64,000 nucleotides of DNA, taken from assembly GCA_963783575.1 (NCBI GenBank), contig CAWAOD010000005.1:352001-416000 (forward strand). The letters run 5' to 3'. The stretch's first letter is position 1. Every line of letters begins with the position of its first letter. The notes below the pieces were generated by a model. That model made no database searches. It saw nothing but the letters and a program-made list of their open reading frames with translations, and had not been told where the DNA came from. The stretch comes from an uncultured Spirochaetota bacterium. GTDB lineage: Bacteria; Spirochaetota; Brevinematia; Brevinematales; JAOACQ01. This document shows positions 1 to 64,000 of this stretch, one piece after another. The translations under genes and the position numbers were made by a program.

Positions 1-10
1 TCTGATCTGG

Positions 11-1039
11 ATGATTTTTCTTATATATTTTGAAAAATCAGATGAAAAAAATACCGGGAAGATCGATATTTCCAGCATTTTGGTTCTACTCTTTTCAGTA
101 TTCCTCTTAACCGTAAAAATTTCAGGCCTGCCGATCCTTTTTTTTTCAGTATATATCCTTTTTATAGAGCTTAAATCCGGCAGAATTAATAATTTTATTA
201 AACTTTCCTTTATAAGCCTGATCATTGTTCTTCCCTGGCTTATAAGGTTTGTGATTATTTCCGGTTATTTAGTCTACCCTTTTAATAACCTGGATATTTT
301 TGCATTCGACTGGAAGATGCCGCTGTCGATTCTATTAAAGGACAAAACTGATATTGCGTTATGGTCTTTTAAAAAGCCCCCAGCTATGCCATTATGGGAC
401 TATATACCGGCCTGGTATAGCTGGCTGCGCATACAATATAAAGCGGTTGTCTGGCCGTTAACAATAATGTTTTTTGCAGGCATCATGTATTATATTTATT
501 CATTTTTATTTAAAAGAAAAAATTTCTTTGAGAAATTGAAAATCACCCGGGAAATAATTGTAATTCATCTTGCGGCATATATAAGCATTATCTTTTTGTT
601 TTTAACGGCTCCGGATTTCCGATACGGAGCGGGATTTATAACGGCTTTTTTTATTATCCATATTATCCCCGCTTTACAAGCTGCATTAAATGGAAAAAGA
701 ATTAAAGATATATTTATTAAAGGATATTCTGTTTTATGCATCATTTTAATTATCGTTTTGGAAATAATTCTTTTCAGCAGGTATTTTTATTATGGTAAAA
801 GTGAAAATCTTTACGGTAAAGAGGACATCTCAGTTATCCCTTCAAGATTGATTATGCCCGCGGAATACAGGCGTGGTGCCCCAGGAATTAAAAGCTTTAC
901 CCTGAATAAGGGCCTTAATGTTTATTCACATGGTGAACTTAACTGGTATGAACCATTTCCAAGCGCGGTTGAAATCAATCCCGGCCTTATGCAAAGAGGA
1001 AACAGGATTGAAGACGGCTTCAATATAATTTCAAAATAG
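11..1039 (+). CDS. Polytopic membrane protein, C-terminal part (probably starts upstream of the window); GT-C glycosyltransferase-like / LIC_10190-like
   Basis: Many hydrophobic segments; SGYLVYPF and APDFRYG motifs; frame is open back to the window start. Confidence 0.55.
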   Translation: MIFLIYFEKSDEKNTGKIDISSILVLLFSVFLLTVKISGLPILFFSVYILFIELKSGRINNFIKLSFISLIIVLPWLIRFVIISGYLVYPFNNLDIFAFDWKMPLSILLKDKTDIALWSFKKPPAMPLWDYIPAWYSWLRIQYKAVVWPLTIMFFAGIMYYIYSFLFKRKNFFEKLKITREIIVIHLAAYISIIFLFLTAPDFRYGAGFITAFFIIHIIPALQAALNGKRIKDIFIKGYSVLCIILIIVLEIILFSRYFYYGKSENLYGKEDISVIPSRLIMPAEYRRGAPGIKSFTLNKGLNVYSHGELNWYEPFPSAVEINPGLMQRGNRIEDGFNIISK

Positions 1040-1070
1040 TTTCAAATCTTTTAATTATTATAAAAAAATG

Positions 1071-1099
1071 TTGACAAATTTATTTTTAATACTTAAAAT
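1071..1099 (+). promoter_or_regulatory. sigma70-type promoter
   Basis: TTGACA-17 bp-TAAAAT upstream of the XRE regulator. Confidence 0.6.
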
Positions 1100-1152
1100 A
1101 TACTTAAGATAATTCAATAGGATTAAATATTATACAAACGAAAGTTACCGGA

Positions 1153-1737
1153 GTGTTTTTAATGAAATATAAGTTCGGTGAAAAAATTCGGGAAATTAGG
1201 GAAAGAAAAAAAATAACGCTTCGTGAAGTTGCGCAGAAAGCCGGCTTTAGCGAAAGCCTGATATCACAGATTGAAAGGAACAAGGTATCGCCGGCAATAG
1301 ATACTCTTTTAAAAATCGCGGATATATTGGATATTGATCTGGATTATCTTTTCAGCGATTTTAAAAAGGAAAGAGCGGTTAACCTGGTCAGGGCAGGGGA
1401 AAGAAACAAAATTATCCTGCAGGGTATTGTGTATGAACAGCTTTCACACACATCGGCATCCGATGAAGAACATGCCATTGAGGCTTACTATCTTGAAATA
1501 AAACCCGGAGGCGCGAAAGGGAGTTATGAATATGGCCATAAGGGAAAAGAACTGGGAACAATCATTGAAGGATCCGGAGAGTTTAAGATCGGCAACAAAA
1601 GCTATATTTTGAATAAAGGCGACAGTATATCATTTTCGGCTGATGTACCGCATATTTTATCGAATACCGGTGATATAGATTTAAGGGCATTCTGGATCAC
1701 CACGCCGCCTAAAAAATTCATAAACGGACAGAAATGA
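1153..1737 (+). CDS. XRE-family HTH transcriptional regulator with C-terminal cupin domain
   Basis: N-terminal HTH (TLREVAQKAGFSESLISQIERNKVSP); cupin motifs HKGKE and GDSISFSADVPH. Confidence 0.9.
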   Translation: MFLMKYKFGEKIREIRERKKITLREVAQKAGFSESLISQIERNKVSPAIDTLLKIADILDIDLDYLFSDFKKERAVNLVRAGERNKIILQGIVYEQLSHTSASDEEHAIEAYYLEIKPGGAKGSYEYGHKGKELGTIIEGSGEFKIGNKSYILNKGDSISFSADVPHILSNTGDIDLRAFWITTPPKKFINGQK

Positions 1738-1820
1738 AAGATCGGATCGCCTTTTTTGTCGGGATAGCTTTACAGTTTTTATAAGCGGAAAACTAAATCT
1801 TACCCATAGATTTGGAGGTG

Positions 1821-1853
1821 CAGACCCCAGGCCTTACCAAGGTCTGGGGTTTG
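1821..1853 (+). terminator. GC-rich stem-loop just before the methyltransferase RBS (terminator/attenuator candidate)
   Basis: CAGACCCCAGGCCTT-ACC-AAGGTCTGGGGTTTG, 15-bp stem with two G-U pairs. Confidence 0.5.
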
Positions 1854-1870
1854 ATTAATAAGGAGAATTT

Positions 1871-2680
1871 ATGCCGGAGAAAATAGATTTTACCGAAGTT
1901 TCCGGAAGGTACGAAAAGACTTCAATTCTTCAGAACTCGGCTTCGGAAACACTGTTTAATCTTTTAAACATTGGGGAAAATGAAGATGTCCTTGATGCCG
2001 GATGCGGCACGGGAAATCTTACAGACAAAATACGTAAAATTACTCGTGGAAAAGTGATTGGAATAGATGCTGCGCCCGGAATGATAAATAAGGCAATAAA
2101 GAAGTATGGCAGCGAAAATATAACCTTTTCCCTGGTTTCTGCAGATGAAATGAATTATAATGAGGACTTTGACGTAATATTCTGCAATTCAACTTTCCAG
2201 TGGTTTAAAAGCCCTGGAAAGCCCCTGGCAAAATTTTACCGGGCTTTAAAACATGGCGGAAGGGTTGGAATTCAATCTCCGGCAACAAAGAATTACTGCA
2301 TAAATTTCATAAACGCCGTAAGGAATGTTGAAATAAATCCCGTTACGGCTGAAGTATTTAAACATCATATTGATCCCTGGCTCTTCCTGGAAAATTCCGC
2401 CGATTATAAGAATCTTTTTGAGGATTCCGGATTTGTTGTTACTTTTTCGGAAATAATCAAAACCAGTTCGAAACATTCCATCGAAGAAGCATTCAGCGCA
2501 TTCGCCTCAGGGGCCATCGCGGGTTATCTGAACAGGGAATATTATGATGCGGAATTAAGCATTAATTATATTGAAGAATTCAAGAAAATTGTTAAGGAAG
2601 ATTTTGTCAGGCAGGCGGATGAATTCGGCCAGGTTGAACTTATATTTAACCGCATTTTTTTAACAGCAGTAAAAAATTAG
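1871..2680 (+). CDS. Class I SAM-dependent methyltransferase (BioC/Tam-like)
   Basis: VLDAGCGTG motif I, GIDAAPGM, FDVIFCNSTFQW, LKHGG. Confidence 0.85.
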   Translation: MPEKIDFTEVSGRYEKTSILQNSASETLFNLLNIGENEDVLDAGCGTGNLTDKIRKITRGKVIGIDAAPGMINKAIKKYGSENITFSLVSADEMNYNEDFDVIFCNSTFQWFKSPGKPLAKFYRALKHGGRVGIQSPATKNYCINFINAVRNVEINPVTAEVFKHHIDPWLFLENSADYKNLFEDSGFVVTFSEIIKTSSKHSIEEAFSAFASGAIAGYLNREYYDAELSINYIEEFKKIVKEDFVRQADEFGQVELIFNRIFLTAVKN

Positions 2681-2691
2681 TGTGAATTAAT

Positions 2692-3523
2692 ATGCCTCAA
2701 ACTTTAACAGAAGCTTTTGATAAAATTGCAGGGAGTTACGACGCAGAAAGGAGAAAATTGATCCCCTGTTTTGATGATTTTTATAAAACCGCTGTTTACA
2801 TTGCCAAGACAGGCAAAAAAGAGCCTGAAATACTTGATATTGGCGCTGGTACTGGTTTATTCGCATATTTTCTCAGGGGAAAATACCCTGCTGCTAATTT
2901 TACATTGATCGATATTTCTGAAAAAATGCTGAATACAGCAAAGGAAAGGTTCAGCGAAGAAAAAAAATCCATTTTATCACCGGTAATTATGTTGATTATA
3001 ATTTTACCGGAAGTTTTGATATAATTATTTCCGCGCTTTCCATACATCACTTGGCGGATGAAGATAAAAAGATGCTTTTTGTCAAATGCTTTAGACTGCT
3101 TAAGCCGGGCGGTATATTTATTAACGCCGATCAGGCGGCAGGAAGCACCGGAGCCCTGGAGAAAATATACCGAGAATACTGGATTTCATTTATAGAAAAC
3201 AGCGGTTTAGAGACTGATAAAATCAAGGCTGCTTACGAAAGAATGAAACTGGACAGGATGGCGGCCGTGGGTTCACTGAAAATCAGCATAAATCTTAAAA
3301 TGTTTAAAAAACAGTATTTTATTGGTGTCATATCCTATTTTATAACAATGAGTTATAAATGCAATTAGAAAAGGTTGGTTATAGTTTTCAAATTTTAAAT
3401 CATTTTTCAGTGAACCCGGCCGTGGAAGACCAGTTAAGCTGGCTGAAAGAAGCAGGTTTTACAGATATTGACTACGTTTATAAATATTTTAATTTCGCGG
3501 TATTTTATGCAAAGAAACAATAA
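2692..3523 (+). pseudogene. Class I SAM methyltransferase (CmoA-like) interrupted by a MITE, plus a frameshift in an A8 run
   Basis: ILDIGAGTG. Adding one A at 2960-2967 restores ...IHFITGNY...FDIIISALSIHHL. Removing 3269-3423 restores ...DRMAAVEDQLSWLKEAGFTDIDYVYKYFNFAVFYAKKQ* (stop 3521-3523). Confidence 0.85.
3269..3417. mobile_element. 149-bp MITE with 14-bp terminal inverted repeats and a 6-bp target duplication
   Basis: GGGTTCACTGAAAA ... TTTTCAGTGAACCC, flanked by GGCCGT at 3263-3268 and 3418-3423. Confidence 0.92.
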
Positions 3524-3548
3524 TTTAGCTGAATATGGAGTAAAAAAC

Positions 3549-4577
3549 ATGAGGGAATATTTAAAAGTACCGGAATCCGATCCGGAAAAAATACTCAGGC
3601 TGAGGGACAGCAGTTTTGCCGCTGATTTATTTATTACTGCCGTGTCTTACCTGGATTTATTTTCATGGCTTGAAGCTAAGCCATCGGATTTTGAAACAAT
3701 CTGCGGTAATTTTAAGATCGCTTCCAGGCCGGCTGATGTTATGCTGACTTTATTTAAGTCATATGGGTTTATAGAAGAAAAAAAACATATATTTTATAAT
3801 ACGGGAATCTCTATGGATTATTTATGCCGCTCCTCGTTTTGGAACCTGGGGCCGTATGTCGAATCACTAAAAGACAGGCCTATAAGTTTAGACATGATAA
3901 AGGTTTTAAAAACCGGGAAGCCGGCCGGCTGGGGAGCTAAAAAAGACGGTAAGGATTGGTCTTCGGCAATGAATGACGAAAAGTTTGCCGGAGAATTTAC
4001 GGCCGGAATGAACAGCCGGGGGGCGTATCTTGCCGCTGGACTTGCTCAAAAGCTTGATCTGTCAGGTTATTCCAGAATACTGGATATCGGAGGGGCTTCA
4101 GGGATATATTCAATAATTCTGGCCGATAAAAATCCGGGCTTATCAGGAAGTATATTTGAAAAAAAACCGGTGGACATAGCAGCACGTTATACAATAGAAA
4201 AATTCGGACTTTCCGGCAGGATAAATATTGTTTCGGGCGATATGTTTGAAGATGAATTCCCGAAAGATTATGATGTTCATTTTATTTCTCATGTTTTACA
4301 TGATTGGGATAATGAAGCTGTAAAAAAATTATTGAGGAAATCTTATAATAGCTTGAAACCGGGCGGTATTATCGTAATACATGACGCGCATATCAATAAA
4401 AAGAAAACCGGGCCGGTTTCCGTTGCCGAATATTCCGCGCTGCTTATGTTTTCCACGGAAGGCAAATGTTATTCTGTCTCGGAATTGTTTGCTTTTTTGA
4501 AAGAAACCGGTTTCAAGGATTTAAAGTATTTACCGGCTGCTTTGAACCGAAGCGTAATCACAGGGAAAAAATATTAA
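3549..4577 (+). CDS. O-methyltransferase (Methyltransf_2 family, with dimerisation domain); start reassigned to ATG 3549
   Basis: ILDIGGASG, SGDMF, HVLHDW, LKPGG motifs; GGAG RBS before 3549. Confidence 0.85.
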   Translation: MREYLKVPESDPEKILRLRDSSFAADLFITAVSYLDLFSWLEAKPSDFETICGNFKIASRPADVMLTLFKSYGFIEEKKHIFYNTGISMDYLCRSSFWNLGPYVESLKDRPISLDMIKVLKTGKPAGWGAKKDGKDWSSAMNDEKFAGEFTAGMNSRGAYLAAGLAQKLDLSGYSRILDIGGASGIYSIILADKNPGLSGSIFEKKPVDIAARYTIEKFGLSGRINIVSGDMFEDEFPKDYDVHFISHVLHDWDNEAVKKLLRKSYNSLKPGGIIVIHDAHINKKKTGPVSVAEYSALLMFSTEGKCYSVSELFAFLKETGFKDLKYLPAALNRSVITGKKY

Positions 4578-4659
4578 TCATGACGCTCAATCAAATAAAG
4601 ACATATATATAAATGCTATAAAATATGGATGCAGCATCATGCTGCTATGGAGGTAATAA

Positions 4660-5949
4660 ATGGGCAGAACGATAGCGGAAAAGATTTTTGACGCTCACCT
4701 GGTTAATAAACCTTTTGAGGATAGTTTCGTTTTGAAGCTTGATACGGTCTTTTGCCATGAAATAACAACGCCGATCGCAATTACCGACCTTATGGCAAGG
4801 GGTAAGGACAGGGTCTTTGACCCTTCAAAGATAAAAGCGGTGATAGATCATGTGACTCCGGCAAAGGATTCCAAAACGGCCGAGCAGGGAAAAATTCTTA
4901 GAGACTGGGCACGAAGAAACGGGATAAAGGATTTCTTTGATATTGGCAGAAACGGGGTTTGCCATGCAATATTCCCGGAGAAGGGATTTGTCAGACCGGG
5001 ATATACTGTAATTATGGGGGATTCCCATACCTGCACGCATGGAGCTTTCGGGGCTTTCGCAGCGGGAGTCGGTACAACTGACCTTGAAGTGGGTATTTTG
5101 AAGGGCGTGTGCGCGTTCAAATATCCGAAAACCATAAAATTTGTCCTGAAAGGAAAACTCCCGCAGGGTGTTTACGCTAAAGACGTGATTCTTTTCATAA
5201 TATCGCAGGTATCTGTAAACGGCGCGACCGATCATGTAATGGAGTTCACCGGACCGGCCGTTGATGAGATGACCATGGACTCCAGAATGACTTTGTGCAA
5301 TATGGCGATTGAGGCCGGTGCGACCTCTGGAATATGCTACCCAGATAAAATTACAGTCGATTATTTATGGCCGTTTATAAAAGATGAGTTCCGGACAAAA
5401 GAGGCGGCCCTCAAGGAATACAGCCGGTGGATTTCCGATCCGGACTCAAAATATACTAAAACTTTTGTTTATGATGTCGGCCTTCTGGAACCAATGGTTA
5501 CATTCGGTTACAAACCGGACCAGGTGAAGCCCGTCAGGGAAATGGAAGGCACAAAAATAGACCAGGTCTATATCGGAAGCTGTACAAACGGAAGGATTGA
5601 AGACCTTCGTATCGCCGCGGAAATCCTGAAGGGTAAAAAAGTAAGCGATAATTTACGGGGAATACTTTCGCCCGCAACCCCCGGGGTATATAAGCAGGCA
5701 ATAAAAGAAGGCATTATCGATATTTTTATGGATGCGGGTTTCTGTGTTACAAACCCGACCTGCGGCGCCTGCCTTGGAATGAGCAACGGCGTACTGGCGG
5801 AAAGTGAGTCCTGCGGTTCCACGACAAACCGGAATTTTTACGGAAGGATGGGAAGGGGAGGAATGGTTCACCTTATGAGCCCGGCAACTGCGGCTGCTAC
5901 CGCAATTAAGGGTGTTATCGCGAACTCGCCGCTGTATTGTAACAAATAA
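4660..5949 (+). CDS. leuC: 3-isopropylmalate dehydratase large subunit (LeuC/HacA type)
   Basis: GDSHTCTHGAFGAF, IGSCTNGRIEDL, CGACLG, STTNRNF, HLMSPATAAA. Confidence 0.93.
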   Translation: MGRTIAEKIFDAHLVNKPFEDSFVLKLDTVFCHEITTPIAITDLMARGKDRVFDPSKIKAVIDHVTPAKDSKTAEQGKILRDWARRNGIKDFFDIGRNGVCHAIFPEKGFVRPGYTVIMGDSHTCTHGAFGAFAAGVGTTDLEVGILKGVCAFKYPKTIKFVLKGKLPQGVYAKDVILFIISQVSVNGATDHVMEFTGPAVDEMTMDSRMTLCNMAIEAGATSGICYPDKITVDYLWPFIKDEFRTKEAALKEYSRWISDPDSKYTKTFVYDVGLLEPMVTFGYKPDQVKPVREMEGTKIDQVYIGSCTNGRIEDLRIAAEILKGKKVSDNLRGILSPATPGVYKQAIKEGIIDIFMDAGFCVTNPTCGACLGMSNGVLAESESCGSTTNRNFYGRMGRGGMVHLMSPATAAATAIKGVIANSPLYCNK

Positions 5950-5983
5950 TTGTATAACAATTATAATATCGGAGGAATTATTT

Positions 5984-6508
5984 ATGAAAACATTCGGAGG
6001 AAAAGCTCTTTTTCTGGATAAATCGGACATTAATACGGATGAGATTATACCCGCGAAGTACCTGACGGAAATTACCAAAGAGGCTTTGAAGCCATATTTG
6101 CTGGAAGATTTAAAGATGGAAGGCTTAAATCCGGGAAGGGATATTCCGGGGAAAAGCGTTGTCATATCAAGGGCGAATTTCGGCTGCGGTTCATCGCGGG
6201 AGCATGCGCCATGGGCGCTTGAAATGAACGGGATTTACACGGTCATAGCGGAAAGTTACGCCCGTATTTTCCGGCAGAATATGTTCAATTGCGGAATGCT
6301 CGCGATAGAATTGCCGAAAGAAGTCATTGCTTCTATTTTTGATAATTATAAAGGCAGGAATGTGGAAATCGGCATAAATCTGGAAGGATCATTTCTGGAA
6401 ATCAAAGCCGAAGGTAAATCTGAGAAGTTCAACTTCATACTCAATCCTTTCGACAGGGAACTTGTCAAAGCCGGGGGCTGGGTCGATTACGCAGACGCTC
6501 ATTATTAA
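5984..6508 (+). CDS. leuD: 3-isopropylmalate dehydratase small subunit; start at ATG 5984
   Basis: DINTDEIIPAKYL, NFGCGSSREHAPWAL, SYARIFRQN; GGAGG RBS. Confidence 0.93.
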   Translation: MKTFGGKALFLDKSDINTDEIIPAKYLTEITKEALKPYLLEDLKMEGLNPGRDIPGKSVVISRANFGCGSSREHAPWALEMNGIYTVIAESYARIFRQNMFNCGMLAIELPKEVIASIFDNYKGRNVEIGINLEGSFLEIKAEGKSEKFNFILNPFDRELVKAGGWVDYADAHY

Positions 6509-6550
6509 TGAGCATCATGCTCAACAAATTCCGCCCGAGAGGGCGGGTCA

Positions 6551-6692
6551 TTGACGGGAAGAACGCTGCGAAAGAATATAACTTTTGCGTCCCTCCGTAA
6601 CTCACATCCTGTTCGGACAGATCTCCGGGCACGCGCGAGTCCTATCGCGCTCGCAAAAGTGACATTCTTTCTCCGCTATTCACTCCCGTAAA
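6551..6692. repeat. Nested long stem-loop element related to the island spacer family
   Basis: ACGGGA/TCCCGT, AAAGAAT/ATTCTTT and ACTTTTGCG/CGCAAAAGT nested pairings; inner hairpin 6633-6650. Confidence 0.65.
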
Positions 6693-6703
6693 TCTTGTAA
6701 GGA

Positions 6704-6792
6704 AGAACAGCCGGGAGATTTAATAACAATTCTTTTATAATCAATAATAATCTGAAATTACCTATTCTTTATTGTTATTGGCCGGCTGTTCT
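6704..6792. repeat. Long inverted repeat
   Basis: AGAACAGCCGG/CCGGCTGTTCT outer arms and TAATAACAAT/ATTGTTATTG inner arms. Confidence 0.6.
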
Positions 6793-6856
6793 AAGGATTT
6801 TTGTGTAACTTTTATGTTTATGGAATAAGTGAAGATGGTTGTTTATAAAATGGTTC

Positions 6857-6886
6857 TTGACAATCAATAAATTAAAATACTATAAT
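6857..6886 (+). promoter_or_regulatory. sigma70-type promoter upstream of the first cargo gene
   Basis: TTGACA-18 bp-TATAAT. Confidence 0.55.
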
Positions 6887-7054
6887 GAAAATATGTCTAT
6901 CCGTTGACCGGAAGTTTTATTGTTTTTTATCAAACAATGAATTCAATAACTGGGTTATTGTCCTAAAATGGCATGATATACGCAATACTTATATATCGAG
7001 TTAGGCGATAAATCACCTCACACTAATTTTACTAATAATTATAGAGGTTTATGT

Positions 7055-7930
7055 ATGAAATTAATTATTTTAACCGTATTAACGTTTCTTATTCAAATTA
7101 ACATTTATGGATTTCAATTCAGGTATATCAACACACCGGATTCAATTTCCTTTACTACCAAACTTTTATTGGAAGAGGGAATAAAACCAAAATATTTAGC
7201 TGAATGGACATCAGCTCTCAAATATTATAACGACATTGTTGATCCTTATTATAAAGAAAAATATATCTGGGAAGAGTCTAAAAAAAATTGGCTAAACTTT
7301 ACAGAAATATCTGAGTATATCAGTAATGAAATTTATTTTTATGATACAAATAATATACATGTTTCCGAAAAAGATTATTCGCTTCATTGCATGACTTCTT
7401 TTATATTATTAATGCGTGATAAAATAAGAGTAAATACTCCATTTTTTTATAAATATAAGGAAAATGAATCCAGTTCTGTTTATTCTGTTATAAAATGGTT
7501 AAAAAATCATAATATTTTTTTATCCGATAAAGAAAAAATGGCGTTTGAAACATTAAATAATTATTTTTCGATAACAAATAATATTGCTAAAGACAACAGT
7601 ATGTTTGACATTGCTTTAAATGAGCTAAATAAACGGTGGAGTAAAGAAGGTTTTCATTTCCCGAAAAATCCTAATTTAAAAGTATTACAGGTTTGGGCTA
7701 TTCAGATCAAAAAATACGTATATTTTTGTGATCATAATGCTATAGTGATAGAAAGAGATAATAAATTGTATTTAATTGAAAAAGAATCATATTATCATCC
7801 CTTTTCAATCTCAATATTTAAGGATTATGATGAATTGATAAAATATTTATATAGATTTTACTTTAATGATCCAAACGATGGAATTATGGTTACAGTAAAC
7901 GGGAAAATTGTTTGGAAGATACTTTATTGA
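7055..7930 (+). CDS. Secreted hypothetical protein, DUF4300-like (possible papain-like Cys/His/Glu fold); very AT-rich
   Basis: Signal peptide; HCMTSF ... DHNAIVIE ... YLIEKESYYHPFSISIFKDYDELIKYL pattern. Confidence 0.5.
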   Translation: MKLIILTVLTFLIQINIYGFQFRYINTPDSISFTTKLLLEEGIKPKYLAEWTSALKYYNDIVDPYYKEKYIWEESKKNWLNFTEISEYISNEIYFYDTNNIHVSEKDYSLHCMTSFILLMRDKIRVNTPFFYKYKENESSSVYSVIKWLKNHNIFLSDKEKMAFETLNNYFSITNNIAKDNSMFDIALNELNKRWSKEGFHFPKNPNLKVLQVWAIQIKKYVYFCDHNAIVIERDNKLYLIEKESYYHPFSISIFKDYDELIKYLYRFYFNDPNDGIMVTVNGKIVWKILY

Positions 7931-8077
7931 ATTGATAGTGGGGTGGCCCTTCGTACAACAGCCTTATAGAAAAAGTCTAAATTAAATAACAGTTTTCCTT
8001 TCCATCCGGCTCCTGAAATTTTTATGTATAGTGTTGAACAGGCCTCAATCAGCCTGACAGAACAAGGGGGCATGCCC

Positions 8078-9427
8078 CATAAGCGCTAACTTGTTAAGGA
8101 AAAATATTCCACAATTTGCATTTTTCTTCTTCTCTTTTTATTAATAAGTCCTCTGGAAATTCTTATCCAATTTATAAAAATACCGGTAAGCGAAAGGCAT
8201 GGAATAATTACTCTCTGCATTTCATGAAGCATAAATGCAAATTCACGCCAACGGCTTACTATCCCTGCCCTGATTAATAATATCATAACCCCAGGGGAAA
8301 AAAGTTGGGCTTGCCAGATAAGTTTTTCGTTTAACAGGGCCACAAACAATTTGCCATACAGCCAAGCCTTGGAACTTTCATCTGTATATTTAGGCAAATG
8401 CCCAAGTTCCGCAAGTTGCTTAAAACGTTTAAATACTAATTCAACCTGCCATCGTAATCTATACCATCGCAGTATTTCTGCCGGCGGAAAACTTGACTCT
8501 TCAAAAGTTGTGAATACAATCACAAACTCCGCATATATTAGTGTCTCCGGTTTTAACTTCTGACTCTTTTTTATAGCATGCTTTTTAATACGTTTGTGAG
8601 CCTTAAGAATAGCTTGTTCAGATTTTCTTATAACACAAACTCTACCGGAAACAGTGGTTTTATCAGGGCATTGTAAATGAACATTCCATGAACATGCTTG
8701 TCCCGATTTCGAAACTTCTGATAATATATCCAGCCAATTAAATGGCTTACCGGATGAATCGCTAACTACAACATGATGAGGGCTGATGCGGACCAATAGA
8801 GAAGCTTTCTGCTCAACGGCAAACTTTATTCCCGGAGCCTGACCATAACCTCGATCACCTATAATATAATCACCCGGTTTCAAATCAAATTGTTTAAACG
8901 ACTCACCCGTCCCTATACCGTTCATTTGAGTTACGCGAAAGTAGTCACACTTGAATGTAGGTAGTCTAAGACTGTAATGAACCTTCCATAAACTTCCCGT
9001 CCTTCCAGGTTCTTTAACTACAGTAGCATCAAGAAGGCGAACTTCAAATCCATCTTTATTTTCCAGTTTCACACCTCGCTCCTCAAATAAACCTTCACAT
9101 AATGACGCCAACCAATCCGAACTCTTTCTTAATCGCTTCAGCAAGGCAACATCAGATAAATCTGCTAAATTGGCTTCACGAGCCCTTACTACTGTTTCTC
9201 TTAGAGAAAACCCGCCAGCCAGATGAATCAAAAGGGTTCTGAGCAAGTCCTCCTCAGATTTGCACTTACGCAATCCCCTTAATGCACCCGTTTCCTTTGC
9301 CTTTTCACGCCAACCTATTGGAAACATTGAAACTAAAATATTCCAATCTTCATTAATCATAGCCGCCTCCATATAAATATTATAGCTATGATTTGTAAAA
9401 ATATCAAGAATCAAGTTAGCGCTTATG
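8078..9427 (-). mobile_element. IS4-family insertion sequence, copy 1
   Basis: 16-bp IRs CATAAGCGCTAACTTG / CAAGTTAGCGCTTATG; near-identical copy starts at 62871. Confidence 0.9.
8086..9360 (-). CDS. IS4-family DDE transposase
   Basis: LLDAT, IGDRGY, YRLRWQVELVFKRFK signature; GGAGG RBS before ATG 9360. Confidence 0.9.
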   Translation of the reverse strand: MINEDWNILVSMFPIGWREKAKETGALRGLRKCKSEEDLLRTLLIHLAGGFSLRETVVRAREANLADLSDVALLKRLRKSSDWLASLCEGLFEERGVKLENKDGFEVRLLDATVVKEPGRTGSLWKVHYSLRLPTFKCDYFRVTQMNGIGTGESFKQFDLKPGDYIIGDRGYGQAPGIKFAVEQKASLLVRISPHHVVVSDSSGKPFNWLDILSEVSKSGQACSWNVHLQCPDKTTVSGRVCVIRKSEQAILKAHKRIKKHAIKKSQKLKPETLIYAEFVIVFTTFEESSFPPAEILRWYRLRWQVELVFKRFKQLAELGHLPKYTDESSKAWLYGKLFVALLNEKLIWQAQLFSPGVMILLIRAGIVSRWREFAFMLHEMQRVIIPCLSLTGIFINWIRISRGLINKKRRRKMQIVEYFSLTS

Positions 9428-9573
9428 CCTTGTTCTGGCTACGAGGAAACTGACTAAATGGAAATGTCAAGAGTTTTTCCCATACCTGTACTCGGGTAAT
9501 TTCCCACCCCTTCCACAAGAGTATTTCCCATATGCTTCACAAGAGTTTTTCCCATAGGAGGAGGCAAGAATGG

Positions 9574-10323
9574 TTACTCAACCTCTTTATTCAAATTTTG
9601 TATTCTGTAAGATTCTCCGCTCAAGTTATAAATATTTGAATGATGTAAAAGCCTATCCAGAAGAGCGGTTGTCATAATCGGGTCTCCCATCATTTCAGCC
9701 CAATCCTGAAATCCCTTATTCGATGTTATCACAATTGATGTCTTTTCATACAATTCACTTACAAGACTAAAGAATAGATTTGCCTCCTTCTTTTCGATAG
9801 GTGTGTAACCTATCTCATCAATGATTAATAAGTGTGACTTCATCATCCGGTTCAGCCTGAAAGCAGAGCTTCTCTGGATGTCCGCCGTTTTCAGAAACTT
9901 AATGAGAGTAGTCATCCTTTCAAAGCAGACAATATATCCCTTTTCAACTGCCCGGATTCCGATACTAATTGCCAGATGCGTTTTCCCCAGCCCCGGAGAC
10001 CCAAAGAACAACAGGTTATGATGATTATCAATCCAGCAGAAATCCAATAGCTGTGAAACATCCATTTTAGATATTCCATTCACTTTTTCAAAATTAAAAC
10101 CTTCCACATCTTTACGGACTGGGAAGTGTGCTCCTGCCATATTCCGCTGAAAACGTTTTTCCACTCTATAATTCAATTCCAGAGAAAGCAGCCTCTGCAG
10201 AAAACTCAGATAAGACTCTTTTGCCTTTTCAGCCTCACCAATTTCCTCATCAATCCGTTTTATCATACCATTCAACCCGAGAGTTGTAAGCGCAGTTATG
10301 ATTTGTTCTCTTATCTTCAACAT
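9574..10323 (-). CDS. istB: IS21 helper ATPase IstB
   Basis: GSPGLGKTHLA Walker A, LLIIDEIGY Walker B, ALLDRLLHH, GESYR. Confidence 0.93.
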   Translation of the reverse strand: MLKIREQIITALTTLGLNGMIKRIDEEIGEAEKAKESYLSFLQRLLSLELNYRVEKRFQRNMAGAHFPVRKDVEGFNFEKVNGISKMDVSQLLDFCWIDNHHNLLFFGSPGLGKTHLAISIGIRAVEKGYIVCFERMTTLIKFLKTADIQRSSAFRLNRMMKSHLLIIDEIGYTPIEKKEANLFFSLVSELYEKTSIVITSNKGFQDWAEMMGDPIMTTALLDRLLHHSNIYNLSGESYRIQNLNKEVE

Positions 10324-11870
10324 TGCCGGCCCCCGATGGAGTCACAGAGTCTCTGGTATTTCCCGATGTCTGATTTAGCTACTTCAAGATAGTGTTCAGG
10401 ATTCACTGAAGGCCTGACAATCTTTTCAACATTCAAGGGTATTTCTGCCTTTTCTGTTATAAAACAGTTCAGGTAATTATCCCACAAATCCTTCATGGAA
10501 TAACTATCACTCTCCAGGCAGTTTGAGATCGCTTGTGTAAGCTTCCCGGTATCAATTATCTTGTCCCTGAAGTATTTTCTTCCGGAAAGACATTGGTCCC
10601 TTACATAACGATTGAACTTCCTGAAATTACATTCAAGAAAATCCTTCCAGCCGGGAATATCAAAGTACCCGCTTACTTCTTCTTTCAATAACTGCACAGT
10701 CTTTCCCATTTCCCGGATCATTGCCCTGTTGGTTACAATCTGCCCCGGAATCACTGAAAGCCGGTATTCGGCGATTTGCTCTCCCGTTATCCTGTCAAAG
10801 ACAAAAAGCCGACTGCCCGTCTTGTAGATGTCCACCGAACCGTTCCTGTATTTTTCGGGAATATCATACTGGCTTGCATCAACTGCGATCCGGCATTTAT
10901 CGCTTACACTGCGCTCTTCCCTTGCTCCTATCCTGTCTTTACGGAATATCGAATTCCTGACAGATTGGAGATATGGTCTTTCCGTTTCAATCTCTATCAG
11001 CGGTATTTTCATTGTAGCCTGGGATATTCTCCCGTTGGCTTTTCTTTCCAGCCATTTCATCAGGCTTTCTTCCGCTTCCATTAAACTGTTGAACTCCCGG
11101 ACTGAGAAGAAACCGTGCTTGATGAATTTGACTACGTTTTCAATCTTTCCCTTACTTTCCGGGTCAGCAGGTCGGCACACATACATTTTAAGACCCATTT
11201 CCCCGATGAAATACTGAAAGTCTTTCGTGTAGATGATATCGCCTGAGTTCTCACTCGCAACCATCGTGCAGTCCTGATCGATGACAAGTTCATGCGGTAT
11301 CCCGCCCATATATGCGAAACAGTCCAACAGATGATTGATCAGGTCTTCTGTCCGGAATGGCCTCTCCTGGAGGGCCGCATACTTAAAACGACTGGCGGAT
11401 AACACCGCGGCAAATATGTAATACCTTCTGCCATATCTGTCGGTATATTGACCGAAATCAAGCTGGAGCTGCTTTCCATATGGCATGTCAGGCACTTTTG
11501 TGTAATACCGGCGCTTTTCATTCAAGGTAAGCTGCCCGCTTTCAATCAGGTAATGTACGAAATTCCTCATCGTATTTTCATTCGCCGGTAGTTTGCCTTT
11601 TACCTCCAATAAATAGTCATACACAGCAGACATATTCAGCCGGATGTAATCATTCTTTTCATATACTTTCAATATGTCTGTTTTTATTCCTTCGAATTCT
11701 TTTTCACGGAAAGAGAATTCCATCAGGCTTTTCTGGTATTCGGAATCGTTCATAGCCCAATATTTTCGGACTGTCTTAATATCTATTGACAGTTCCCGGG
11801 ATACACCATTTTTACTTTTCCCCAAAAGTTTCAGTTTTTTTATGTCCTGATACATAATATTTTTCACCAT
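10317..11870 (-). CDS. istA: IS21 transposase IstA
   Basis: N-terminal HTH, GKQLQLDFG, LVIDQ, PESKGKIENVVKFIK. Confidence 0.92.
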   Translation of the reverse strand: MVKNIMYQDIKKLKLLGKSKNGVSRELSIDIKTVRKYWAMNDSEYQKSLMEFSFREKEFEGIKTDILKVYEKNDYIRLNMSAVYDYLLEVKGKLPANENTMRNFVHYLIESGQLTLNEKRRYYTKVPDMPYGKQLQLDFGQYTDRYGRRYYIFAAVLSASRFKYAALQERPFRTEDLINHLLDCFAYMGGIPHELVIDQDCTMVASENSGDIIYTKDFQYFIGEMGLKMYVCRPADPESKGKIENVVKFIKHGFFSVREFNSLMEAEESLMKWLERKANGRISQATMKIPLIEIETERPYLQSVRNSIFRKDRIGAREERSVSDKCRIAVDASQYDIPEKYRNGSVDIYKTGSRLFVFDRITGEQIAEYRLSVIPGQIVTNRAMIREMGKTVQLLKEEVSGYFDIPGWKDFLECNFRKFNRYVRDQCLSGRKYFRDKIIDTGKLTQAISNCLESDSYSMKDLWDNYLNCFITEKAEIPLNVEKIVRPSVNPEHYLEVAKSDIGKYQRLCDSIGGRQC

Positions 11871-12075
11871 TCCTGCCTTCCTTTAATGAATTTTCATTAA
11901 AGGTAATCTTCAAGCCTCTCTATGGGAAATCTGTTTGTGACAGGTATGGGAATTTCATTTATTGCTACCCTGGTAAATTAGTTTATCATTCCACCATGAT
12001 ATTTTATCAATTACAATAATCCTGTGCAGTACGCCAGTACTGCTGGCGACACGAGGTCGCACGGCTTTACGGCAA

Positions 12076-12220
12076 CTATTGTTTGAAAAGAACCTTATGG
12101 GTCAAATTGATTTGAAAACTTTTATGTTTAGTTCTATAATGAAACAATAAGTGTTTCGTCAGGAATAAAAGTGTTACCATTGTCTTGACGCATATGTGTT
12201 ACCCATGTCTTGAAGTCGGA
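12076..12220 (+). mobile_element. IS481-like 3' remnant; second copy at about 15573-15690
   Basis: Residual frame LLFEKNLMGQIDLKTFMFSSIMKQ* (stop 12148-12150) followed by repeated GTGTTACC(C)ATGTCTTGA, typical of IS481 ends. Confidence 0.55.
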
Positions 12221-12467
12221 ACGGCGCTTTAGTGTTTAAAAAGTCCGCCGTCCTTGACGGAATTAAAAAATAGATTATTAATGGTTGGAATCGGTTGAAA
12301 TGAGTGGAAAGATGTTCATCAGATAATTTTTTTTCTGAGATTATGAAATTTTTAATACCCCTAGATTAATACCCCTAGATATTATTGTTATAGTCTGTTA
12401 TACTTGACAACTAGTGATACCAGAAGTAATTTCTCTCATAATTTAAAGACTCTTTTAGGAGGCAGTT

Positions 12468-13037
12468 ATGAGAAGTTTGATTGAGGCAACCTTTATGAGC
12501 ATCGATGGTGTTATTGATGCTCCAAAATTAGTAGAAGAGGCACAACCGTATTGGCTAAAAGACGAGGAAAATGCAAAGTATTCCTACAATCTCCTATTCA
12601 ATGCTGACGCATTACTTCTCGGCCGAAAAACGTATGAAGTTTTCGCAAAAGCATATCCAAATATGGCAAGTTCAACACCCGAAGTTCAGAAAGATTTTGT
12701 GGATCGTATGAATACTATCCCAAAATATGTTGCCTCAACAACCCTTACTCAGACAATATGGAATGCATCTATCATCAAAGACAATATTGCCGAAGAAGTC
12801 TTCAAGCTAAAACAGCAATCAGGCCAAAACATTCTGAAATACGGAACCGGTATACTTGACCATTTGCTGATAGAACATAACTTGATCGATTTTTTATATA
12901 TTTATTTGTATCCTTTCGTCTTTGGGCATGGTATAAGGCTCTTTGAAGACATAAGAGCAAGTAAGCATCTGAAACTTGTTGAAACTACAACTTTCAAGAG
13001 CGGCACTTTGATCCTTAAGTATAGTTGCAAGACATAG
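12468..13037 (+). CDS. Dihydrofolate reductase-like (RibD C-terminal domain) protein
   Basis: MSIDGVID, LLLGRKTYE, PKYVASTTL, PFVFGHGIRLF. Confidence 0.88.
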   Translation: MRSLIEATFMSIDGVIDAPKLVEEAQPYWLKDEENAKYSYNLLFNADALLLGRKTYEVFAKAYPNMASSTPEVQKDFVDRMNTIPKYVASTTLTQTIWNASIIKDNIAEEVFKLKQQSGQNILKYGTGILDHLLIEHNLIDFLYIYLYPFVFGHGIRLFEDIRASKHLKLVETTTFKSGTLILKYSCKT

Positions 13038-13123
13038 CGGCTTCAATAATAAAAATGTTATTACCATTTCAAACGGCATCCATGCCGTTTTTGTACTGAC
13101 TTTTGCCAAGCCCTTTGTCTAAC

Positions 13124-13377
13124 AGCCTTGTAGAAAAAGTCTAATTTATATCCATACAGTTCTAAAAAATTTCATTAGCCGGAAAACACCGATTTTCTAT
13201 ATGTTGAGAAGATACTGCTTAAATGCCCCCGCAGTATGAGCGCCATTTCTGATTGAGCTTCACTCTAATCAAAGGGAATCTTGGTATAACAACCGTTGTT
13301 ATTTCCCTATAATGAGCAATCGACTTTTTCAAATTTCGCGGACAGGAAGTCCGCGACCTAAGCCTGCCCTGAGTTTG
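13124..13377. repeat. Structured spacer element, 5' module; copies at 16426-16679 (close) and 7960-8040 (partial)
   Basis: Starts RGCCTWRTAGAAAAAGTCT in all three; long near-identity between 13124-13377 and 16426-16679. Confidence 0.85.
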
Positions 13378-13476
13378 CAGACTGTGTGAAAACTCGGCTT
13401 TTTGAAGCGTAATTCTATATTTTCCGTTTTGTAACTTCTATAAATACATAATGAAAAATTGTTTTCACACAGCCTG
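13378..13476. mobile_element. 99-bp MITE with IS1182-type ends
   Basis: CAGACTGTGTGAAAAC ... GTTTTCACACAGCCTG flanked by TTG/TTG; interior unrelated to the adjacent IS. Confidence 0.88.
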
Positions 13477-13479
13477 TTG

Positions 13480-13783
13480 ACGAAGGGAGCGCAGCAGGAC
13501 TGCAAAGTGAGGCTCTTTAATTATGAGAAAATCTTTAATAAAACCCGGAATAACAACACCTCATTGAATAGGCACAAGGATGTGCCATGACAAATTTACT
13601 TTGATTACACAGGCAGCAGAACGGTTTGCTCGCTTATAAGCTTGGGAAGTTCTGCCAGCAACACGATGTTGCAGAAATGGCGTTAATGCGTAGGGGTGGT
13701 TCTTTCTTCGCATACCTTCTTCCTTGCCATCAAGAAAGAAGGTGTGAAAGCCAGATTTGGAGCAAGAGCCTGCCCTGAGCTTG
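13480..13783. repeat. Structured spacer element, middle module; part repeated at 19089-19126
   Basis: Hairpins GGCAC-AAGGAT-GTGCC, GCAAC-ACGAT-GTTGC and ACCTTCTTCCTTG..CAAGAAAGAAGGT. Confidence 0.7.
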
Positions 13784-15474
13784 CAGACTGTGTGAAAACT
13801 CAGTAAAATTTTATAGTAAAATCGATTAATTATACAAAGACTCCATTTTTTGATATATTTTTCAAGCTAAAAAAATCTTAGTTTAAAAAATCTATCCGAA
13901 TACGATAAACGATGGTTTATTAGCATCAAACCAGAGTCATAAGTCTCTTTATTCCCAATATATTCAATACTTTTATTAAATTATGAATGAATCCTGCCAA
14001 ACTGGATTCCGTCAGAACGCCATCCTTTCCCTTCATTAAAAAATAACTGTAACCCATATTCCTTTTTATCGATCCAAATGGATGTTCACATATCTCTTTC
14101 CTTTTCTCTATGATCTTTTTCCCGGCTTCAGAACGAATTTTCCTCTTGAAGTTCTCAATTTCTTCTTTTCTAACTGGTACTTTGATACTTCGTCCTTCCA
14201 CGCTTTCAGTACACTTATTTCTTACTTCACATTGGCTGCATAAGCCGCACTTGTACCTGACTATCTCTTTTCCTCCATTGACCTTCTCTACTTTTTTCCC
14301 ATTTCTCACTAATGGGTTTCCCTCCGGACAATAATAAACATTTTGTCCCGGATCATATTTGAATTTATCAACCTGGTATTCTTCAGCAGGTACTCCTTTA
14401 TTATCTTCTTTGCCTCGAATCCTTGCCTTATGTCCGTCATCCGGATTCGGCATATATACGTTATGTCCCTTATCTATACATTCCAGTATCTGCGGTTCGC
14501 TGTAATAACCGGCATCCGATACTTTGACCGTTTCAGTCTCTACCTTAAGCTCGTCCTTTATTTCTTCTACTCGGTCACACATTCCTGCCATCTGTTTGAT
14601 ATCATTGTTTTCATTCGTCACATCAATCACCACAATCAGTTTATTCGCATCATCTACTGCCATCTGCAGATTATATGCAATGTCGGATTTCCCTTTATCA
14701 TTCATAAACCGGCTTTCCGGGTCATTTGAATAATATTTCTCCATTTCAGGATTTCCCTCAAAAATCTTTTTAATAGCCTCAACTTTATCCTTTTTTGTTT
14801 TCATTTTCTTTAAACGTTCCGCTATCTTTCCGGAAAGAAATTCAAATTCATTCTTTTCTTCCTTATCGTTCTTATCCATCTCATTCAAATATTCTTCGAT
14901 CTTTTGATCTATTCTATGTATGATTTCTTCTATGTTTTTCCTATGATAAACATTGTTATTGTGGTTTTGCGCACTGATCTTGGTTCCATCAATTCCAACA
15001 ACGTCAAATGATAAAAGCCCGGCTTTATGACATATCTTCAAAAATTCTCTGAATATCGACTGTATTCCCTTCTTATTATCTTTCCTGAAGTCGGCAATCG
15101 TCTTGAAATCCGGCGCTAGTCGTCCAGTCAGCCACATCAACTCTGTGTTTCTTCGGCACTCTCTCTCTAATTTCCTGCTTGTCCTGATTTTATTCAAATA
15201 TCCGTAAATATAGATTTTTAAAAGTATTTCGGATTTATATGAACTTCTGCCGGTTGATGCTTCTTTTACTTTAAAACCAACTCCTTTCATATTTAGCTTA
15301 TCAACAAAAATATCTATAAACCTTACCGGATCTTCTTCTCCTAACAGATCTTCCAGTGTTTCATTGAACAGAACTATCTGATCCCTTGATTCTCCCTCAA
15401 TATGCTTCATCTTTTACTCCGATTATTTTTGTTCTAATAATTATAGCATATTTACTGTGTTTTCACACAGTCTG
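13784..15474 (-). mobile_element. IS1182-family element, copy 1 (1691 bp)
   Basis: Perfect 16-bp IRs CAGACTGTGTGAAAAC / GTTTTCACACAGTCTG; TTG duplicated at 13781-13783 and 15475-15477. Confidence 0.93.
13926..15410 (-). CDS. IS1182-family transposase
   Basis: SRKLERECRRN..MWL, PDFKTIADFRK, IDGTK, DAGYYS, CP.G/CxxC, EHPFGSIK. Confidence 0.93.
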   Translation of the reverse strand: MKHIEGESRDQIVLFNETLEDLLGEEDPVRFIDIFVDKLNMKGVGFKVKEASTGRSSYKSEILLKIYIYGYLNKIRTSRKLERECRRNTELMWLTGRLAPDFKTIADFRKDNKKGIQSIFREFLKICHKAGLLSFDVVGIDGTKISAQNHNNNVYHRKNIEEIIHRIDQKIEEYLNEMDKNDKEEKNEFEFLSGKIAERLKKMKTKKDKVEAIKKIFEGNPEMEKYYSNDPESRFMNDKGKSDIAYNLQMAVDDANKLIVVIDVTNENNDIKQMAGMCDRVEEIKDELKVETETVKVSDAGYYSEPQILECIDKGHNVYMPNPDDGHKARIRGKEDNKGVPAEEYQVDKFKYDPGQNVYYCPEGNPLVRNGKKVEKVNGGKEIVRYKCGLCSQCEVRNKCTESVEGRSIKVPVRKEEIENFKRKIRSEAGKKIIEKRKEICEHPFGSIKRNMGYSYFLMKGKDGVLTESSLAGFIHNLIKVLNILGIKRLMTLV

Positions 15475-15477
15475 TTG

Positions 15478-15572
15478 ACGAAGGGATGCTCCATGATATT
15501 TTTTCAATTACAATAATCCTGTGAAGTACGCCAGTACTGCTGGCGACACGAGGTCGCACGGCTTTACGGCAA
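15478..15572. repeat. Structured spacer element, 3' module; copies at 11994-12075 and 18374-18470
   Basis: CCATGATATTTT..CAATTACAATAATCCTGTG.AGTACGCCAGTACTGCTGGCGACACGAGGTCGC.CGGCTTT.CGGCAA in three places. Confidence 0.88.
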
Positions 15573-15712
15573 ATATGGTTTAAAAAGAATCTTATGGATC
15601 AGATTGATTTGAAAACTTTTATGTTTAGTTCTATAATGAAACAATAACTTGTTTTAGGAATAAAAGTGTTACCCATGTCTTGAGGTCGGACCCTATCAGC
15701 CTTTAGTTTAAT

Positions 15713-15741
15713 TTGACATTACACATTGTATTGTGTATAAT
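15713..15741 (+). promoter_or_regulatory. Consensus sigma70 promoter with overlapping palindromic operator of the TA operon
   Basis: TTGACA-17 bp-TATAAT; TACACA-N6-TGTGTA at 15720-15737. Confidence 0.8.
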
Positions 15742-15762
15742 AATGTATATTTGGAGGTAATT

Positions 15763-15969
15763 ATGGCAACTAATTTAAACATTGATATAGAGTTATTAGA
15801 TGCGGCATATGATATTAGCGGATTGAAAACAAAAAAAGAAACAGTGAACTTAGCTTTAAAAGAATTTATTCAGCGGCATAAACAAAAAGAAATACTAAAA
15901 TTTTTAAACAAGATTGATTATGATGACTCCTATGACTATAAAAATGAAAGAAATAGGATTCAAAAATGA
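15763..15969 (+). CDS. vapB: VapB-type antitoxin (DUF2191/RHH-like); start at ATG 15763
   Basis: MATNLNIDIELL...GLKTKKETVNLALKEFIQR; GGAGG RBS; overlaps toxin start (ATGA). Confidence 0.85.
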   Translation: MATNLNIDIELLDAAYDISGLKTKKETVNLALKEFIQRHKQKEILKFLNKIDYDDSYDYKNERNRIQK

Positions 15970-16397
15970 AGATTTTAGTTGATACATCTGTTTGGTCTGA
16001 AGCATTACGAAGAAAAGATAGTTCTTTAAAATCAGAAGATACTTTCATTTACCAACTTGTTACAAACGATGAAATAGTTATTTTAACTGGAATAATATTA
16101 CAAGAAATATTAACAGGTATAAATAGTAATAAACTTTTTCATAATATTCAAAATACCCTGAGAGATTTTAGTTTTATAGAACCAGGAATTGAAGATTATA
16201 TTTATGCCGCTGAATTGAAAAACAAGTTGATGAAAAAAGGTATAAATGCAGGGTCAATAGATTTTCTTATTGCAAGTATTGCAATAAATAATGAACTATA
16301 TCTTGCAACTTATGATAATGATTTTGATAATATTTCCAAAAATAGCAATTTAAAAGTAATTACTCAAGAAAATTATAAGAATATGAAGAAATTTTAA
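15966..16397 (+). CDS. vapC: VapC PIN-domain toxin
   Basis: ILVDTSVW, ILQEILTG, IDFLIA, TYDNDF: acidic PIN tetrad. Confidence 0.9.
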   Translation: MKILVDTSVWSEALRRKDSSLKSEDTFIYQLVTNDEIVILTGIILQEILTGINSNKLFHNIQNTLRDFSFIEPGIEDYIYAAELKNKLMKKGINAGSIDFLIASIAINNELYLATYDNDFDNISKNSNLKVITQENYKNMKKF

Positions 16398-16679
16398 ATA
16401 AACAGGCGGTAAAACGTGGCACAACGGCCTAGTAGAAAAAGTCTGGTTTACATCCATCCGGTTCTAAAAATTTTATTAGCCGGATAGCAGAAATTTTCTA
16501 TATGTTGAAAAGATACTGCTTAAGTGCCCCCCGCAGTATGAGCGCCATTTCTGACTAATCTTCACTCTGATCAAAGGGAATCTTGGTATAACAACCGTTG
16601 TTATTTCCCTATAATGATCAATCGACCTTTTCGTATTTCGCGGACAGGAAGTCCGCGACCTAAGCCTGCCCTGAGTTTG

Positions 16680-18370
16680 CAGACTGTGTGAAAACTCAGT
16701 AAAATTTTATAGTAAAATCGATTAATTATACAAAAACTCCATTTTTTGATATATTTTTCAAGCTAAAAAAATCTTAGTTTAAAAAATCTATCCGAATACG
16801 ATAAACGATGGTTTATTAGCATCAAACCAGAGTCATAAGTCTCTTTATTCCCAATATATTCAATACTTTTATTAAATTATGAATGAATCCTGCCAAACTG
16901 GATTCCGTCAGAACGCCATCCTTTCCCTTCATTAAAAAATAACTGTAACCCATATTCCTTTTTATCGATCCAAATGGATGTTCACATATCTCTTTCCTTT
17001 TCTCTATGATCTTTTTCCCGGCTTCAGAACGAATTTTCCTCTTGAAGTTCTCAATTTCTTCTTTTCTAACTGGTACTTTGATACTTCGTCCTTCCACGCT
17101 TTCAGTACACTTATTTCTTACTTCACATTGGCTGCATAAGCCGCACTTGTACCTGACTATCTCTTTTCCTCCATTGACCTTCTCTACTTTTTTCCCATTT
17201 CTCACTAATGGGTTTCCCTCCGGACAATAATAAACATTTTGTCCCGGATCATATTTGAATTTATCAACCTGGTATTCTTCAGCAGGTACTCCTTTATTAT
17301 CTTCTTTGCCTCGAATCCTTGCCTTATGTCCGTCATCCGGATTCGGCATATATACGTTATGTCCCTTATCTATACATTCCAGTATCTGCGGTTCGCTGTA
17401 ATAACCGGCATCCGATACTTTGACCGTTTCAGTCTCTACCTTAAGCTCGTCCTTTATTTCTTCTACTCGGTCACACATTCCTGCCATCTGTTTGATATCA
17501 TTGTTTTCATTCGTCACATCAATCACCACAATCAGTTTATTCGCATCATCTACTGCCATCTGCAGATTATATGCAATGTCGGATTTCCCTTTATCATTCA
17601 TAAACCGGCTTTCCGGGTCATTTGAATAATATTTCTCCATTTCAGGATTTCCCTCAAAAATCTTTTTAATAGCCTCAACTTTATCCTTTTTTGTTTTCAT
17701 TTTCTTTAAACGTTCCGCTATCTTTCCGGAAAGAAATTCAAATTCATTCTTTTCTTCCTTATCGTTCTTATCCATCTCATTCAAATATTCTTCGATCTTT
17801 TGATCTATTCTATGTATGATTTCTTCTATGTTTTTCCTATGATAAACATTGTTATTGTGGTTTTGCGCACTGATCTTGGTTCCATCAATTCCAACAACGT
17901 CAAATGATAAAAGCCCGGCTTTATGACATATCTTCAAAAATTCTCTGAATATCGACTGTATTCCCTTCTTATTATCTTTCCTGAAGTCGGCAATCGTCTT
18001 GAAATCCGGCGCTAGTCGTCCAGTCAGCCACATCAACTCTGTGTTTCTTCGGCACTCTCTCTCTAATTTCCTGCTTGTCCTGATTTTATTCAAATATCCG
18101 TAAATATAGATTTTTAAAAGTATTTCGGATTTATATGAACTTCTGCCGGTTGATGCTTCTTTTACTTTAAAACCAACTCCTTTCATATTTAGCTTATCAA
18201 CAAAAATATCTATAAACCTTACCGGATCTTCTTCTCCTAACAGATCTTCCAGTGTTTCATTGAACAGAACTATCTGATCCCTTGATTCTCCCTCAATATG
18301 CTTCATCTTTTACTCCGATTATTTTTGTTCTAATAATTATAGCATATTTACTGTGTTTTCACACAGTCTG
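16680..18370 (-). mobile_element. IS1182-family element, copy 2 (1691 bp)
   Basis: Same IRs and TTG duplication; identical protein; one non-coding difference noticed (13839 G vs 16735 A). Confidence 0.93.
16822..18306 (-). CDS. IS1182-family transposase
   Basis: Identical translation to 13926-15410. Confidence 0.93.
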   Translation of the reverse strand: MKHIEGESRDQIVLFNETLEDLLGEEDPVRFIDIFVDKLNMKGVGFKVKEASTGRSSYKSEILLKIYIYGYLNKIRTSRKLERECRRNTELMWLTGRLAPDFKTIADFRKDNKKGIQSIFREFLKICHKAGLLSFDVVGIDGTKISAQNHNNNVYHRKNIEEIIHRIDQKIEEYLNEMDKNDKEEKNEFEFLSGKIAERLKKMKTKKDKVEAIKKIFEGNPEMEKYYSNDPESRFMNDKGKSDIAYNLQMAVDDANKLIVVIDVTNENNDIKQMAGMCDRVEEIKDELKVETETVKVSDAGYYSEPQILECIDKGHNVYMPNPDDGHKARIRGKEDNKGVPAEEYQVDKFKYDPGQNVYYCPEGNPLVRNGKKVEKVNGGKEIVRYKCGLCSQCEVRNKCTESVEGRSIKVPVRKEEIENFKRKIRSEAGKKIIEKRKEICEHPFGSIKRNMGYSYFLMKGKDGVLTESSLAGFIHNLIKVLNILGIKRLMTLV

Positions 18371-18522
18371 TTGACGAAGGGATGCTCCATGATATTTTTT
18401 CAATTACAATAATCCTGTGCAGTACGCCAGTACTGCTGGCGACACGAGGTCGCTCGGCTTTGCGGCAACTAAGCCTCGATTGTTGTAAAAATGATAGAAG
18501 AATAACACTACAAGGAAATGGT

Positions 18523-19039
18523 ATGATACTTCCCAAAATCCGTGATAAAAGATTTATCACAGTTCGTCGTGGTGGCGTGTTATTGGACGAAGACCATCAT
18601 CTATTGGCGATTTGGACAGCGCAATGTGCTCAGCATGTATTGCACTATTTTGAAGAAGTTCGTCCAAATGATGACCGTCCACTTCGTGCAATTGAATTAA
18701 CTCATGCATGGGGTAAATGGAGAAATTACAGTGAGACAAGCCCTGGATGCCGCAGGTGCATCAAATGCGGCAGCAAGAGAATTGTCCGGTGCAGCAAAAT
18801 ATGCGGCTTTATCCGCTGGCCAGGCTATTGCTGTAGCTCATGTTGCTGCACATGAATTGGGTGCAGCTGCCTACGCAATCAGGGCCGTAATGGCTGCATC
18901 TTCAGAAGATAAAAAGGATTTTGTTAAATATCAGGAATGTCAATGGCAACGAGACAGGCTTCCGGAAAAAATTCGTGATCTTGTTATTGACGATCAACGA
19001 TTGCGAAATGATATATGCTGGTTTGTTTTTAATTGTTAA
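18523..19039 (+). CDS. Imm5-like putative immunity protein, with an apparent extra G at 18710-18713
   Basis: MILPKIRDKRFITVRRGG...HHLLAIW...PNDDRP joins AAKYAALSAGQAIAVAHVAAHELGAAAYA...ECQWQ if one G is removed. Confidence 0.75.
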
Positions 19040-19147
19040 AATGAAAACTATGAAGAGATTGATATTGATGGATTAATGAACAAAAGCAACCTTCTTTCTT
19101 GCCTTCAAGAAAAAGGTATGAAAGCCATATGCCGCGGCTTTGCGGCA

Positions 19148-20509
19148 TCATGCGGTTCCGCCGTACTTCTTCCAATTCCTTCTTGTAAAATAAAGCATCA
19201 ATGCTATAACCGGAATAAGCGCCAGCGCCCACCAGCTTAATTTAAAAACCTGAAGAAGCCAGTAACGGAAGAGGTTTCCCCCGTCAATAAAGCTTGTAAT
19301 TACACCGTCATAACCCTCAAACTTGAAATTTATCTTTTGAGCGATCGATGTAAAGAACCCCGCCAGCTGAGAAGCGGCATAGAGTTTTCCGATTATTATT
19401 GGAATCCCGATAAGGAAACCCCGAATCACATCGCCTTTAACCGCAACCATCACAAGAGCCATCATTCCGACAATATTGGGGAGATCTCCAAGTGGTATGA
19501 ATTTTATTCCGGGAAGTATAAAGGCAAGGATCAATGCCACCGGGATCAATAGAAAAGCGGTAACCACAATGGATGAGTTGCCTACGATTACTGCGACGTC
19601 AAGTCCTATTGAATAGCCGGCCATATCCGGAAAATATTTTTTTAGGAAATTCTTCATTCCTTCTGAAAATATCATTAAACCGGCTGACAGGACACCCGAC
19701 ATCAAAGGCAGGATATAAACCACAGCCGCCATGCTGAAAGCCAGTTCAAGGATTTCACGAATCCGATACCTGGCACCTATACCGAGTAATGTACCGATTA
19801 TGAATCCTATTATCATCGGTTCTCCAAGAATTCCGATTTTCTTTTTTATATTGTCAGGATTTGCTTTTAGTTTATTTATGAATGGAATTTTAGCAATTGC
19901 TTTATCTCCAATTACTCCAACTGGATAGTAAACCGCTGCCGATAGCGTTGAAATGGCAATTCCGGGCAGGCCTGAAAATTTGTTCACAAACGGTGCGCTC
20001 CAGTCTGCGAGCTTAAGGGTCACAATCGATGCGATAACTGCGGCGGCTATCGATAAATAAATATTGCCGGTTGCTTCCTGAACAAGCGCTCCCATAATTA
20101 TAAAATGCCAGTAGTTCCAGATGTCTATGTTTACGATTTTAGTCCATTTAAAAAAAAGCATGGCAAAATTTACCGCCAGGAGAAGAACAAGTAACAACGG
20201 CGCAAGTCCATATGACCAGGTGATTGCGGCAAGCGGAGGCCAGCCGACATCCAGCACATTGAGGTGAAGGCCGGTCTGTGAAATCAGTGATTTTACAGCC
20301 GGGCCGATGCTTTTAACAAAAAAGCCGAATATAACAAAAATCCCGATAAACCCGATTCCGATTGTAAGAGATGATTTGATTGCCTGTGTTAATTTGATCT
20401 TGAAAGTAAGAGAAAAAATGAATATTATCAGGGGTAGCATCACATACGCTTTGAAACTCAGGATATAATTTATGGCTTCGCTAATTATATGCATTAGGAA
20501 CTCCGGCAA
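19148..20509 (-). CDS. PTS galactitol-type IIC permease (no IIA/IIB nearby)
   Basis: DVGWP, VNIDIWNYWH, GEPMIIGFIIG, IGLD, PLGDL. Confidence 0.85.
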   Translation of the reverse strand: MPEFLMHIISEAINYILSFKAYVMLPLIIFIFSLTFKIKLTQAIKSSLTIGIGFIGIFVIFGFFVKSIGPAVKSLISQTGLHLNVLDVGWPPLAAITWSYGLAPLLLVLLLAVNFAMLFFKWTKIVNIDIWNYWHFIIMGALVQEATGNIYLSIAAAVIASIVTLKLADWSAPFVNKFSGLPGIAISTLSAAVYYPVGVIGDKAIAKIPFINKLKANPDNIKKKIGILGEPMIIGFIIGTLLGIGARYRIREILELAFSMAAVVYILPLMSGVLSAGLMIFSEGMKNFLKKYFPDMAGYSIGLDVAVIVGNSSIVVTAFLLIPVALILAFILPGIKFIPLGDLPNIVGMMALVMVAVKGDVIRGFLIGIPIIIGKLYAASQLAGFFTSIAQKINFKFEGYDGVITSFIDGGNLFRYWLLQVFKLSWWALALIPVIALMLYFTRRNWKKYGGTA

Positions 20510-20655
20510 TTGTATTAATTTGAAGAATTATCTTCAATATGAACATGATAGTTAATTATTGATTTAATTTCAAAGATTTGTTAAGATCATTAATCAGGTA
20601 AAAAGATTTCCTGACGTTAAAGGGTGAGCACTTTGTAACTTATTTAAGCAGGGTT

Positions 20656-21726
20656 TTGATGAATAAAAATCTGTTAAGTTATTATTTAAATTCAATCGAA
20701 CCTTATACTCCCGGTGAACAGCCAAGGAATAGCGATATTATTAAGCTGAATACAAACGAGAATCCCTATCCTCCTTCACCGAAAGTTCTGGAGGCTATCT
20801 CTGAGATCAAGAGTGAAAACTTGAGGCTTTATCCCGATCCGGAATGCCTTGAGCTGAGAGAAGTTATAGCTTATTGCTACCGGCTTCGTTACGACGAGGT
20901 TTTTATCGGGAACGGTTCGGATGAGATAATATCAATGGCATTTATGGCTTTTTTTAAAAAAAGGAAACCTATTTTGTTTTCTGATATAACATACAGTTTT
21001 TATAAAGTCTGCGCCTCACTTCTGGAAATTCCATATGAAATCGTTATACTTGATTCAGATTTCAATTTCATAATTGATCAATATAATAAGGATAATGACG
21101 GTATTATAATGGCAAATCCGAACGCTCCGACCGGCATGGAAATATCTCTTGATATTATCGAAGAAATTGTTAAATCAAATCCGGGACGGGTTGTTATTAT
21201 CGATGAAGCATATATGGGGTTCGGCGCGGTTTCAGCCGTTCCGCTGATCAAAAAATATCCGAATTTATTAATAATCCAGACATTATCGAAATCTCACTCA
21301 TTAGCGGGTATAAGGGTCGGATTTGCTCTCGGCGATAATTCCCTTATCGACGGACTATGGAAGGTTAAAAACTGCTTTAATTCATATACGGTTGATAGAA
21401 TTGCCCAGGCTTGCGCTAAAGCATCTTTGCTTGATTTTGATTATTTAAAAAATACCTCTGGGAAAATTATCGGAACCAGGGATTGGTCGATAAAAGCTTT
21501 GAAAGAAGCCGGTTTTAATGTATTAGATTCTAAAGCCAATTTTATCTTCACGGCCAATAATGCTGTCAGAGCTCCGGTAATTTTTGAATTTCTGAAGAAA
21601 GAAGGCATTCTTGTGAGACATTTTAATGATAAAAGAATAGAAAACTACCTCAGGATAAGTATAGGGCAGGATGAAGAAATGAATGCGTTGCTTGAGTCAT
21701 TAAAAAAGATTATTCCACAGAAATGA
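20656..21726 (+). CDS. hisC: Histidinol-phosphate aminotransferase
   Basis: KLNTNENPYPPSP, GNGSDEI, NPNAPTG, DEAY, TLSKSHSLAGIRVG. Confidence 0.92.
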   Translation: MMNKNLLSYYLNSIEPYTPGEQPRNSDIIKLNTNENPYPPSPKVLEAISEIKSENLRLYPDPECLELREVIAYCYRLRYDEVFIGNGSDEIISMAFMAFFKKRKPILFSDITYSFYKVCASLLEIPYEIVILDSDFNFIIDQYNKDNDGIIMANPNAPTGMEISLDIIEEIVKSNPGRVVIIDEAYMGFGAVSAVPLIKKYPNLLIIQTLSKSHSLAGIRVGFALGDNSLIDGLWKVKNCFNSYTVDRIAQACAKASLLDFDYLKNTSGKIIGTRDWSIKALKEAGFNVLDSKANFIFTANNAVRAPVIFEFLKKEGILVRHFNDKRIENYLRISIGQDEEMNALLESLKKIIPQK

Positions 21727-21768
21727 AGAACTGCCTGATTTAATAAATTTCTTTAAAGGAGGCCTAAA

Positions 21769-22170
21769 TTGGTTTATAGAATGAATGAAGAATTGGTAAA
21801 TGCCGTTCTGGAATCTTTGCCGGTGGAAATAACCGTTATTGATGATAAAGACGAAGTGGTGGGATGGAATAAACATGAAAACAGGCTTTTCACAAGGCCT
21901 GCAACATCAATGGGGCTTAATTTCAGGAACTGTCATCCCCAGGAAAGTCTTCCGAAAGTTGAAATGATAGTCGGTGAAATGAAGGAAGGAAAACGCGACT
22001 CGGCAAGATTCTGGATTGATCTGCCAGTCGGGCCGGAAAAACATAAGATCCTGATCGAATTTTTTGCCATGCGCGGTTATGACGGTAAATATCTCGGCTG
22101 TATGGAATGTACAAGGGATATTGAAGATATTATTCACCTTGAAGGTGAAAGAAGACTGCTGGATGAATAA
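21769..22170 (+). CDS. Stand-alone PAS-domain protein (PAS_10/DUF438-like)
   Basis: LPVEITVID, NCHP, DGKYLGCME. Confidence 0.75.
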   Translation: MVYRMNEELVNAVLESLPVEITVIDDKDEVVGWNKHENRLFTRPATSMGLNFRNCHPQESLPKVEMIVGEMKEGKRDSARFWIDLPVGPEKHKILIEFFAMRGYDGKYLGCMECTRDIEDIIHLEGERRLLDE

Positions 22171-22202
22171 TGTAAATTAATTAAAATAAGGAGCTTGATT
22201 GA

Positions 22203-23267
22203 ATGCGGTTGGACCACATCGGCATCGAAGTGAATGACATTTATAAAATGGAGCTGTTCTATAAAAAAATGTTCGGTTTCATGGAAACTTATCGCTATAT
22301 AAGCATGAATCATCCGGGACTTCGAACGGTTTTTCTTGAAAAGGACGGGCTCAGGCTTGAGCTCCTTGAAAGGCCGGAGAATAAAGATTTATACAAGAAT
22401 TATAACCGGCCCTTTCATATTTCCATCGAGGTTGAAAATGTTGATTCGGAATTTAAGCGTTTGTCGGACCTTGGCGCAGAATCATTGAAGAAGCCCAGGG
22501 ATACAGGCGATGGTTACCGTGAGCTGGTTCTAAACGATCCTGAAGGCAATACGGTCGAGCTTGCCCGAAGGATTAAAAAGGAACCGGTTTACCCTGTAAA
22601 AGGAGTGATATTTGATCTTGACGGGACTTTGATAGACAGCGAAGAAATTTATTATGAATCCGACAGGATTCTTATGGCCGGATACGGGATTGATCTTTCC
22701 CGGGAAATGAAAAATAAGTATGTCGGGATTTCGGCAATTGAAATGATGAGTGAATTGAAAGAGATTTATAATTTACCTGATTCCGTTGATGAACTTGTCC
22801 GAAAGAAAAATGATTACTATTTAAAAATTGCGAAAAAAAAATCAATCATATTTCCCGAAATGTTAAAATTCCTTAAAATGATAAAAAATAGCGGTTTTCC
22901 GACAGCGGTGGCTTCCGGAACCTCTCAGACAATTCTGGACAGGCTTCTGATTGTGCTGGATTTGAAAAAGTACTTTGATGCGATAGTTTCCGCTGAGTCC
23001 GTTAATAAAGGAAAACCGGCACCGGATATCTTTCTGAAGACTGCAAAAGATCTTGGGATCGATCCGCAGTTTTTTGCCGTAGTCGAGGATTCTAGATATG
23101 GCGTTGAAGCAGCAGGAAGGGCTTTTATGCGCTGCATCGCAGTCCCGTACTTGCAGGTTAAACCCCTTCATGAGAGCTTTTTAACGGCAGGACTTCTTTT
23201 TGAAAACGGAATGACGGATTTTCAAGCCGAAAAAGCATTGGAATGGGTCAAGAACAGCGGATTATAA
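22203..23267 (+). CDS. VOC/glyoxalase domain fused to HAD-IA phosphatase
   Basis: LDHIGIEV...HISIEV...DPEGNTVEL, then IFDLDGTLIDSE, GKPAPDIFL, VEDSRYG. Confidence 0.85.
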   Translation: MRLDHIGIEVNDIYKMELFYKKMFGFMETYRYISMNHPGLRTVFLEKDGLRLELLERPENKDLYKNYNRPFHISIEVENVDSEFKRLSDLGAESLKKPRDTGDGYRELVLNDPEGNTVELARRIKKEPVYPVKGVIFDLDGTLIDSEEIYYESDRILMAGYGIDLSREMKNKYVGISAIEMMSELKEIYNLPDSVDELVRKKNDYYLKIAKKKSIIFPEMLKFLKMIKNSGFPTAVASGTSQTILDRLLIVLDLKKYFDAIVSAESVNKGKPAPDIFLKTAKDLGIDPQFFAVVEDSRYGVEAAGRAFMRCIAVPYLQVKPLHESFLTAGLLFENGMTDFQAEKALEWVKNSGL

Positions 23268-23310
23268 AACAGGCACTTCTAATAACTCATTTTTAGAAAA
23301 TGGAGAATTT

Positions 23311-24888
23311 GTGATAGAAATATTGCATGCCAAGGATGGAAATAAAACCTTAAAAAAGAACGGTATTTATCTTTTAAGTCCTTATCATCCCGGCTTGGAT
23401 GTAGAAAAATTTCTCGATAAACGATTCTCTTCTTCTGATAAGCAATTTTACATCCTTTTCGGCGGCGCATTGGGATATCTTCCTGAAGCATTATTGAAAA
23501 GAAGCATCAAACCGGAAGATATTTTTTTATTTGAACCCGAAAAGGAATTCGAGCCGGATTTTCAATACAGATTTTCCGGAATTAATATTATAAGCTATTC
23601 GGCAGCTTATTATCAGGAGTTTGAGAAACGGCTTTTATCCAAAAAAAAGCCGGTTATCCTAGCAATGGAATCCTTTAAAAAGGCTTACCCGGATTTATAT
23701 GATTGGTTTTCTAATTTTATTTCCCTGGAACTTAAAACGGCTGTTGAAAATCTGAAGGTGAGCGCTTATTTTTCAAAGGTTTGGTTTATTAATTTTATAA
23801 GGAATATGAGTAACGCAATATACGGTGAGCGATTCTATTCTTATGTTAAAAACGGCTTAAGTATTGATATGACTGTTATTGTTACCGCGGCAGGGCCTTC
23901 TTTAAACAAATACCTTGAAGATTTAAAAAAAAACAGGGATAATTTAATAATTCTTAGTGTTTTATCTTCAGCAGCGACATTGCTTAAAAGCGGAATCCGG
24001 CCGGATTTTGTGATCGTAAGTGATGCTGGAGTAAGTAACAGGCTTTACTCTTATAATCTTCCACAGGATATCCCTGTCTTTGCAAGCGTTTATGCCAGCA
24101 GTTCACTTATCTCCGTAATAAAAAACCCGATAATTTTTTACGATCTGGAACAGGAAATCGAAAATCCTTCTTTCCAGCTTAAGTATCCCTCGGTTACTAT
24201 TGACGCCGGATTAATAGCAAAAAGATTTTTTAAGGAAATATCCGTAAACAGAAATAATAAATCTAATATTGTTTTTTGCGGATTTGACCTTTCCCATTCC
24301 ATTAATTACGGAAGCCACAGCAGGTATAATGCTCTCATGGATTTGCGCGAAACAAAGTATAGTAGGTTGAATACAATAACGGGCGGTTTGAGCTCATTTA
24401 TGGCCGGGAAGGATTTGGTTCCCTCAGTAGTTCCGGGGTATTACACGGAATCTAGGTTTTTAATGGTCAAAAAACTCGCTGAAACCTGCTTTAAAGGCTG
24501 TTATTATCTTTCGGGCGGAAACCGCTTCAATGGATTGAAAGAAATAAGCTCATTATCTGATATCTTACAGGGCGGTGCCCATATTGATAAGGAAAAAGAA
24601 CTGGATAAAATAAGAAATAATTTTCAGGCGATAAAAAGCGGGAACTCATCAATTCCAGGTGTCATAAATAAAATAAAGATTAATCTTAAAGATAATATCA
24701 GTTTAAACAAAAACGATGTATCAAATGAGTATTCCGGAAATATAAATCAAAATATTTTCATAAGGGAAATTCTGTCAGAAATACCGGTTGATAAAATCGG
24801 CAGGTATTACCTGAATAAAATAAATAAAATAACGGCACATAAAGATTACAGCTCTTTTAACCATTCTTCCCAGGCTTCCGGCCGGTAA
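23311..24888 (+). CDS. MAF/MptE-like (DUF115) protein
   Basis: LLSPYHP, AAGPSL, GIRPDFV, IVFCGFDLS. Confidence 0.7.
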   Translation: MIEILHAKDGNKTLKKNGIYLLSPYHPGLDVEKFLDKRFSSSDKQFYILFGGALGYLPEALLKRSIKPEDIFLFEPEKEFEPDFQYRFSGINIISYSAAYYQEFEKRLLSKKKPVILAMESFKKAYPDLYDWFSNFISLELKTAVENLKVSAYFSKVWFINFIRNMSNAIYGERFYSYVKNGLSIDMTVIVTAAGPSLNKYLEDLKKNRDNLIILSVLSSAATLLKSGIRPDFVIVSDAGVSNRLYSYNLPQDIPVFASVYASSSLISVIKNPIIFYDLEQEIENPSFQLKYPSVTIDAGLIAKRFFKEISVNRNNKSNIVFCGFDLSHSINYGSHSRYNALMDLRETKYSRLNTITGGLSSFMAGKDLVPSVVPGYYTESRFLMVKKLAETCFKGCYYLSGGNRFNGLKEISSLSDILQGGAHIDKEKELDKIRNNFQAIKSGNSSIPGVINKIKINLKDNISLNKNDVSNEYSGNINQNIFIREILSEIPVDKIGRYYLNKINKITAHKDYSSFNHSSQASGR

Positions 24889-25187
24889 CCGGCCGTGGCT
24901 TTTCTCCCGTTTCTGACAACAGGCGTTTTAAAAAGCAGAGGATCGGTTAGCAATTCGGCTTCGATATCGAAAGCCATATATTTCAAATTCCGCTTCTGAA
25001 ATTCCTTTCCTTCCCTGTCGATAAGGTTTTCCAGACCGGCTGAATTTTTAACGCTTTCCAATTCTCCCTTTGACATATTCTTTTCATTTAAATCAATAAA
25101 CTGATACGCGATTCCGCGTTCTTTAAAAAACCTTTCGGCTTTTTGGGTGTCCCTGCATTTTCTGGTTCCGAAAATCTGGATATTCAT
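24846..25187 (-). CDS. ArsC/Spx-family protein
   Basis: IQIFGTRKCRDTQKAERFFKER, LFKTPVVRNG. Confidence 0.85.
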   Translation of the reverse strand: MNIQIFGTRKCRDTQKAERFFKERGIAYQFIDLNEKNMSKGELESVKNSAGLENLIDREGKEFQKRNLKYMAFDIEAELLTDPLLFKTPVVRNGRKATAGYRPEAWEEWLKEL

Positions 25188-25204
25188 GCTTATTTCCTGT
25201 TAGA

Positions 25205-26520
25205 TTATTTATTTATATTTTCCAAAAATATACATTCTTTAATTACTTTTAAATTTACCAGCAATAAATTAATAATGAGCATTGAAATCGGAACGTCGGC
25301 AAAAATATAAAACATTCCTATATATTTTACAAGTATTCCCCCGATAAGATAGCCGGCAGGTACTAAAAAAGCGGTAACCATGCCATTCAAGCCCCAAAAC
25401 CTGCCCCTGTATTCATCGGATGTGAATTGCTGCATTAATAAATTGGTAGTAACAAAAAAGCTTGTCAAACCGATACCAAGAATAATTCCCCCAAACATAA
25501 AGATGTAAGTCATATTCCAATTGCTGATATTTGACTGTACCTGCGGAAACAGAGCGAGAGAAACCAGCATTTCACATAAACTGTACGATAACAGGCTCAG
25601 GAAAATAATTTTTCTAATTTTAAATCGATTGACAAACCCCGAGCAATAACCGATCCGATAACAAGCCCTATCCAGCCGCCGCTCAACGCCAGCGCTAATT
25701 GAAGCGGCGCGGACTTTAGAATTACATTGAACAGGTATGGGATATAGACCGAAATTGTCGGTTGTATAATAAATGATGTCAATGCTCCTGTCAGCAGCAG
25801 GTTAAAAACTAAGGCATTGTTTTTCACGTAAACAAAGCCTTCGAATAATTCTTTAAATACTTTTTTTGTTTCTTTTAATAAAGATACACTTTTTGCATTG
25901 AATGCCCTGATAAATGGTAAAGTGATATTATTCTCTAAAACAGCGGAGACAAAATATGATACGGCATTAATCATAAATAAAACAAACACACCGGTCAGGT
26001 TGTATAATGCACCGCTTATTATGAATCCTGTTGCCGCACAAAAAGTAAAAACAAACTGGCTCATAGATATAGCTTCTGCCAGCTGCTCTTTTTCAGCAAT
26101 ATTCGGAAGAATTGCTGTGGATGCAGGATTAAATACCGCTCCGCAGCTTCCCAGGAACATAGCGCTTATATAAAGTATCCATATCCGGAGCGTATGGTTA
26201 TAAAATAATATTGCGACCGTTAATACTACCAGACCCCTGATTATATCCATCCATACCATTATTAATTTTCTGTTGAATCTATCCGCAATAACACCGCCGA
26301 ACATTGAAACAAAAACAATAGACAGGTTATCTATCACTAAAAAAGAGGCCATTTTTAAACCTGATTTTGTTATATCGAGGATATACCAGCTTAATGCAAA
26401 CGCATAAATCTGGTCACCTAACTGTGAAATAACTTTACCTGAAAATAAAAGTTGAAAATTTCGATTTAGAAACACACTCCTTTGTTTTGACATACTTAAA
26501 TTATCAAAACCGTTTCCCAC
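25205..26520 (-). CDS. MFS transporter (MFS_3/DHA3-like), split by a single-base deletion near 25637-25640
   Basis: ISQLGDQ, GGVIADRFNRK, EYRGRFWG; adding one G joins the two ORFs. Confidence 0.8.
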
Positions 26521-26790
26521 CCTTTCCTCCTTTAATAATACTATATCATAAATAAGTCTATTACACAATTCATTCAACCGCAATCCATGTAATTCAAATA
26601 TTTTATAAAATTTAATAATTAAGAATATTGACAAATAATATAAACCTATGTATGCTTGAGATTGTTGGAATTTTAGCTGTATGGGGCTATATCCTTTAAC
26701 TGAAAATAAACATCGATGTTATAAAAGACATTCTTTAATAATCAATAACCGGTAATAAATATAAATTAATTGGTCATTAAGGAAATTTGA

Positions 26791-28707
26791 ATGAAACGGT
26801 TTAACTCTGATCTTGTTCAAAAGAATCTGGTTATTCAATTTATTATTATAATATTTTTCAGTATACTGTATTATTTTATATTCATTTTACTTTACAATAC
26901 AACAGGAAATATCATAGCGGCAATACCGTTGATATTTATAATTATATCCGGATGGTTTTCCGGTATAATTGGAGGAACTGTATCGGGGTTTATTTTTTTT
27001 ATAATAAACTTTATTCTCTTTTCGGTTATTAAAGGCTATTCTATTTCGGATAATTTAAATAATATTCCATATAATCTCTCTTTGCCGCTGACCGGAGCTA
27101 TAACTGGTCTGATAAAAGAGCTTCTTATAAAAACGTGGAAGCAATCCGAACAATTAAAACAGGTAAATAAAAATTTAGAAAATGATGTAATAATGAGAAA
27201 AAAGGCAGAAAAAGCGCTGGCAGAAGATAAGGAATATCTTTCGGCTGTTTTAAAAAACATTGGAGAAGGAGTAATTTTCGCAGATACCGGTATCAGGATA
27301 GCATTAATGAATGAAGCGGCGGAAAATCTTACTGGATGGAATAGGAATGGGGCTTATGGAATGCTTTTATCCGAAGTATTCAAAATTAAAGACAAAATAC
27401 TAAATGGCGTTGAACCGATCGAATTTCCCAACCAAGCTCAACTAATCTCTAAAAATGGGGCGGAAATTTCAATTATTCTGAGTGGAGCAGCGGTTTATGA
27501 TAAAGAAAAAAATATTCTTGGAACCGTATTAGTATTTAGAGATATTACTGAAAAAAAAATAATAGAGGACAAACTGGCAAAGGCTCAAAAACAGGAATCA
27601 ATCGGAATTCTTGCCGGCGGTATAGCCCATGATTTTAATAATCTGCTTACGGGTATTTTCGGTTTTATCGAATTGGCAAGAGAAGATTTACCTGAAGATT
27701 CGGAAGCCTTTCATTTGCTGGGTGATGCTATGAAAGTCTCTAATAAAGCAAAGGATTTGACCAGGCGTCTCCTAACATTTTCAAAGGGTGGCCTGCCTGT
27801 TAAGAAAACCGTTTCCATAAAAGAGATGATTAAATATAAATATCGTTATGTTTTAGCTGATGATAACATAAAGTGCAATTATGAAATACCGGATAATCTC
27901 TGGCTTTGCGATATAGATGAAGATCAGGTTAGACAGGCGATTGACAATATAATTATCAATGCCAGGCAGGCATCGCCTGAAGATGGTATTGTCACATTAA
28001 AGGCGGAAAATATAATAATCGGGCGGGACAGCGAGCTTCCTCTTGAAAATGGGCTATATGTAAAAATCTCAATTATCGATCATGGTATAGGAATTCCACC
28101 GGAAATCCAGAACTATATTTTCGATCCTTTCTTTACAACAAAACCTGAAGGTAACGGACTTGGTCTCACCGCGGCTTTTTCAATAATACAGAAGCATTCG
28201 GGTTTTCTGGATATGCAGTCGGAAAAAGGTAAAGGGACTGTTTTCAATATTTATCTACCTGTTGCTCATAATGAAGGAATAATTAAAGAAGTTACTTCAG
28301 ACGGATCTGACCAAAAAAATAAACAGCCGGGATATAGAAAAATTCTTGTCATGGATGATGAAAAATATATTCTAGATCTTACAAGTAAGCTATTGAATAA
28401 ATCCGGATATAGCGTTGAAGTTGCTCTAAATGGCCTGGAAGCTTATGATAAATATAAAAAAGCATTTGAATCAAATAATCCTTTCGATCTGGTTATCCTT
28501 GATTTGACTATGTCTTCCGGTCCCGGCGGCAAAGAAACTCTTGTAATGCTGGCAGGTATCGATCCCGGCGTTAAAGCCGTCGCTTCCAGCGGATATTCCG
28601 AAGATCCGGTTATGGCAGAGCCACATGCAAACGGTTTTATAGGTACTCTTCCGAAACCTTATACATATCCCGATTTGCATAAAATCCTTCAGAAATACTC
28701 TAAGTGA
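26791..28707 (+). CDS. Membrane hybrid sensor histidine kinase (PAS, HisKA, HATPase, REC)
   Basis: GIAHDFNNLL, INARQA, DHGIGI, FDPFFTTK, GLGL, LVMDDE, DLVILD. Confidence 0.92.
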   Translation: MKRFNSDLVQKNLVIQFIIIIFFSILYYFIFILLYNTTGNIIAAIPLIFIIISGWFSGIIGGTVSGFIFFIINFILFSVIKGYSISDNLNNIPYNLSLPLTGAITGLIKELLIKTWKQSEQLKQVNKNLENDVIMRKKAEKALAEDKEYLSAVLKNIGEGVIFADTGIRIALMNEAAENLTGWNRNGAYGMLLSEVFKIKDKILNGVEPIEFPNQAQLISKNGAEISIILSGAAVYDKEKNILGTVLVFRDITEKKIIEDKLAKAQKQESIGILAGGIAHDFNNLLTGIFGFIELAREDLPEDSEAFHLLGDAMKVSNKAKDLTRRLLTFSKGGLPVKKTVSIKEMIKYKYRYVLADDNIKCNYEIPDNLWLCDIDEDQVRQAIDNIIINARQASPEDGIVTLKAENIIIGRDSELPLENGLYVKISIIDHGIGIPPEIQNYIFDPFFTTKPEGNGLGLTAAFSIIQKHSGFLDMQSEKGKGTVFNIYLPVAHNEGIIKEVTSDGSDQKNKQPGYRKILVMDDEKYILDLTSKLLNKSGYSVEVALNGLEAYDKYKKAFESNNPFDLVILDLTMSSGPGGKETLVMLAGIDPGVKAVASSGYSEDPVMAEPHANGFIGTLPKPYTYPDLHKILQKYSK

Positions 28708-28800
28708 GTCAGTCAGTCAGTTAGTCTGCTGGTTCGCTAGTTGTTTCATGCCAATAAGCTACTGACTAACGGACTAGCCGACTGGCTGGCTTTTGACTAA
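28706..28800. repeat. Degenerate AGTC-rich array followed by its GACT-rich complement, site 1
   Basis: GAGTCAGTCAGTCAGTTAGTC ... ACTGACTAACGGACTAGCCGACTGGCTGGC between convergent genes. Confidence 0.7.
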
Positions 28801-28806
28801 TATCAA

Positions 28807-30159
28807 TCAGTTTGATATAATATTTATGATATCAAGAATATTTTCTTTGAGCCACTGGCGGTTCATCCATCCGCTGGGATTTACAAATCGCCCCTGCAGG
28901 ATAACACCAAAATGAAGATGATCTCCCAGTGCATAACCGGTATGGCCTGTTCTGGCTATGACCTGTCCGGCTGAAACAATATCGTCTTTTTTTACCATAA
29001 GAATCGAGCAATGAGCGTATAGTGTGTATAATCCCATTCCATGACGTATAAGTATCATATTCCCGCTTGATCCGTTATATCCAGCAAATATAACCGTTCC
29101 GGGATTTGATGAGAATATATCTGCATTTTTTGAGCTTGCAAGGTCCATACCCAGATGATAAGAATCCCTGACGTTTTTTTTGTTTAATTTGAATATTCGG
29201 TGTTCTCCGTATGGTGAAGTAACAACTGCGTTCAATAATGGTTTGAACGGTTTAAAAGAGATAAAATCTATCCGGTTTGTCATTGGTATGGATGTAATGT
29301 CTCCTACATTTATTGCTATTTTTTTCTGGAATTCCTTCATAATCATTTCATACTGCTTCAATCTGTTCTTTGGAGCATTTTTTATGCCCAATGCTTCTTC
29401 GTTGATTTTATCGCCGGTAAAACTGCTGTCGATTTTTAGATAAGATACTTTATAATCAATTATTTTTGATTCTATCGGGATTTGATTGGAGCTTACATTC
29501 CCGGCTTTATCCAGAGCAATGATGTTTATACCGAATTCTTTTTGATAAACAGGCCAGGCAAAAAGCGAAGCATAATTATCGGTATTTCCCATCTTTAAAG
29601 GAAAAAAACGGTTTCCTTCATAATCGGTCAGCCATACTGACTTTAAATTATCATCCCTTACTTTGAATATAACAACGGCGCTTCCGCCAAGTTTTATTTG
29701 AGACGAGGTTTTTATTATCTCGATTTCCGGCGGTTTTGCATCAATTATAACCGGAAGTGAATATGAACGTCCGGATATTGATAATATGAAAAATAAATCA
29801 GGCGGAAAAAAAGGCGGAGATTCAAGCGTATTAAAAGAAATGAGGATGTTTGTTTTATAGGTTTCAATCGATGTAATACTCATCCTGATTTTATAATAAC
29901 GGCATTCAAGGCCTGCTTCCATTCCATTAGTCTGTGTTGAACCGTCCAAAATAATTTTCAAAGAATAATTTGTATTCCAGTAAATCACAGTATCATTGAT
30001 AAGATTTGTAATTTTTTCCTGTTGGTTGGTAAATGAGCTATTTTCAAAACCGAAATTAGAAATAAAAGTAATTGAAGAAGAGGTAATATCATTGTTACCC
30101 GCAAAAACAGATAATATTCCTGTAAATATTAAAAATAACATTGTAAAACAACTCCTCAT
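28807..30159 (-). CDS. M23-family peptidoglycan peptidase
   Basis: YHLGMDLA, YTLYAHCS, GDHLHFGV; signal peptide. Confidence 0.9.
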   Translation of the reverse strand: MRSCFTMLFLIFTGILSVFAGNNDITSSSITFISNFGFENSSFTNQQEKITNLINDTVIYWNTNYSLKIILDGSTQTNGMEAGLECRYYKIRMSITSIETYKTNILISFNTLESPPFFPPDLFFILSISGRSYSLPVIIDAKPPEIEIIKTSSQIKLGGSAVVIFKVRDDNLKSVWLTDYEGNRFFPLKMGNTDNYASLFAWPVYQKEFGINIIALDKAGNVSSNQIPIESKIIDYKVSYLKIDSSFTGDKINEEALGIKNAPKNRLKQYEMIMKEFQKKIAINVGDITSIPMTNRIDFISFKPFKPLLNAVVTSPYGEHRIFKLNKKNVRDSYHLGMDLASSKNADIFSSNPGTVIFAGYNGSSGNMILIRHGMGLYTLYAHCSILMVKKDDIVSAGQVIARTGHTGYALGDHLHFGVILQGRFVNPSGWMNRQWLKENILDIINIISN

Positions 30160-30237
30160 TTCATAACTCCGAAACCATAAATTCTTAACAGTTATTTTAA
30201 GTCAGTTCTGTTTTTTTTACAATTAAACCGATCGGGT

Positions 30238-30445
30238 GGTCAACCAGTCAACCAGTCGATTAGTCGAAGTCGGGAAGTCAGTTTGTCGGTTAGTCGAAAG
30301 TTTGTAAGTCAATTAGCCGCTTTTTGTTAGTTAAATTAGTTTATTATTGATAATCCCAGCTTATTAATTAACAGACAAACCGACTTCCAGACAAGCCTAC
30401 GAACTAACTAATAGACTAAATGACTTTCGACTAACAGACTAGTCA
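30238..30445. repeat. Degenerate AGTC/GACT inverted array, site 2
   Basis: About 8-nt periodic TAGTC-like units, then GACTA-like units; TTAGTCGAAAG (30290-30300) pairs with CTTTCGACTAA (30424-30434). Confidence 0.75.
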
Positions 30446-30517
30446 TTGATTTTACTTTTTAAAACGATATTGTTATAATTTTATGTTGTTTTCAATTGCA
30501 ATTAAGGAGAAAATATC

Positions 30518-31723
30518 ATGGGAAAAACGATTTTTAATACTATTGAGGAGGCTATTGTTGAGATAAAAAAAGGTGAGATGGTTATTGTTGTGGATGATGA
30601 AGACAGGGAAAATGAGGGAGATCTCATAATGTCGGCAAAATTGGCTACTCCTGAAAAGATAAATTTTATTTTGAAAGAAGCCAGAGGGCTTCTCTGCGCG
30701 CCGATGTCGGCCGATGTAACCGAAAAACTGGATCTTTCCATAATGGTGGATGACGCTGATGAGAAATGGGGAACTGCCTTTACAGTTTCCGTTGACGCGA
30801 AAGAAACCTCAACCGGTATTTCGGCTCAGGAAAGGGCTTTAACGCTGCATGAACTTGCCAGGGCAGATGCAAAAAAGGAAGATTTTGTTCGTCCCGGGCA
30901 TATATTCCCTTTAAAAGCAAGGAAGGGCGGGGTTTTAAAAAGAACAGGACATACCGAGGCAGCTGTGGACTTAATGCAGTTGTCCGGGCTTGAACCGGTC
31001 GGCGTGATTTGTGAAATCCTTAATGAAGACGGTAGTATGGCAAGACTTCCTCAGCTCCTTGAATTTGCTGAAAAATTCAGATTTAAAATAATCAGTGTGG
31101 CTCAGATTATAGAATATAGAAGAAACAAAGAAAATCATATATGGCGGGAAGCCGAAGCGCATCTACCGACAAAGTTCGGTGATTTCAAAATCATAGTTTA
31201 CCGTACTGATATAGATGATAAAGATCATGTTGCGCTGGTCAAAGGTGATATTTCTAAATGCGGCAGGGCACTTGTTAGAGTTCACTCCGAATGTTTTACT
31301 GGAGATGTTCTTGGTTCTCTTCGATGCGATTGCGGAGATCAGCTTCATCAGGCAATGAAAATGATAGAAAAAGATGGATGCGGTGTTCTTCTATATATGC
31401 GCCAGGAAGGCAGAGGAATAGGGCTGGTAAATAAAATCAAGGCTTATGCGCTTCAGGAAAATAACGGCCTTGATACTGTCGAAGCCAATATACATCTGGG
31501 GTTTAAAGCCGATCTTCGTGACTATGGAATAGGGGCACAGATATTAAAAGACCTTGGTTTAACAAAGATCAGGCTAATAACAAATAATCCGACTAAGGTT
31601 GTCGGTTTAAGGGGATATGGAATAGAAATTGTGGAAAGGGTTCCTATAATCACCAGGACCAATGAATTGAATTTTAAATATATGATGACAAAAAAGAATA
31701 AGATGGGACATATTCTGGATTGA
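30518..31723 (+). CDS. ribBA: Bifunctional DHBP synthase / GTP cyclohydrolase II
   Basis: [52 protein letters not shown]. Confidence 0.96.
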
Positions 31724-31756
31724 CATCAATTGGCATCAATTGACATCAATTGACAT
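31719..31756. repeat. 10-bp tandem repeat (about 3.8 copies) spanning two convergent stop codons
   Basis: AT-TGACATCAAT-TGGCATCAAT-TGACATCAAT-TGACAT. Confidence 0.85.
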
Positions 31757-32474
31757 GGGTAATCAGATCGTGAGAATCTTCAGTTATTCTTTTATAAATA
31801 TAATTTGCTATGACTTTCATATTCTGCGCTTCTATATTATCGAATTTGAACCCGGCAGCGTCATCCCTTTTTGCTATCAAAGTGGATAAAGTTCTTATTT
31901 TTGTACCGTAAAGAGATATTAAAAGAGGATCATAAACCATTTTCGGAATTAACAGGCTTGCTTCAAGAGAATCATGGAACTTAATGGCTACTCCCCCGGC
32001 GCTTATATCCAGAACAAGTCCACTTATGAATTTTTTCAGGTTTTTAATATAAACTGCGGCGGTAATCCTTTCATGTATTTTTGGTTTAATCCTGATCTGC
32101 GATCGTCTTTCATGAGTTTTAATATTCTGGTTAATTATATTTTTTACTATTTCATCGGCCATAATTGCAGGATTCTCAGAATAATGAACAAGCGATTTAA
32201 TTCCTATGTTCATCAACTCTTTCAGATCATTGGGTTTAACGTTCTGACTGATAATTAAGAATATATTAATATCCGGCCGGATAGTTTTAACCTGATTCAT
32301 AAAATCGCTCTGGAAATTATCCGTTATTAATAGCGGTATTGAAGCGTCTTCTTTCAACAATACAAGGGCTTCATCGCGGGAATTTGTTTCAAGTCCTTCA
32401 ATCCCCATAGGTATGAGCTCGACTCCCATATCGAAAGATATATACTGGGAAAAGGTATAAATAATAGTCTTCAC
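31746..32474 (-). CDS. PilZ-domain protein with degenerate receiver-like N-terminus
   Basis: ERRSQIR (RxxxR) and DISAGG (DxSxxG) c-di-GMP motifs. Confidence 0.75.
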   Translation of the reverse strand: MKTIIYTFSQYISFDMGVELIPMGIEGLETNSRDEALVLLKEDASIPLLITDNFQSDFMNQVKTIRPDINIFLIISQNVKPNDLKELMNIGIKSLVHYSENPAIMADEIVKNIINQNIKTHERRSQIRIKPKIHERITAAVYIKNLKKFISGLVLDISAGGVAIKFHDSLEASLLIPKMVYDPLLISLYGTKIRTLSTLIAKRDDAAGFKFDNIEAQNMKVIANYIYKRITEDSHDLITHVN

Positions 32475-32643
32475 ACTTGTGATCCTTAAAAAAATCGATC
32501 GATTTAGGTTTAATATTTTAGATTTATGGTCGATTAGAATATAGTATGAGATTCTGTAAAAATCAACTTTATTAACTTATTGTAATTACTTGATTATTTC
32601 ATTGATAGATGGTAAATTCAATATTTGTAAAGGAGTATTTTCG

Positions 32644-33672
32644 ATGAAAAAAATTATTCTTACGGTTTTATTTTGTTTTACTTTTATAAATTTATTTGCC
32701 GCAGGAATTTCATTTCCTGAATTCGATGTTTACACGGAATTGCAGGATACAACAACAATGTTTACATCATACAGGATTGATATGCTGGTTGATACCGGGT
32801 TGAAGTATGGAGTTCAGGTTGGTCTGGGGTTTAAGGCTTATGAAATAACAACCCTGGATTCTAATTATGCTGAACTTTCAACAATAAAAATTATGTCGAA
32901 TCCCTTTGAGCATTTTTATTTCGGATATTTTCTCGGAAAAACCGCTACACTTGGAAATTCAGAGATCGGCTACAGCGGTTTTCAATTTCATCAGGAACCG
33001 CATCTGGAATATATCGGTTATAAAGATATTACCGGATCAGGTGTGGAAACCTATGCAAGCCTATTAGATGATCTTTTTGAACCTCACATTTATATATATC
33101 AGCCTTTTGATACAAATCTTGTTAATCTTGATTCTGTAATTTATTTTAATCTGGAAAATTATAGGATAGAAATTTATTTCGGAGTCAATACGATTGATTT
33201 CTACAGGGCTATTGTCAACAGTACCCTAGATAAGCGATTCGGACTATTTTTAAAAACTCAGTACGGAAAGGTGGATTTTACGATGGGGCTTTATTCACCG
33301 GATTCATATATAACAAATGTTCCTGCACCTGATGATTTTTATCTGAACGTTACGGAACATATTATTACAGGTTATTTTGAGCAGACACTTTCGTTTTTTA
33401 CACGGCCGTCTTTGTATAACGGCTATAAAGAAAATATCAGCAACGATTTTGATTTTTATCTATCCGCAGGCGCAAAAATTGAAGATCTTGGAATAGGGTT
33501 AGAAAATACATTTTTAATGGCAATAAATTATCCGATTTCCGACCGGGCTGGAATATATCTGTATTTTATAAATAACAGTCTTAAATATAAATTCGGTTTT
33601 TATTATGATTTAATGGGAACTGCATTCAGCTCCAAATACGGAGCCTTTGTGAGCCTGACAGGCAGCTTATGA
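32644..33672 (+). CDS. Secreted or outer-membrane hypothetical protein (beta-strand rich)
   Basis: AGGAG RBS, MKKIILTVLFCF signal peptide, alternating aromatic strands. Confidence 0.5.
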   Translation: MKKIILTVLFCFTFINLFAAGISFPEFDVYTELQDTTTMFTSYRIDMLVDTGLKYGVQVGLGFKAYEITTLDSNYAELSTIKIMSNPFEHFYFGYFLGKTATLGNSEIGYSGFQFHQEPHLEYIGYKDITGSGVETYASLLDDLFEPHIYIYQPFDTNLVNLDSVIYFNLENYRIEIYFGVNTIDFYRAIVNSTLDKRFGLFLKTQYGKVDFTMGLYSPDSYITNVPAPDDFYLNVTEHIITGYFEQTLSFFTRPSLYNGYKENISNDFDFYLSAGAKIEDLGIGLENTFLMAINYPISDRAGIYLYFINNSLKYKFGFYYDLMGTAFSSKYGAFVSLTGSL

Positions 33673-33751
33673 ACGGAAATCACTTCGGAAAATTGACTAA
33701 ATTATGATTATATATTAAAATAAATAGCTCTGTTTACTCTGGAGGATTCTT

Positions 33752-33973
33752 ATGGCGATTCAGATAGATAAACTTCTCTCTTATCAGGGAAATAAATATG
33801 AGAAAACCACGGCTATGATTAAATATGCCCGCTTTCTCGCTCAGAAAAATGATGAAGACCTTGAAGTAGCTGTTACAAGGCATACAAAGGAAAAGATCAC
33901 ATCAGCGGCGATCAACGATATTCTTTCCGGAAAGATTACTTTTCAAATAGAGCCGCCCACCGAAGAAAAATAA
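33752..33973 (+). CDS. rpoZ: RNA polymerase omega subunit
   Basis: GNKYE..AM...AR and EKITSAAINDILSGKI pattern; next to miaA. Confidence 0.7.
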   Translation: MAIQIDKLLSYQGNKYEKTTAMIKYARFLAQKNDEDLEVAVTRHTKEKITSAAINDILSGKITFQIEPPTEEK

Positions 33974-33977
33974 TGGG

Positions 33978-34955
33978 ATGGAACACCCTTTATTATTATC
34001 TGCTTTTGAAGTTGTCACTAAAGAACAATTTGAATATTCTATTTCCAGTAAGGCTGCCATTGCTGTTGTCGGCCCAACCGGTGTTGGTAAAACTGAAATA
34101 GCAATCTATTTGGCAGGAGAAATAAATGGTGAAATTGTTTCTTGCGATTCCGTCCAGCTTTACCGTTTTCTTGATATTGGCTCTGCAAAACCTTCACCTG
34201 AAGAACAAAGTCTTGTTTCTCACCATATGATTGATGAGTTCGATCCCGATTACCGGATTGATGTGGGAGTATATAAAAGTCTTGCGGAAAGGGATATAAT
34301 CGATATTCACTCAAGAGATAAAATTCCTTTAATTACAGGCGGTACAGGACTATATTTCAATTCACTTTATTATGGTCTAATTTCGTCGCCATCGCGTTCT
34401 GCCGAACTCAGGATTGGCTTAGAAAAAAGGGCTTCAATTAAAGGCTTAGGTGAGATTTACAAAGAACTGCAGATAATTGATCCGGGGTCGGCGGGAAAAA
34501 TACTCCCGAATGATAAAAGACGTATAATTAGGGCGCTTGAAGTTTATTATTTAACGGGAGTCCCGATCTCAAAAATGAAGGAAACCAATAAAAAGCTCGG
34601 TTTAAACTGGTACATTATCGGCTTGAACAGGGAAAGAAAGGATCTTTATGAGCGTGTGGAAGCACGGATCGATAAAATGATTGAGGAAGGATTAATCGAA
34701 GAAACTCGCGGCATTATAAGTAAATTCGGCAGGGAAGCATTTGCTCTTGGAAGCATCGGTTATAGGCATGCCTTAAAATATCTGGACGGCGAATGGAATC
34801 TTGAGGTTTTTTTACGTCAATTAAAGCAGGATACCCGGCATTATGCTAAAAGACAGATTACCTGGTTTAAAAAAAATAAGGATATTCATTGGTACCACCC
34901 GGATCAAAAGAAAATTATCATTGAGGATGTAAAAAAATTTTTAGCAGGGAATTAG
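33978..34955 (+). CDS. miaA: tRNA dimethylallyltransferase
   Basis: GPTGVGKT, DSVQLY..LDIGSAKP, GGTGLY, RRIIRALEV, YAKRQITWF. Confidence 0.96.
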   Translation: MEHPLLLSAFEVVTKEQFEYSISSKAAIAVVGPTGVGKTEIAIYLAGEINGEIVSCDSVQLYRFLDIGSAKPSPEEQSLVSHHMIDEFDPDYRIDVGVYKSLAERDIIDIHSRDKIPLITGGTGLYFNSLYYGLISSPSRSAELRIGLEKRASIKGLGEIYKELQIIDPGSAGKILPNDKRRIIRALEVYYLTGVPISKMKETNKKLGLNWYIIGLNRERKDLYERVEARIDKMIEEGLIEETRGIISKFGREAFALGSIGYRHALKYLDGEWNLEVFLRQLKQDTRHYAKRQITWFKKNKDIHWYHPDQKKIIIEDVKKFLAGN

Positions 34956-34958
34956 CTG

Positions 34959-35969
34959 TTGAGGTTATTGATTATGTTCAATATTGTATTCTATCTTTCA
35001 AATCCGGTTGATTTTTATCCGGTCTATGATTATCCTATACCAATCGAATTATTTGATTTTGACGGTTTTTCCGTATTCGGTAATCTATACAGGCAGATAT
35101 TTGAAATATTTCCTCAGGCGGAATACTATTTAATAGGTGAAGGTCTGATAAAATCTCCCGACTTTTATCCTGGTATCAATAAATTTAATTTTCCATCCGG
35201 AAACCCGCTTGCCAGGCTTATTTTATTTACCGCATTCAGTATTGCATACCGGTTAAATCCTTTTACTGTTTTTCTACCGTCAAATATTATACTCGATGAT
35301 CCTGAAATACTTACAACTCTTATTAAAAATATTTCCGAAAACCCTGTATCATTATCGGCAATAACATTAATATCAGGCTCAGGCAGGGAATTTCCATTTT
35401 ATATTGAAGCATCGGAAATTATCAGCCGGTCGGATGAATTAACTCTTAACGGAATTAAAAAATTTATTACGCTTGAGGAAATAAAAAAAATAAAAGAAAC
35501 CGGTTCCAATGATGTAATTGTGGAAAAGTATTTCGGCCGGACTGGTATATTGACTTTTAATTCAATGAAATTCGGAGAGATAATTTCTTCTTACACTGAA
35601 GATTTAGGCGAATTGTTTTATCTTCTTGTACAGGCATGGATAGATGGTAAATCGGTTCAAACAAGTATAAGGGAAATTATAAAATCTCTCACTGATTATA
35701 ATTTATATGATATTTTCAGTAAAACTGATGATAAGTTTATGGCTTCGCCGGGAATTAAATTTAAGGAAATAGCATCCTGCGGAAAATTTCCGGAAGCCTT
35801 GCCACTGGATTCGCAGGGAAATTATATACTCGGCGGGGCTTTCTTTGATAGAGTATTCGATTCTATAATCATAAACAAAAGCAATAAACCTGTTATTTTA
35901 AAAAACTTAAATCAGGTATTGGTTTTATCCAGAGATGGAACAGTAAAAATCGAAGGTTTGATCAATTAA
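34959..35969 (+). CDS. Degenerate mannose-1-phosphate guanylyltransferase-like protein
   Basis: Collinear with ManC GT-A plus beta-helix (FYP..PIEL, FLPSNIILDD, GRTGIL, DSQGNYILG...LVLSRDG), but no GGxGxR motif. Confidence 0.5.
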   Translation: MRLLIMFNIVFYLSNPVDFYPVYDYPIPIELFDFDGFSVFGNLYRQIFEIFPQAEYYLIGEGLIKSPDFYPGINKFNFPSGNPLARLILFTAFSIAYRLNPFTVFLPSNIILDDPEILTTLIKNISENPVSLSAITLISGSGREFPFYIEASEIISRSDELTLNGIKKFITLEEIKKIKETGSNDVIVEKYFGRTGILTFNSMKFGEIISSYTEDLGELFYLLVQAWIDGKSVQTSIREIIKSLTDYNLYDIFSKTDDKFMASPGIKFKEIASCGKFPEALPLDSQGNYILGGAFFDRVFDSIIINKSNKPVILKNLNQVLVLSRDGTVKIEGLIN

Positions 35970-36009
35970 GAGTTTATTTAACTTTTATTTTAAAACTATT
36001 TAATAATTC

Positions 36010-36057
36010 TTGACAAAAGTAGTCAGTATTGAGTATAATATAGTCAGTACTGACTAT
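36010..36057 (+). promoter_or_regulatory. Promoter with palindromic PadR operator
   Basis: TTGACA-18-TATAAT; perfect palindrome ATAGTCAGTACTGACTAT at 36040-36057; imperfect second copy in the spacer. Confidence 0.75.
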
Positions 36058-36069
36058 TGGAGTATTTTT

Positions 36070-36609
36070 ATGAAGATACCGCTTTATTTATTGGGGCTTC
36101 TCAAAAGATTCGGGCCTCTGCATGGCTATCAACTGAAAAAAATTGTTGATGATAATCTTTCAGATTTTACGCAGATAAAACTTCCAAATATTTACTATCA
36201 CCTGGAAAAACTGGGAAAAGAGGGATTTTTATCCGCAGGATTGGAACAAAGGGATTCTGGGACCGAAAGGACGGTTTATTCATTGACAATTAAAGGGAAA
36301 AAGAAATTTAAAGATATGCTTAACAGTTTTCTGAATTTCGATTACCGGGCTTCTTTCGATTCGGATGCGGCATTCTTCTTTTCCGATTCTCTTCCGGTAG
36401 AATTATTGGAGAAAAATCTTGAAACTTACAGGGATAAAATGGCGAAAGCCCTGTTGATATTAAAAAAGCATAAGACAGAAAGTCTGAATTCCATACCTGA
36501 AAAATTCCGGGTATCCGCATCTGTTATCTTCAGCCATCATGAAAAACATTATAAGGCTGAACTGGATTGGGTTGAAGAATCGCTTAAAATATACAAAAAA
36601 GATATATAA
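36070..36609 (+). CDS. PadR-family regulator; start at ATG 36070
   Basis: GPLHGYQLK, IYYHLEKL, RTVYSLTIKG. Confidence 0.88.
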   Translation: MKIPLYLLGLLKRFGPLHGYQLKKIVDDNLSDFTQIKLPNIYYHLEKLGKEGFLSAGLEQRDSGTERTVYSLTIKGKKKFKDMLNSFLNFDYRASFDSDAAFFFSDSLPVELLEKNLETYRDKMAKALLILKKHKTESLNSIPEKFRVSASVIFSHHEKHYKAELDWVEESLKIYKKDI

Positions 36610-36622
36610 GGAGGATTTTCTT

Positions 36623-37087
36623 ATGGATGAGTTGAAAAAAAAAATCCTGGATGAGAGAAACTTTAAAGTAAATTATTTTAAAATAAGCGGTAATCTCTGG
36701 AGGGCTGAAGCAGAGGTAAAGGATGATCTGCATCAAATAAAGACCTGGCTTGAAATTAGCATCCTGGATTTTAAAATAAAAGACGCTGGTATTGAATTTA
36801 TTAAAATGCCTTTTGAGGAATGCAAATTAATTTGTGAGAAAGCAAAAAAGCTAATCGGGACAAAGGTAAAGGACCTTGGATTCAAAATTTTCCGCACTTT
36901 TCTTGGAATAAACGGATGCTCAAATGTCTATCTTTTATTTGGTCTTTCCGGCCCCGGATTCTACAATATATACCAACTGAATATGGTTAATGAAGGTATA
37001 ATCAGTCAAAACGATTACAATTTAATGATGAAGAAAGACTGTGTCGCACATAAAGAGATTAATATTAAGAAGAATAAAAATGTATAA
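36623..37087 (+). CDS. DUF2889-like protein; start at ATG 36623
   Basis: DDLH, PFEEC, GC.N, DC.AH cysteine pattern; AGGAGG RBS. Confidence 0.6.
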   Translation: MDELKKKILDERNFKVNYFKISGNLWRAEAEVKDDLHQIKTWLEISILDFKIKDAGIEFIKMPFEECKLICEKAKKLIGTKVKDLGFKIFRTFLGINGCSNVYLLFGLSGPGFYNIYQLNMVNEGIISQNDYNLMMKKDCVAHKEINIKKNKNV

Positions 37088-37099
37088 CCGGTCTGTTCG

Positions 37100-39094
37100 T
37101 TAAAGGCTTTTCATAATATAATCAAGGTAGCTGCTCATAGACAGAGCCCTTGATATCGACATCGCTGAAATATTGGCGAAAGAATCCAGGTACCTTGCCT
37201 GGTCTTTTGATAGTTGGGGATCATTATCCTTTTTTAATATTGCAAGCACGCCAATAACGGAATCATGGGTTTTCATGGGAAGGTAAAACCACTGCGATGA
37301 TGAAAGCGTATCAGTACCCCTTCCGGCAGTCTTCCCGTTTTTATAGACCCACTGGGCTATACCGGATTCATTGCCGCTGAAAGATTCTGTTTTTTCTGTG
37401 CTTCCCATAATCTTTACGATATCTTCCTTATTGGGAAGGAGAATTACCACCTCACATTTGAAGAATTCGGAAATATTTTTGTTGATTGTCCTTAGTATGT
37501 CGCTAAGCTGGTTATAAGTTAGAAGTTCTTTGCTGAAGTTATAGATGGTGAAAAGGAATTTTTCCTGGTCGCGGTAGATATCTATCCTCCACCTGAGACG
37601 GTCGGATAGAATGCTTGTCGATATGCCGACAATGAAAAACACGACAAAGATCGGTAGGTACCGGATATTATTTACAGAAAGCTTAAAATATGGTTCGACA
37701 AAAAAGTAGTCCAGTGAAGCTACCGAAAGAAGCGAAGCCCAGATGCCCTGTTCCCTGCCCAAATATGTACTGACGATTATAACTGGTATTAGCATCAGCA
37801 TTACGACATTTGTAAAACCGAGTTCCTTAAAAAATATAAAGCTAATCCCGGTAAATATCAAAACTATAATTAAAGTAATAATATACCTTACAAAATCGAT
37901 CTTTTTTTTAGCCGCCGGTTTTTTCTGACGTAATTTCTGCTCATCCGAGGAATCTACAAGCATTACCTGTATGGGTTTCGCTTTGCGGATAAGATCGTTA
38001 ACGACTGACCCCCTCATTATATTGTTAAACCTGGATCTCGAAGAAAAACCGATAAGAATTAATGTGATATTGTTTTCAACTGCGAACCTTGCTATTTCAT
38101 CTGCAATTGTATTTCCTATCAAGGTTATTGTTTTTGCTCCAAGATCTTCGGCAAGCTTGAGATTTTTTTCCGCCTGTGCCCTAGCATCTTCACTTACATT
38201 ACCGAACTGGATCGACTCGATATAAACCGTGTACCATTCGGCATTCAGGTCTTCGGCCATCCTGTGCCCTATACGAATAAGCTTCTGCGACGATGGACTG
38301 GAACTTATGGCGATTAGGAGTCTGGAACTTACTGAGACCTGGCTTTGCATAGAGTTTTCACGCATATAATTCAAAAATTCATCGCCGACCTGCCTTGCGG
38401 TATATCTGAGGGAAAGTTCTCTTAATCCCATCAGATTGCTCTTTTTAAAAAACTCAAGCATTGCGGTCCTGGCTTTTTCCGGTATGTAGACCTTGCCGTC
38501 CTTAAGCCTTCTTTCAAGTTCCTCGATCGGAATATCGACAAGTTCTATTTCATCGGCATTATCAAAAGAACTGTCCGGTACGATTTCTTTTACTTTGATT
38601 CCCGTCATCTGTTCGACAATATCGTTTATACTTTCCAGATGCTGAACATTTAATGTAGTAACAACACTGATACCGTCATTTATCAACTCTTCAATATCCT
38701 GCCAGCGTTTGGTGTTCCTCGAACCGGGAATGTTGGTATGCGCCATTTCATCGACAAGGACAAGCGCGGGCTTTCTTTTCATAACTGCGTCAATATCCAT
38801 TTCATCGATTGTTATGCCCTGGTATTCGATTTTTCTGCGCGGGATGATTTCCAGGTCCGCAAGTAATGCTTCGGTCTCGGCCCTTTTATGCGTTTCAACA
38901 ATGCCTATGACCACATCTACGCCGCTAGATTTGAGCTGTCTGGCATTCTGGAGCATCCGGTAAGTTTTACCGACGCCTGCCGAATACCCCAGGTATATTT
39001 TTAAAATACCGCTCCCGTCGCTTTCATCGGCTTCCTGCTGCTGCATTCTCTTCAATATCGTTTCGGGGTCAAGCCGCCTGTGTTCCTGTGCCAT
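37100..39094 (-). CDS. kdpD: KdpD sensor lacking the C-terminal HisKA/HATPase transmitter
   Basis: GYSAGVGKTY, LVDEMAHTN, NVQHLES, USP domain, 4 TM helices, GAF; stop follows the GAF. Confidence 0.85.
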   Translation of the reverse strand: MAQEHRRLDPETILKRMQQQEADESDGSGILKIYLGYSAGVGKTYRMLQNARQLKSSGVDVVIGIVETHKRAETEALLADLEIIPRRKIEYQGITIDEMDIDAVMKRKPALVLVDEMAHTNIPGSRNTKRWQDIEELINDGISVVTTLNVQHLESINDIVEQMTGIKVKEIVPDSSFDNADEIELVDIPIEELERRLKDGKVYIPEKARTAMLEFFKKSNLMGLRELSLRYTARQVGDEFLNYMRENSMQSQVSVSSRLLIAISSSPSSQKLIRIGHRMAEDLNAEWYTVYIESIQFGNVSEDARAQAEKNLKLAEDLGAKTITLIGNTIADEIARFAVENNITLILIGFSSRSRFNNIMRGSVVNDLIRKAKPIQVMLVDSSDEQKLRQKKPAAKKKIDFVRYIITLIIVLIFTGISFIFFKELGFTNVVMLMLIPVIIVSTYLGREQGIWASLLSVASLDYFFVEPYFKLSVNNIRYLPIFVVFFIVGISTSILSDRLRWRIDIYRDQEKFLFTIYNFSKELLTYNQLSDILRTINKNISEFFKCEVVILLPNKEDIVKIMGSTEKTESFSGNESGIAQWVYKNGKTAGRGTDTLSSSQWFYLPMKTHDSVIGVLAILKKDNDPQLSKDQARYLDSFANISAMSISRALSMSSYLDYIMKSL

Positions 39095-39128
39095 TTCTTA
39101 CCTCCGGAAAGCCCGTCAAAATAGCTTT

Positions 39129-39511
39129 TTATATTTTAATATTCAGCTCAAATTCTACAATTGTTTTTATGATATATTGTGCAATTTCTGATATATCTGT
39201 ATTGATATCAAATTCATTTTCCCTAAATTCTATGTTCTCACCAGAGTGCGATGGATAGGTTAGAACTATATAACCTTTCAGAGTTTTATCATCATAGTAA
39301 TTTTTCAATTCGATCTTATCTTTCAAGTTAGCTGCAAATTCTTCAGGCAGTCCTTTCCAGATAGCGTCTATAATCTCATCAGTTTATCCAAAATCTTCTT
39401 AAGATTATCTGAAACTATATTATTTCCCGGTTGATCGGCTCCCCGTATAAGCTGGTGTCTTAGGTTGATTATTAGCTTGATTAATTCATCATATGATTCT
39501 TTCTCAGACAT
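39129..39511 (-). CDS. Hypothetical protein of about 127 aa between kdpC and kdpD, with an apparent 1-bp deletion near 39383-39385
   Basis: MSEKESYDELIK...KKILDK joins TDEIIDAIWKG...LKDKIELK if one A is added. Confidence 0.5.
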
Positions 39512-39583
39512 AAAATATCTTCCACAATAAATATTTAATATATTAACTTTTGGTATAAAGTAACTGTATTTTTATCAAGCAAT

Positions 39584-40144
39584 TTAGTTAACACCGGCCA
39601 ATTTATCAAGGGCTAAATTTAGCTTTAGCACATTCACTTTTTGCTCCGATAGTATGTTTTCCCTGTTACTTAAAATTAAAATTTTTACATCGTTAATATT
39701 AAGATTACGTATTTTTGCTATTCTACCGGCTTGAATCATGGCATTTGAAACACTTATATCGGGATCGAGGCCGCTCGCGGAAGCCAGCGCCATATCCGCC
39801 GGGATGGCAGCGCCTTCAGGTAAATTATTTATTCTGCGGATATCAAGGATACGGTTACTGACCATATTAATCAAATTGGAACTGGTTGGGCCATAATTAT
39901 AACCGCCGGAATTCGTCGCGTCATAATCGCTTGCCGAAGGCCGGCCCCAGAAATATATATCATTGGTAAAAAGCTGGCCGATCAGCCCCGATCCGGCAAT
40001 TTTACCGTTTCGCATTACCAGGCTTCCGTTCGACTGCTTCGGAAAAGCTATCTGTGCAATTCCGGTTATGAGAAACGGGTAGACTAAACCGGTTAGAACG
40101 GTAAATACAATTAATATTATTATGGATTGTATGATTAATTTCAT
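39584..40144 (-). CDS. kdpC: K+-transporting ATPase subunit C
   Basis: GSGLIGQ, YFWGRPSA, ASASGLDPDIS, VNVLKLNLALD. Confidence 0.95.
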   Translation of the reverse strand: MKLIIQSIIILIVFTVLTGLVYPFLITGIAQIAFPKQSNGSLVMRNGKIAGSGLIGQLFTNDIYFWGRPSASDYDATNSGGYNYGPTSSNLINMVSNRILDIRRINNLPEGAAIPADMALASASGLDPDISVSNAMIQAGRIAKIRNLNINDVKILILSNRENILSEQKVNVLKLNLALDKLAGVN

Positions 40145-40153
40145 AAATTTCTC

Positions 40154-42205
40154 CTATTTGAATAATTGCAGGAACATATCGATAAGCTTAATCCCGGGAA
40201 ACGGCAAAATAACGCCTCCGAAACCGTAGATAAGAAGGTTCCTCCATAAAAGGGAGACAGCCGATTGAGTTCTGTACTTGACCCCGCGCAACGCAAGGGG
40301 AATCAGTAAAGGTATGATTATCGCATTGAAAATAACGGCTGCAAGAATTGCAGATTCCGGATTTGCCAGGTGCATAATATTCAATATGCCCAGCGCCGGA
40401 AATGCCACCATAAACATAGCCGGAACGATGGCAAAATACTTTGACACATCATTAGCTATGCTGAAGGTCGTAAGAGCTCCGCGTGTAATAAGAATTTCCT
40501 TACCTATTTCAACAATGTCAAGAAGCTTTGTTGGGTTGGAATCAAGGTCGATCATATTCGACGCTTCCCTTGCAACCTGGGTGCCTGCGTTCATTGCGAC
40601 TGCGACATCCGCCTGGGCGAGAGCAGGAGCGTCGTTCGTACCGTCGCCGATCATCGCAACCAGAAAACCGTCAGCCTGGTATTTACGGATCATCTCAAGC
40701 TTCATTTCGGGTTTTGCCTGCGCTATGAAATCATCTATTCCTGCCTCAGCTGCTATGGTAGCGGCTGTAAGCTGGTTATCTCCCGTAATCATAACGGATT
40801 TTATACCCATTTTACGGAGATGAGCAAGCCTTTCCTTAATACCTACTTTAAGAATGTCCGACAGGCGGATTACTCCCAAAACATTTCCGTCTTCAGCTAC
40901 GACCAGCGGTGTTCCGCCCTTTTCCGAGATATTTCTGACATTTGAACGTACAGATTCGTCGATTTTAGCATTTTTTGATTGTACCAGGGCTTCAATAGCT
41001 TCAAAAGAGCCTTTTCGTATCTCTTTTCCTTCCATATCTATACCGCTCATCCGGCTTTCTGCAGTGAAGGGGATGAATTTTGCGTTTTCAGGGACTTTAA
41101 TATCCCTTCCGCGGATATTGAGCGTTTCTTTAGCAAGGGTCAGGATGCTTCTGCCTTCGGGTGTTTCATCCGCAAGGGAAGCAAAGAGAGATTTTCTGGC
41201 CAGTTCTTCCATGGTAACACCATCGGCGGGAAGGAATTTTTTGGCCATCCTGTTTCCAAGGGTTATTGTACCTGTTTTATCGAGAAGAACAATACTTACA
41301 TCACCGGATGCTTCAACTGCACGTCCGGAAAGGGCAATTACGTTCCTTTCGATCAAGCGGTCCATGCCGGCAATTCCGATTGCAGGGAGAAGCGCGCCGA
41401 TTGTTGTCGGCATAAGGCAGACAAGCAGTGCAACAAGTACCGGCACGGTTACATATACGCCGGAATATTTGTTATAAAGTATCAGCGTTATAACAACTAT
41501 TATAAACAATATTGTCAGCCCTACAAGAAGTATTTCCAGGGCGATTTCATTCGGGGTCTTCTGCCGTTTAGCGCCTTCCACCATGGAAATCATTGTGTCA
41601 AGAAAGCTTTCTCCGGGATTGCTGGTGATCTTTATTTTAAGTATACCCTCGATTATTTTTGTTCCGCCCGTCACTCCGCTTCTGTCGCCGCCGGCTTCCC
41701 TGATTACCGGCGCCGATTCACCCGTTATCGCCGATTCATCCACAAGTGCCGTCCCCTCGACAATTTCACCGTCTCCTGCAATTAGCTCACCCTTTCCGAC
41801 AAGAATAAAGTCGTCTTTTATCAGGCTTAGTGCCGGTATTTCCTGGATGTTACCGGGATTCCCGGTTGTTGCTTTTTCCGTTATCTTATGGGCCATCATT
41901 GTGCTTCTCGTGCTTTTCAATTCTTCCGTCTGGGCTTTTCCGCGGCTTTCTGCGATTGCCTCGGCAAAATTTGAAAAGATCACTGTAAACCATAACCATA
42001 AGCTGATGTTTAGATTGAATAAATAAGGCTGATTCTTAACAATATTAATAATTGTAATGAACGTTGTTATTACAGCGCCGATCTCTACAACAAACATAAC
42101 TATATTACGGATCATAATCAAAGGGTTCAATCTTATAAAGGATTCTTTTAGGGCATCCAGCAATATCGGTTTCCAATCTATATGTTTCATTTTTTCAACT
42201 GACAT
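40154..42205 (-). CDS. kdpB: K+-transporting ATPase subunit B
   Basis: [29 protein letters not shown]. Confidence 0.97.
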
Positions 42206-42216
42206 ATTTTACCTCC

Positions 42217-43919
42217 TTAAAATAATTTTATTGAATGCATAAAGAGATGTTCGAGTATTGGTCCCAGGGTAAACGGCATAAAGAAAGTCAGCCCGCCGAA
42301 AACAATAACAATAAAGACCAGCATAATGACAAAGAGTGGTGTGGCTGTCCTGAATGTTGCAGGAGTATCGGCTATAAATTTTTTCTTGGCAAGAGAACCT
42401 GCTATGGCTAATGCCGGTATTATTGTTGAGAAACGTCCAATCAGCATAGCAAAGCCTATAAACAGGTTATAAAATACGGTATTGGCATTCAGCCCGGCAA
42501 AAGCAGAACCGTTGTTCCCAAATGGGGACGCAAAATCATAAAGAATTTCCGAGAGGCCTCTCGGGCCGAATTATTCAGGCTCGACAATCCCACCGGAAGA
42601 ACACATGCTATTGACGAAAATATCAATACGCACATCGGGGCTGTAATCATACCGATCAAGGTCATTACCATTTCGTAAGGGTCCAGTTTTTTATTATAAA
42701 TTTCCGGTGTTCGACCGATCATAAGCCCGGCAAGATACATAGTCATGAAGGCATAATAAAGCATACTGATTATACCAACGCCCACACCTCCGAAAATTAT
42801 CTCCCCAATACCCATATTGAACATCTGGATTAAACCGGTCATTGGGAGCATGCTTTCATGCATGGAATTAACAGCGCCAGTGGATGTTACCGTTGTAGCG
42901 ATGCTGAAAAAAACCGATGTAAATATTCCGAACCGGGTTTCCTTCCCTTCCATGTTCGCGCCATTGGTGATGCCAAGCCTTGCCAGGTTTGGATTTCCTT
43001 TGAATTCAAAGTATACGGCTCCCGCAATTCCTGCTAACAGCAGGATAAACATTGCCATAAACAGGGCTATTCCCTTACCCCGGCTTTTCATTAAAAAGCC
43101 GAACATAAATGGAAATGCGAAAGGAAGCAAAAGCAGGCTCAGGATTTCCAAAAAATTTGTGAAAAAGTTCGGATTTTCAAAAGGGTGGGATGAATTCGCG
43201 TTGAAAAAGCCTCCGCCGTTGTTTCCCAATTCCTTGATCGCCTCCTGCATAGCTACCGGTCCTACGGCAATGACCTGCTCCTTACCCTGAAGGGTTGAAG
43301 CATGCGCATATCCTCCCAGAGTCTGAACCACACCCTGAGAGACAAGGATTAATGAAAGAATAATTGAAAGAGGGATCAATATATAAAGAACAGTACGCGT
43401 CAGGTCCACCCAAAAATTCCCGATCGTCTCAGAATTCTTCCTGGTAAATCCGCGGAAAAGTGCAAGTGCTGCGCCAAAACCCGTAGCCGCCGAAAGAAAA
43501 TTCTGCACTGTCATTCCGGCCATCTGCGTAAGATAACTCATTGTACTTTCACCGGCGTATGACTGCCAGTTGGTATTGGTCATAAAAGAAATAGCTGCAT
43601 TGAGCGCTGTATCCCATCGTACGGGACCCATTTTTTGCGGATTGAAAGGTAAATAATTTTGTATTAACTCTATAATGAAAAGCATAAGAAATCCAGCCGC
43701 ATTAAACAAGATCAAAGCAAGTGAATATTTTTTCCAGTTCATTTCCTCGGCGGGATCTATACCGCTTATACGGTATATCAACTTTTCCAGAGGCAGGAAC
43801 ACGGGCGTCAAAATCGTCTTTTCGCCGTCAAAAACCCTGGCCATAAACTTTCCTATCAGCACTGCCAGTGTGATCAGAACAGCGAAAAATATTAATAAAT
43901 ATACAAGATTACCGGCCAT
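42217..43919 (-). CDS. kdpA: K+-transporting ATPase subunit A, with an apparent 1-bp deletion near 42566
   Basis: [30 protein letters not shown]; adding one G gives [13 protein letters not shown]...NNGSAFAG continuing into MLIGRF. Confidence 0.92.
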
Positions 43920-44086
43920 ATTAAAACCTCCTTTTATCCTATAGGCTGCGTTATTTCTTGAGATTCATGAAAAAATAATAAACTTTTACATGAATTTCAA
44001 CCGGTAATTAAAAAGATGGTTTAATCTGTCGGTTTATTTTATATATTAAATATTAATCATATTAAAGTCAAATTTTTTATTCGGGG

Positions 44087-45355
44087 CTATTTTTTTAACA
44101 ATGTCTGGAATACCGGGGATATAAACAGAATCGTGCTCAATATAATTAAAATAACTGTTGTAGTCCAGCCGGTTACATTCTGAAACAGATTATTCCTATG
44201 TTCTCCCATCACTTCCGGTTTACTCACTATTATCATCATACAGATAAGAACTACCGGCAAAAGTACTCCATTCAGAACCTGGGACCAGACGGTTATCAGT
44301 ATCAGCGGAGCGTTCGGAAGCAGGATTATGACGACTGCGATCAGCATTATAAACGTAAAAAGCGCATAAAATTGAGGAGCCTCGCTGAATTTTTTATTGA
44401 TCCCTGCTTCAAACCCGAAAGCTTCGCATACATAAAAAGCTGTTGCTATCGGAAGGATTGCCGCGGCAAATATGGAAGCTATAAAAAGCCCAAAAGCAAA
44501 AAGAGCGGACGCAAAAGCCCCGGCCAGAGGTTTAAGCGCGACTGCCGCGTCTTTTGCTTCATTAATCTGTATACCGTTGATATGCAGTGTTGCAGCGCAG
44601 GCGACAACAATAAAAAAAGCCACAATAATTGTGATAATGCTTCCTATGATAACATCCCAGACCGTAAATTTATAATCATCGATGCTGATACCCTTTTCGA
44701 TAACAGCCGACTGCATATAAAACTGCATCCAAGGCGCGATTGTGGTACCAACAACTCCTACCACCATACTTATATAATCAGTATTCATTTCAAATCCTGG
44801 TTTTATTAAGGCCGATCCGATATCATGCCAGTTCGGCTTTGCCATCAAAGCGGAAACAATATAAGAAAGTAGAAAAAAACTGAAAACCAGGAATATCCTC
44901 TCAGAGACTTTATAATCTCCTTTAACAACAAATATCCATACTCCAATCGCCGCTACCGGAACAGAGATGTATTTGCTGATACCGAAAACCATCATGCTCC
45001 CTGCTACTCCTGCAAGTTCGGTTGCAGTATTTCCGATGTCTGCAATTAGCAAAAAAACAAATATGAAAAAAGTGACTTTAACCCCGAAATTTTCCCTTAT
45101 CAGATCGGCAAGACCTTTGCCTGTTACAATTCCCATCCTGGCGTTCATTTCCTGCACAGTAACAAGAACTACCAGAGACGGTATCAAAACCCATAGCAGG
45201 TGATAACCGTAGATTGAACCTGCAAGGGAATAAGTCGTTATGCCTCCGGCGTCATTATCTACACTGCCGGTTATTATTCCCGGCCCAAGAATGCTTAAGA
45301 ATAACAGGATATTTCTGATTGCGGGATTTTCCTTTATTGTCTGAAATATTCTCAT
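44087..45355 (-). CDS. NRAMP-related divalent metal (probably Mg2+) transporter
   Basis: GPGII..VDNDAGGITTYS, QEMNARMGIVTGKGL, VGTTIAPW. Confidence 0.85.
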   Translation of the reverse strand: MRIFQTIKENPAIRNILLFLSILGPGIITGSVDNDAGGITTYSLAGSIYGYHLLWVLIPSLVVLVTVQEMNARMGIVTGKGLADLIRENFGVKVTFFIFVFLLIADIGNTATELAGVAGSMMVFGISKYISVPVAAIGVWIFVVKGDYKVSERIFLVFSFFLLSYIVSALMAKPNWHDIGSALIKPGFEMNTDYISMVVGVVGTTIAPWMQFYMQSAVIEKGISIDDYKFTVWDVIIGSIITIIVAFFIVVACAATLHINGIQINEAKDAAVALKPLAGAFASALFAFGLFIASIFAAAILPIATAFYVCEAFGFEAGINKKFSEAPQFYALFTFIMLIAVVIILLPNAPLILITVWSQVLNGVLLPVVLICMMIIVSKPEVMGEHRNNLFQNVTGWTTTVILIILSTILFISPVFQTLLKK

Positions 45356-45432
45356 CTTGCCCTCCCGCCGAATGCATCTGTGAACATAATTATTTTACTC
45401 TATTAATATACCAGTTTTATATTTCTTTCAAG

Positions 45433-45600
45433 AATTAGCCGAAAGTCGATTAATTATTTAGTCTGTCAAATGGATGATAAGTCCTTTTGTCATAAGCAAT
45501 TATATCTGAATACCGCTATTCAATTGGATAACTATATGACTAACTGACTAATTCACTGGCCGACTGACTGGCTAGCCAGCTTTCGACTAACAGACTAAGT
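45433..45600. repeat. Degenerate AGTC/GACT inverted array, site 3
   Basis: TTAGCCGAAAG (45435-45445) pairs with CTTTCGACTAA; 18-mer CTTTCGACTAACAGACTA identical at 45580-45597 and 30424-30441. Confidence 0.7.
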
Positions 45601-45607
45601 GTCTGGC

Positions 45608-45657
45608 AAAAAAAGCCTGATAACGAACCGCCAGTAAAAGCGGCCCGGAATCAGGCT
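45608..45657 (-). terminator. Intrinsic terminator after tRNA-Glu
   Basis: Minus strand AGCCTGAT...CCGC-loop-GCGG...ATCAGGC followed by T7. Confidence 0.6.
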
Positions 45658-45666
45658 CTGCGGGCT

Positions 45667-45738
45667 TACCCCCGGGGGGAATCGAACCCCCGCTGCAAGG
45701 ATGAAAACCTTGTGTCCTAACCACTAGACGACGGGGGC
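45667..45738 (-). tRNA. tRNA-Glu (TTC); CCA not encoded
   Basis: GCCCCCG/CGGGGGT acceptor stem, D-loop TAGTGG, anticodon arm CAAGG-TTTTCAT-CCTTG, T-loop GGTTCGATTCC. Confidence 0.96.
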
Positions 45739-45904
45739 GGGGTTGTTATAAAATCAACAGGAAAATATTATATAACAATATCTTTTGATTGTCAAAAAAG
45801 GAAGGGATACCGGAAACTTTAATTTGACAAATCATTGCATTTTGATTAGAATTAAAAAATTCAATTAAATAATTCTGGAAATTAAATGCCATGGAGAAAA
45901 TCGT

Positions 45905-46873
45905 ATGCCTCTTAAATTGATTTTTTTCCTAACCATAATATGCGTTAGTAGCTCTTTTGCGAATGATAATTACAACAATTTAATTCTTTATGCCGGAGAA
46001 ACAGAATCTACAAATTACTCTAATGCCTTAAAACTTTATGGCCTGGCAATACAAATTGATCCGGACAATCCGGAAGCTTACATAAGAAGAGGAGTCCTGC
46101 TTTATTCCCATAGCGATTATATATCGTCTTACAGGGATTTTAAAACTGCGGTCAAAATTGAGCCAAACAAGGATAAAAAGCAATCCGAAATTAAGTCAAT
46201 CGACTATCTAACCTGTACAAGGTTCATCGGAAGCAATGCAGAAGAAGAATCTAAAAAAGCGATGGACCTGATAATGAAGGGAGATTCGAAAGAAGCTATT
46301 CTGGTTCTTTTAGACTTAATTATTACCAATACTCAGAATGCCTTTATTTATTATCAACTTGGATATGCCTGGACTGAATTGAAAGATTATTCAAAAGCAT
46401 CCGATTATCTAGAAAAAGGTCGTCTTGTCAACCCGGTATATGAAAATATCCTGCTTGAATTAAAATATGTCTATTCAGAAACAAAGAAACTTGAAAAACT
46501 TGATGAAGTAATTAATGATCTAATGAATTTTTATGGAGAAAATCCAGTTCTATACCAGGATCTAGGCTTTGCATACGCGGAGTCGGGTAATTTCGGCAGA
46601 GCAGCTCAGGTATTTGAAACCAGTATTAATAAATTTTCAGACTATTATATAACTTATTTTATCCTTGGGCAGATATATTATCAGACCGGAAAATTCGAAA
46701 GTGCAAAAATATATTTACGAAAATTTTATTACAAAGTCAATCAAAGTGATTTTGATAAGTATAAAATCGATGAAGATATAAGTGCTTACAAGCTTAGGGC
46801 AAAAATCATGCTTGACGATATGAGTAACTATTCTGCCAGCTCAAGCAGCCAAGGGAGCAGGGATGCTCCATGA
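45905..46873 (+). CDS. Secreted TPR-repeat protein
   Basis: Signal peptide; TPR motifs (AIQIDPDNPEAYIRRG, YYQLGYAW, YQDLGFAY). Confidence 0.8.
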   Translation: MPLKLIFFLTIICVSSSFANDNYNNLILYAGETESTNYSNALKLYGLAIQIDPDNPEAYIRRGVLLYSHSDYISSYRDFKTAVKIEPNKDKKQSEIKSIDYLTCTRFIGSNAEEESKKAMDLIMKGDSKEAILVLLDLIITNTQNAFIYYQLGYAWTELKDYSKASDYLEKGRLVNPVYENILLELKYVYSETKKLEKLDEVINDLMNFYGENPVLYQDLGFAYAESGNFGRAAQVFETSINKFSDYYITYFILGQIYYQTGKFESAKIYLRKFYYKVNQSDFDKYKIDEDISAYKLRAKIMLDDMSNYSASSSSQGSRDAP

Positions 46874-47057
46874 TAGCCTTTATTATTTAATGATATTGTC
46901 GAACGTAAGTTCGACAGCGCAACGATTGCGCATAGTTCGACAGCGGCACGAGGTCACACTAACTCAAGCAGCCAAGGGGACACGGATGTTCCATGATATC
47001 TTCTATTAATTTAATAATATTGCTGAACGCAAGTTCGGCAGCGACACGAGGTCGCAC
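46840..47057 (+). repeat. Tandem pair of structured repeat units related to the island spacer 3' module
   Basis: Units start CTCAAGCAGCCAAGGG at 46840 and 46963; share GGATG(C/T)TCCATGATA and GCG(A/G)CACGAGGTC(G/A)CAC with 15478-15559. Confidence 0.85.
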
Positions 47058-47148
47058 ATTTCAGTTATAATTTTGATATTCCGAAAAGTAGATGGGTTCT
47101 TGATAATGCATTTAGAATAAACGGAGTCAGAGATAAGAGGGATTATTT

Positions 47149-48375
47149 ATGAAATACAATATACAGGGAGGATTGATTGCCACACCTGAGCTTATCTTAC
47201 AGAATGCAGCGCTTGTTATTGAAAATAATTTTATAAAACAAATTGGGAAACCAGATCCTTCGGCTGATTTTAATATAAATCTTGACAAGGACGATATAAT
47301 TCTTCCTGCTTTAATAAATGCGCATGACCATCTATTAGGATCATACTATCCGAAAGTCGGTAACGGACCATACATGAACTGGCTTTCCTGGGATAATGAT
47401 TTAAAAAGTCATGAATTATATTTTGAAAGAAGTAAAATCTCCAATGAAGATCTTTACTTACTTGGTTCATACAAAAATCTTATATCCGGTGCCGTTACAG
47501 TATCCGATCACATACCTCACTCTGTTAATGAAAAAATGATTGATAAAATGCCTGTAAGAATAATAAAAGACTATTCTCTGGAACATGAATGTTCAAGTTA
47601 CGATTTAAAATGGGGAAGAGGAATTACAATTGAACATAAAGAGGCAAAAGAAAAGAATATCCCTTTTATCACGCATCTTGAGGAGGGTTTTGATGAAGAA
47701 GCAACACTCGGTGTTGATATTCTTAAAGAACTTAAAGTCCTGGATGAGAATACAGTTCTGATTCATGGAATTTCTTTCTCTGATTCTGATATCGATGAGA
47801 TTGCGGCAGGAAATGTGAATGTAGTGTGGTGTCCTTCATCAAATTATTATATGTTCAAGGAAACGGTCAATATAAAGAGACTTCTCAAAAAAAATGTAAA
47901 TGTGTCCCTGGGGACTGATTCACCTATGTCAGGCGGCTTGAATATTCTCGAAGAATTGAGGTTTGCCCGGGACCTTTATTATAAAATGTATAATGAAATT
48001 TTAGATGATAAAATTCTTATCAGGATGGTAACCGTTAACCCGGCCAGGTCTCTTCGAATGAGCCGCCAGGGTAAAATAGAGCCGGGGTATTCTTCTGACA
48101 TCCTCGTATTGTCCGGCGGAGATCCTAAAAATCCATATAAAACGCTTATTAATAGCTGGTTTAACGAGATAAAACTGGTTACCAGAAATGGGACTCCTAT
48201 TTATGGAAGCGAAGAATTCACGGATATATTTAAAAGATTCAAATATAATTATCAGACGGTTAATATTAATGGTGTAAAAAAAATATTAATAGGCAAACCG
48301 CTTGACCTTTGTAAAAGAATATGGGAAAATGTTGGGTTCAAAAAAGAATTACCTTTTTTTCCTGTAGAATTTTAA
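47149..48375 (+). CDS. Metal-dependent amidohydrolase (deaminase-like)
   Basis: LINAHDHL, THLEEG, LIHG, WCPSSN, SLGTDS, TVNPA. Confidence 0.88.
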   Translation: MKYNIQGGLIATPELILQNAALVIENNFIKQIGKPDPSADFNINLDKDDIILPALINAHDHLLGSYYPKVGNGPYMNWLSWDNDLKSHELYFERSKISNEDLYLLGSYKNLISGAVTVSDHIPHSVNEKMIDKMPVRIIKDYSLEHECSSYDLKWGRGITIEHKEAKEKNIPFITHLEEGFDEEATLGVDILKELKVLDENTVLIHGISFSDSDIDEIAAGNVNVVWCPSSNYYMFKETVNIKRLLKKNVNVSLGTDSPMSGGLNILEELRFARDLYYKMYNEILDDKILIRMVTVNPARSLRMSRQGKIEPGYSSDILVLSGGDPKNPYKTLINSWFNEIKLVTRNGTPIYGSEEFTDIFKRFKYNYQTVNINGVKKILIGKPLDLCKRIWENVGFKKELPFFPVEF

Positions 48376-48415
48376 GTACATTTATAACTGATTATATCAA
48401 TTAAGAAGGTTAATA

Positions 48416-49462
48416 ATGCCTTTTGAAAGAAGATATACCGAAGGTTCAATTATTTACTTTGATCATGAAAAGGGTGACAACATTTATATATTAAAATCGG
48501 GAAGGGTTGATTTAAGTTATATTCAGCCTGAAAGCGGTGAGAAGATTACAAAAACATTGAGCCTGGGAGAGTTTTACGGGCTTAAATCCGCAATAATCAA
48601 TCATACACGCGATGAGATTGCCGAATCCATTACAGAATCGGTATCTATCGAGTTCAAGATTCCCGAATTTGAAACATATGTTTCAAAAAATGTCGAACTG
48701 ATGAAGCGCCTGCTCAGGGTTCTTTCAAATCAACTGCGCAATCTTGGGATTAAAGTAAACAACTACCTGGGGAACAATGTCCTGTATCCGCCTAATATTG
48801 GATTATTTAAGATAGGCGAATATTATTTAAATAATCAGCAGTATAAGCAGGCAGTCCAGGTTTATCAGCGTTACTGCGAACAATATCCTGATACGAACAT
48901 TATGGAGGAGGCAAAATACAGGATATCTATAAGTGAAGAAGCTTTACGCACCGGTTTTTTAAAAGACTTTAAACCGATTGACCAGATTATTGAAAGCGAT
49001 GTGAACGGAGGCGGAACAATCATTGAGGTTGCCGATAAAAAAGAAAGTATGGTCAATGTTCATTCAGCGCTTGGCATTAGAGAATTCATGGATAAATATT
49101 ATAAAGCTCAATCATTTTATAACGGCGAGGATTATGCGAATGCCGAAAAGAACCTTAAGGAATTGTTCGGTGTGGATGTAACGATGGCAAATCCGGATAT
49201 GGTCACAAACGCAAAACTAATGTATTTCAGCACACTATATAAACTTCAGAAGTTTAACGAATGCAGCCAGGAAGTTACCGAATTCCTAAAAAAGGTAAAG
49301 GAACCGTCGATTATTAAAAAGACTCTTTTCATACTTGCCGATATTTATAAAAGTCTTGGAAATATTGATGGGGAAAAATCAATTCTTCAGAAAATAGTGA
49401 TAATGCCTCCGGTGGACGATCTTTCCAGAGCGGCTAAACAAAGAGCGGATAATATTAGGTAG
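48416..49462 (+). CDS. Cyclic-nucleotide-binding domain plus TPR protein
   Basis: IYILKSGRV...GEFYG...R; C-terminal TPR/BamD-like helices. Confidence 0.8.
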   Translation: MPFERRYTEGSIIYFDHEKGDNIYILKSGRVDLSYIQPESGEKITKTLSLGEFYGLKSAIINHTRDEIAESITESVSIEFKIPEFETYVSKNVELMKRLLRVLSNQLRNLGIKVNNYLGNNVLYPPNIGLFKIGEYYLNNQQYKQAVQVYQRYCEQYPDTNIMEEAKYRISISEEALRTGFLKDFKPIDQIIESDVNGGGTIIEVADKKESMVNVHSALGIREFMDKYYKAQSFYNGEDYANAEKNLKELFGVDVTMANPDMVTNAKLMYFSTLYKLQKFNECSQEVTEFLKKVKEPSIIKKTLFILADIYKSLGNIDGEKSILQKIVIMPPVDDLSRAAKQRADNIR

Positions 49463-49471
49463 GCGGACTTT

Positions 49472-50131
49472 ATGGGAGAAGAAGTACTGGATAAATATGA
49501 GAAATCATTTAATCCGGGTGATATAATTTTTTGTGAATATGAAAAAGGCGACGAATTCTATATTATAAAAGAAGGTAAGGTCAGAATTACAAAAATCCAG
49601 GACAACAAGGAAAAAACTCTCGACATTATGGAGCCGCCGGCCATTTTTGGTGAAATGGCAATTATAGAGGATGCTCCAAGAAGCGCAACCGTTATTGCAG
49701 AAACACCGGTAAAGCTAGTCGTGTTAAGAAAACAGAATTTTAATGAACTGCTGGTATCGAACCCAAAATGGGCTTTATCACTGATTAAGATTCTCAGCAA
49801 AAGAATTTTTGATTCACAAAGACGGCTTGAGATCCTATCACTGAAAGAAAATGAATCCAAGGTCCTTGATACGATATTAATGCTGGTCGAATGGAAAGGG
49901 ATTGTCCCAGCGACATACCAGGATACAAAACCTATCGATCTTGAGAATACTAAAACCGATGATGTTGCACACTGGTGCGGGCTTGATATCCGTGAGGTTG
50001 AAAAATATATTATCCGGTACATCAATATGGGCAGGCTGGAAAGAACCGGAGGCAAACTTGTTGTTAAAAACCTGCCGGATATTTATAGAATGGTAAGAAA
50101 CAAAAGGAAACTTCAGGAAAAAGAAACATAA
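49472..50131 (+). CDS. Crp/Fnr-family regulator
   Basis: FYIIKEGKVRI, IFGEMAIIEDAPRSATV, C-terminal HTH-like DVAHWCGL. Confidence 0.85.
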   Translation: MGEEVLDKYEKSFNPGDIIFCEYEKGDEFYIIKEGKVRITKIQDNKEKTLDIMEPPAIFGEMAIIEDAPRSATVIAETPVKLVVLRKQNFNELLVSNPKWALSLIKILSKRIFDSQRRLEILSLKENESKVLDTILMLVEWKGIVPATYQDTKPIDLENTKTDDVAHWCGLDIREVEKYIIRYINMGRLERTGGKLVVKNLPDIYRMVRNKRKLQEKET

Positions 50132-50144
50132 TATTTTAGAATCA

Positions 50145-52835
50145 TTATCCCTGTTCAATGACCGTCTTCAGCCGGTTTTTCAGTTCATCCGTATCGCCGG
50201 TATTTAAAGTCTGGTTTATTACAGCTTCAAAAACATCCTTTACATACCATCCTGCAGTATCAATGATAGCGTTTGAAATCTCTATATTATTCTGCGCCAA
50301 AAAAGATGTAATATCGTAAAGCAGGGCAGGCCTGTCCGTACATGAAATATCGAATTTGTAAAAATTACCGGTTGTTCCGTCAATAATAATTTCTGTCTTT
50401 CTGTGGAAAATGGAATTGACAGGTTTTAATTTCTTCTTAAATTCATATATAACCTTTGATAATTTATTATAATCATCTTTGTATTCCATGAATAATTTAT
50501 CAAGATTTTCCTTCCATATCCTTAGTTCTTCCTTCATACTGTGCTCGGTAAAATCCAGGCCGAACAGCCTTATGATGTAAAATTCGTCAAGCGCCGTGTT
50601 TTCAAATGTATGAATATCCGCCCTTACTACATCCGCTCCGTTAAGGAAAAGAATACCCGATAATAATGAAAAAAGACCGATTTTATCGGCGGCAAAAAAC
50701 TTAACCTTGAAGTAATCGTTGAAAGCCTTTATTTCAATCTTATAATTGATATTTGAAATTTCCCTTATGGTTTTATAATCGCTCAGGATATCTTCCTCAT
50801 CATTGGTCAGGATGTATTTACCGCTTATTTCACTTAAAAAAGTGTTAATTCTATCATCATTGAGTTTTTCAATTAATCTAACTGCTGTTGATTTAATCAA
50901 ATCGGCTTGATAATTCTCGTCGATTTTTCTGGAAAGCAGGCCTGATACGTTTCTATATACACGGTTAAGCAATTCTGCCATATAGCCTGAAAAGTTTTTG
51001 GGGTTCGTTGCATAGATATCAGAATATGTCAATAGAAAAAGGAAATCAAGATATTCAACCGGAAACGCCGTCATAAAAAATTCTTTTGCAAGGTCAAGCA
51101 GCAGCTGCATGCTCGATATGTCACTTCTTCTGATAATATTTGAAAGCAGCAAATGGTTATTTATCAGGAATAAAATTGCCTTTTTATATGAAGTATAAAT
51201 GGGAATTTTCTTAAAAATCTCGTCAGCCATTTCCACGCCATTTTTAGCATGGTCTCCGTTGTAGGTCTTTCCTATATCATGAAGAATAAGGCAGAATTTA
51301 ACGACCCAGATATTATCCCTGTAATTTATTGCCGTTTCCTGAAGAATCACGTATTTCAGCCTTTCGGATTCTTTGATTTCCTTTGTATAAAGTGATTCTA
51401 AAGCCCTGACGGCCTCTATGGAATGCTGGTCAACGGTATATTTATGAAAAGGGTTGTGAAGAATCATATGCTTAATTTTACCGAATAAAGGAATATAGCG
51501 GTAAATAAATCCTGAAAGTTTCAAGACTGTAAGAGCTTCATAGGAATTTCCCAGATTTAGGATATTTTTGAATTGATTGAAAATCTCTCTGGATGATCTT
51601 TCCTTATCCGTAATGAGGAATGAACTTTCTTTTAAATATTGTATTAGACTAAATGAATAGAAATTTTTATTCTGAGTGTATAATGATATAAATTCAAGGG
51701 CTTTTTCAATAGAAGGTTTTATTTCTTTATTAATATAAAACTGATTATTTATAATGAAGTAATCCGTTAATTTATTTTTATCATAAAATAAAATTTCCTT
51801 CTTTTTTTCCTTAAAAAATTTAATATTTATTTCTTCCATCATATATAAAAGTATCAATTGAATATCCGAAGCCTTCTCATAATAATGCTTCATCAGGCGC
51901 CTGATTTTACTGTATTCATCACCTTCCAATTCCAGATAATTTGCAACATCGGAATGATAATCCAGATAAAGATTGTCCTCTTTCCTTTGATTTATAAAAT
52001 GAAGCATATTCCGGATATAAAGTATAAAGTCATACGCTATTGAAAGCTTACGAAAATATATTTTTGGCAGGCTTTCTTTCAATCCTTCAAGCCCTCTTTG
52101 GTTATAGAGAGCAAAATTAAGCCATTCCATTAAATGTACACTTCGCAGGCCACCGGAATTATTTTTAAGGTTCGGTTCCTTCAACAAAACCTCATTGGAC
52201 GGCTGGCTTTCAGGGTTAAGGAATATTCTTCGGATTTCTTCAACTTTTGATTTTAAATAATCTTTTCTTGTTCGCTTAAGGATTTTTGCAATTGTTGGGT
52301 TTAATTTTTGAAAAAGTTCATAATCTCCCGCCAGGAATCTTGCTTCGAATATAGAAGTAAGGAAAGTCTCATCTGTCATTCCCTGTTCCATTACATTTGA
52401 TAGTGTCCGGGTACTGCTTCCCAAATGATAGTTCATGTCCCATAAATAATAAAGAAAAATCTTTGCAAATTCTTCTATTTTTATACCATCCGAGTAAAGG
52501 AGTAAAATATCTACATCCGAGTACGGTGAAAGCTCAGATCTGCCGTATCCTCCGACTGCAATAACGGTAATTTCTTTTGGAACACCTCCTATAGCTTCAA
52601 TTACCTTTTTTATAATGGCATCCTTTAAGCTACTGAGTTGTCCTGAGATAAGGAGTCCCTTCCCAGATCTCCATTTTTTAAAGTTTTCAATTTTAAGATA
52701 ATCATACGCTTTTTTTTCAATGGATAGTACCGATTGAATAATTTCATTCCTTGGAAGAGTATATTTTAAGTTATTTATTTCCGCTATAAAATCATTAAAT
52801 TCCATAAATCCTTCATAAAATAACAAAAGCGGCAT
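50145..52835 (-). CDS. glnD: PII uridylyltransferase / uridylyl-removing enzyme
   Basis: AVGGYGRSELSPYSDVD, EPNLKN.SGGLR, HKYTVDQH, LHDIGK, two ACT domains. Confidence 0.9.
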   Translation of the reverse strand: MPLLLFYEGFMEFNDFIAEINNLKYTLPRNEIIQSVLSIEKKAYDYLKIENFKKWRSGKGLLISGQLSSLKDAIIKKVIEAIGGVPKEITVIAVGGYGRSELSPYSDVDILLLYSDGIKIEEFAKIFLYYLWDMNYHLGSSTRTLSNVMEQGMTDETFLTSIFEARFLAGDYELFQKLNPTIAKILKRTRKDYLKSKVEEIRRIFLNPESQPSNEVLLKEPNLKNNSGGLRSVHLMEWLNFALYNQRGLEGLKESLPKIYFRKLSIAYDFILYIRNMLHFINQRKEDNLYLDYHSDVANYLELEGDEYSKIRRLMKHYYEKASDIQLILLYMMEEINIKFFKEKKKEILFYDKNKLTDYFIINNQFYINKEIKPSIEKALEFISLYTQNKNFYSFSLIQYLKESSFLITDKERSSREIFNQFKNILNLGNSYEALTVLKLSGFIYRYIPLFGKIKHMILHNPFHKYTVDQHSIEAVRALESLYTKEIKESERLKYVILQETAINYRDNIWVVKFCLILHDIGKTYNGDHAKNGVEMADEIFKKIPIYTSYKKAILFLINNHLLLSNIIRRSDISSMQLLLDLAKEFFMTAFPVEYLDFLFLLTYSDIYATNPKNFSGYMAELLNRVYRNVSGLLSRKIDENYQADLIKSTAVRLIEKLNDDRINTFLSEISGKYILTNDEEDILSDYKTIREISNINYKIEIKAFNDYFKVKFFAADKIGLFSLLSGILFLNGADVVRADIHTFENTALDEFYIIRLFGLDFTEHSMKEELRIWKENLDKLFMEYKDDYNKLSKVIYEFKKKLKPVNSIFHRKTEIIIDGTTGNFYKFDISCTDRPALLYDITSFLAQNNIEISNAIIDTAGWYVKDVFEAVINQTLNTGDTDELKNRLKTVIEQG

Positions 52836-52900
52836 TGGCTATCCAATGCCGCGGTAGTTTTCTGAGTTATTATAAAATAGATAGTCTTAAATTACCATCT

Positions 52901-53239
52901 TTAGATAGCTATTTCCCCGCGTTCTTTTGTCCTGACACGAATAACATCGGTTATTTCCGATATAAATATTTTTCCATCGCCGATCTGTCCTGTTCCGGCA
53001 ATTTTGATAATCGCATCTATGATATCTTCCGCTTTATCATCTGAAGAAACAACTTCAATCTTGATTTTAGGAACGAATTTAATATCATACTCCCGTCCCC
53101 TGAAAAGTTCTTTCATGCCCTTCTGACGGCCATGTCCCTGAACTTCTGTATAATTCAAGCCGGCATAACCAAGATCGCTTAATTCTTCAACAATGGCTTC
53201 CAATTTATCAGGCCGGATAATCGCTTCTATTCTCTTCAT
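52901..53239 (-). CDS. glnK: PII nitrogen regulatory protein
   Basis: EAIIRPDKL, GHGRQKG...RGREY, TGQIGDGKIF; downstream of amtB. Confidence 0.93.
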   Translation of the reverse strand: MKRIEAIIRPDKLEAIVEELSDLGYAGLNYTEVQGHGRQKGMKELFRGREYDIKFVPKIKIEVVSSDDKAEDIIDAIIKIAGTGQIGDGKIFISEITDVIRVRTKERGEIAI

Positions 53240-53275
53240 ATTTAACCTCCATAATTAATCTTTATTTTTAATTAA

Positions 53276-54620
53276 TCAATTTGCTTCGATTTGTTCGCCA
53301 TGCTGGCTTAAATCAAGGCCGCTAACCTCTTCCTCAGGTTTCGTCCTTAATCTTCCCCCGGTTATAAGATTTGTGAGGAATAAGCATATAAGGGTTCCGA
53401 TAATTGCAATTAAGACTGCGGCCAGGATTGAAACAAGTTGAATTCCAATTTGGCCCGGATTTCCGGCAATTGCACCTTTTCCCGCAGAGTTGATGGACGG
53501 GATGGCAAAAATTCCTGTTGCCAGACTCCCCACATTCCTCCAAGTCCATGCACGCTGAAAACATCAAGGGCATCATCGTATTTGAACATATTTCTAAAAA
53601 CCGACATAAATGTAAATGAAATCATACTTACAACAATTCCAATAACCAGGCTCCTCCTACATCGACAAACCCGGAAGCAGGAGTTATTGCAACAAGCCCG
53701 GCCACAACCCCTGTAGATGCACCGACAACTGTAGGTTTTTTATGAACAAGCCATTCCAGGATCATCCATGTGAGGGCAGCCATTGCCGCCGCTGTATTTG
53801 TAACAAGGAACGCGCTTCCTGCTAGGCCGTTTCCTGCAACTGCGCTTCCTGCATTGAAGCCAAACCATCCTACCCACAACAGAGCGGCTCCGATAAAGAT
53901 GTAGCCTATGTTTGCCGGCGGGTTTACCGGATTTTTCCTAAAGCCGATTCTGGGCCCAAGAAATAATACTGCAACTAGTGCCGATACTCCTGACGAAGTG
54001 TGTACAACAAGTCCTCCGGCAAAATCCAGTGCGCCTTTATGAAAAAGCCAGCCTTCAGGATTCCAGACCCAGTGCGCCAGAGGCGTATAAACTATAAGCG
54101 ACCAGAGGATTGTAAATACAAACCATCCTACAAAACTCATCCTCTCAGCAATTGCGCCTGATATCAGGGCTACTGTTATAATTGCAAACATCAACTGGAA
54201 CATTGAATAAGCGAATTCAGGAACTGTTGGCGCATTCGGATGAACCGAATTGACCGTAATGCCATGCAAAAAAGCGGATTTCAATGTCCCGAACCATTCA
54301 TAAAATCCTGTGACTTTAGTTGGATCTGTCGAAGTTGTTGTAAAAATCAGGCTGTACTGCCCGATAACCCAAAGCAGGCTGACAATGATGGCCGCGGAGA
54401 AACTGTAATATATGGTAGAAAGGATATTTTTCTTTCTTACCATACCACCGTAAAACAGGGCCAGTGCAGGCACTGTCATCATCAGTACCAGAGCAGCGGA
54501 TGTTAAAACCCAGGCTGTGTCTCCGGAATTTACTGCCGGAACCGGAGCCGATTCCCCGGCAAACAACCCGGCCAGAGGCAGCATAATTAAGGTTAAAACC
54601 AAGAAAATCTTACTCATCAT
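53276..54620 (-). CDS. amtB: Ammonium transporter, with two apparent 1-bp deletions (near 53649 and 53528)
   Basis: FQLMFAIIT, DFAGGLVVH, LWVGWFGFNAGS, GLVAITPA, DDALDVFSVHG, GLDLSQHGE across three frames. Confidence 0.92.
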
Positions 54621-54653
54621 AAAAATTCTCCTTTATAATAATATTATAATTAT

Positions 54654-54670
54654 TGCAAAAGTGATGCCAA
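54654..54670 (-). promoter_or_regulatory. sigma54 (-24/-12) promoter of amtB-glnK
   Basis: Minus strand TTGGCATCACTTTTGCA: GG-N10-GC spacing, about 35 bp upstream of amtB. Confidence 0.75.
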
Positions 54671-55052
54671 TGATCAAAAATAAATATCAAAAATATTTAA
54701 TTATATATTCAGCAATAAAATAGATAATCACATAATGCAATATTATTGATTAAATTATGCCCGCAATTAAATATAATATGTATATTTATTAATCAATAGT
54801 CTAATTTAGTGGTTATATAATAACCATTTCTTGGTATAATGTTATTGAATTTATAAAAAATCATTTAGTGAATTGATTATTTTGACATATATGAATATAT
54901 TGAATAAATTAAATTTGATTTATATTATTGCTATATAACATAAATTATCTAAAATTAAATTAGAATTTTGATTTTAGAATAAGATGCAACCAGCTATTGC
55001 AAAATGAATTGAGATGTAAGATCAGTTTACAAAAAGAACATTTTAATGATCA

Positions 55053-56493
55053 TTATATTTTCATTAAATTTTCTACAGCATAAGCAAGATTCAAAACTCC
55101 TTCCTCATCAAGGTTTTTACCTACTATTTGAGTACCAATCGGTAAGCCGGATTTAGCAAAACCGCTTGGAACCGAAATACCGGGTAGTCCGGCTAAATTT
55201 AATGAAATTGTAAAAATATCGGAAAGATACATCGATATCGGATCATTAATTTTCTCCCCGATTTTAAAAGCCGGGGTTGGAGATGTCGGACTAACAATAA
55301 AATCGACCTTTTCAAATGCCTTCTCAAAATCTTGTTTAATAAGAGTTCTGACCTTTAAAGCCTTTAAATAATAAGCATCATAATAACCTGCCGATAAAAC
55401 ATATGTTCCTAGCATAATTCTTCTTTTCACCTCAGTTCCAAAACCCTGTGATCTGCTTTTTTTATATAATTCCGAAAGGCTTTTTGCTTCAGCACGGAAT
55501 CCGTATTTAACCCCATCAAACCTTTCAAGGTTGGAACTCGCTTCCGCAGTCGCAACAATATAATATGTCGGAACAGCGTAATCCGTATGGGGAAGGCTTA
55601 TTTCAATAATTTCAGCTCCTTCGCTTTCAAGGTTTTTCAGGACATTTTTTATATTTTCATCAACGTCTCTGTCCATACCAGGAATCAGGTATTCTTTAGG
55701 AAACCCGACCTTTACCCCTTTAATGCTTTTTTTCAAGTTATACTTTTTAACCGGGATATCCAGGCTGGTTGAATCCAGAGGATCATATCCTGATATTGCG
55801 GATAAGATCATTGCGCAATCTTCAGTATTTCTTGTAATGGGTCCAATTTGATCCAGAGAAGATGCATAGGCCACAAGGCCGTATCTTGAAACAAGGCCGT
55901 ATGTTGGCTTCATACCTACAACTCCGCATAATGACGCGGGCTGCCTTATAGAGCCTCCCGTATCGCTGCCGAGTGCTGCCGGAGCCAGCTTCTCCTCCTA
56001 CAGCCGCTGCAGATCCGCCGGATGATCCTCCGGGTATTCTGTCCCTGTCGTAAGGATTTCTTGTTATACCGTAATATGAAGTTTCTGTGGATGAACCCAT
56101 CGCAAACTCATCCATATTGGTTTTACCCAGGGGTACCATGCCTTCATCAATTATTAACTTATTAATGACAGTCGCATTATAAGTTGCCCGGTAGCCTTCC
56201 AGGATCTTTGATGAGCAGGTTGTCGGAAATCCTTTTATATTCATATTGTCTTTAACGGCAATAGGAATACCGGTTAATGCTGTATGTTCTCCCTTCGAAA
56301 TTCTTTTATCGGCTCTTAACGACTGCTTAAGGGCATATTCATAGTATACATCAGTAAAAGCATTTAATGGCTTATCTCTTTTTTTATCTTTATCGATTTC
56401 ATCAAGATATGTCTTAACAATCTCAACGGATGACAGGCTTTTGTCCGACAATGCCTCTGAAAGCTCTTTAACGCTTAAATCCAGAATATTCAT
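55053..56493 (-). CDS. gatA: Glu-tRNA(Gln) amidotransferase subunit A, with an apparent frameshift near 55990
   Basis: [27 protein letters not shown], ([13 protein letters not shown]), [34 protein letters not shown]. Confidence 0.93.
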
Positions 56494-56527
56494 AAATAAC
56501 GGCTCCGGTATTTATTATAACATATTA

Positions 56528-57193
56528 TTATTTGTTTTTACCCTGTATCATATTGAGGATATTATTCTTATGCCTGATTATAATCAAAGCGGCTAAAATT
56601 ATTGTAAATAAAAGAATCACTATTCTTTTCGGTTCAATCAAATAAACGGAAAACGGAAAAGAAACAGCGGCGATTACTGATGATATGCCGACATTTTTCT
56701 GAAGATTTTTAAAAAACTTTATATCTTTTCTTTCATCCTGAGACATTGTTAATATTGTAAGGGCTCTGGCTGCAAAAAGTACAATAAGAAAAATTAAACC
56801 GGCCGTCGCAACTTCGTAAGGCGATATGATTATAAAAACGCCAACCGATGTTGTTACGCCTTTACCACCTTTAAAACCGAGGTATACAGGGAATATACTG
56901 CCTAAAATACAGGCAATTGCGGTAATCCCCATAGCTATGTCTAAGTCTAGATTCTGTACGCCGATAAACCTGATCAATATTATAAATAAAGCTCCTTTTA
57001 TTGCATCCATAATAAAGACAGGAAGGAACCCACCCAAAAAACCGAATTCACGGCTTACATTTGTGGCGCCGATATTTCCCGAACCGACTTTACGAATATC
57101 AACACCACGGATTCCTGCATAGACTAGGCCGAACGGAATAGAAGCAAAAAGATAAGACACAATTACACAGATTATAAATAATAATATATTCAT
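56528..57193 (-). CDS. plsY: Glycerol-3-phosphate acyltransferase
   Basis: DIRKVGSGNIGATN, DAIKG, FKGGKGV, RHKNNI. Confidence 0.93.
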   Translation of the reverse strand: MNILLFIICVIVSYLFASIPFGLVYAGIRGVDIRKVGSGNIGATNVSREFGFLGGFLPVFIMDAIKGALFIILIRFIGVQNLDLDIAMGITAIACILGSIFPVYLGFKGGKGVTTSVGVFIIISPYEVATAGLIFLIVLFAARALTILTMSQDERKDIKFFKNLQKNVGISSVIAAVSFPFSVYLIEPKRIVILLFTIILAALIIIRHKNNILNMIQGKNK

Positions 57194-57256
57194 AAATCTA
57201 CCTCTCAGACCTATCCTGTTAAATTCTTATAATTCTTCAAGAATTCTTCATTATAA

Positions 57257-59323
57257 TTATTCAACAACAATCTTTTCAAAATCGATAAATTTCATAAACA
57301 GCCGGTCTATCATCGCTAAAAGAGAAATCCTGTTGTTCTTTAAATCTTTATTTTCGTCCATTACAAGGACATCATCAAAAAACTTATCCACAGAAGGCTT
57401 AAATGAGGTTAAAATGGAAACACATAGTCCATAATCCTTTTTTAGAAGAGCCTCTTCAAAAAACTTTTCATTTTCAAGATAAACTTTATTAAGTTCCTTT
57501 TCCGCCTCTTCCTTCAGCAATTTCTCACTAAAGTCAGTCTTATCCATGCCTTTGATAATATTTTTTACCCTTTTAAAGGCTATAGCAAGGTTTATAAAAT
57601 TCTCGGAAATCCTGGCAGTGTGTATTGCGTTGATTCTTAGATAGGTATCGTAAATGTCGGAAACATTAGAAGTAATACCCGCATCAATTTCATCGAAATC
57701 AAAATGATATTCTTTCAAAACAGTTTTAATTCTGGAAGTCATAAAATCCAGAATTTTATTTTTAAAATCGTCTTTATCTAACGATAAAAATCCTTCATAA
57801 AGAGAAATAATTTTATTCATAAGAACGCTTATATCAAGGTTAATTTTTTTATCGATTAAAATACGTATAATACCTAGTGTTTGCCTTCTTAAACCGAAAG
57901 GATCTTTTGACCCTGTAACGGTATTCCCTTTAGAGTACATAGCGAAGAGATTATCGAACCTGTCCGAAAGAGATACAAGCAGACCCTCCTTTATGGAAGG
58001 CAGATTATCGCCGCTGAATTTCGGAAGATAATGCTCTTTTATTGAAATCGCAACATTTATATTTTCAAATGAATTTAGCGCATAGTAATAACCTATGATT
58101 CCCTGCAATTCCGGAAATTCATTAACCATACTGGTTACAAGATCGGCTTTACACAGGAATGCGCTCCTTAGAGCGAGACTAAGCACTTCGTTACAGCCCA
58201 TCATTTCCGATAAAATAGCGGTTATCTGCTGGATTCTGTTAACCTTGTCGAACATAGTTCCCAGACCTTTTGCGTATAGAACATTCTTAAGTTCGGGTAT
58301 ATATTCCTCCAGCTTCTTTTTTCTATCCTCATCGAAAAAAAACTTGCCATCGCTGAAACGTGCATGAATAACCCTTTCATTTCCTTTTACAATAATACTA
58401 TTGGGCTTTGTATTTGTTATTATTATAAACCGGTTAATCAAATCCCCGTTCCCATTCTCAAGAGGTATATATTTTTGATGCTCTATCATCTCCGAGATTA
58501 GAACTTCCTTAGGGAGTTTTAACATTTCTTCATCAAAAGTTCCAGTTGCTGCATTCGGGTATTCGGTTAGATTTATAAGGGTATCCAGAAGATTCTCGCT
58601 AAGAACGGGTTTTGCATTAAGTTGTCCGGAAGTTTTATTAACAAGGTCTATGATCATTTTTTTTCTTTCATTTTGATCGGTTATTATGTTTTTCTCCCTC
58701 AACCTGTCCAGATATTCACCGGCATTGCAGATTTTAACAGGTCCATTACTGAGAAGCCTGTGACCATAAGTCAGTTTATCGGATGAAACGCCGCCAAGGC
58801 TTAAATCAATCTTCCTTTCTCCATATAAAGCCGCAATCCATCTGATCGGACGGACAAAGCTCATCTTTCCTCCGCCCCATTTCATGGTTTTTGGGAATGA
58901 TATCGATAGTATGGTATTTTTATAAACATTCGGTAATACTTCTTCTGTCCGCTTTCCCCCATATTTTTTTTCAATAAAAACATATTGAATCCCCGATACG
59001 TCTTTTTTTAAAATATCCTCAATATTAGACTGATTCGATGACAGGAATCCTTCTAATGCCCTGGTAGGTTTATTATTCTCATCAAAAGCAGCCTTAACAG
59101 ACGGCCCTTTTTTTTCAATAAATTTCTCTTTGGTTTTATCCTCAACACCTGTCATACAAATGCATAATCTACGGGGAGTTCCATAAACACTAATATTTTC
59201 ATAGTTAATTCCCTCAAAGCTAAGTTTTTCGATTATGTTAACATTTAATTGCCGGATTGTTTCCGTTAGAACCTCATGTGGAATTTCTTCAAGCCCCAAT
59301 TCAAATAAAACATTCTCTTTCAT
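57257..59323 (-). CDS. glyS: Glycine-tRNA ligase beta subunit
   Basis: LFELGLEEIP, GTPRRL, FPKTMKWG, FVRPIRW, EFPELQG, GSKDPFGLRR. Confidence 0.95.
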   Translation of the reverse strand: MKENVLFELGLEEIPHEVLTETIRQLNVNIIEKLSFEGINYENISVYGTPRRLCICMTGVEDKTKEKFIEKKGPSVKAAFDENNKPTRALEGFLSSNQSNIEDILKKDVSGIQYVFIEKKYGGKRTEEVLPNVYKNTILSISFPKTMKWGGGKMSFVRPIRWIAALYGERKIDLSLGGVSSDKLTYGHRLLSNGPVKICNAGEYLDRLREKNIITDQNERKKMIIDLVNKTSGQLNAKPVLSENLLDTLINLTEYPNAATGTFDEEMLKLPKEVLISEMIEHQKYIPLENGNGDLINRFIIITNTKPNSIIVKGNERVIHARFSDGKFFFDEDRKKKLEEYIPELKNVLYAKGLGTMFDKVNRIQQITAILSEMMGCNEVLSLALRSAFLCKADLVTSMVNEFPELQGIIGYYYALNSFENINVAISIKEHYLPKFSGDNLPSIKEGLLVSLSDRFDNLFAMYSKGNTVTGSKDPFGLRRQTLGIIRILIDKKINLDISVLMNKIISLYEGFLSLDKDDFKNKILDFMTSRIKTVLKEYHFDFDEIDAGITSNVSDIYDTYLRINAIHTARISENFINLAIAFKRVKNIIKGMDKTDFSEKLLKEEAEKELNKVYLENEKFFEEALLKKDYGLCVSILTSFKPSVDKFFDDVLVMDENKDLKNNRISLLAMIDRLFMKFIDFEKIVVE

Positions 59324-59525
59324 GTATTTCCCCTGTATAATTCATTATGGATAAGGTTTATTATAAAAAAAAGATCAGAAAAACACCACTTTTTTATTCT
59401 TTGTTCCATCCGATCAATAAATTATTAAATTTGATTTTTAATTTATTGATTGACAAACAGTACTATATAATGTAACATTCTAGAGACTTATATTTCTTTT
59501 CATAACTATATAAAACAGGGTTTTT

Positions 59526-61859
59526 ATGGTAAAAAAAAGATTCACACTGGGATTTCAGATTAATGAGCTTGATTCAGGGTACACTTCAAAAATTCTGGAT
59601 GGTGTTAATAAATTTACCCAAAATAATGACTGCAATCTGTTAGTCTTTCCCGGAAGATCCCTTGATATTCCATATGATTCTGATTATCAAAATAATGTAA
59701 TTTATGAATATATTTCTCAAAACAATGTAGATGCATTAATAATGTTATCAAGCATTCTCTGCAATTTTGTATCAATGGATGAATTGCCAAAATTCCATAA
59801 AAGAATTAAAGGAATCCCTATTATAAGTATCGGTATTGAACTGGAAGGAATACCAAGCATCGTTATTGACAACAGAAAAGGATTATATGATGAAATATCT
59901 CATTTAATAGAAGATCATGGCCGCAGGCGGATCGCATTTATTACTGGTCCGGATAACAATCCCGAAGCACAATTAAGACTGGATACATATAAGAAAGCGC
60001 TTACCGATCATGATCTTCCGGTCGACCAGTCAATAATATTTCCCGGTGATTTTACTCCCGGGGGAGCAGAGATTATTGTTAATAATCTGATAAGGTCAAA
60101 CAAAATTAAATTCGATGCATTAGTTGGGGCGAACGACGATTCCGGAATAAAAGCGGCTGAAATTCTTATGGATCATGGGTTCCATATTCCTTCTGACATA
60201 GCCGTTGCCGGTTTTGACAATATTGAGAAAGCCCAATTTATGATTCCAACATTCACAACAGTTGAACAGCCATTGATGGAAGAGGGAATGAAAGCGGCTG
60301 AAATAGCCCTGGCCATGCTTAATAACGGAAAAGTTCCATTAATAACAACGCTGCCTACAAAAATGATAAAAAGGTCTTCATGCGGATGTTTACCTTCTTC
60401 ATTATCATATAGTGATGATGATTTTATTTACCAAAAAGAAAATACTTCAGCCAATTTATCATCAAAAGTATTTTCTTCATCGGCCTTGGTAATTCAGAGA
60501 GCGGTTGAATCACTGAAGATCCCTGATTTTGAGAAGAAAAACCATATTAAAAGACTGACGCCTCTCCTGGAAGATCTGGTAAAAATTTTAATAAAAGATC
60601 ATTTTACTGAAATCGCAGCCAATCGTTTTGTAATTAAATTCAATCAAATTCTGGAAAATGAAGTGAAATCCGGGAACACGGTTCTGATCTGGCAGGAAAT
60701 AATCAAGATATTCCATAATGAATTGCTGAGTCTCAACCCGGACAGGCAGGAGACAGATTTTATAGAGAAACTTTTGCTGAAGTCCCGGGTTATTTTAAAT
60801 GAAATATTTGTTTTACAGGAAACTTCCATCCGCTATGAATTTAAAGAAAAATTATATACCATCAGGGATATATCAAAGAGATTGATTAATATTCTTGATG
60901 AGGATGAGCTTATTGAAAAGCTTTATAGAATCTTTCCTGAGCTGTCTATACACTGCTGTTATATTTCAAAATATAATAAAGTTATAGTTCATAAGCGCTA
61001 TGATTCCTGGAAAATGCCTAATAAAGCAAGTTTGATCCTGGCTTATAAAGATGCTAAACAATTGGAAATTTCCCCAAAAAATCGGTATTTTTCCCCAAAA
61101 ATCAGTTTGATACCGCGCACATTCTTTCCTCATGATAGAAGCTATACATTCAACGTTGTTCCTTTGTTTCATAACGATGATCATTTTGGAATTATAATTT
61201 TTGAGATCGGTAATGCGGTTGGGGTTATTTATGAAACATTCACACTTCAAATAAGCAGTGTTTTTAAAAGCATCCATCTCTTTAATGAAAGGAAAAAAAC
61301 GGAAGAGAAATTAAAAAAGGTATTTATGGAACTGGAAGAATATAACCGGAGACTTAACAACCTTTCCCAAACAGATGAATTAACCGGGCTTTATAACCGC
61401 CGGGGTTTCATATCAATGGCTCAGCAGAACCTGGATCTGGCTCTTCGGATGGGTAAATCAGGATTGATTTATTTCGCAGATCTTGATGGTTTAAAAAAAA
61501 TTAATGACACATACGGCCATATAGAAGGAGATTTTGCAATTATCAAGGCATCTGAAGTTCTCAAAGCGACATTCCGGCATGTAGATATTATAGCGCGTTT
61601 AGGCGGCGATGAATTCACTGTTTTTACCATGGATTTAAATCTTGATTTTATGGGAGTCATTAAAAAAAGGCTGGAAAAAAATATTATTGAATGCAACCGG
61701 AATATTAATAAACCCTATAAAATATCTATTAGTATCGGCGCTGTTAAGTATTCGGATAAAGAGAACAATTCCCTTGAAATCCTTTTGGATAAAGCCGATC
61801 AAATACTCTATGAAGAGAAAAAGAAAAAGAAAAAACCCCAAGAAAAAAATGAAGTTTGA
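59526..61859 (+). CDS. Diguanylate cyclase with N-terminal LacI-type sugar-binding domain
   Basis: HGRRRIAFITGP, AVAGFDN, RSSCGC; DELTGLYNRRG, DLDGLKKINDTYGH, RLGGDEF. Confidence 0.9.
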   Translation: MVKKRFTLGFQINELDSGYTSKILDGVNKFTQNNDCNLLVFPGRSLDIPYDSDYQNNVIYEYISQNNVDALIMLSSILCNFVSMDELPKFHKRIKGIPIISIGIELEGIPSIVIDNRKGLYDEISHLIEDHGRRRIAFITGPDNNPEAQLRLDTYKKALTDHDLPVDQSIIFPGDFTPGGAEIIVNNLIRSNKIKFDALVGANDDSGIKAAEILMDHGFHIPSDIAVAGFDNIEKAQFMIPTFTTVEQPLMEEGMKAAEIALAMLNNGKVPLITTLPTKMIKRSSCGCLPSSLSYSDDDFIYQKENTSANLSSKVFSSSALVIQRAVESLKIPDFEKKNHIKRLTPLLEDLVKILIKDHFTEIAANRFVIKFNQILENEVKSGNTVLIWQEIIKIFHNELLSLNPDRQETDFIEKLLLKSRVILNEIFVLQETSIRYEFKEKLYTIRDISKRLINILDEDELIEKLYRIFPELSIHCCYISKYNKVIVHKRYDSWKMPNKASLILAYKDAKQLEISPKNRYFSPKISLIPRTFFPHDRSYTFNVVPLFHNDDHFGIIIFEIGNAVGVIYETFTLQISSVFKSIHLFNERKKTEEKLKKVFMELEEYNRRLNNLSQTDELTGLYNRRGFISMAQQNLDLALRMGKSGLIYFADLDGLKKINDTYGHIEGDFAIIKASEVLKATFRHVDIIARLGGDEFTVFTMDLNLDFMGVIKKRLEKNIIECNRNINKPYKISISIGAVKYSDKENNSLEILLDKADQILYEEKKKKKKPQEKNEV

Positions 61860-61879
61860 ATATCAAGTTGAAATCGATC

Positions 61880-62689
61880 CTATTTTCCTTTTTCCTTAAT
61901 CTTTTCTATTAATTTACCGGTATCGTCTTCACTCTGATCATTTGTTTCATTATTTGTTAACTCTTCATATTTATTTAATTCTTCAATTACCCTGTTCGCA
62001 TTTTTAATCAGTTTGATTTTTTTCTGATCATCCTTCTTCGCACCCGCCAGGATGCTCTTTAATTCAGCCATATCATTTTTTGCCCTTTCCAGGGTGGCTT
62101 CCAGTGCTTTATTTTCATCCATTGTCAATTCGATTTCCTGGTTATCGGAAGCCTCAACTTCCAACGACTTCGCAAGCTCGGAATCTCTGTCCTCAACCGG
62201 GATATTTACATTTCTGCGGATCGCTACGCGTCCTTTTATTACCGAATATTTTAATTTATTACCATCAGTCTCTACCACGAACTCAGTACCTCTAACTGCG
62301 GCGACAGCAACATCCGATTCAACTTTAAACGATTCGTCTCCTTTCAGTTTTGTACTTATGGTAAAAAGGACTTTCCCCTTTTTAACCTTTATTTCTTCAA
62401 CCTGTTTTTTTAATTTATTTATAGAAACTATTGTATTATCAACAATCCTGAAATTTCCTCTTCCTGGCATAAGAATATCGCAAAATGAATCGGCCCCGGT
62501 TTTAATTGTATCGGCCTCTTTCAATTCCATATCGGGTAACACGGTGGCCCAATTTTGCCCGCTGTTGTGTGAAACGTGAACATCTCCGACAAACAGGCTT
62601 ATGGTATATGTCAGGATTTTATCGGTAAACGCCATGTTGATAATAATAAAACTCATAATTAGTATAATAAGTATTACAAATCTCTTCAT
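61880..62689 (-). CDS. FecR-domain (LipL45-like) exported protein
   Basis: DTIKTGADS, VAAVRGTEFVV, VIKGRV. Confidence 0.75.
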   Translation of the reverse strand: MKRFVILIILIMSFIIINMAFTDKILTYTISLFVGDVHVSHNSGQNWATVLPDMELKEADTIKTGADSFCDILMPGRGNFRIVDNTIVSINKLKKQVEEIKVKKGKVLFTISTKLKGDESFKVESDVAVAAVRGTEFVVETDGNKLKYSVIKGRVAIRRNVNIPVEDRDSELAKSLEVEASDNQEIELTMDENKALEATLERAKNDMAELKSILAGAKKDDQKKIKLIKNANRVIEELNKYEELTNNETNDQSEDDTGKLIEKIKEKGK

Positions 62690-62870
62690 AAAAAAACTCC
62701 TGCAAGTAATTTTCGATTTTTCGAACTGCTCATATATAATACACCTATTATTGCAATAATTAAAGAAATTAATTAATATTTTTGTAGGATGTAGTTTTTG
62801 GCTGTGTAATTATTAAATGAACTTTATTCAACAAGCGTGCCCCTTTGGTTCGGCAGGCTAGGCTAAGGGC

Positions 62871-64000
62871 CATAAGCGCTAACTTGATTCTTGATATTTT
62901 TACAAATCATAGCTATAATATTTATATGGAGGTGGCTATGATTAATGAAGATTGGAATATTTTAGTTTCAATGTTTCCAATAGGTTGGCGTGAAAAGGCA
63001 AAGGAAACGGGTGCATTAAGGGGATTGCGTAAGTGCAAATCTGAGGAGGACTTGCTCAGAACCCTTTTGATTCATCTGGCTGGCGGGTTTTCTCTAAGAG
63101 AAACAGTAGTAAGGGCTCGTGAAGCCAATTTAGCAGATTTATCTGATGTTGCCTTGCTGAAGCGATTAAGAAAGAGTTCGGATTGGTTGGCGTCATTATG
63201 TGAAGGTTTATTTGAGGAGCGAGGTGTGAAACTGGAAAATAAAGATGGATTTGAAGTTCGCCTTCTTGATGCTACTGTAGTTAAAGAACCTGGAAGGACG
63301 GGAAGTTTATGGAAGGTTCATTACAGTCTTAGACTACCTACATTCAAGTGTGACTACTTTCGCGTAACTCAAATGAACGGTATAGGGACGGGTGAGTCGT
63401 TTAAACAATTTGATTTGAAACCGGGTGATTATATTATAGGTGATCGAGGTTATGGTCAGGCTCCGGGAATAAAGTTTGCCGTTGAGCAGAAAGCTTCTCT
63501 ATTGGTCCGCATCAGCCCTCATCATGTTGTAGTTAGCGATTCATCCGGTAAGCCATTTAATTGGCTGGATAGATTATCAGAAGTTTCGAAATCGGGACAA
63601 GCATGTTCATGGAATGTTCATTTACAATGCCCTGATAAAACCACTGTTTCCGGTAGAGTTTGTGTTATAAGAAAATCTGAACAAGCTATTCTTAAGGCTC
63701 ACAAACGTATTAAAAAGCATGCTATAAAAAAGAGTCAGAAGTTAAAACCGGAGACACTAATATATGCGGAGTTTGTGATTGTATTCACAACTTTTGAAGA
63801 GTCAAGTTTTCCGCCGGCAGAAATACTGCGATGGTATAGATTACGATGGCAGGTTGAATTAGTATTTAAACGTTTTAAGCAACTTGCGGAACTTGGGCAT
63901 TTGCCTAAATATACAGATGAAAGTTCCAAGGCTTGGCTGTATGGCAAATTGTTTGTGGCCCTGTTAAACGAAAAACTTATCTGGCAAGCCCAGACTTTTT
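62871..64000 (+). mobile_element. IS4-family element, copy 2, cut by the window end; transposase from ATG 62938
   Basis: IR CATAAGCGCTAACTTG at 62871; reverse complement of copy 1 with a few differences; internal TTGATA-17-TATAAT promoter. Confidence 0.9.

Follow-up and report, generated by a model that had tools for sequence, protein, structure and literature searches.

The window analysed here, that is, the whole stretch of 64,000 nucleotides at positions 352001-416000 of contig C5, belongs to a Spirochaetota genome (G000) of 4.9 Mb and 90% completeness, in which there are four matches to FlaA, a spirochaete marker. Part of it consists of accessory genes interspersed with palindromic repeats, which we designate E (with its compact relatives T3 and T4) and U and list with their neighbours in table 1. 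The copy of E lies in a doublet with a T4-type module, within a wider bracket formed with T3, and is cluttered by passengers, namely a mini-repeat of about 25 nt, an IS21 copy and IS remnants. The window also carries a tRNA gene recognized by Rfam (45667-45738, minus strand) and several apparently frameshifted genes (a methyltransferase, an Imm5-like, an MFS and an amidase gene and the kdp region, at 2692-3368, 18382-19039, 25205-26634, 37100-43919 and 55053-56493), which may reflect either assembly errors or decay.

Table 1. Repeat modules, insertion sequences and accessory genes mapped in the window
Feature	Position (nt)	Strand	Remarks
T3, compact GGA-hairpin element	6520..6690	-	left, outward-facing member of the window bracket
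T3 basal stem arms; TAGGAC hairpin	6568-6582 + 6650-6663; 6633-6650	-	
DUF4300 gene	7055..7930	+	enclosed between T3(-) and E(+)
IS21 copy	9574-11870		directly before the 3' U part
3' U part	11994..12075	+	middle hairpin, ACGAG hairpin 12046-12060, end motif 12062-12075
Lone AAGGAC hairpin, then T run	12244..12261	-	terminator-like
RibD_C (DHFR-like) accessory gene	12468..13037	+	between repeat modules
T4-type module	13071..13115	-	ATGGAT hairpin 13071-13090; 140-nt divergent doublet with E
Element E	13227..13755	+	left arm 13227-13251 pairs with 13672-13696; inner stem 13294-13304 with 13547-13560
E hairpin 1	13336..13356	+	AGGAA loop
Unrelated mini-repeat (~25 nt) within E	13361..13487	+	split by ~100-nt IS1182 miniature (from 13378)
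E hairpin 2	13491..13503	+	AGGAC loop
U unit inside E	13571..13672	+	AAGGAT hairpin 13571-13586, spacer, ACGAT hairpin 13658-13672
E tail	13700..13746	+	pyrimidine tract, then hairpin with pyrimidine arm, loop and purine arm; class IV pyrimidine triplex predicted
Mini-repeat and IS1182 copy	13767..15485	-	transposase 13926-15410; in GGA loop of the U after E
Remainder of IS1182-interrupted U	15486..15572	+	ACGAG hairpin (15543), end motif
Small ORF and PIN-domain gene	15733..16397	+	VapBC-like pair; putative antitoxin, from its position
Second E copy, 5' part	16529..16660	+	hairpin 1 (16638-16658); cut by mini-repeat and IS1182
Mini-repeat and second IS1182 copy	16663..18381	-	ORF 16822-18306
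U remainder	18382..18468	+	ACGAG hairpin (18439), end motif; then split Imm5-like gene to 19039
Two tandem U units, period 123	46842..47056	+	AGGGAT/ACGGAT hairpin, AT-rich spacer, GNNA hairpin, ACGAT/ACGAG hairpin

A sequence-only reading of this DNA had described an alphabet of hairpins in which GGA or ACGA loops persist while the stems differ, and all 11 hairpin strings do lie at the places and on the strands it gave, including the ACGAG hairpin at 12046, 15543, 18439 and 47041; the AGGAA hairpin is also present, even if the string as written starts at 13337 and 16639, the positions 13336 and 16638 adding one T-A pair. Counting hairpins with GC-rich stems of at least five pairs across the 4.9 Mb of the genome, we found 62 with a CANGGANG loop (4-12 in three block shuffles), 58 with a CAGGANG loop (4-7) and 45 with a CACGANG loop (5-9), an excess of about 5-15-fold for the three classes, while five control loops counted in the same way gave 1-16 hairpins each. 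Such hairpins lie outside open reading frames of at least 150 aa, which occupy 82% of the genome, in 143 of 165 cases. For the first hairpin of E, located by sequence anchors, 33 copies of the element were examined; four without anchor or loop, six duplicates and two with a loop insertion were dropped, and one mis-registered copy was kept. In the 21 distinct copies that remained, where a single position shows as many as four kinds of pair, 136 of 147 cells are paired, against 90 ± 6 when the arms are permuted (0 of 5000 permutations), a significance that is overstated by the kinship among E copies. Loop enrichment and stem covariation thus support the earlier proposal of selection on structure plus loop. 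What has to be abandoned is the notion of a free alphabet, since the hairpins are fixed modules of larger repeats. Their presence on both strands, raised in that reading against a single-transcript model, merely follows from the two orientations of the elements, within each of which the GGA loops keep to one strand. A further loop class, ACGCG, was set apart from the E and U repeats, as it is accounted for by a CRISPR array (G000 C3:146491-147829), the 21 repeats of which carry a CACGCCC/GGGCGTG hairpin.

Element E measures about 330 nt and has 36 left ends in G000. Its layout comprises an outer and an inner stem, two GGA hairpins, a CCGA...GAGG motif around hairpin 2 and a 3' tail; the loops of hairpin 1 are AGGAN, ANGGAN, TGGAC or ACGAC, and only rarely AYGGAY. 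For one intact copy, the folding z score is -9.2 when the GGA strand is taken and -5.3 for its complement. Applied to our alignment A1, RNAalifold recovered the outer stem and part of hairpin 1 only, because the sub-types of E align poorly; the CCGA...GAGG motif is visible in the same alignment and appears as internal loops in the fold, tandem GA pairs being non-canonical. Unit U, of about 110 nt and with module counts of 64 and 58 in G000, consists of a GGA hairpin separated by an AT-rich spacer from a GNNA hairpin, with an ACGA hairpin last, and is found solitary, in tandem or inserted into E, the latter two settings both being present in the window. The ACGA class of the sequence-only reading corresponds to the final hairpin of U, in which ACGAT fills 25 of 33 copies and none in that count has GGA. 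Because one E hairpin 1 (a copy on contig C14) has ACGAC in place of GGA, the loop shared by these modules is A(N)GAN rather than GGA. Element modules occur at 129 sites in G000, in both orientations, and the congener G001 has 17 element matches. A metagenome scan with an E-specific pattern gave 0 matches, and blastn against plasmids gave none. In two E copies (G000 C3:327286 and C4:92218, both on the minus strand; loci L010 and L012), a miniature of about 130 nt with terminal inverted repeats lies inside the GGA loop of hairpin 1, flanked by an apparent target duplication of 8-10 nt.

In the 3' tail of E, a pyrimidine tract upstream of a hairpin mirrors the 5' arm of that hairpin and hence runs parallel to its purine arm. 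This holds for the window copy, whose stem has one mismatch. For 22 distinct tails, located with the basal stem as anchor and falling into 12 purine-tract classes (10 tails are from G000 and 12 from G001), the match of each tail to its own mirror is 8.88 against 7.08 ± 0.31 after permutation (0 of 5000), while a direct-repeat reading also beats most permutations (7.62 versus 7.04; 74 of 5000). In 122 foreign matches of the tail, the single free position is T/T/A in 119, C/C/G in 2 and discordant in 1. At the level of sequence, the three tracts change together, as a pyrimidine triplex requires, and both the layout and the covariation agree with class IV intrastrand triplexes, in which the tracts follow the order third strand, pyrimidine, purine and the third strand is parallel to the purine tract; the 3' end is therefore predicted to fold as a triple helix. 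Pyrimidine triplexes are possible in RNA too (PMC4666352). Class IV in that paper has the same tract order, and the intrastrand motifs treated there, TMECO/BoxC among them, are likewise intergenic, multicopy and tied to variable loci, but the motif studied is G-rich and different from the E tail.

How are these repeats related to known families? The full match to an Rfam family that the sequence-only reading had weighed against its own proposal was not found: scans of the window, of G000 and of foreign loci gave no relevant family at cut-off, and what emerged were sub-threshold matches to RF01731, the TwoAYGGAY motif defined in PMC2864571. Three E cores of G000 scored 37.2, 35.3 and 27.5 bits over all 168 positions (cut-off 43), the best score in genome G022 was 27.1 bits, and there was no match in G232, G168, G045 or G059, nor within the window. 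E resembles TwoAYGGAY in having two sequential GGA-loop hairpins on a common basal stem and extra stems; its CCGA...GAGG motif may correspond to the tandem GAs remarked upon for TwoAYGGAY in PMC4333381. It resembles extended forms of the motif in its many copies per genome, its enriched divergent doublets and its adjacent tandem units; according to a recent preprint (bioRxiv 10.64898/2026.09.22.753630), these extended forms reach 202 copies, include 5' GMTBT repeats, form divergent doublets with a median spacing of 249 bp, adjoin REP arrays and are largely confined to Pseudomonadota, the choice between mobility and CsrA sponging being left open. The two loops of E do not both carry AYGGAY, those of E and U being A(N)GGAN and ACGAN instead. 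Since neither the RF01731 score nor the loops reach the definition, we file E as a divergent relative of TwoAYGGAY. It differs from the forms of the preprint also in its Spirochaetota host, in the spacing of its pairs, which lie 0.1-13 kb apart and enclose genes, and in its mirror-type tail, in place of which a 3' pseudoknot is predicted there; a GGA-less core with the same tail as E, described below, is a further departure from TwoAYGGAY. The words 'triplex', 'triple helix' and 'cargo' are absent from the main text of the preprint, the figures of which may include Spirochaetota or the tail. For TwoAYGGAY-type repeats, no description of cargo-filled brackets, triplex tail or GGA-less core was found in the literature searched, outside subscription journals and preprint supplements. 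Hence cargo-enclosing pairs, a three-way covarying tail and a GGA-less core appear to be new for such repeats, whereas their multicopy and divergent-doublet form was already known. We considered and rejected the guanidine-II riboswitch (mini-ykkC, with ACGR loops), which gave no Rfam match; that riboswitch has a pair of ACGR tetraloops ahead of guanidine genes, while the ACGA loops here are single C-ACGAN-G pentaloops beside unrelated genes.

The tail pattern extends beyond spirochaetes, of which 9 of 301 Spirochaetota genomes carry it: at least 120 loci were obtained, in Beta- and Gammaproteobacteria, Bacteroidota, Ignavibacteria, Clostridia and others, and it is also present on one viral contig. 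Among the matches listed, a GGA double hairpin lies upstream of the tail in Methylococcales, Lysobacter, other Gammaproteobacteria and spirochaetes; in Betaproteobacteria, Bacteroidota and Pasteurellaceae its place is taken by a GGA-less core, which has tandem GAs along with a small hairpin. The two forms are tied together by G022, where one and the same core occurs both with a GGA hairpin inserted and without it; this hairpin is an optional insert in a core common to the GGA-less forms. The small hairpin of the GGA-less core has a c-GNA-g cap in 34 of 53 matches and a c-GNRA-g tetraloop in none, and the middle loops of U are GNYA in 21 cases, GNRA in 4 and other in 7. Mini-hairpins of the GCGNAGC/GCGNNAGC kind have exceptional stability as DNA and far lower stability as RNA, while functional RNAs use GNRA loops (PMC13037366). 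These GNA and GNYA loops indirectly favour folding as single-stranded DNA, and we infer that the repeats adopt this state, even if the G-U pairs and putative tandem GA pairs of E would fit RNA equally. On the viral contig (L042:2990-3050), the tail has phage-like genes on one side and, on the other, an accessory gene near aroC, apparently at the edge of a prophage. A copy of the element resembling those of Methylobacter (L097) lies in a 1.0-Mb genome labelled Paceibacterota, to which its contig may have been wrongly binned.

Within G000 the elements cluster, and their pairs tend to point outward. Neighbouring E, T3 and T4 elements form 27 pairs within 12 kb, against 8.8 expected, of which 16 are divergent (0 of 10000 strand shuffles), 6 tandem and 5 convergent, four of the last (101-274 nt apart) being probably the two arms of one T3. 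Elsewhere in G000, divergent pairs enclose 0.7-13 kb of accessory DNA, with mostly housekeeping genes in the flanks. Matches to PADLOC models were obtained for 22 of the 51 non-IS proteins enclosed in 15 brackets, compared with 3 of 49 flanking proteins, both sets being hand-chosen and the three flanking matches generic cross-matches. Eleven of the 15 brackets have such a match, to type I, II and IIG restriction-modification, two DSR1-like systems and PDC-S14, S23 and S31; the remaining four, the window bracket included, have no PADLOC match. The GC content is 0.28-0.34 in 12 of 16 brackets, versus 0.374 for the genome as a whole rather than for a matched control. PADLOC models also matched 6 of the 21 proteins that adjoin elements in G001, these six coming from two brackets. 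Doublets without cargo occur in other hosts: 38 of 56 tails in G047 form them at a spacing of 467-502 nt, as do 10 of 13 tails in Variovorax G061 (about 480 nt), whereas the exact pattern gave close doublets for 0 of 35 tails in Lysobacter and for 0 of 13 and 0 of 11 in two Methylobacter genomes. At 99.0-99.2 kb (approximately) of contig C18, G000 has an apparent empty site without element, while in G001 outward elements lie beside both orthologues, on two unjoined contigs. The genes enclosed at L012:3562-6332, L027:3258-5502, L010:3486-6346 and L020:3930-8203, mostly without Pfam or PADLOC match where scanned, lie in brackets like those that hold defence systems elsewhere and are candidate defence genes.

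Given that CsrA sites have the consensus CANGGANG/CAGGANG, which the loops of E and U fit, these repeats could be transcribed RNAs that mainly bind CsrA, acting as multicopy sponges or cis sites. The likeness to CsrA sites noticed in the sequence-only reading is real, and the gene it would call for is present: csrA of G000 adjoins a FliW-like ORF, behind a flagellar gene (neighbours named from sequence, outside any family scan). FliW is a protein antagonist of CsrA, and its presence counts against the sponge reading. The likeness does not extend to the ACGA class, which lacks GGA and fills the third hairpin of U, nor does it keep to genomes with the regulator, since G232 (95% complete) has both GGA (AGGAT) and ACGA (ACGAT) hairpins with no match to csrA or fliW. 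In a comparison of 50 of at least 120 loci, one per genome and one of them unclassifiable, csrA was found in 13 of 16 hosts of the GGA form and in 6 of 33 GGA-less hosts (for one of the latter, L128, lack of GGA was the sole ground for the class). The GGA-form hosts without a csrA match, three in number, are assemblies of 1.0-2.8 Mb, and the contrast rests on about three lineages. Counts of GGA hairpins over 56 genomes were discarded as a test for csrA, for their pattern reads as common codons and is also high in GC-rich genomes devoid of csrA. The strand-polar fold of E would suit a transcript, and CsrA sponging has been proposed for TwoAYGGAY (PMC4333381; bioRxiv 10.64898/2026.09.22.753630); yet there is no promoter excess near E (10 versus 6 ± 2.6), and the GGA hairpin is optional within the single genome of G022. 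CsrB/RsmZ-type sponge RNAs share GGA in hairpin loops and variable stems with the repeats described here, which differ in that a unit has two GGA loops, copies are dispersed by the dozen and GGA-less variants exist. Overall, binding of CsrA is plausible, but we consider it unlikely, though well within reach, that this is their main role.

If the repeats are mobile, what moves them? An all-against-all comparison of ORFs within 4 kb of the tails gave no shared protein family but IS families and element-derived frames, and no target duplication or exact boundary was established for E. The sequence-only reading had also considered hairpins of single-stranded DNA recognized by an HUH-type enzyme; the DNA part of this idea gains support from the GNA and GNYA loops, whereas the enzyme part does not, because Y1 transposases do not track the element. 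REP and REPIN sequences mobilized by RAYT, a Y1 HUH transposase (PMC3337134), and the repeat families of P. fluorescens (PMC2718517) are non-coding and palindromic like ours, with inverted doublets, tandem arrays and IS targets, and in SBW25 REP arrays adjoin TwoAYGGAY (bioRxiv 10.64898/2026.09.22.753630); from the numbers alone, the R200 family of 320 bp and 47 copies would be the SBW25 TwoAYGGAY set (48 matches). The doublets and tandem units of G000 recall REPINs, and both of its Y1 genes lie inside brackets. However, E is far larger and multi-stem, with no linked intact RAYT: the two Y1 genes, both of them broken, are flanked by a different palindrome of their own, the tail occurs in 0 of 44 Y1 loci, and element-bearing G041, G047, G059, G063, G065, G067 and G001 (57% complete) have no Y1 match, so that mobilization by RAYT seems very improbable. 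Even less credible is the view of U units as attC-like sites of an integron-type cassette array. The alternation of U modules with single accessory genes in the window (RibD_C, VapBC-like, Imm5-like) would suit it, as would the targeting of E by an IS110 element, but the modules are scattered over the genome in both orientations, they have a multi-hairpin fold instead of one imperfect stem, and no integron integrase (TIGR02249) scores above cut-off in G000. It is also doubtful, to a lesser degree, that a divergent pair represents both ends of a cargo-carrying island that moves defence genes between sites and genomes. The wealth of defence genes in brackets of 0.7-13 kb invites this thought, and so does a methyltransferase cluster, 91% identical over 2364 nt, which lies at different loci in G000 and G001 but in both inside a bracket, with E(+) or its remnant on the same side. 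This is the one shared cargo, with just part of the bracket in common, and some genes without elements nearby are likewise 87-92% identical between the two genomes. Moreover, the ends of a pair are often of different sub-types and diverged, no whole bracket is duplicated in G000, and neither an enzyme nor a plasmid match was obtained. The simplest reading would be that the doublet moves and its centre then gathers foreign genes.

We thus favour, with about even confidence, the interpretation that this TwoAYGGAY-related repeat likely spreads as a non-autonomous mobile element recognized as single-stranded DNA, its back-to-back pairs likely serving as landing pads for defence and other accessory genes. 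Mobility is suggested by the patchy presence of E and the one apparent empty site. The A(N)GAN loops would likely be a protein handle, the predicted triple helix would close the 3' end, and cargo would enter the centre of the doublet either through a mobilizer acting in trans or when copies recombine with one another; any binding of CsrA would concern read-through transcripts and be of secondary importance. A wider claim, in which TwoAYGGAY is the GGA-bearing sub-form of a pan-bacterial mobile element of single-stranded DNA, with a covarying triple-helix end and outward pairs that capture and move anti-phage systems through a putative enzyme, strikes us as a long shot, about as doubtful as the cargo-carrying island; if true, it would reveal a new route to defence islands and a natural role for pyrimidine triplexes in bacteria. 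TwoAYGGAY has had no assigned function since 2010, and G000 makes the choice between mobility and CsrA sponging testable: GGA loops are optional and swappable with ACGA, the GGA-less core has loops of DNA type, and the tail predicts a triplex open to compensatory mutants. If defence genes are indeed gathered or carried by the pairs, this orphan motif would mark defence hotspots, and the enclosed proteins that match no defence model, about half of the total, would be candidates.

The repeats are themselves targets of insertion sequences. The left end of E is the exact insertion site of an IS110-family element (L006:8900-10660; G000 C5:68900-70660), which is therefore a parasite of the repeat, not its engine; related copies occur at L024, L027 and the G001 loci L044, L049 and L054. 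With short subterminal inverted repeats and a long non-coding stretch beside the transposase, it is possibly a bridge-RNA element that targets the repeat. The two broken Y1/RAYT-like genes (L002:1429-1991 and L003:1426-1782) have their own palindromic repeat, and an IS4-type transposase is inserted in this Y1-associated palindrome both in L003 and in the window (8055-8095). The usual landing site of IS1182 is the mini-repeat of about 25 nt, the exact motif of which precedes 11 of 39 IS left ends, most of the others having, by eye, a variant or the other arm. Genome-wide, these 39 left ends reveal a three-level nest, with IS1182 in or beside the mini-repeat and the mini-repeat in or beside GGA hairpins. 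A second IS1182-type element splits the loop of the tail hairpin in four E copies (G000 C4:37649, C4:95646, C5:70657 and C6:99830).
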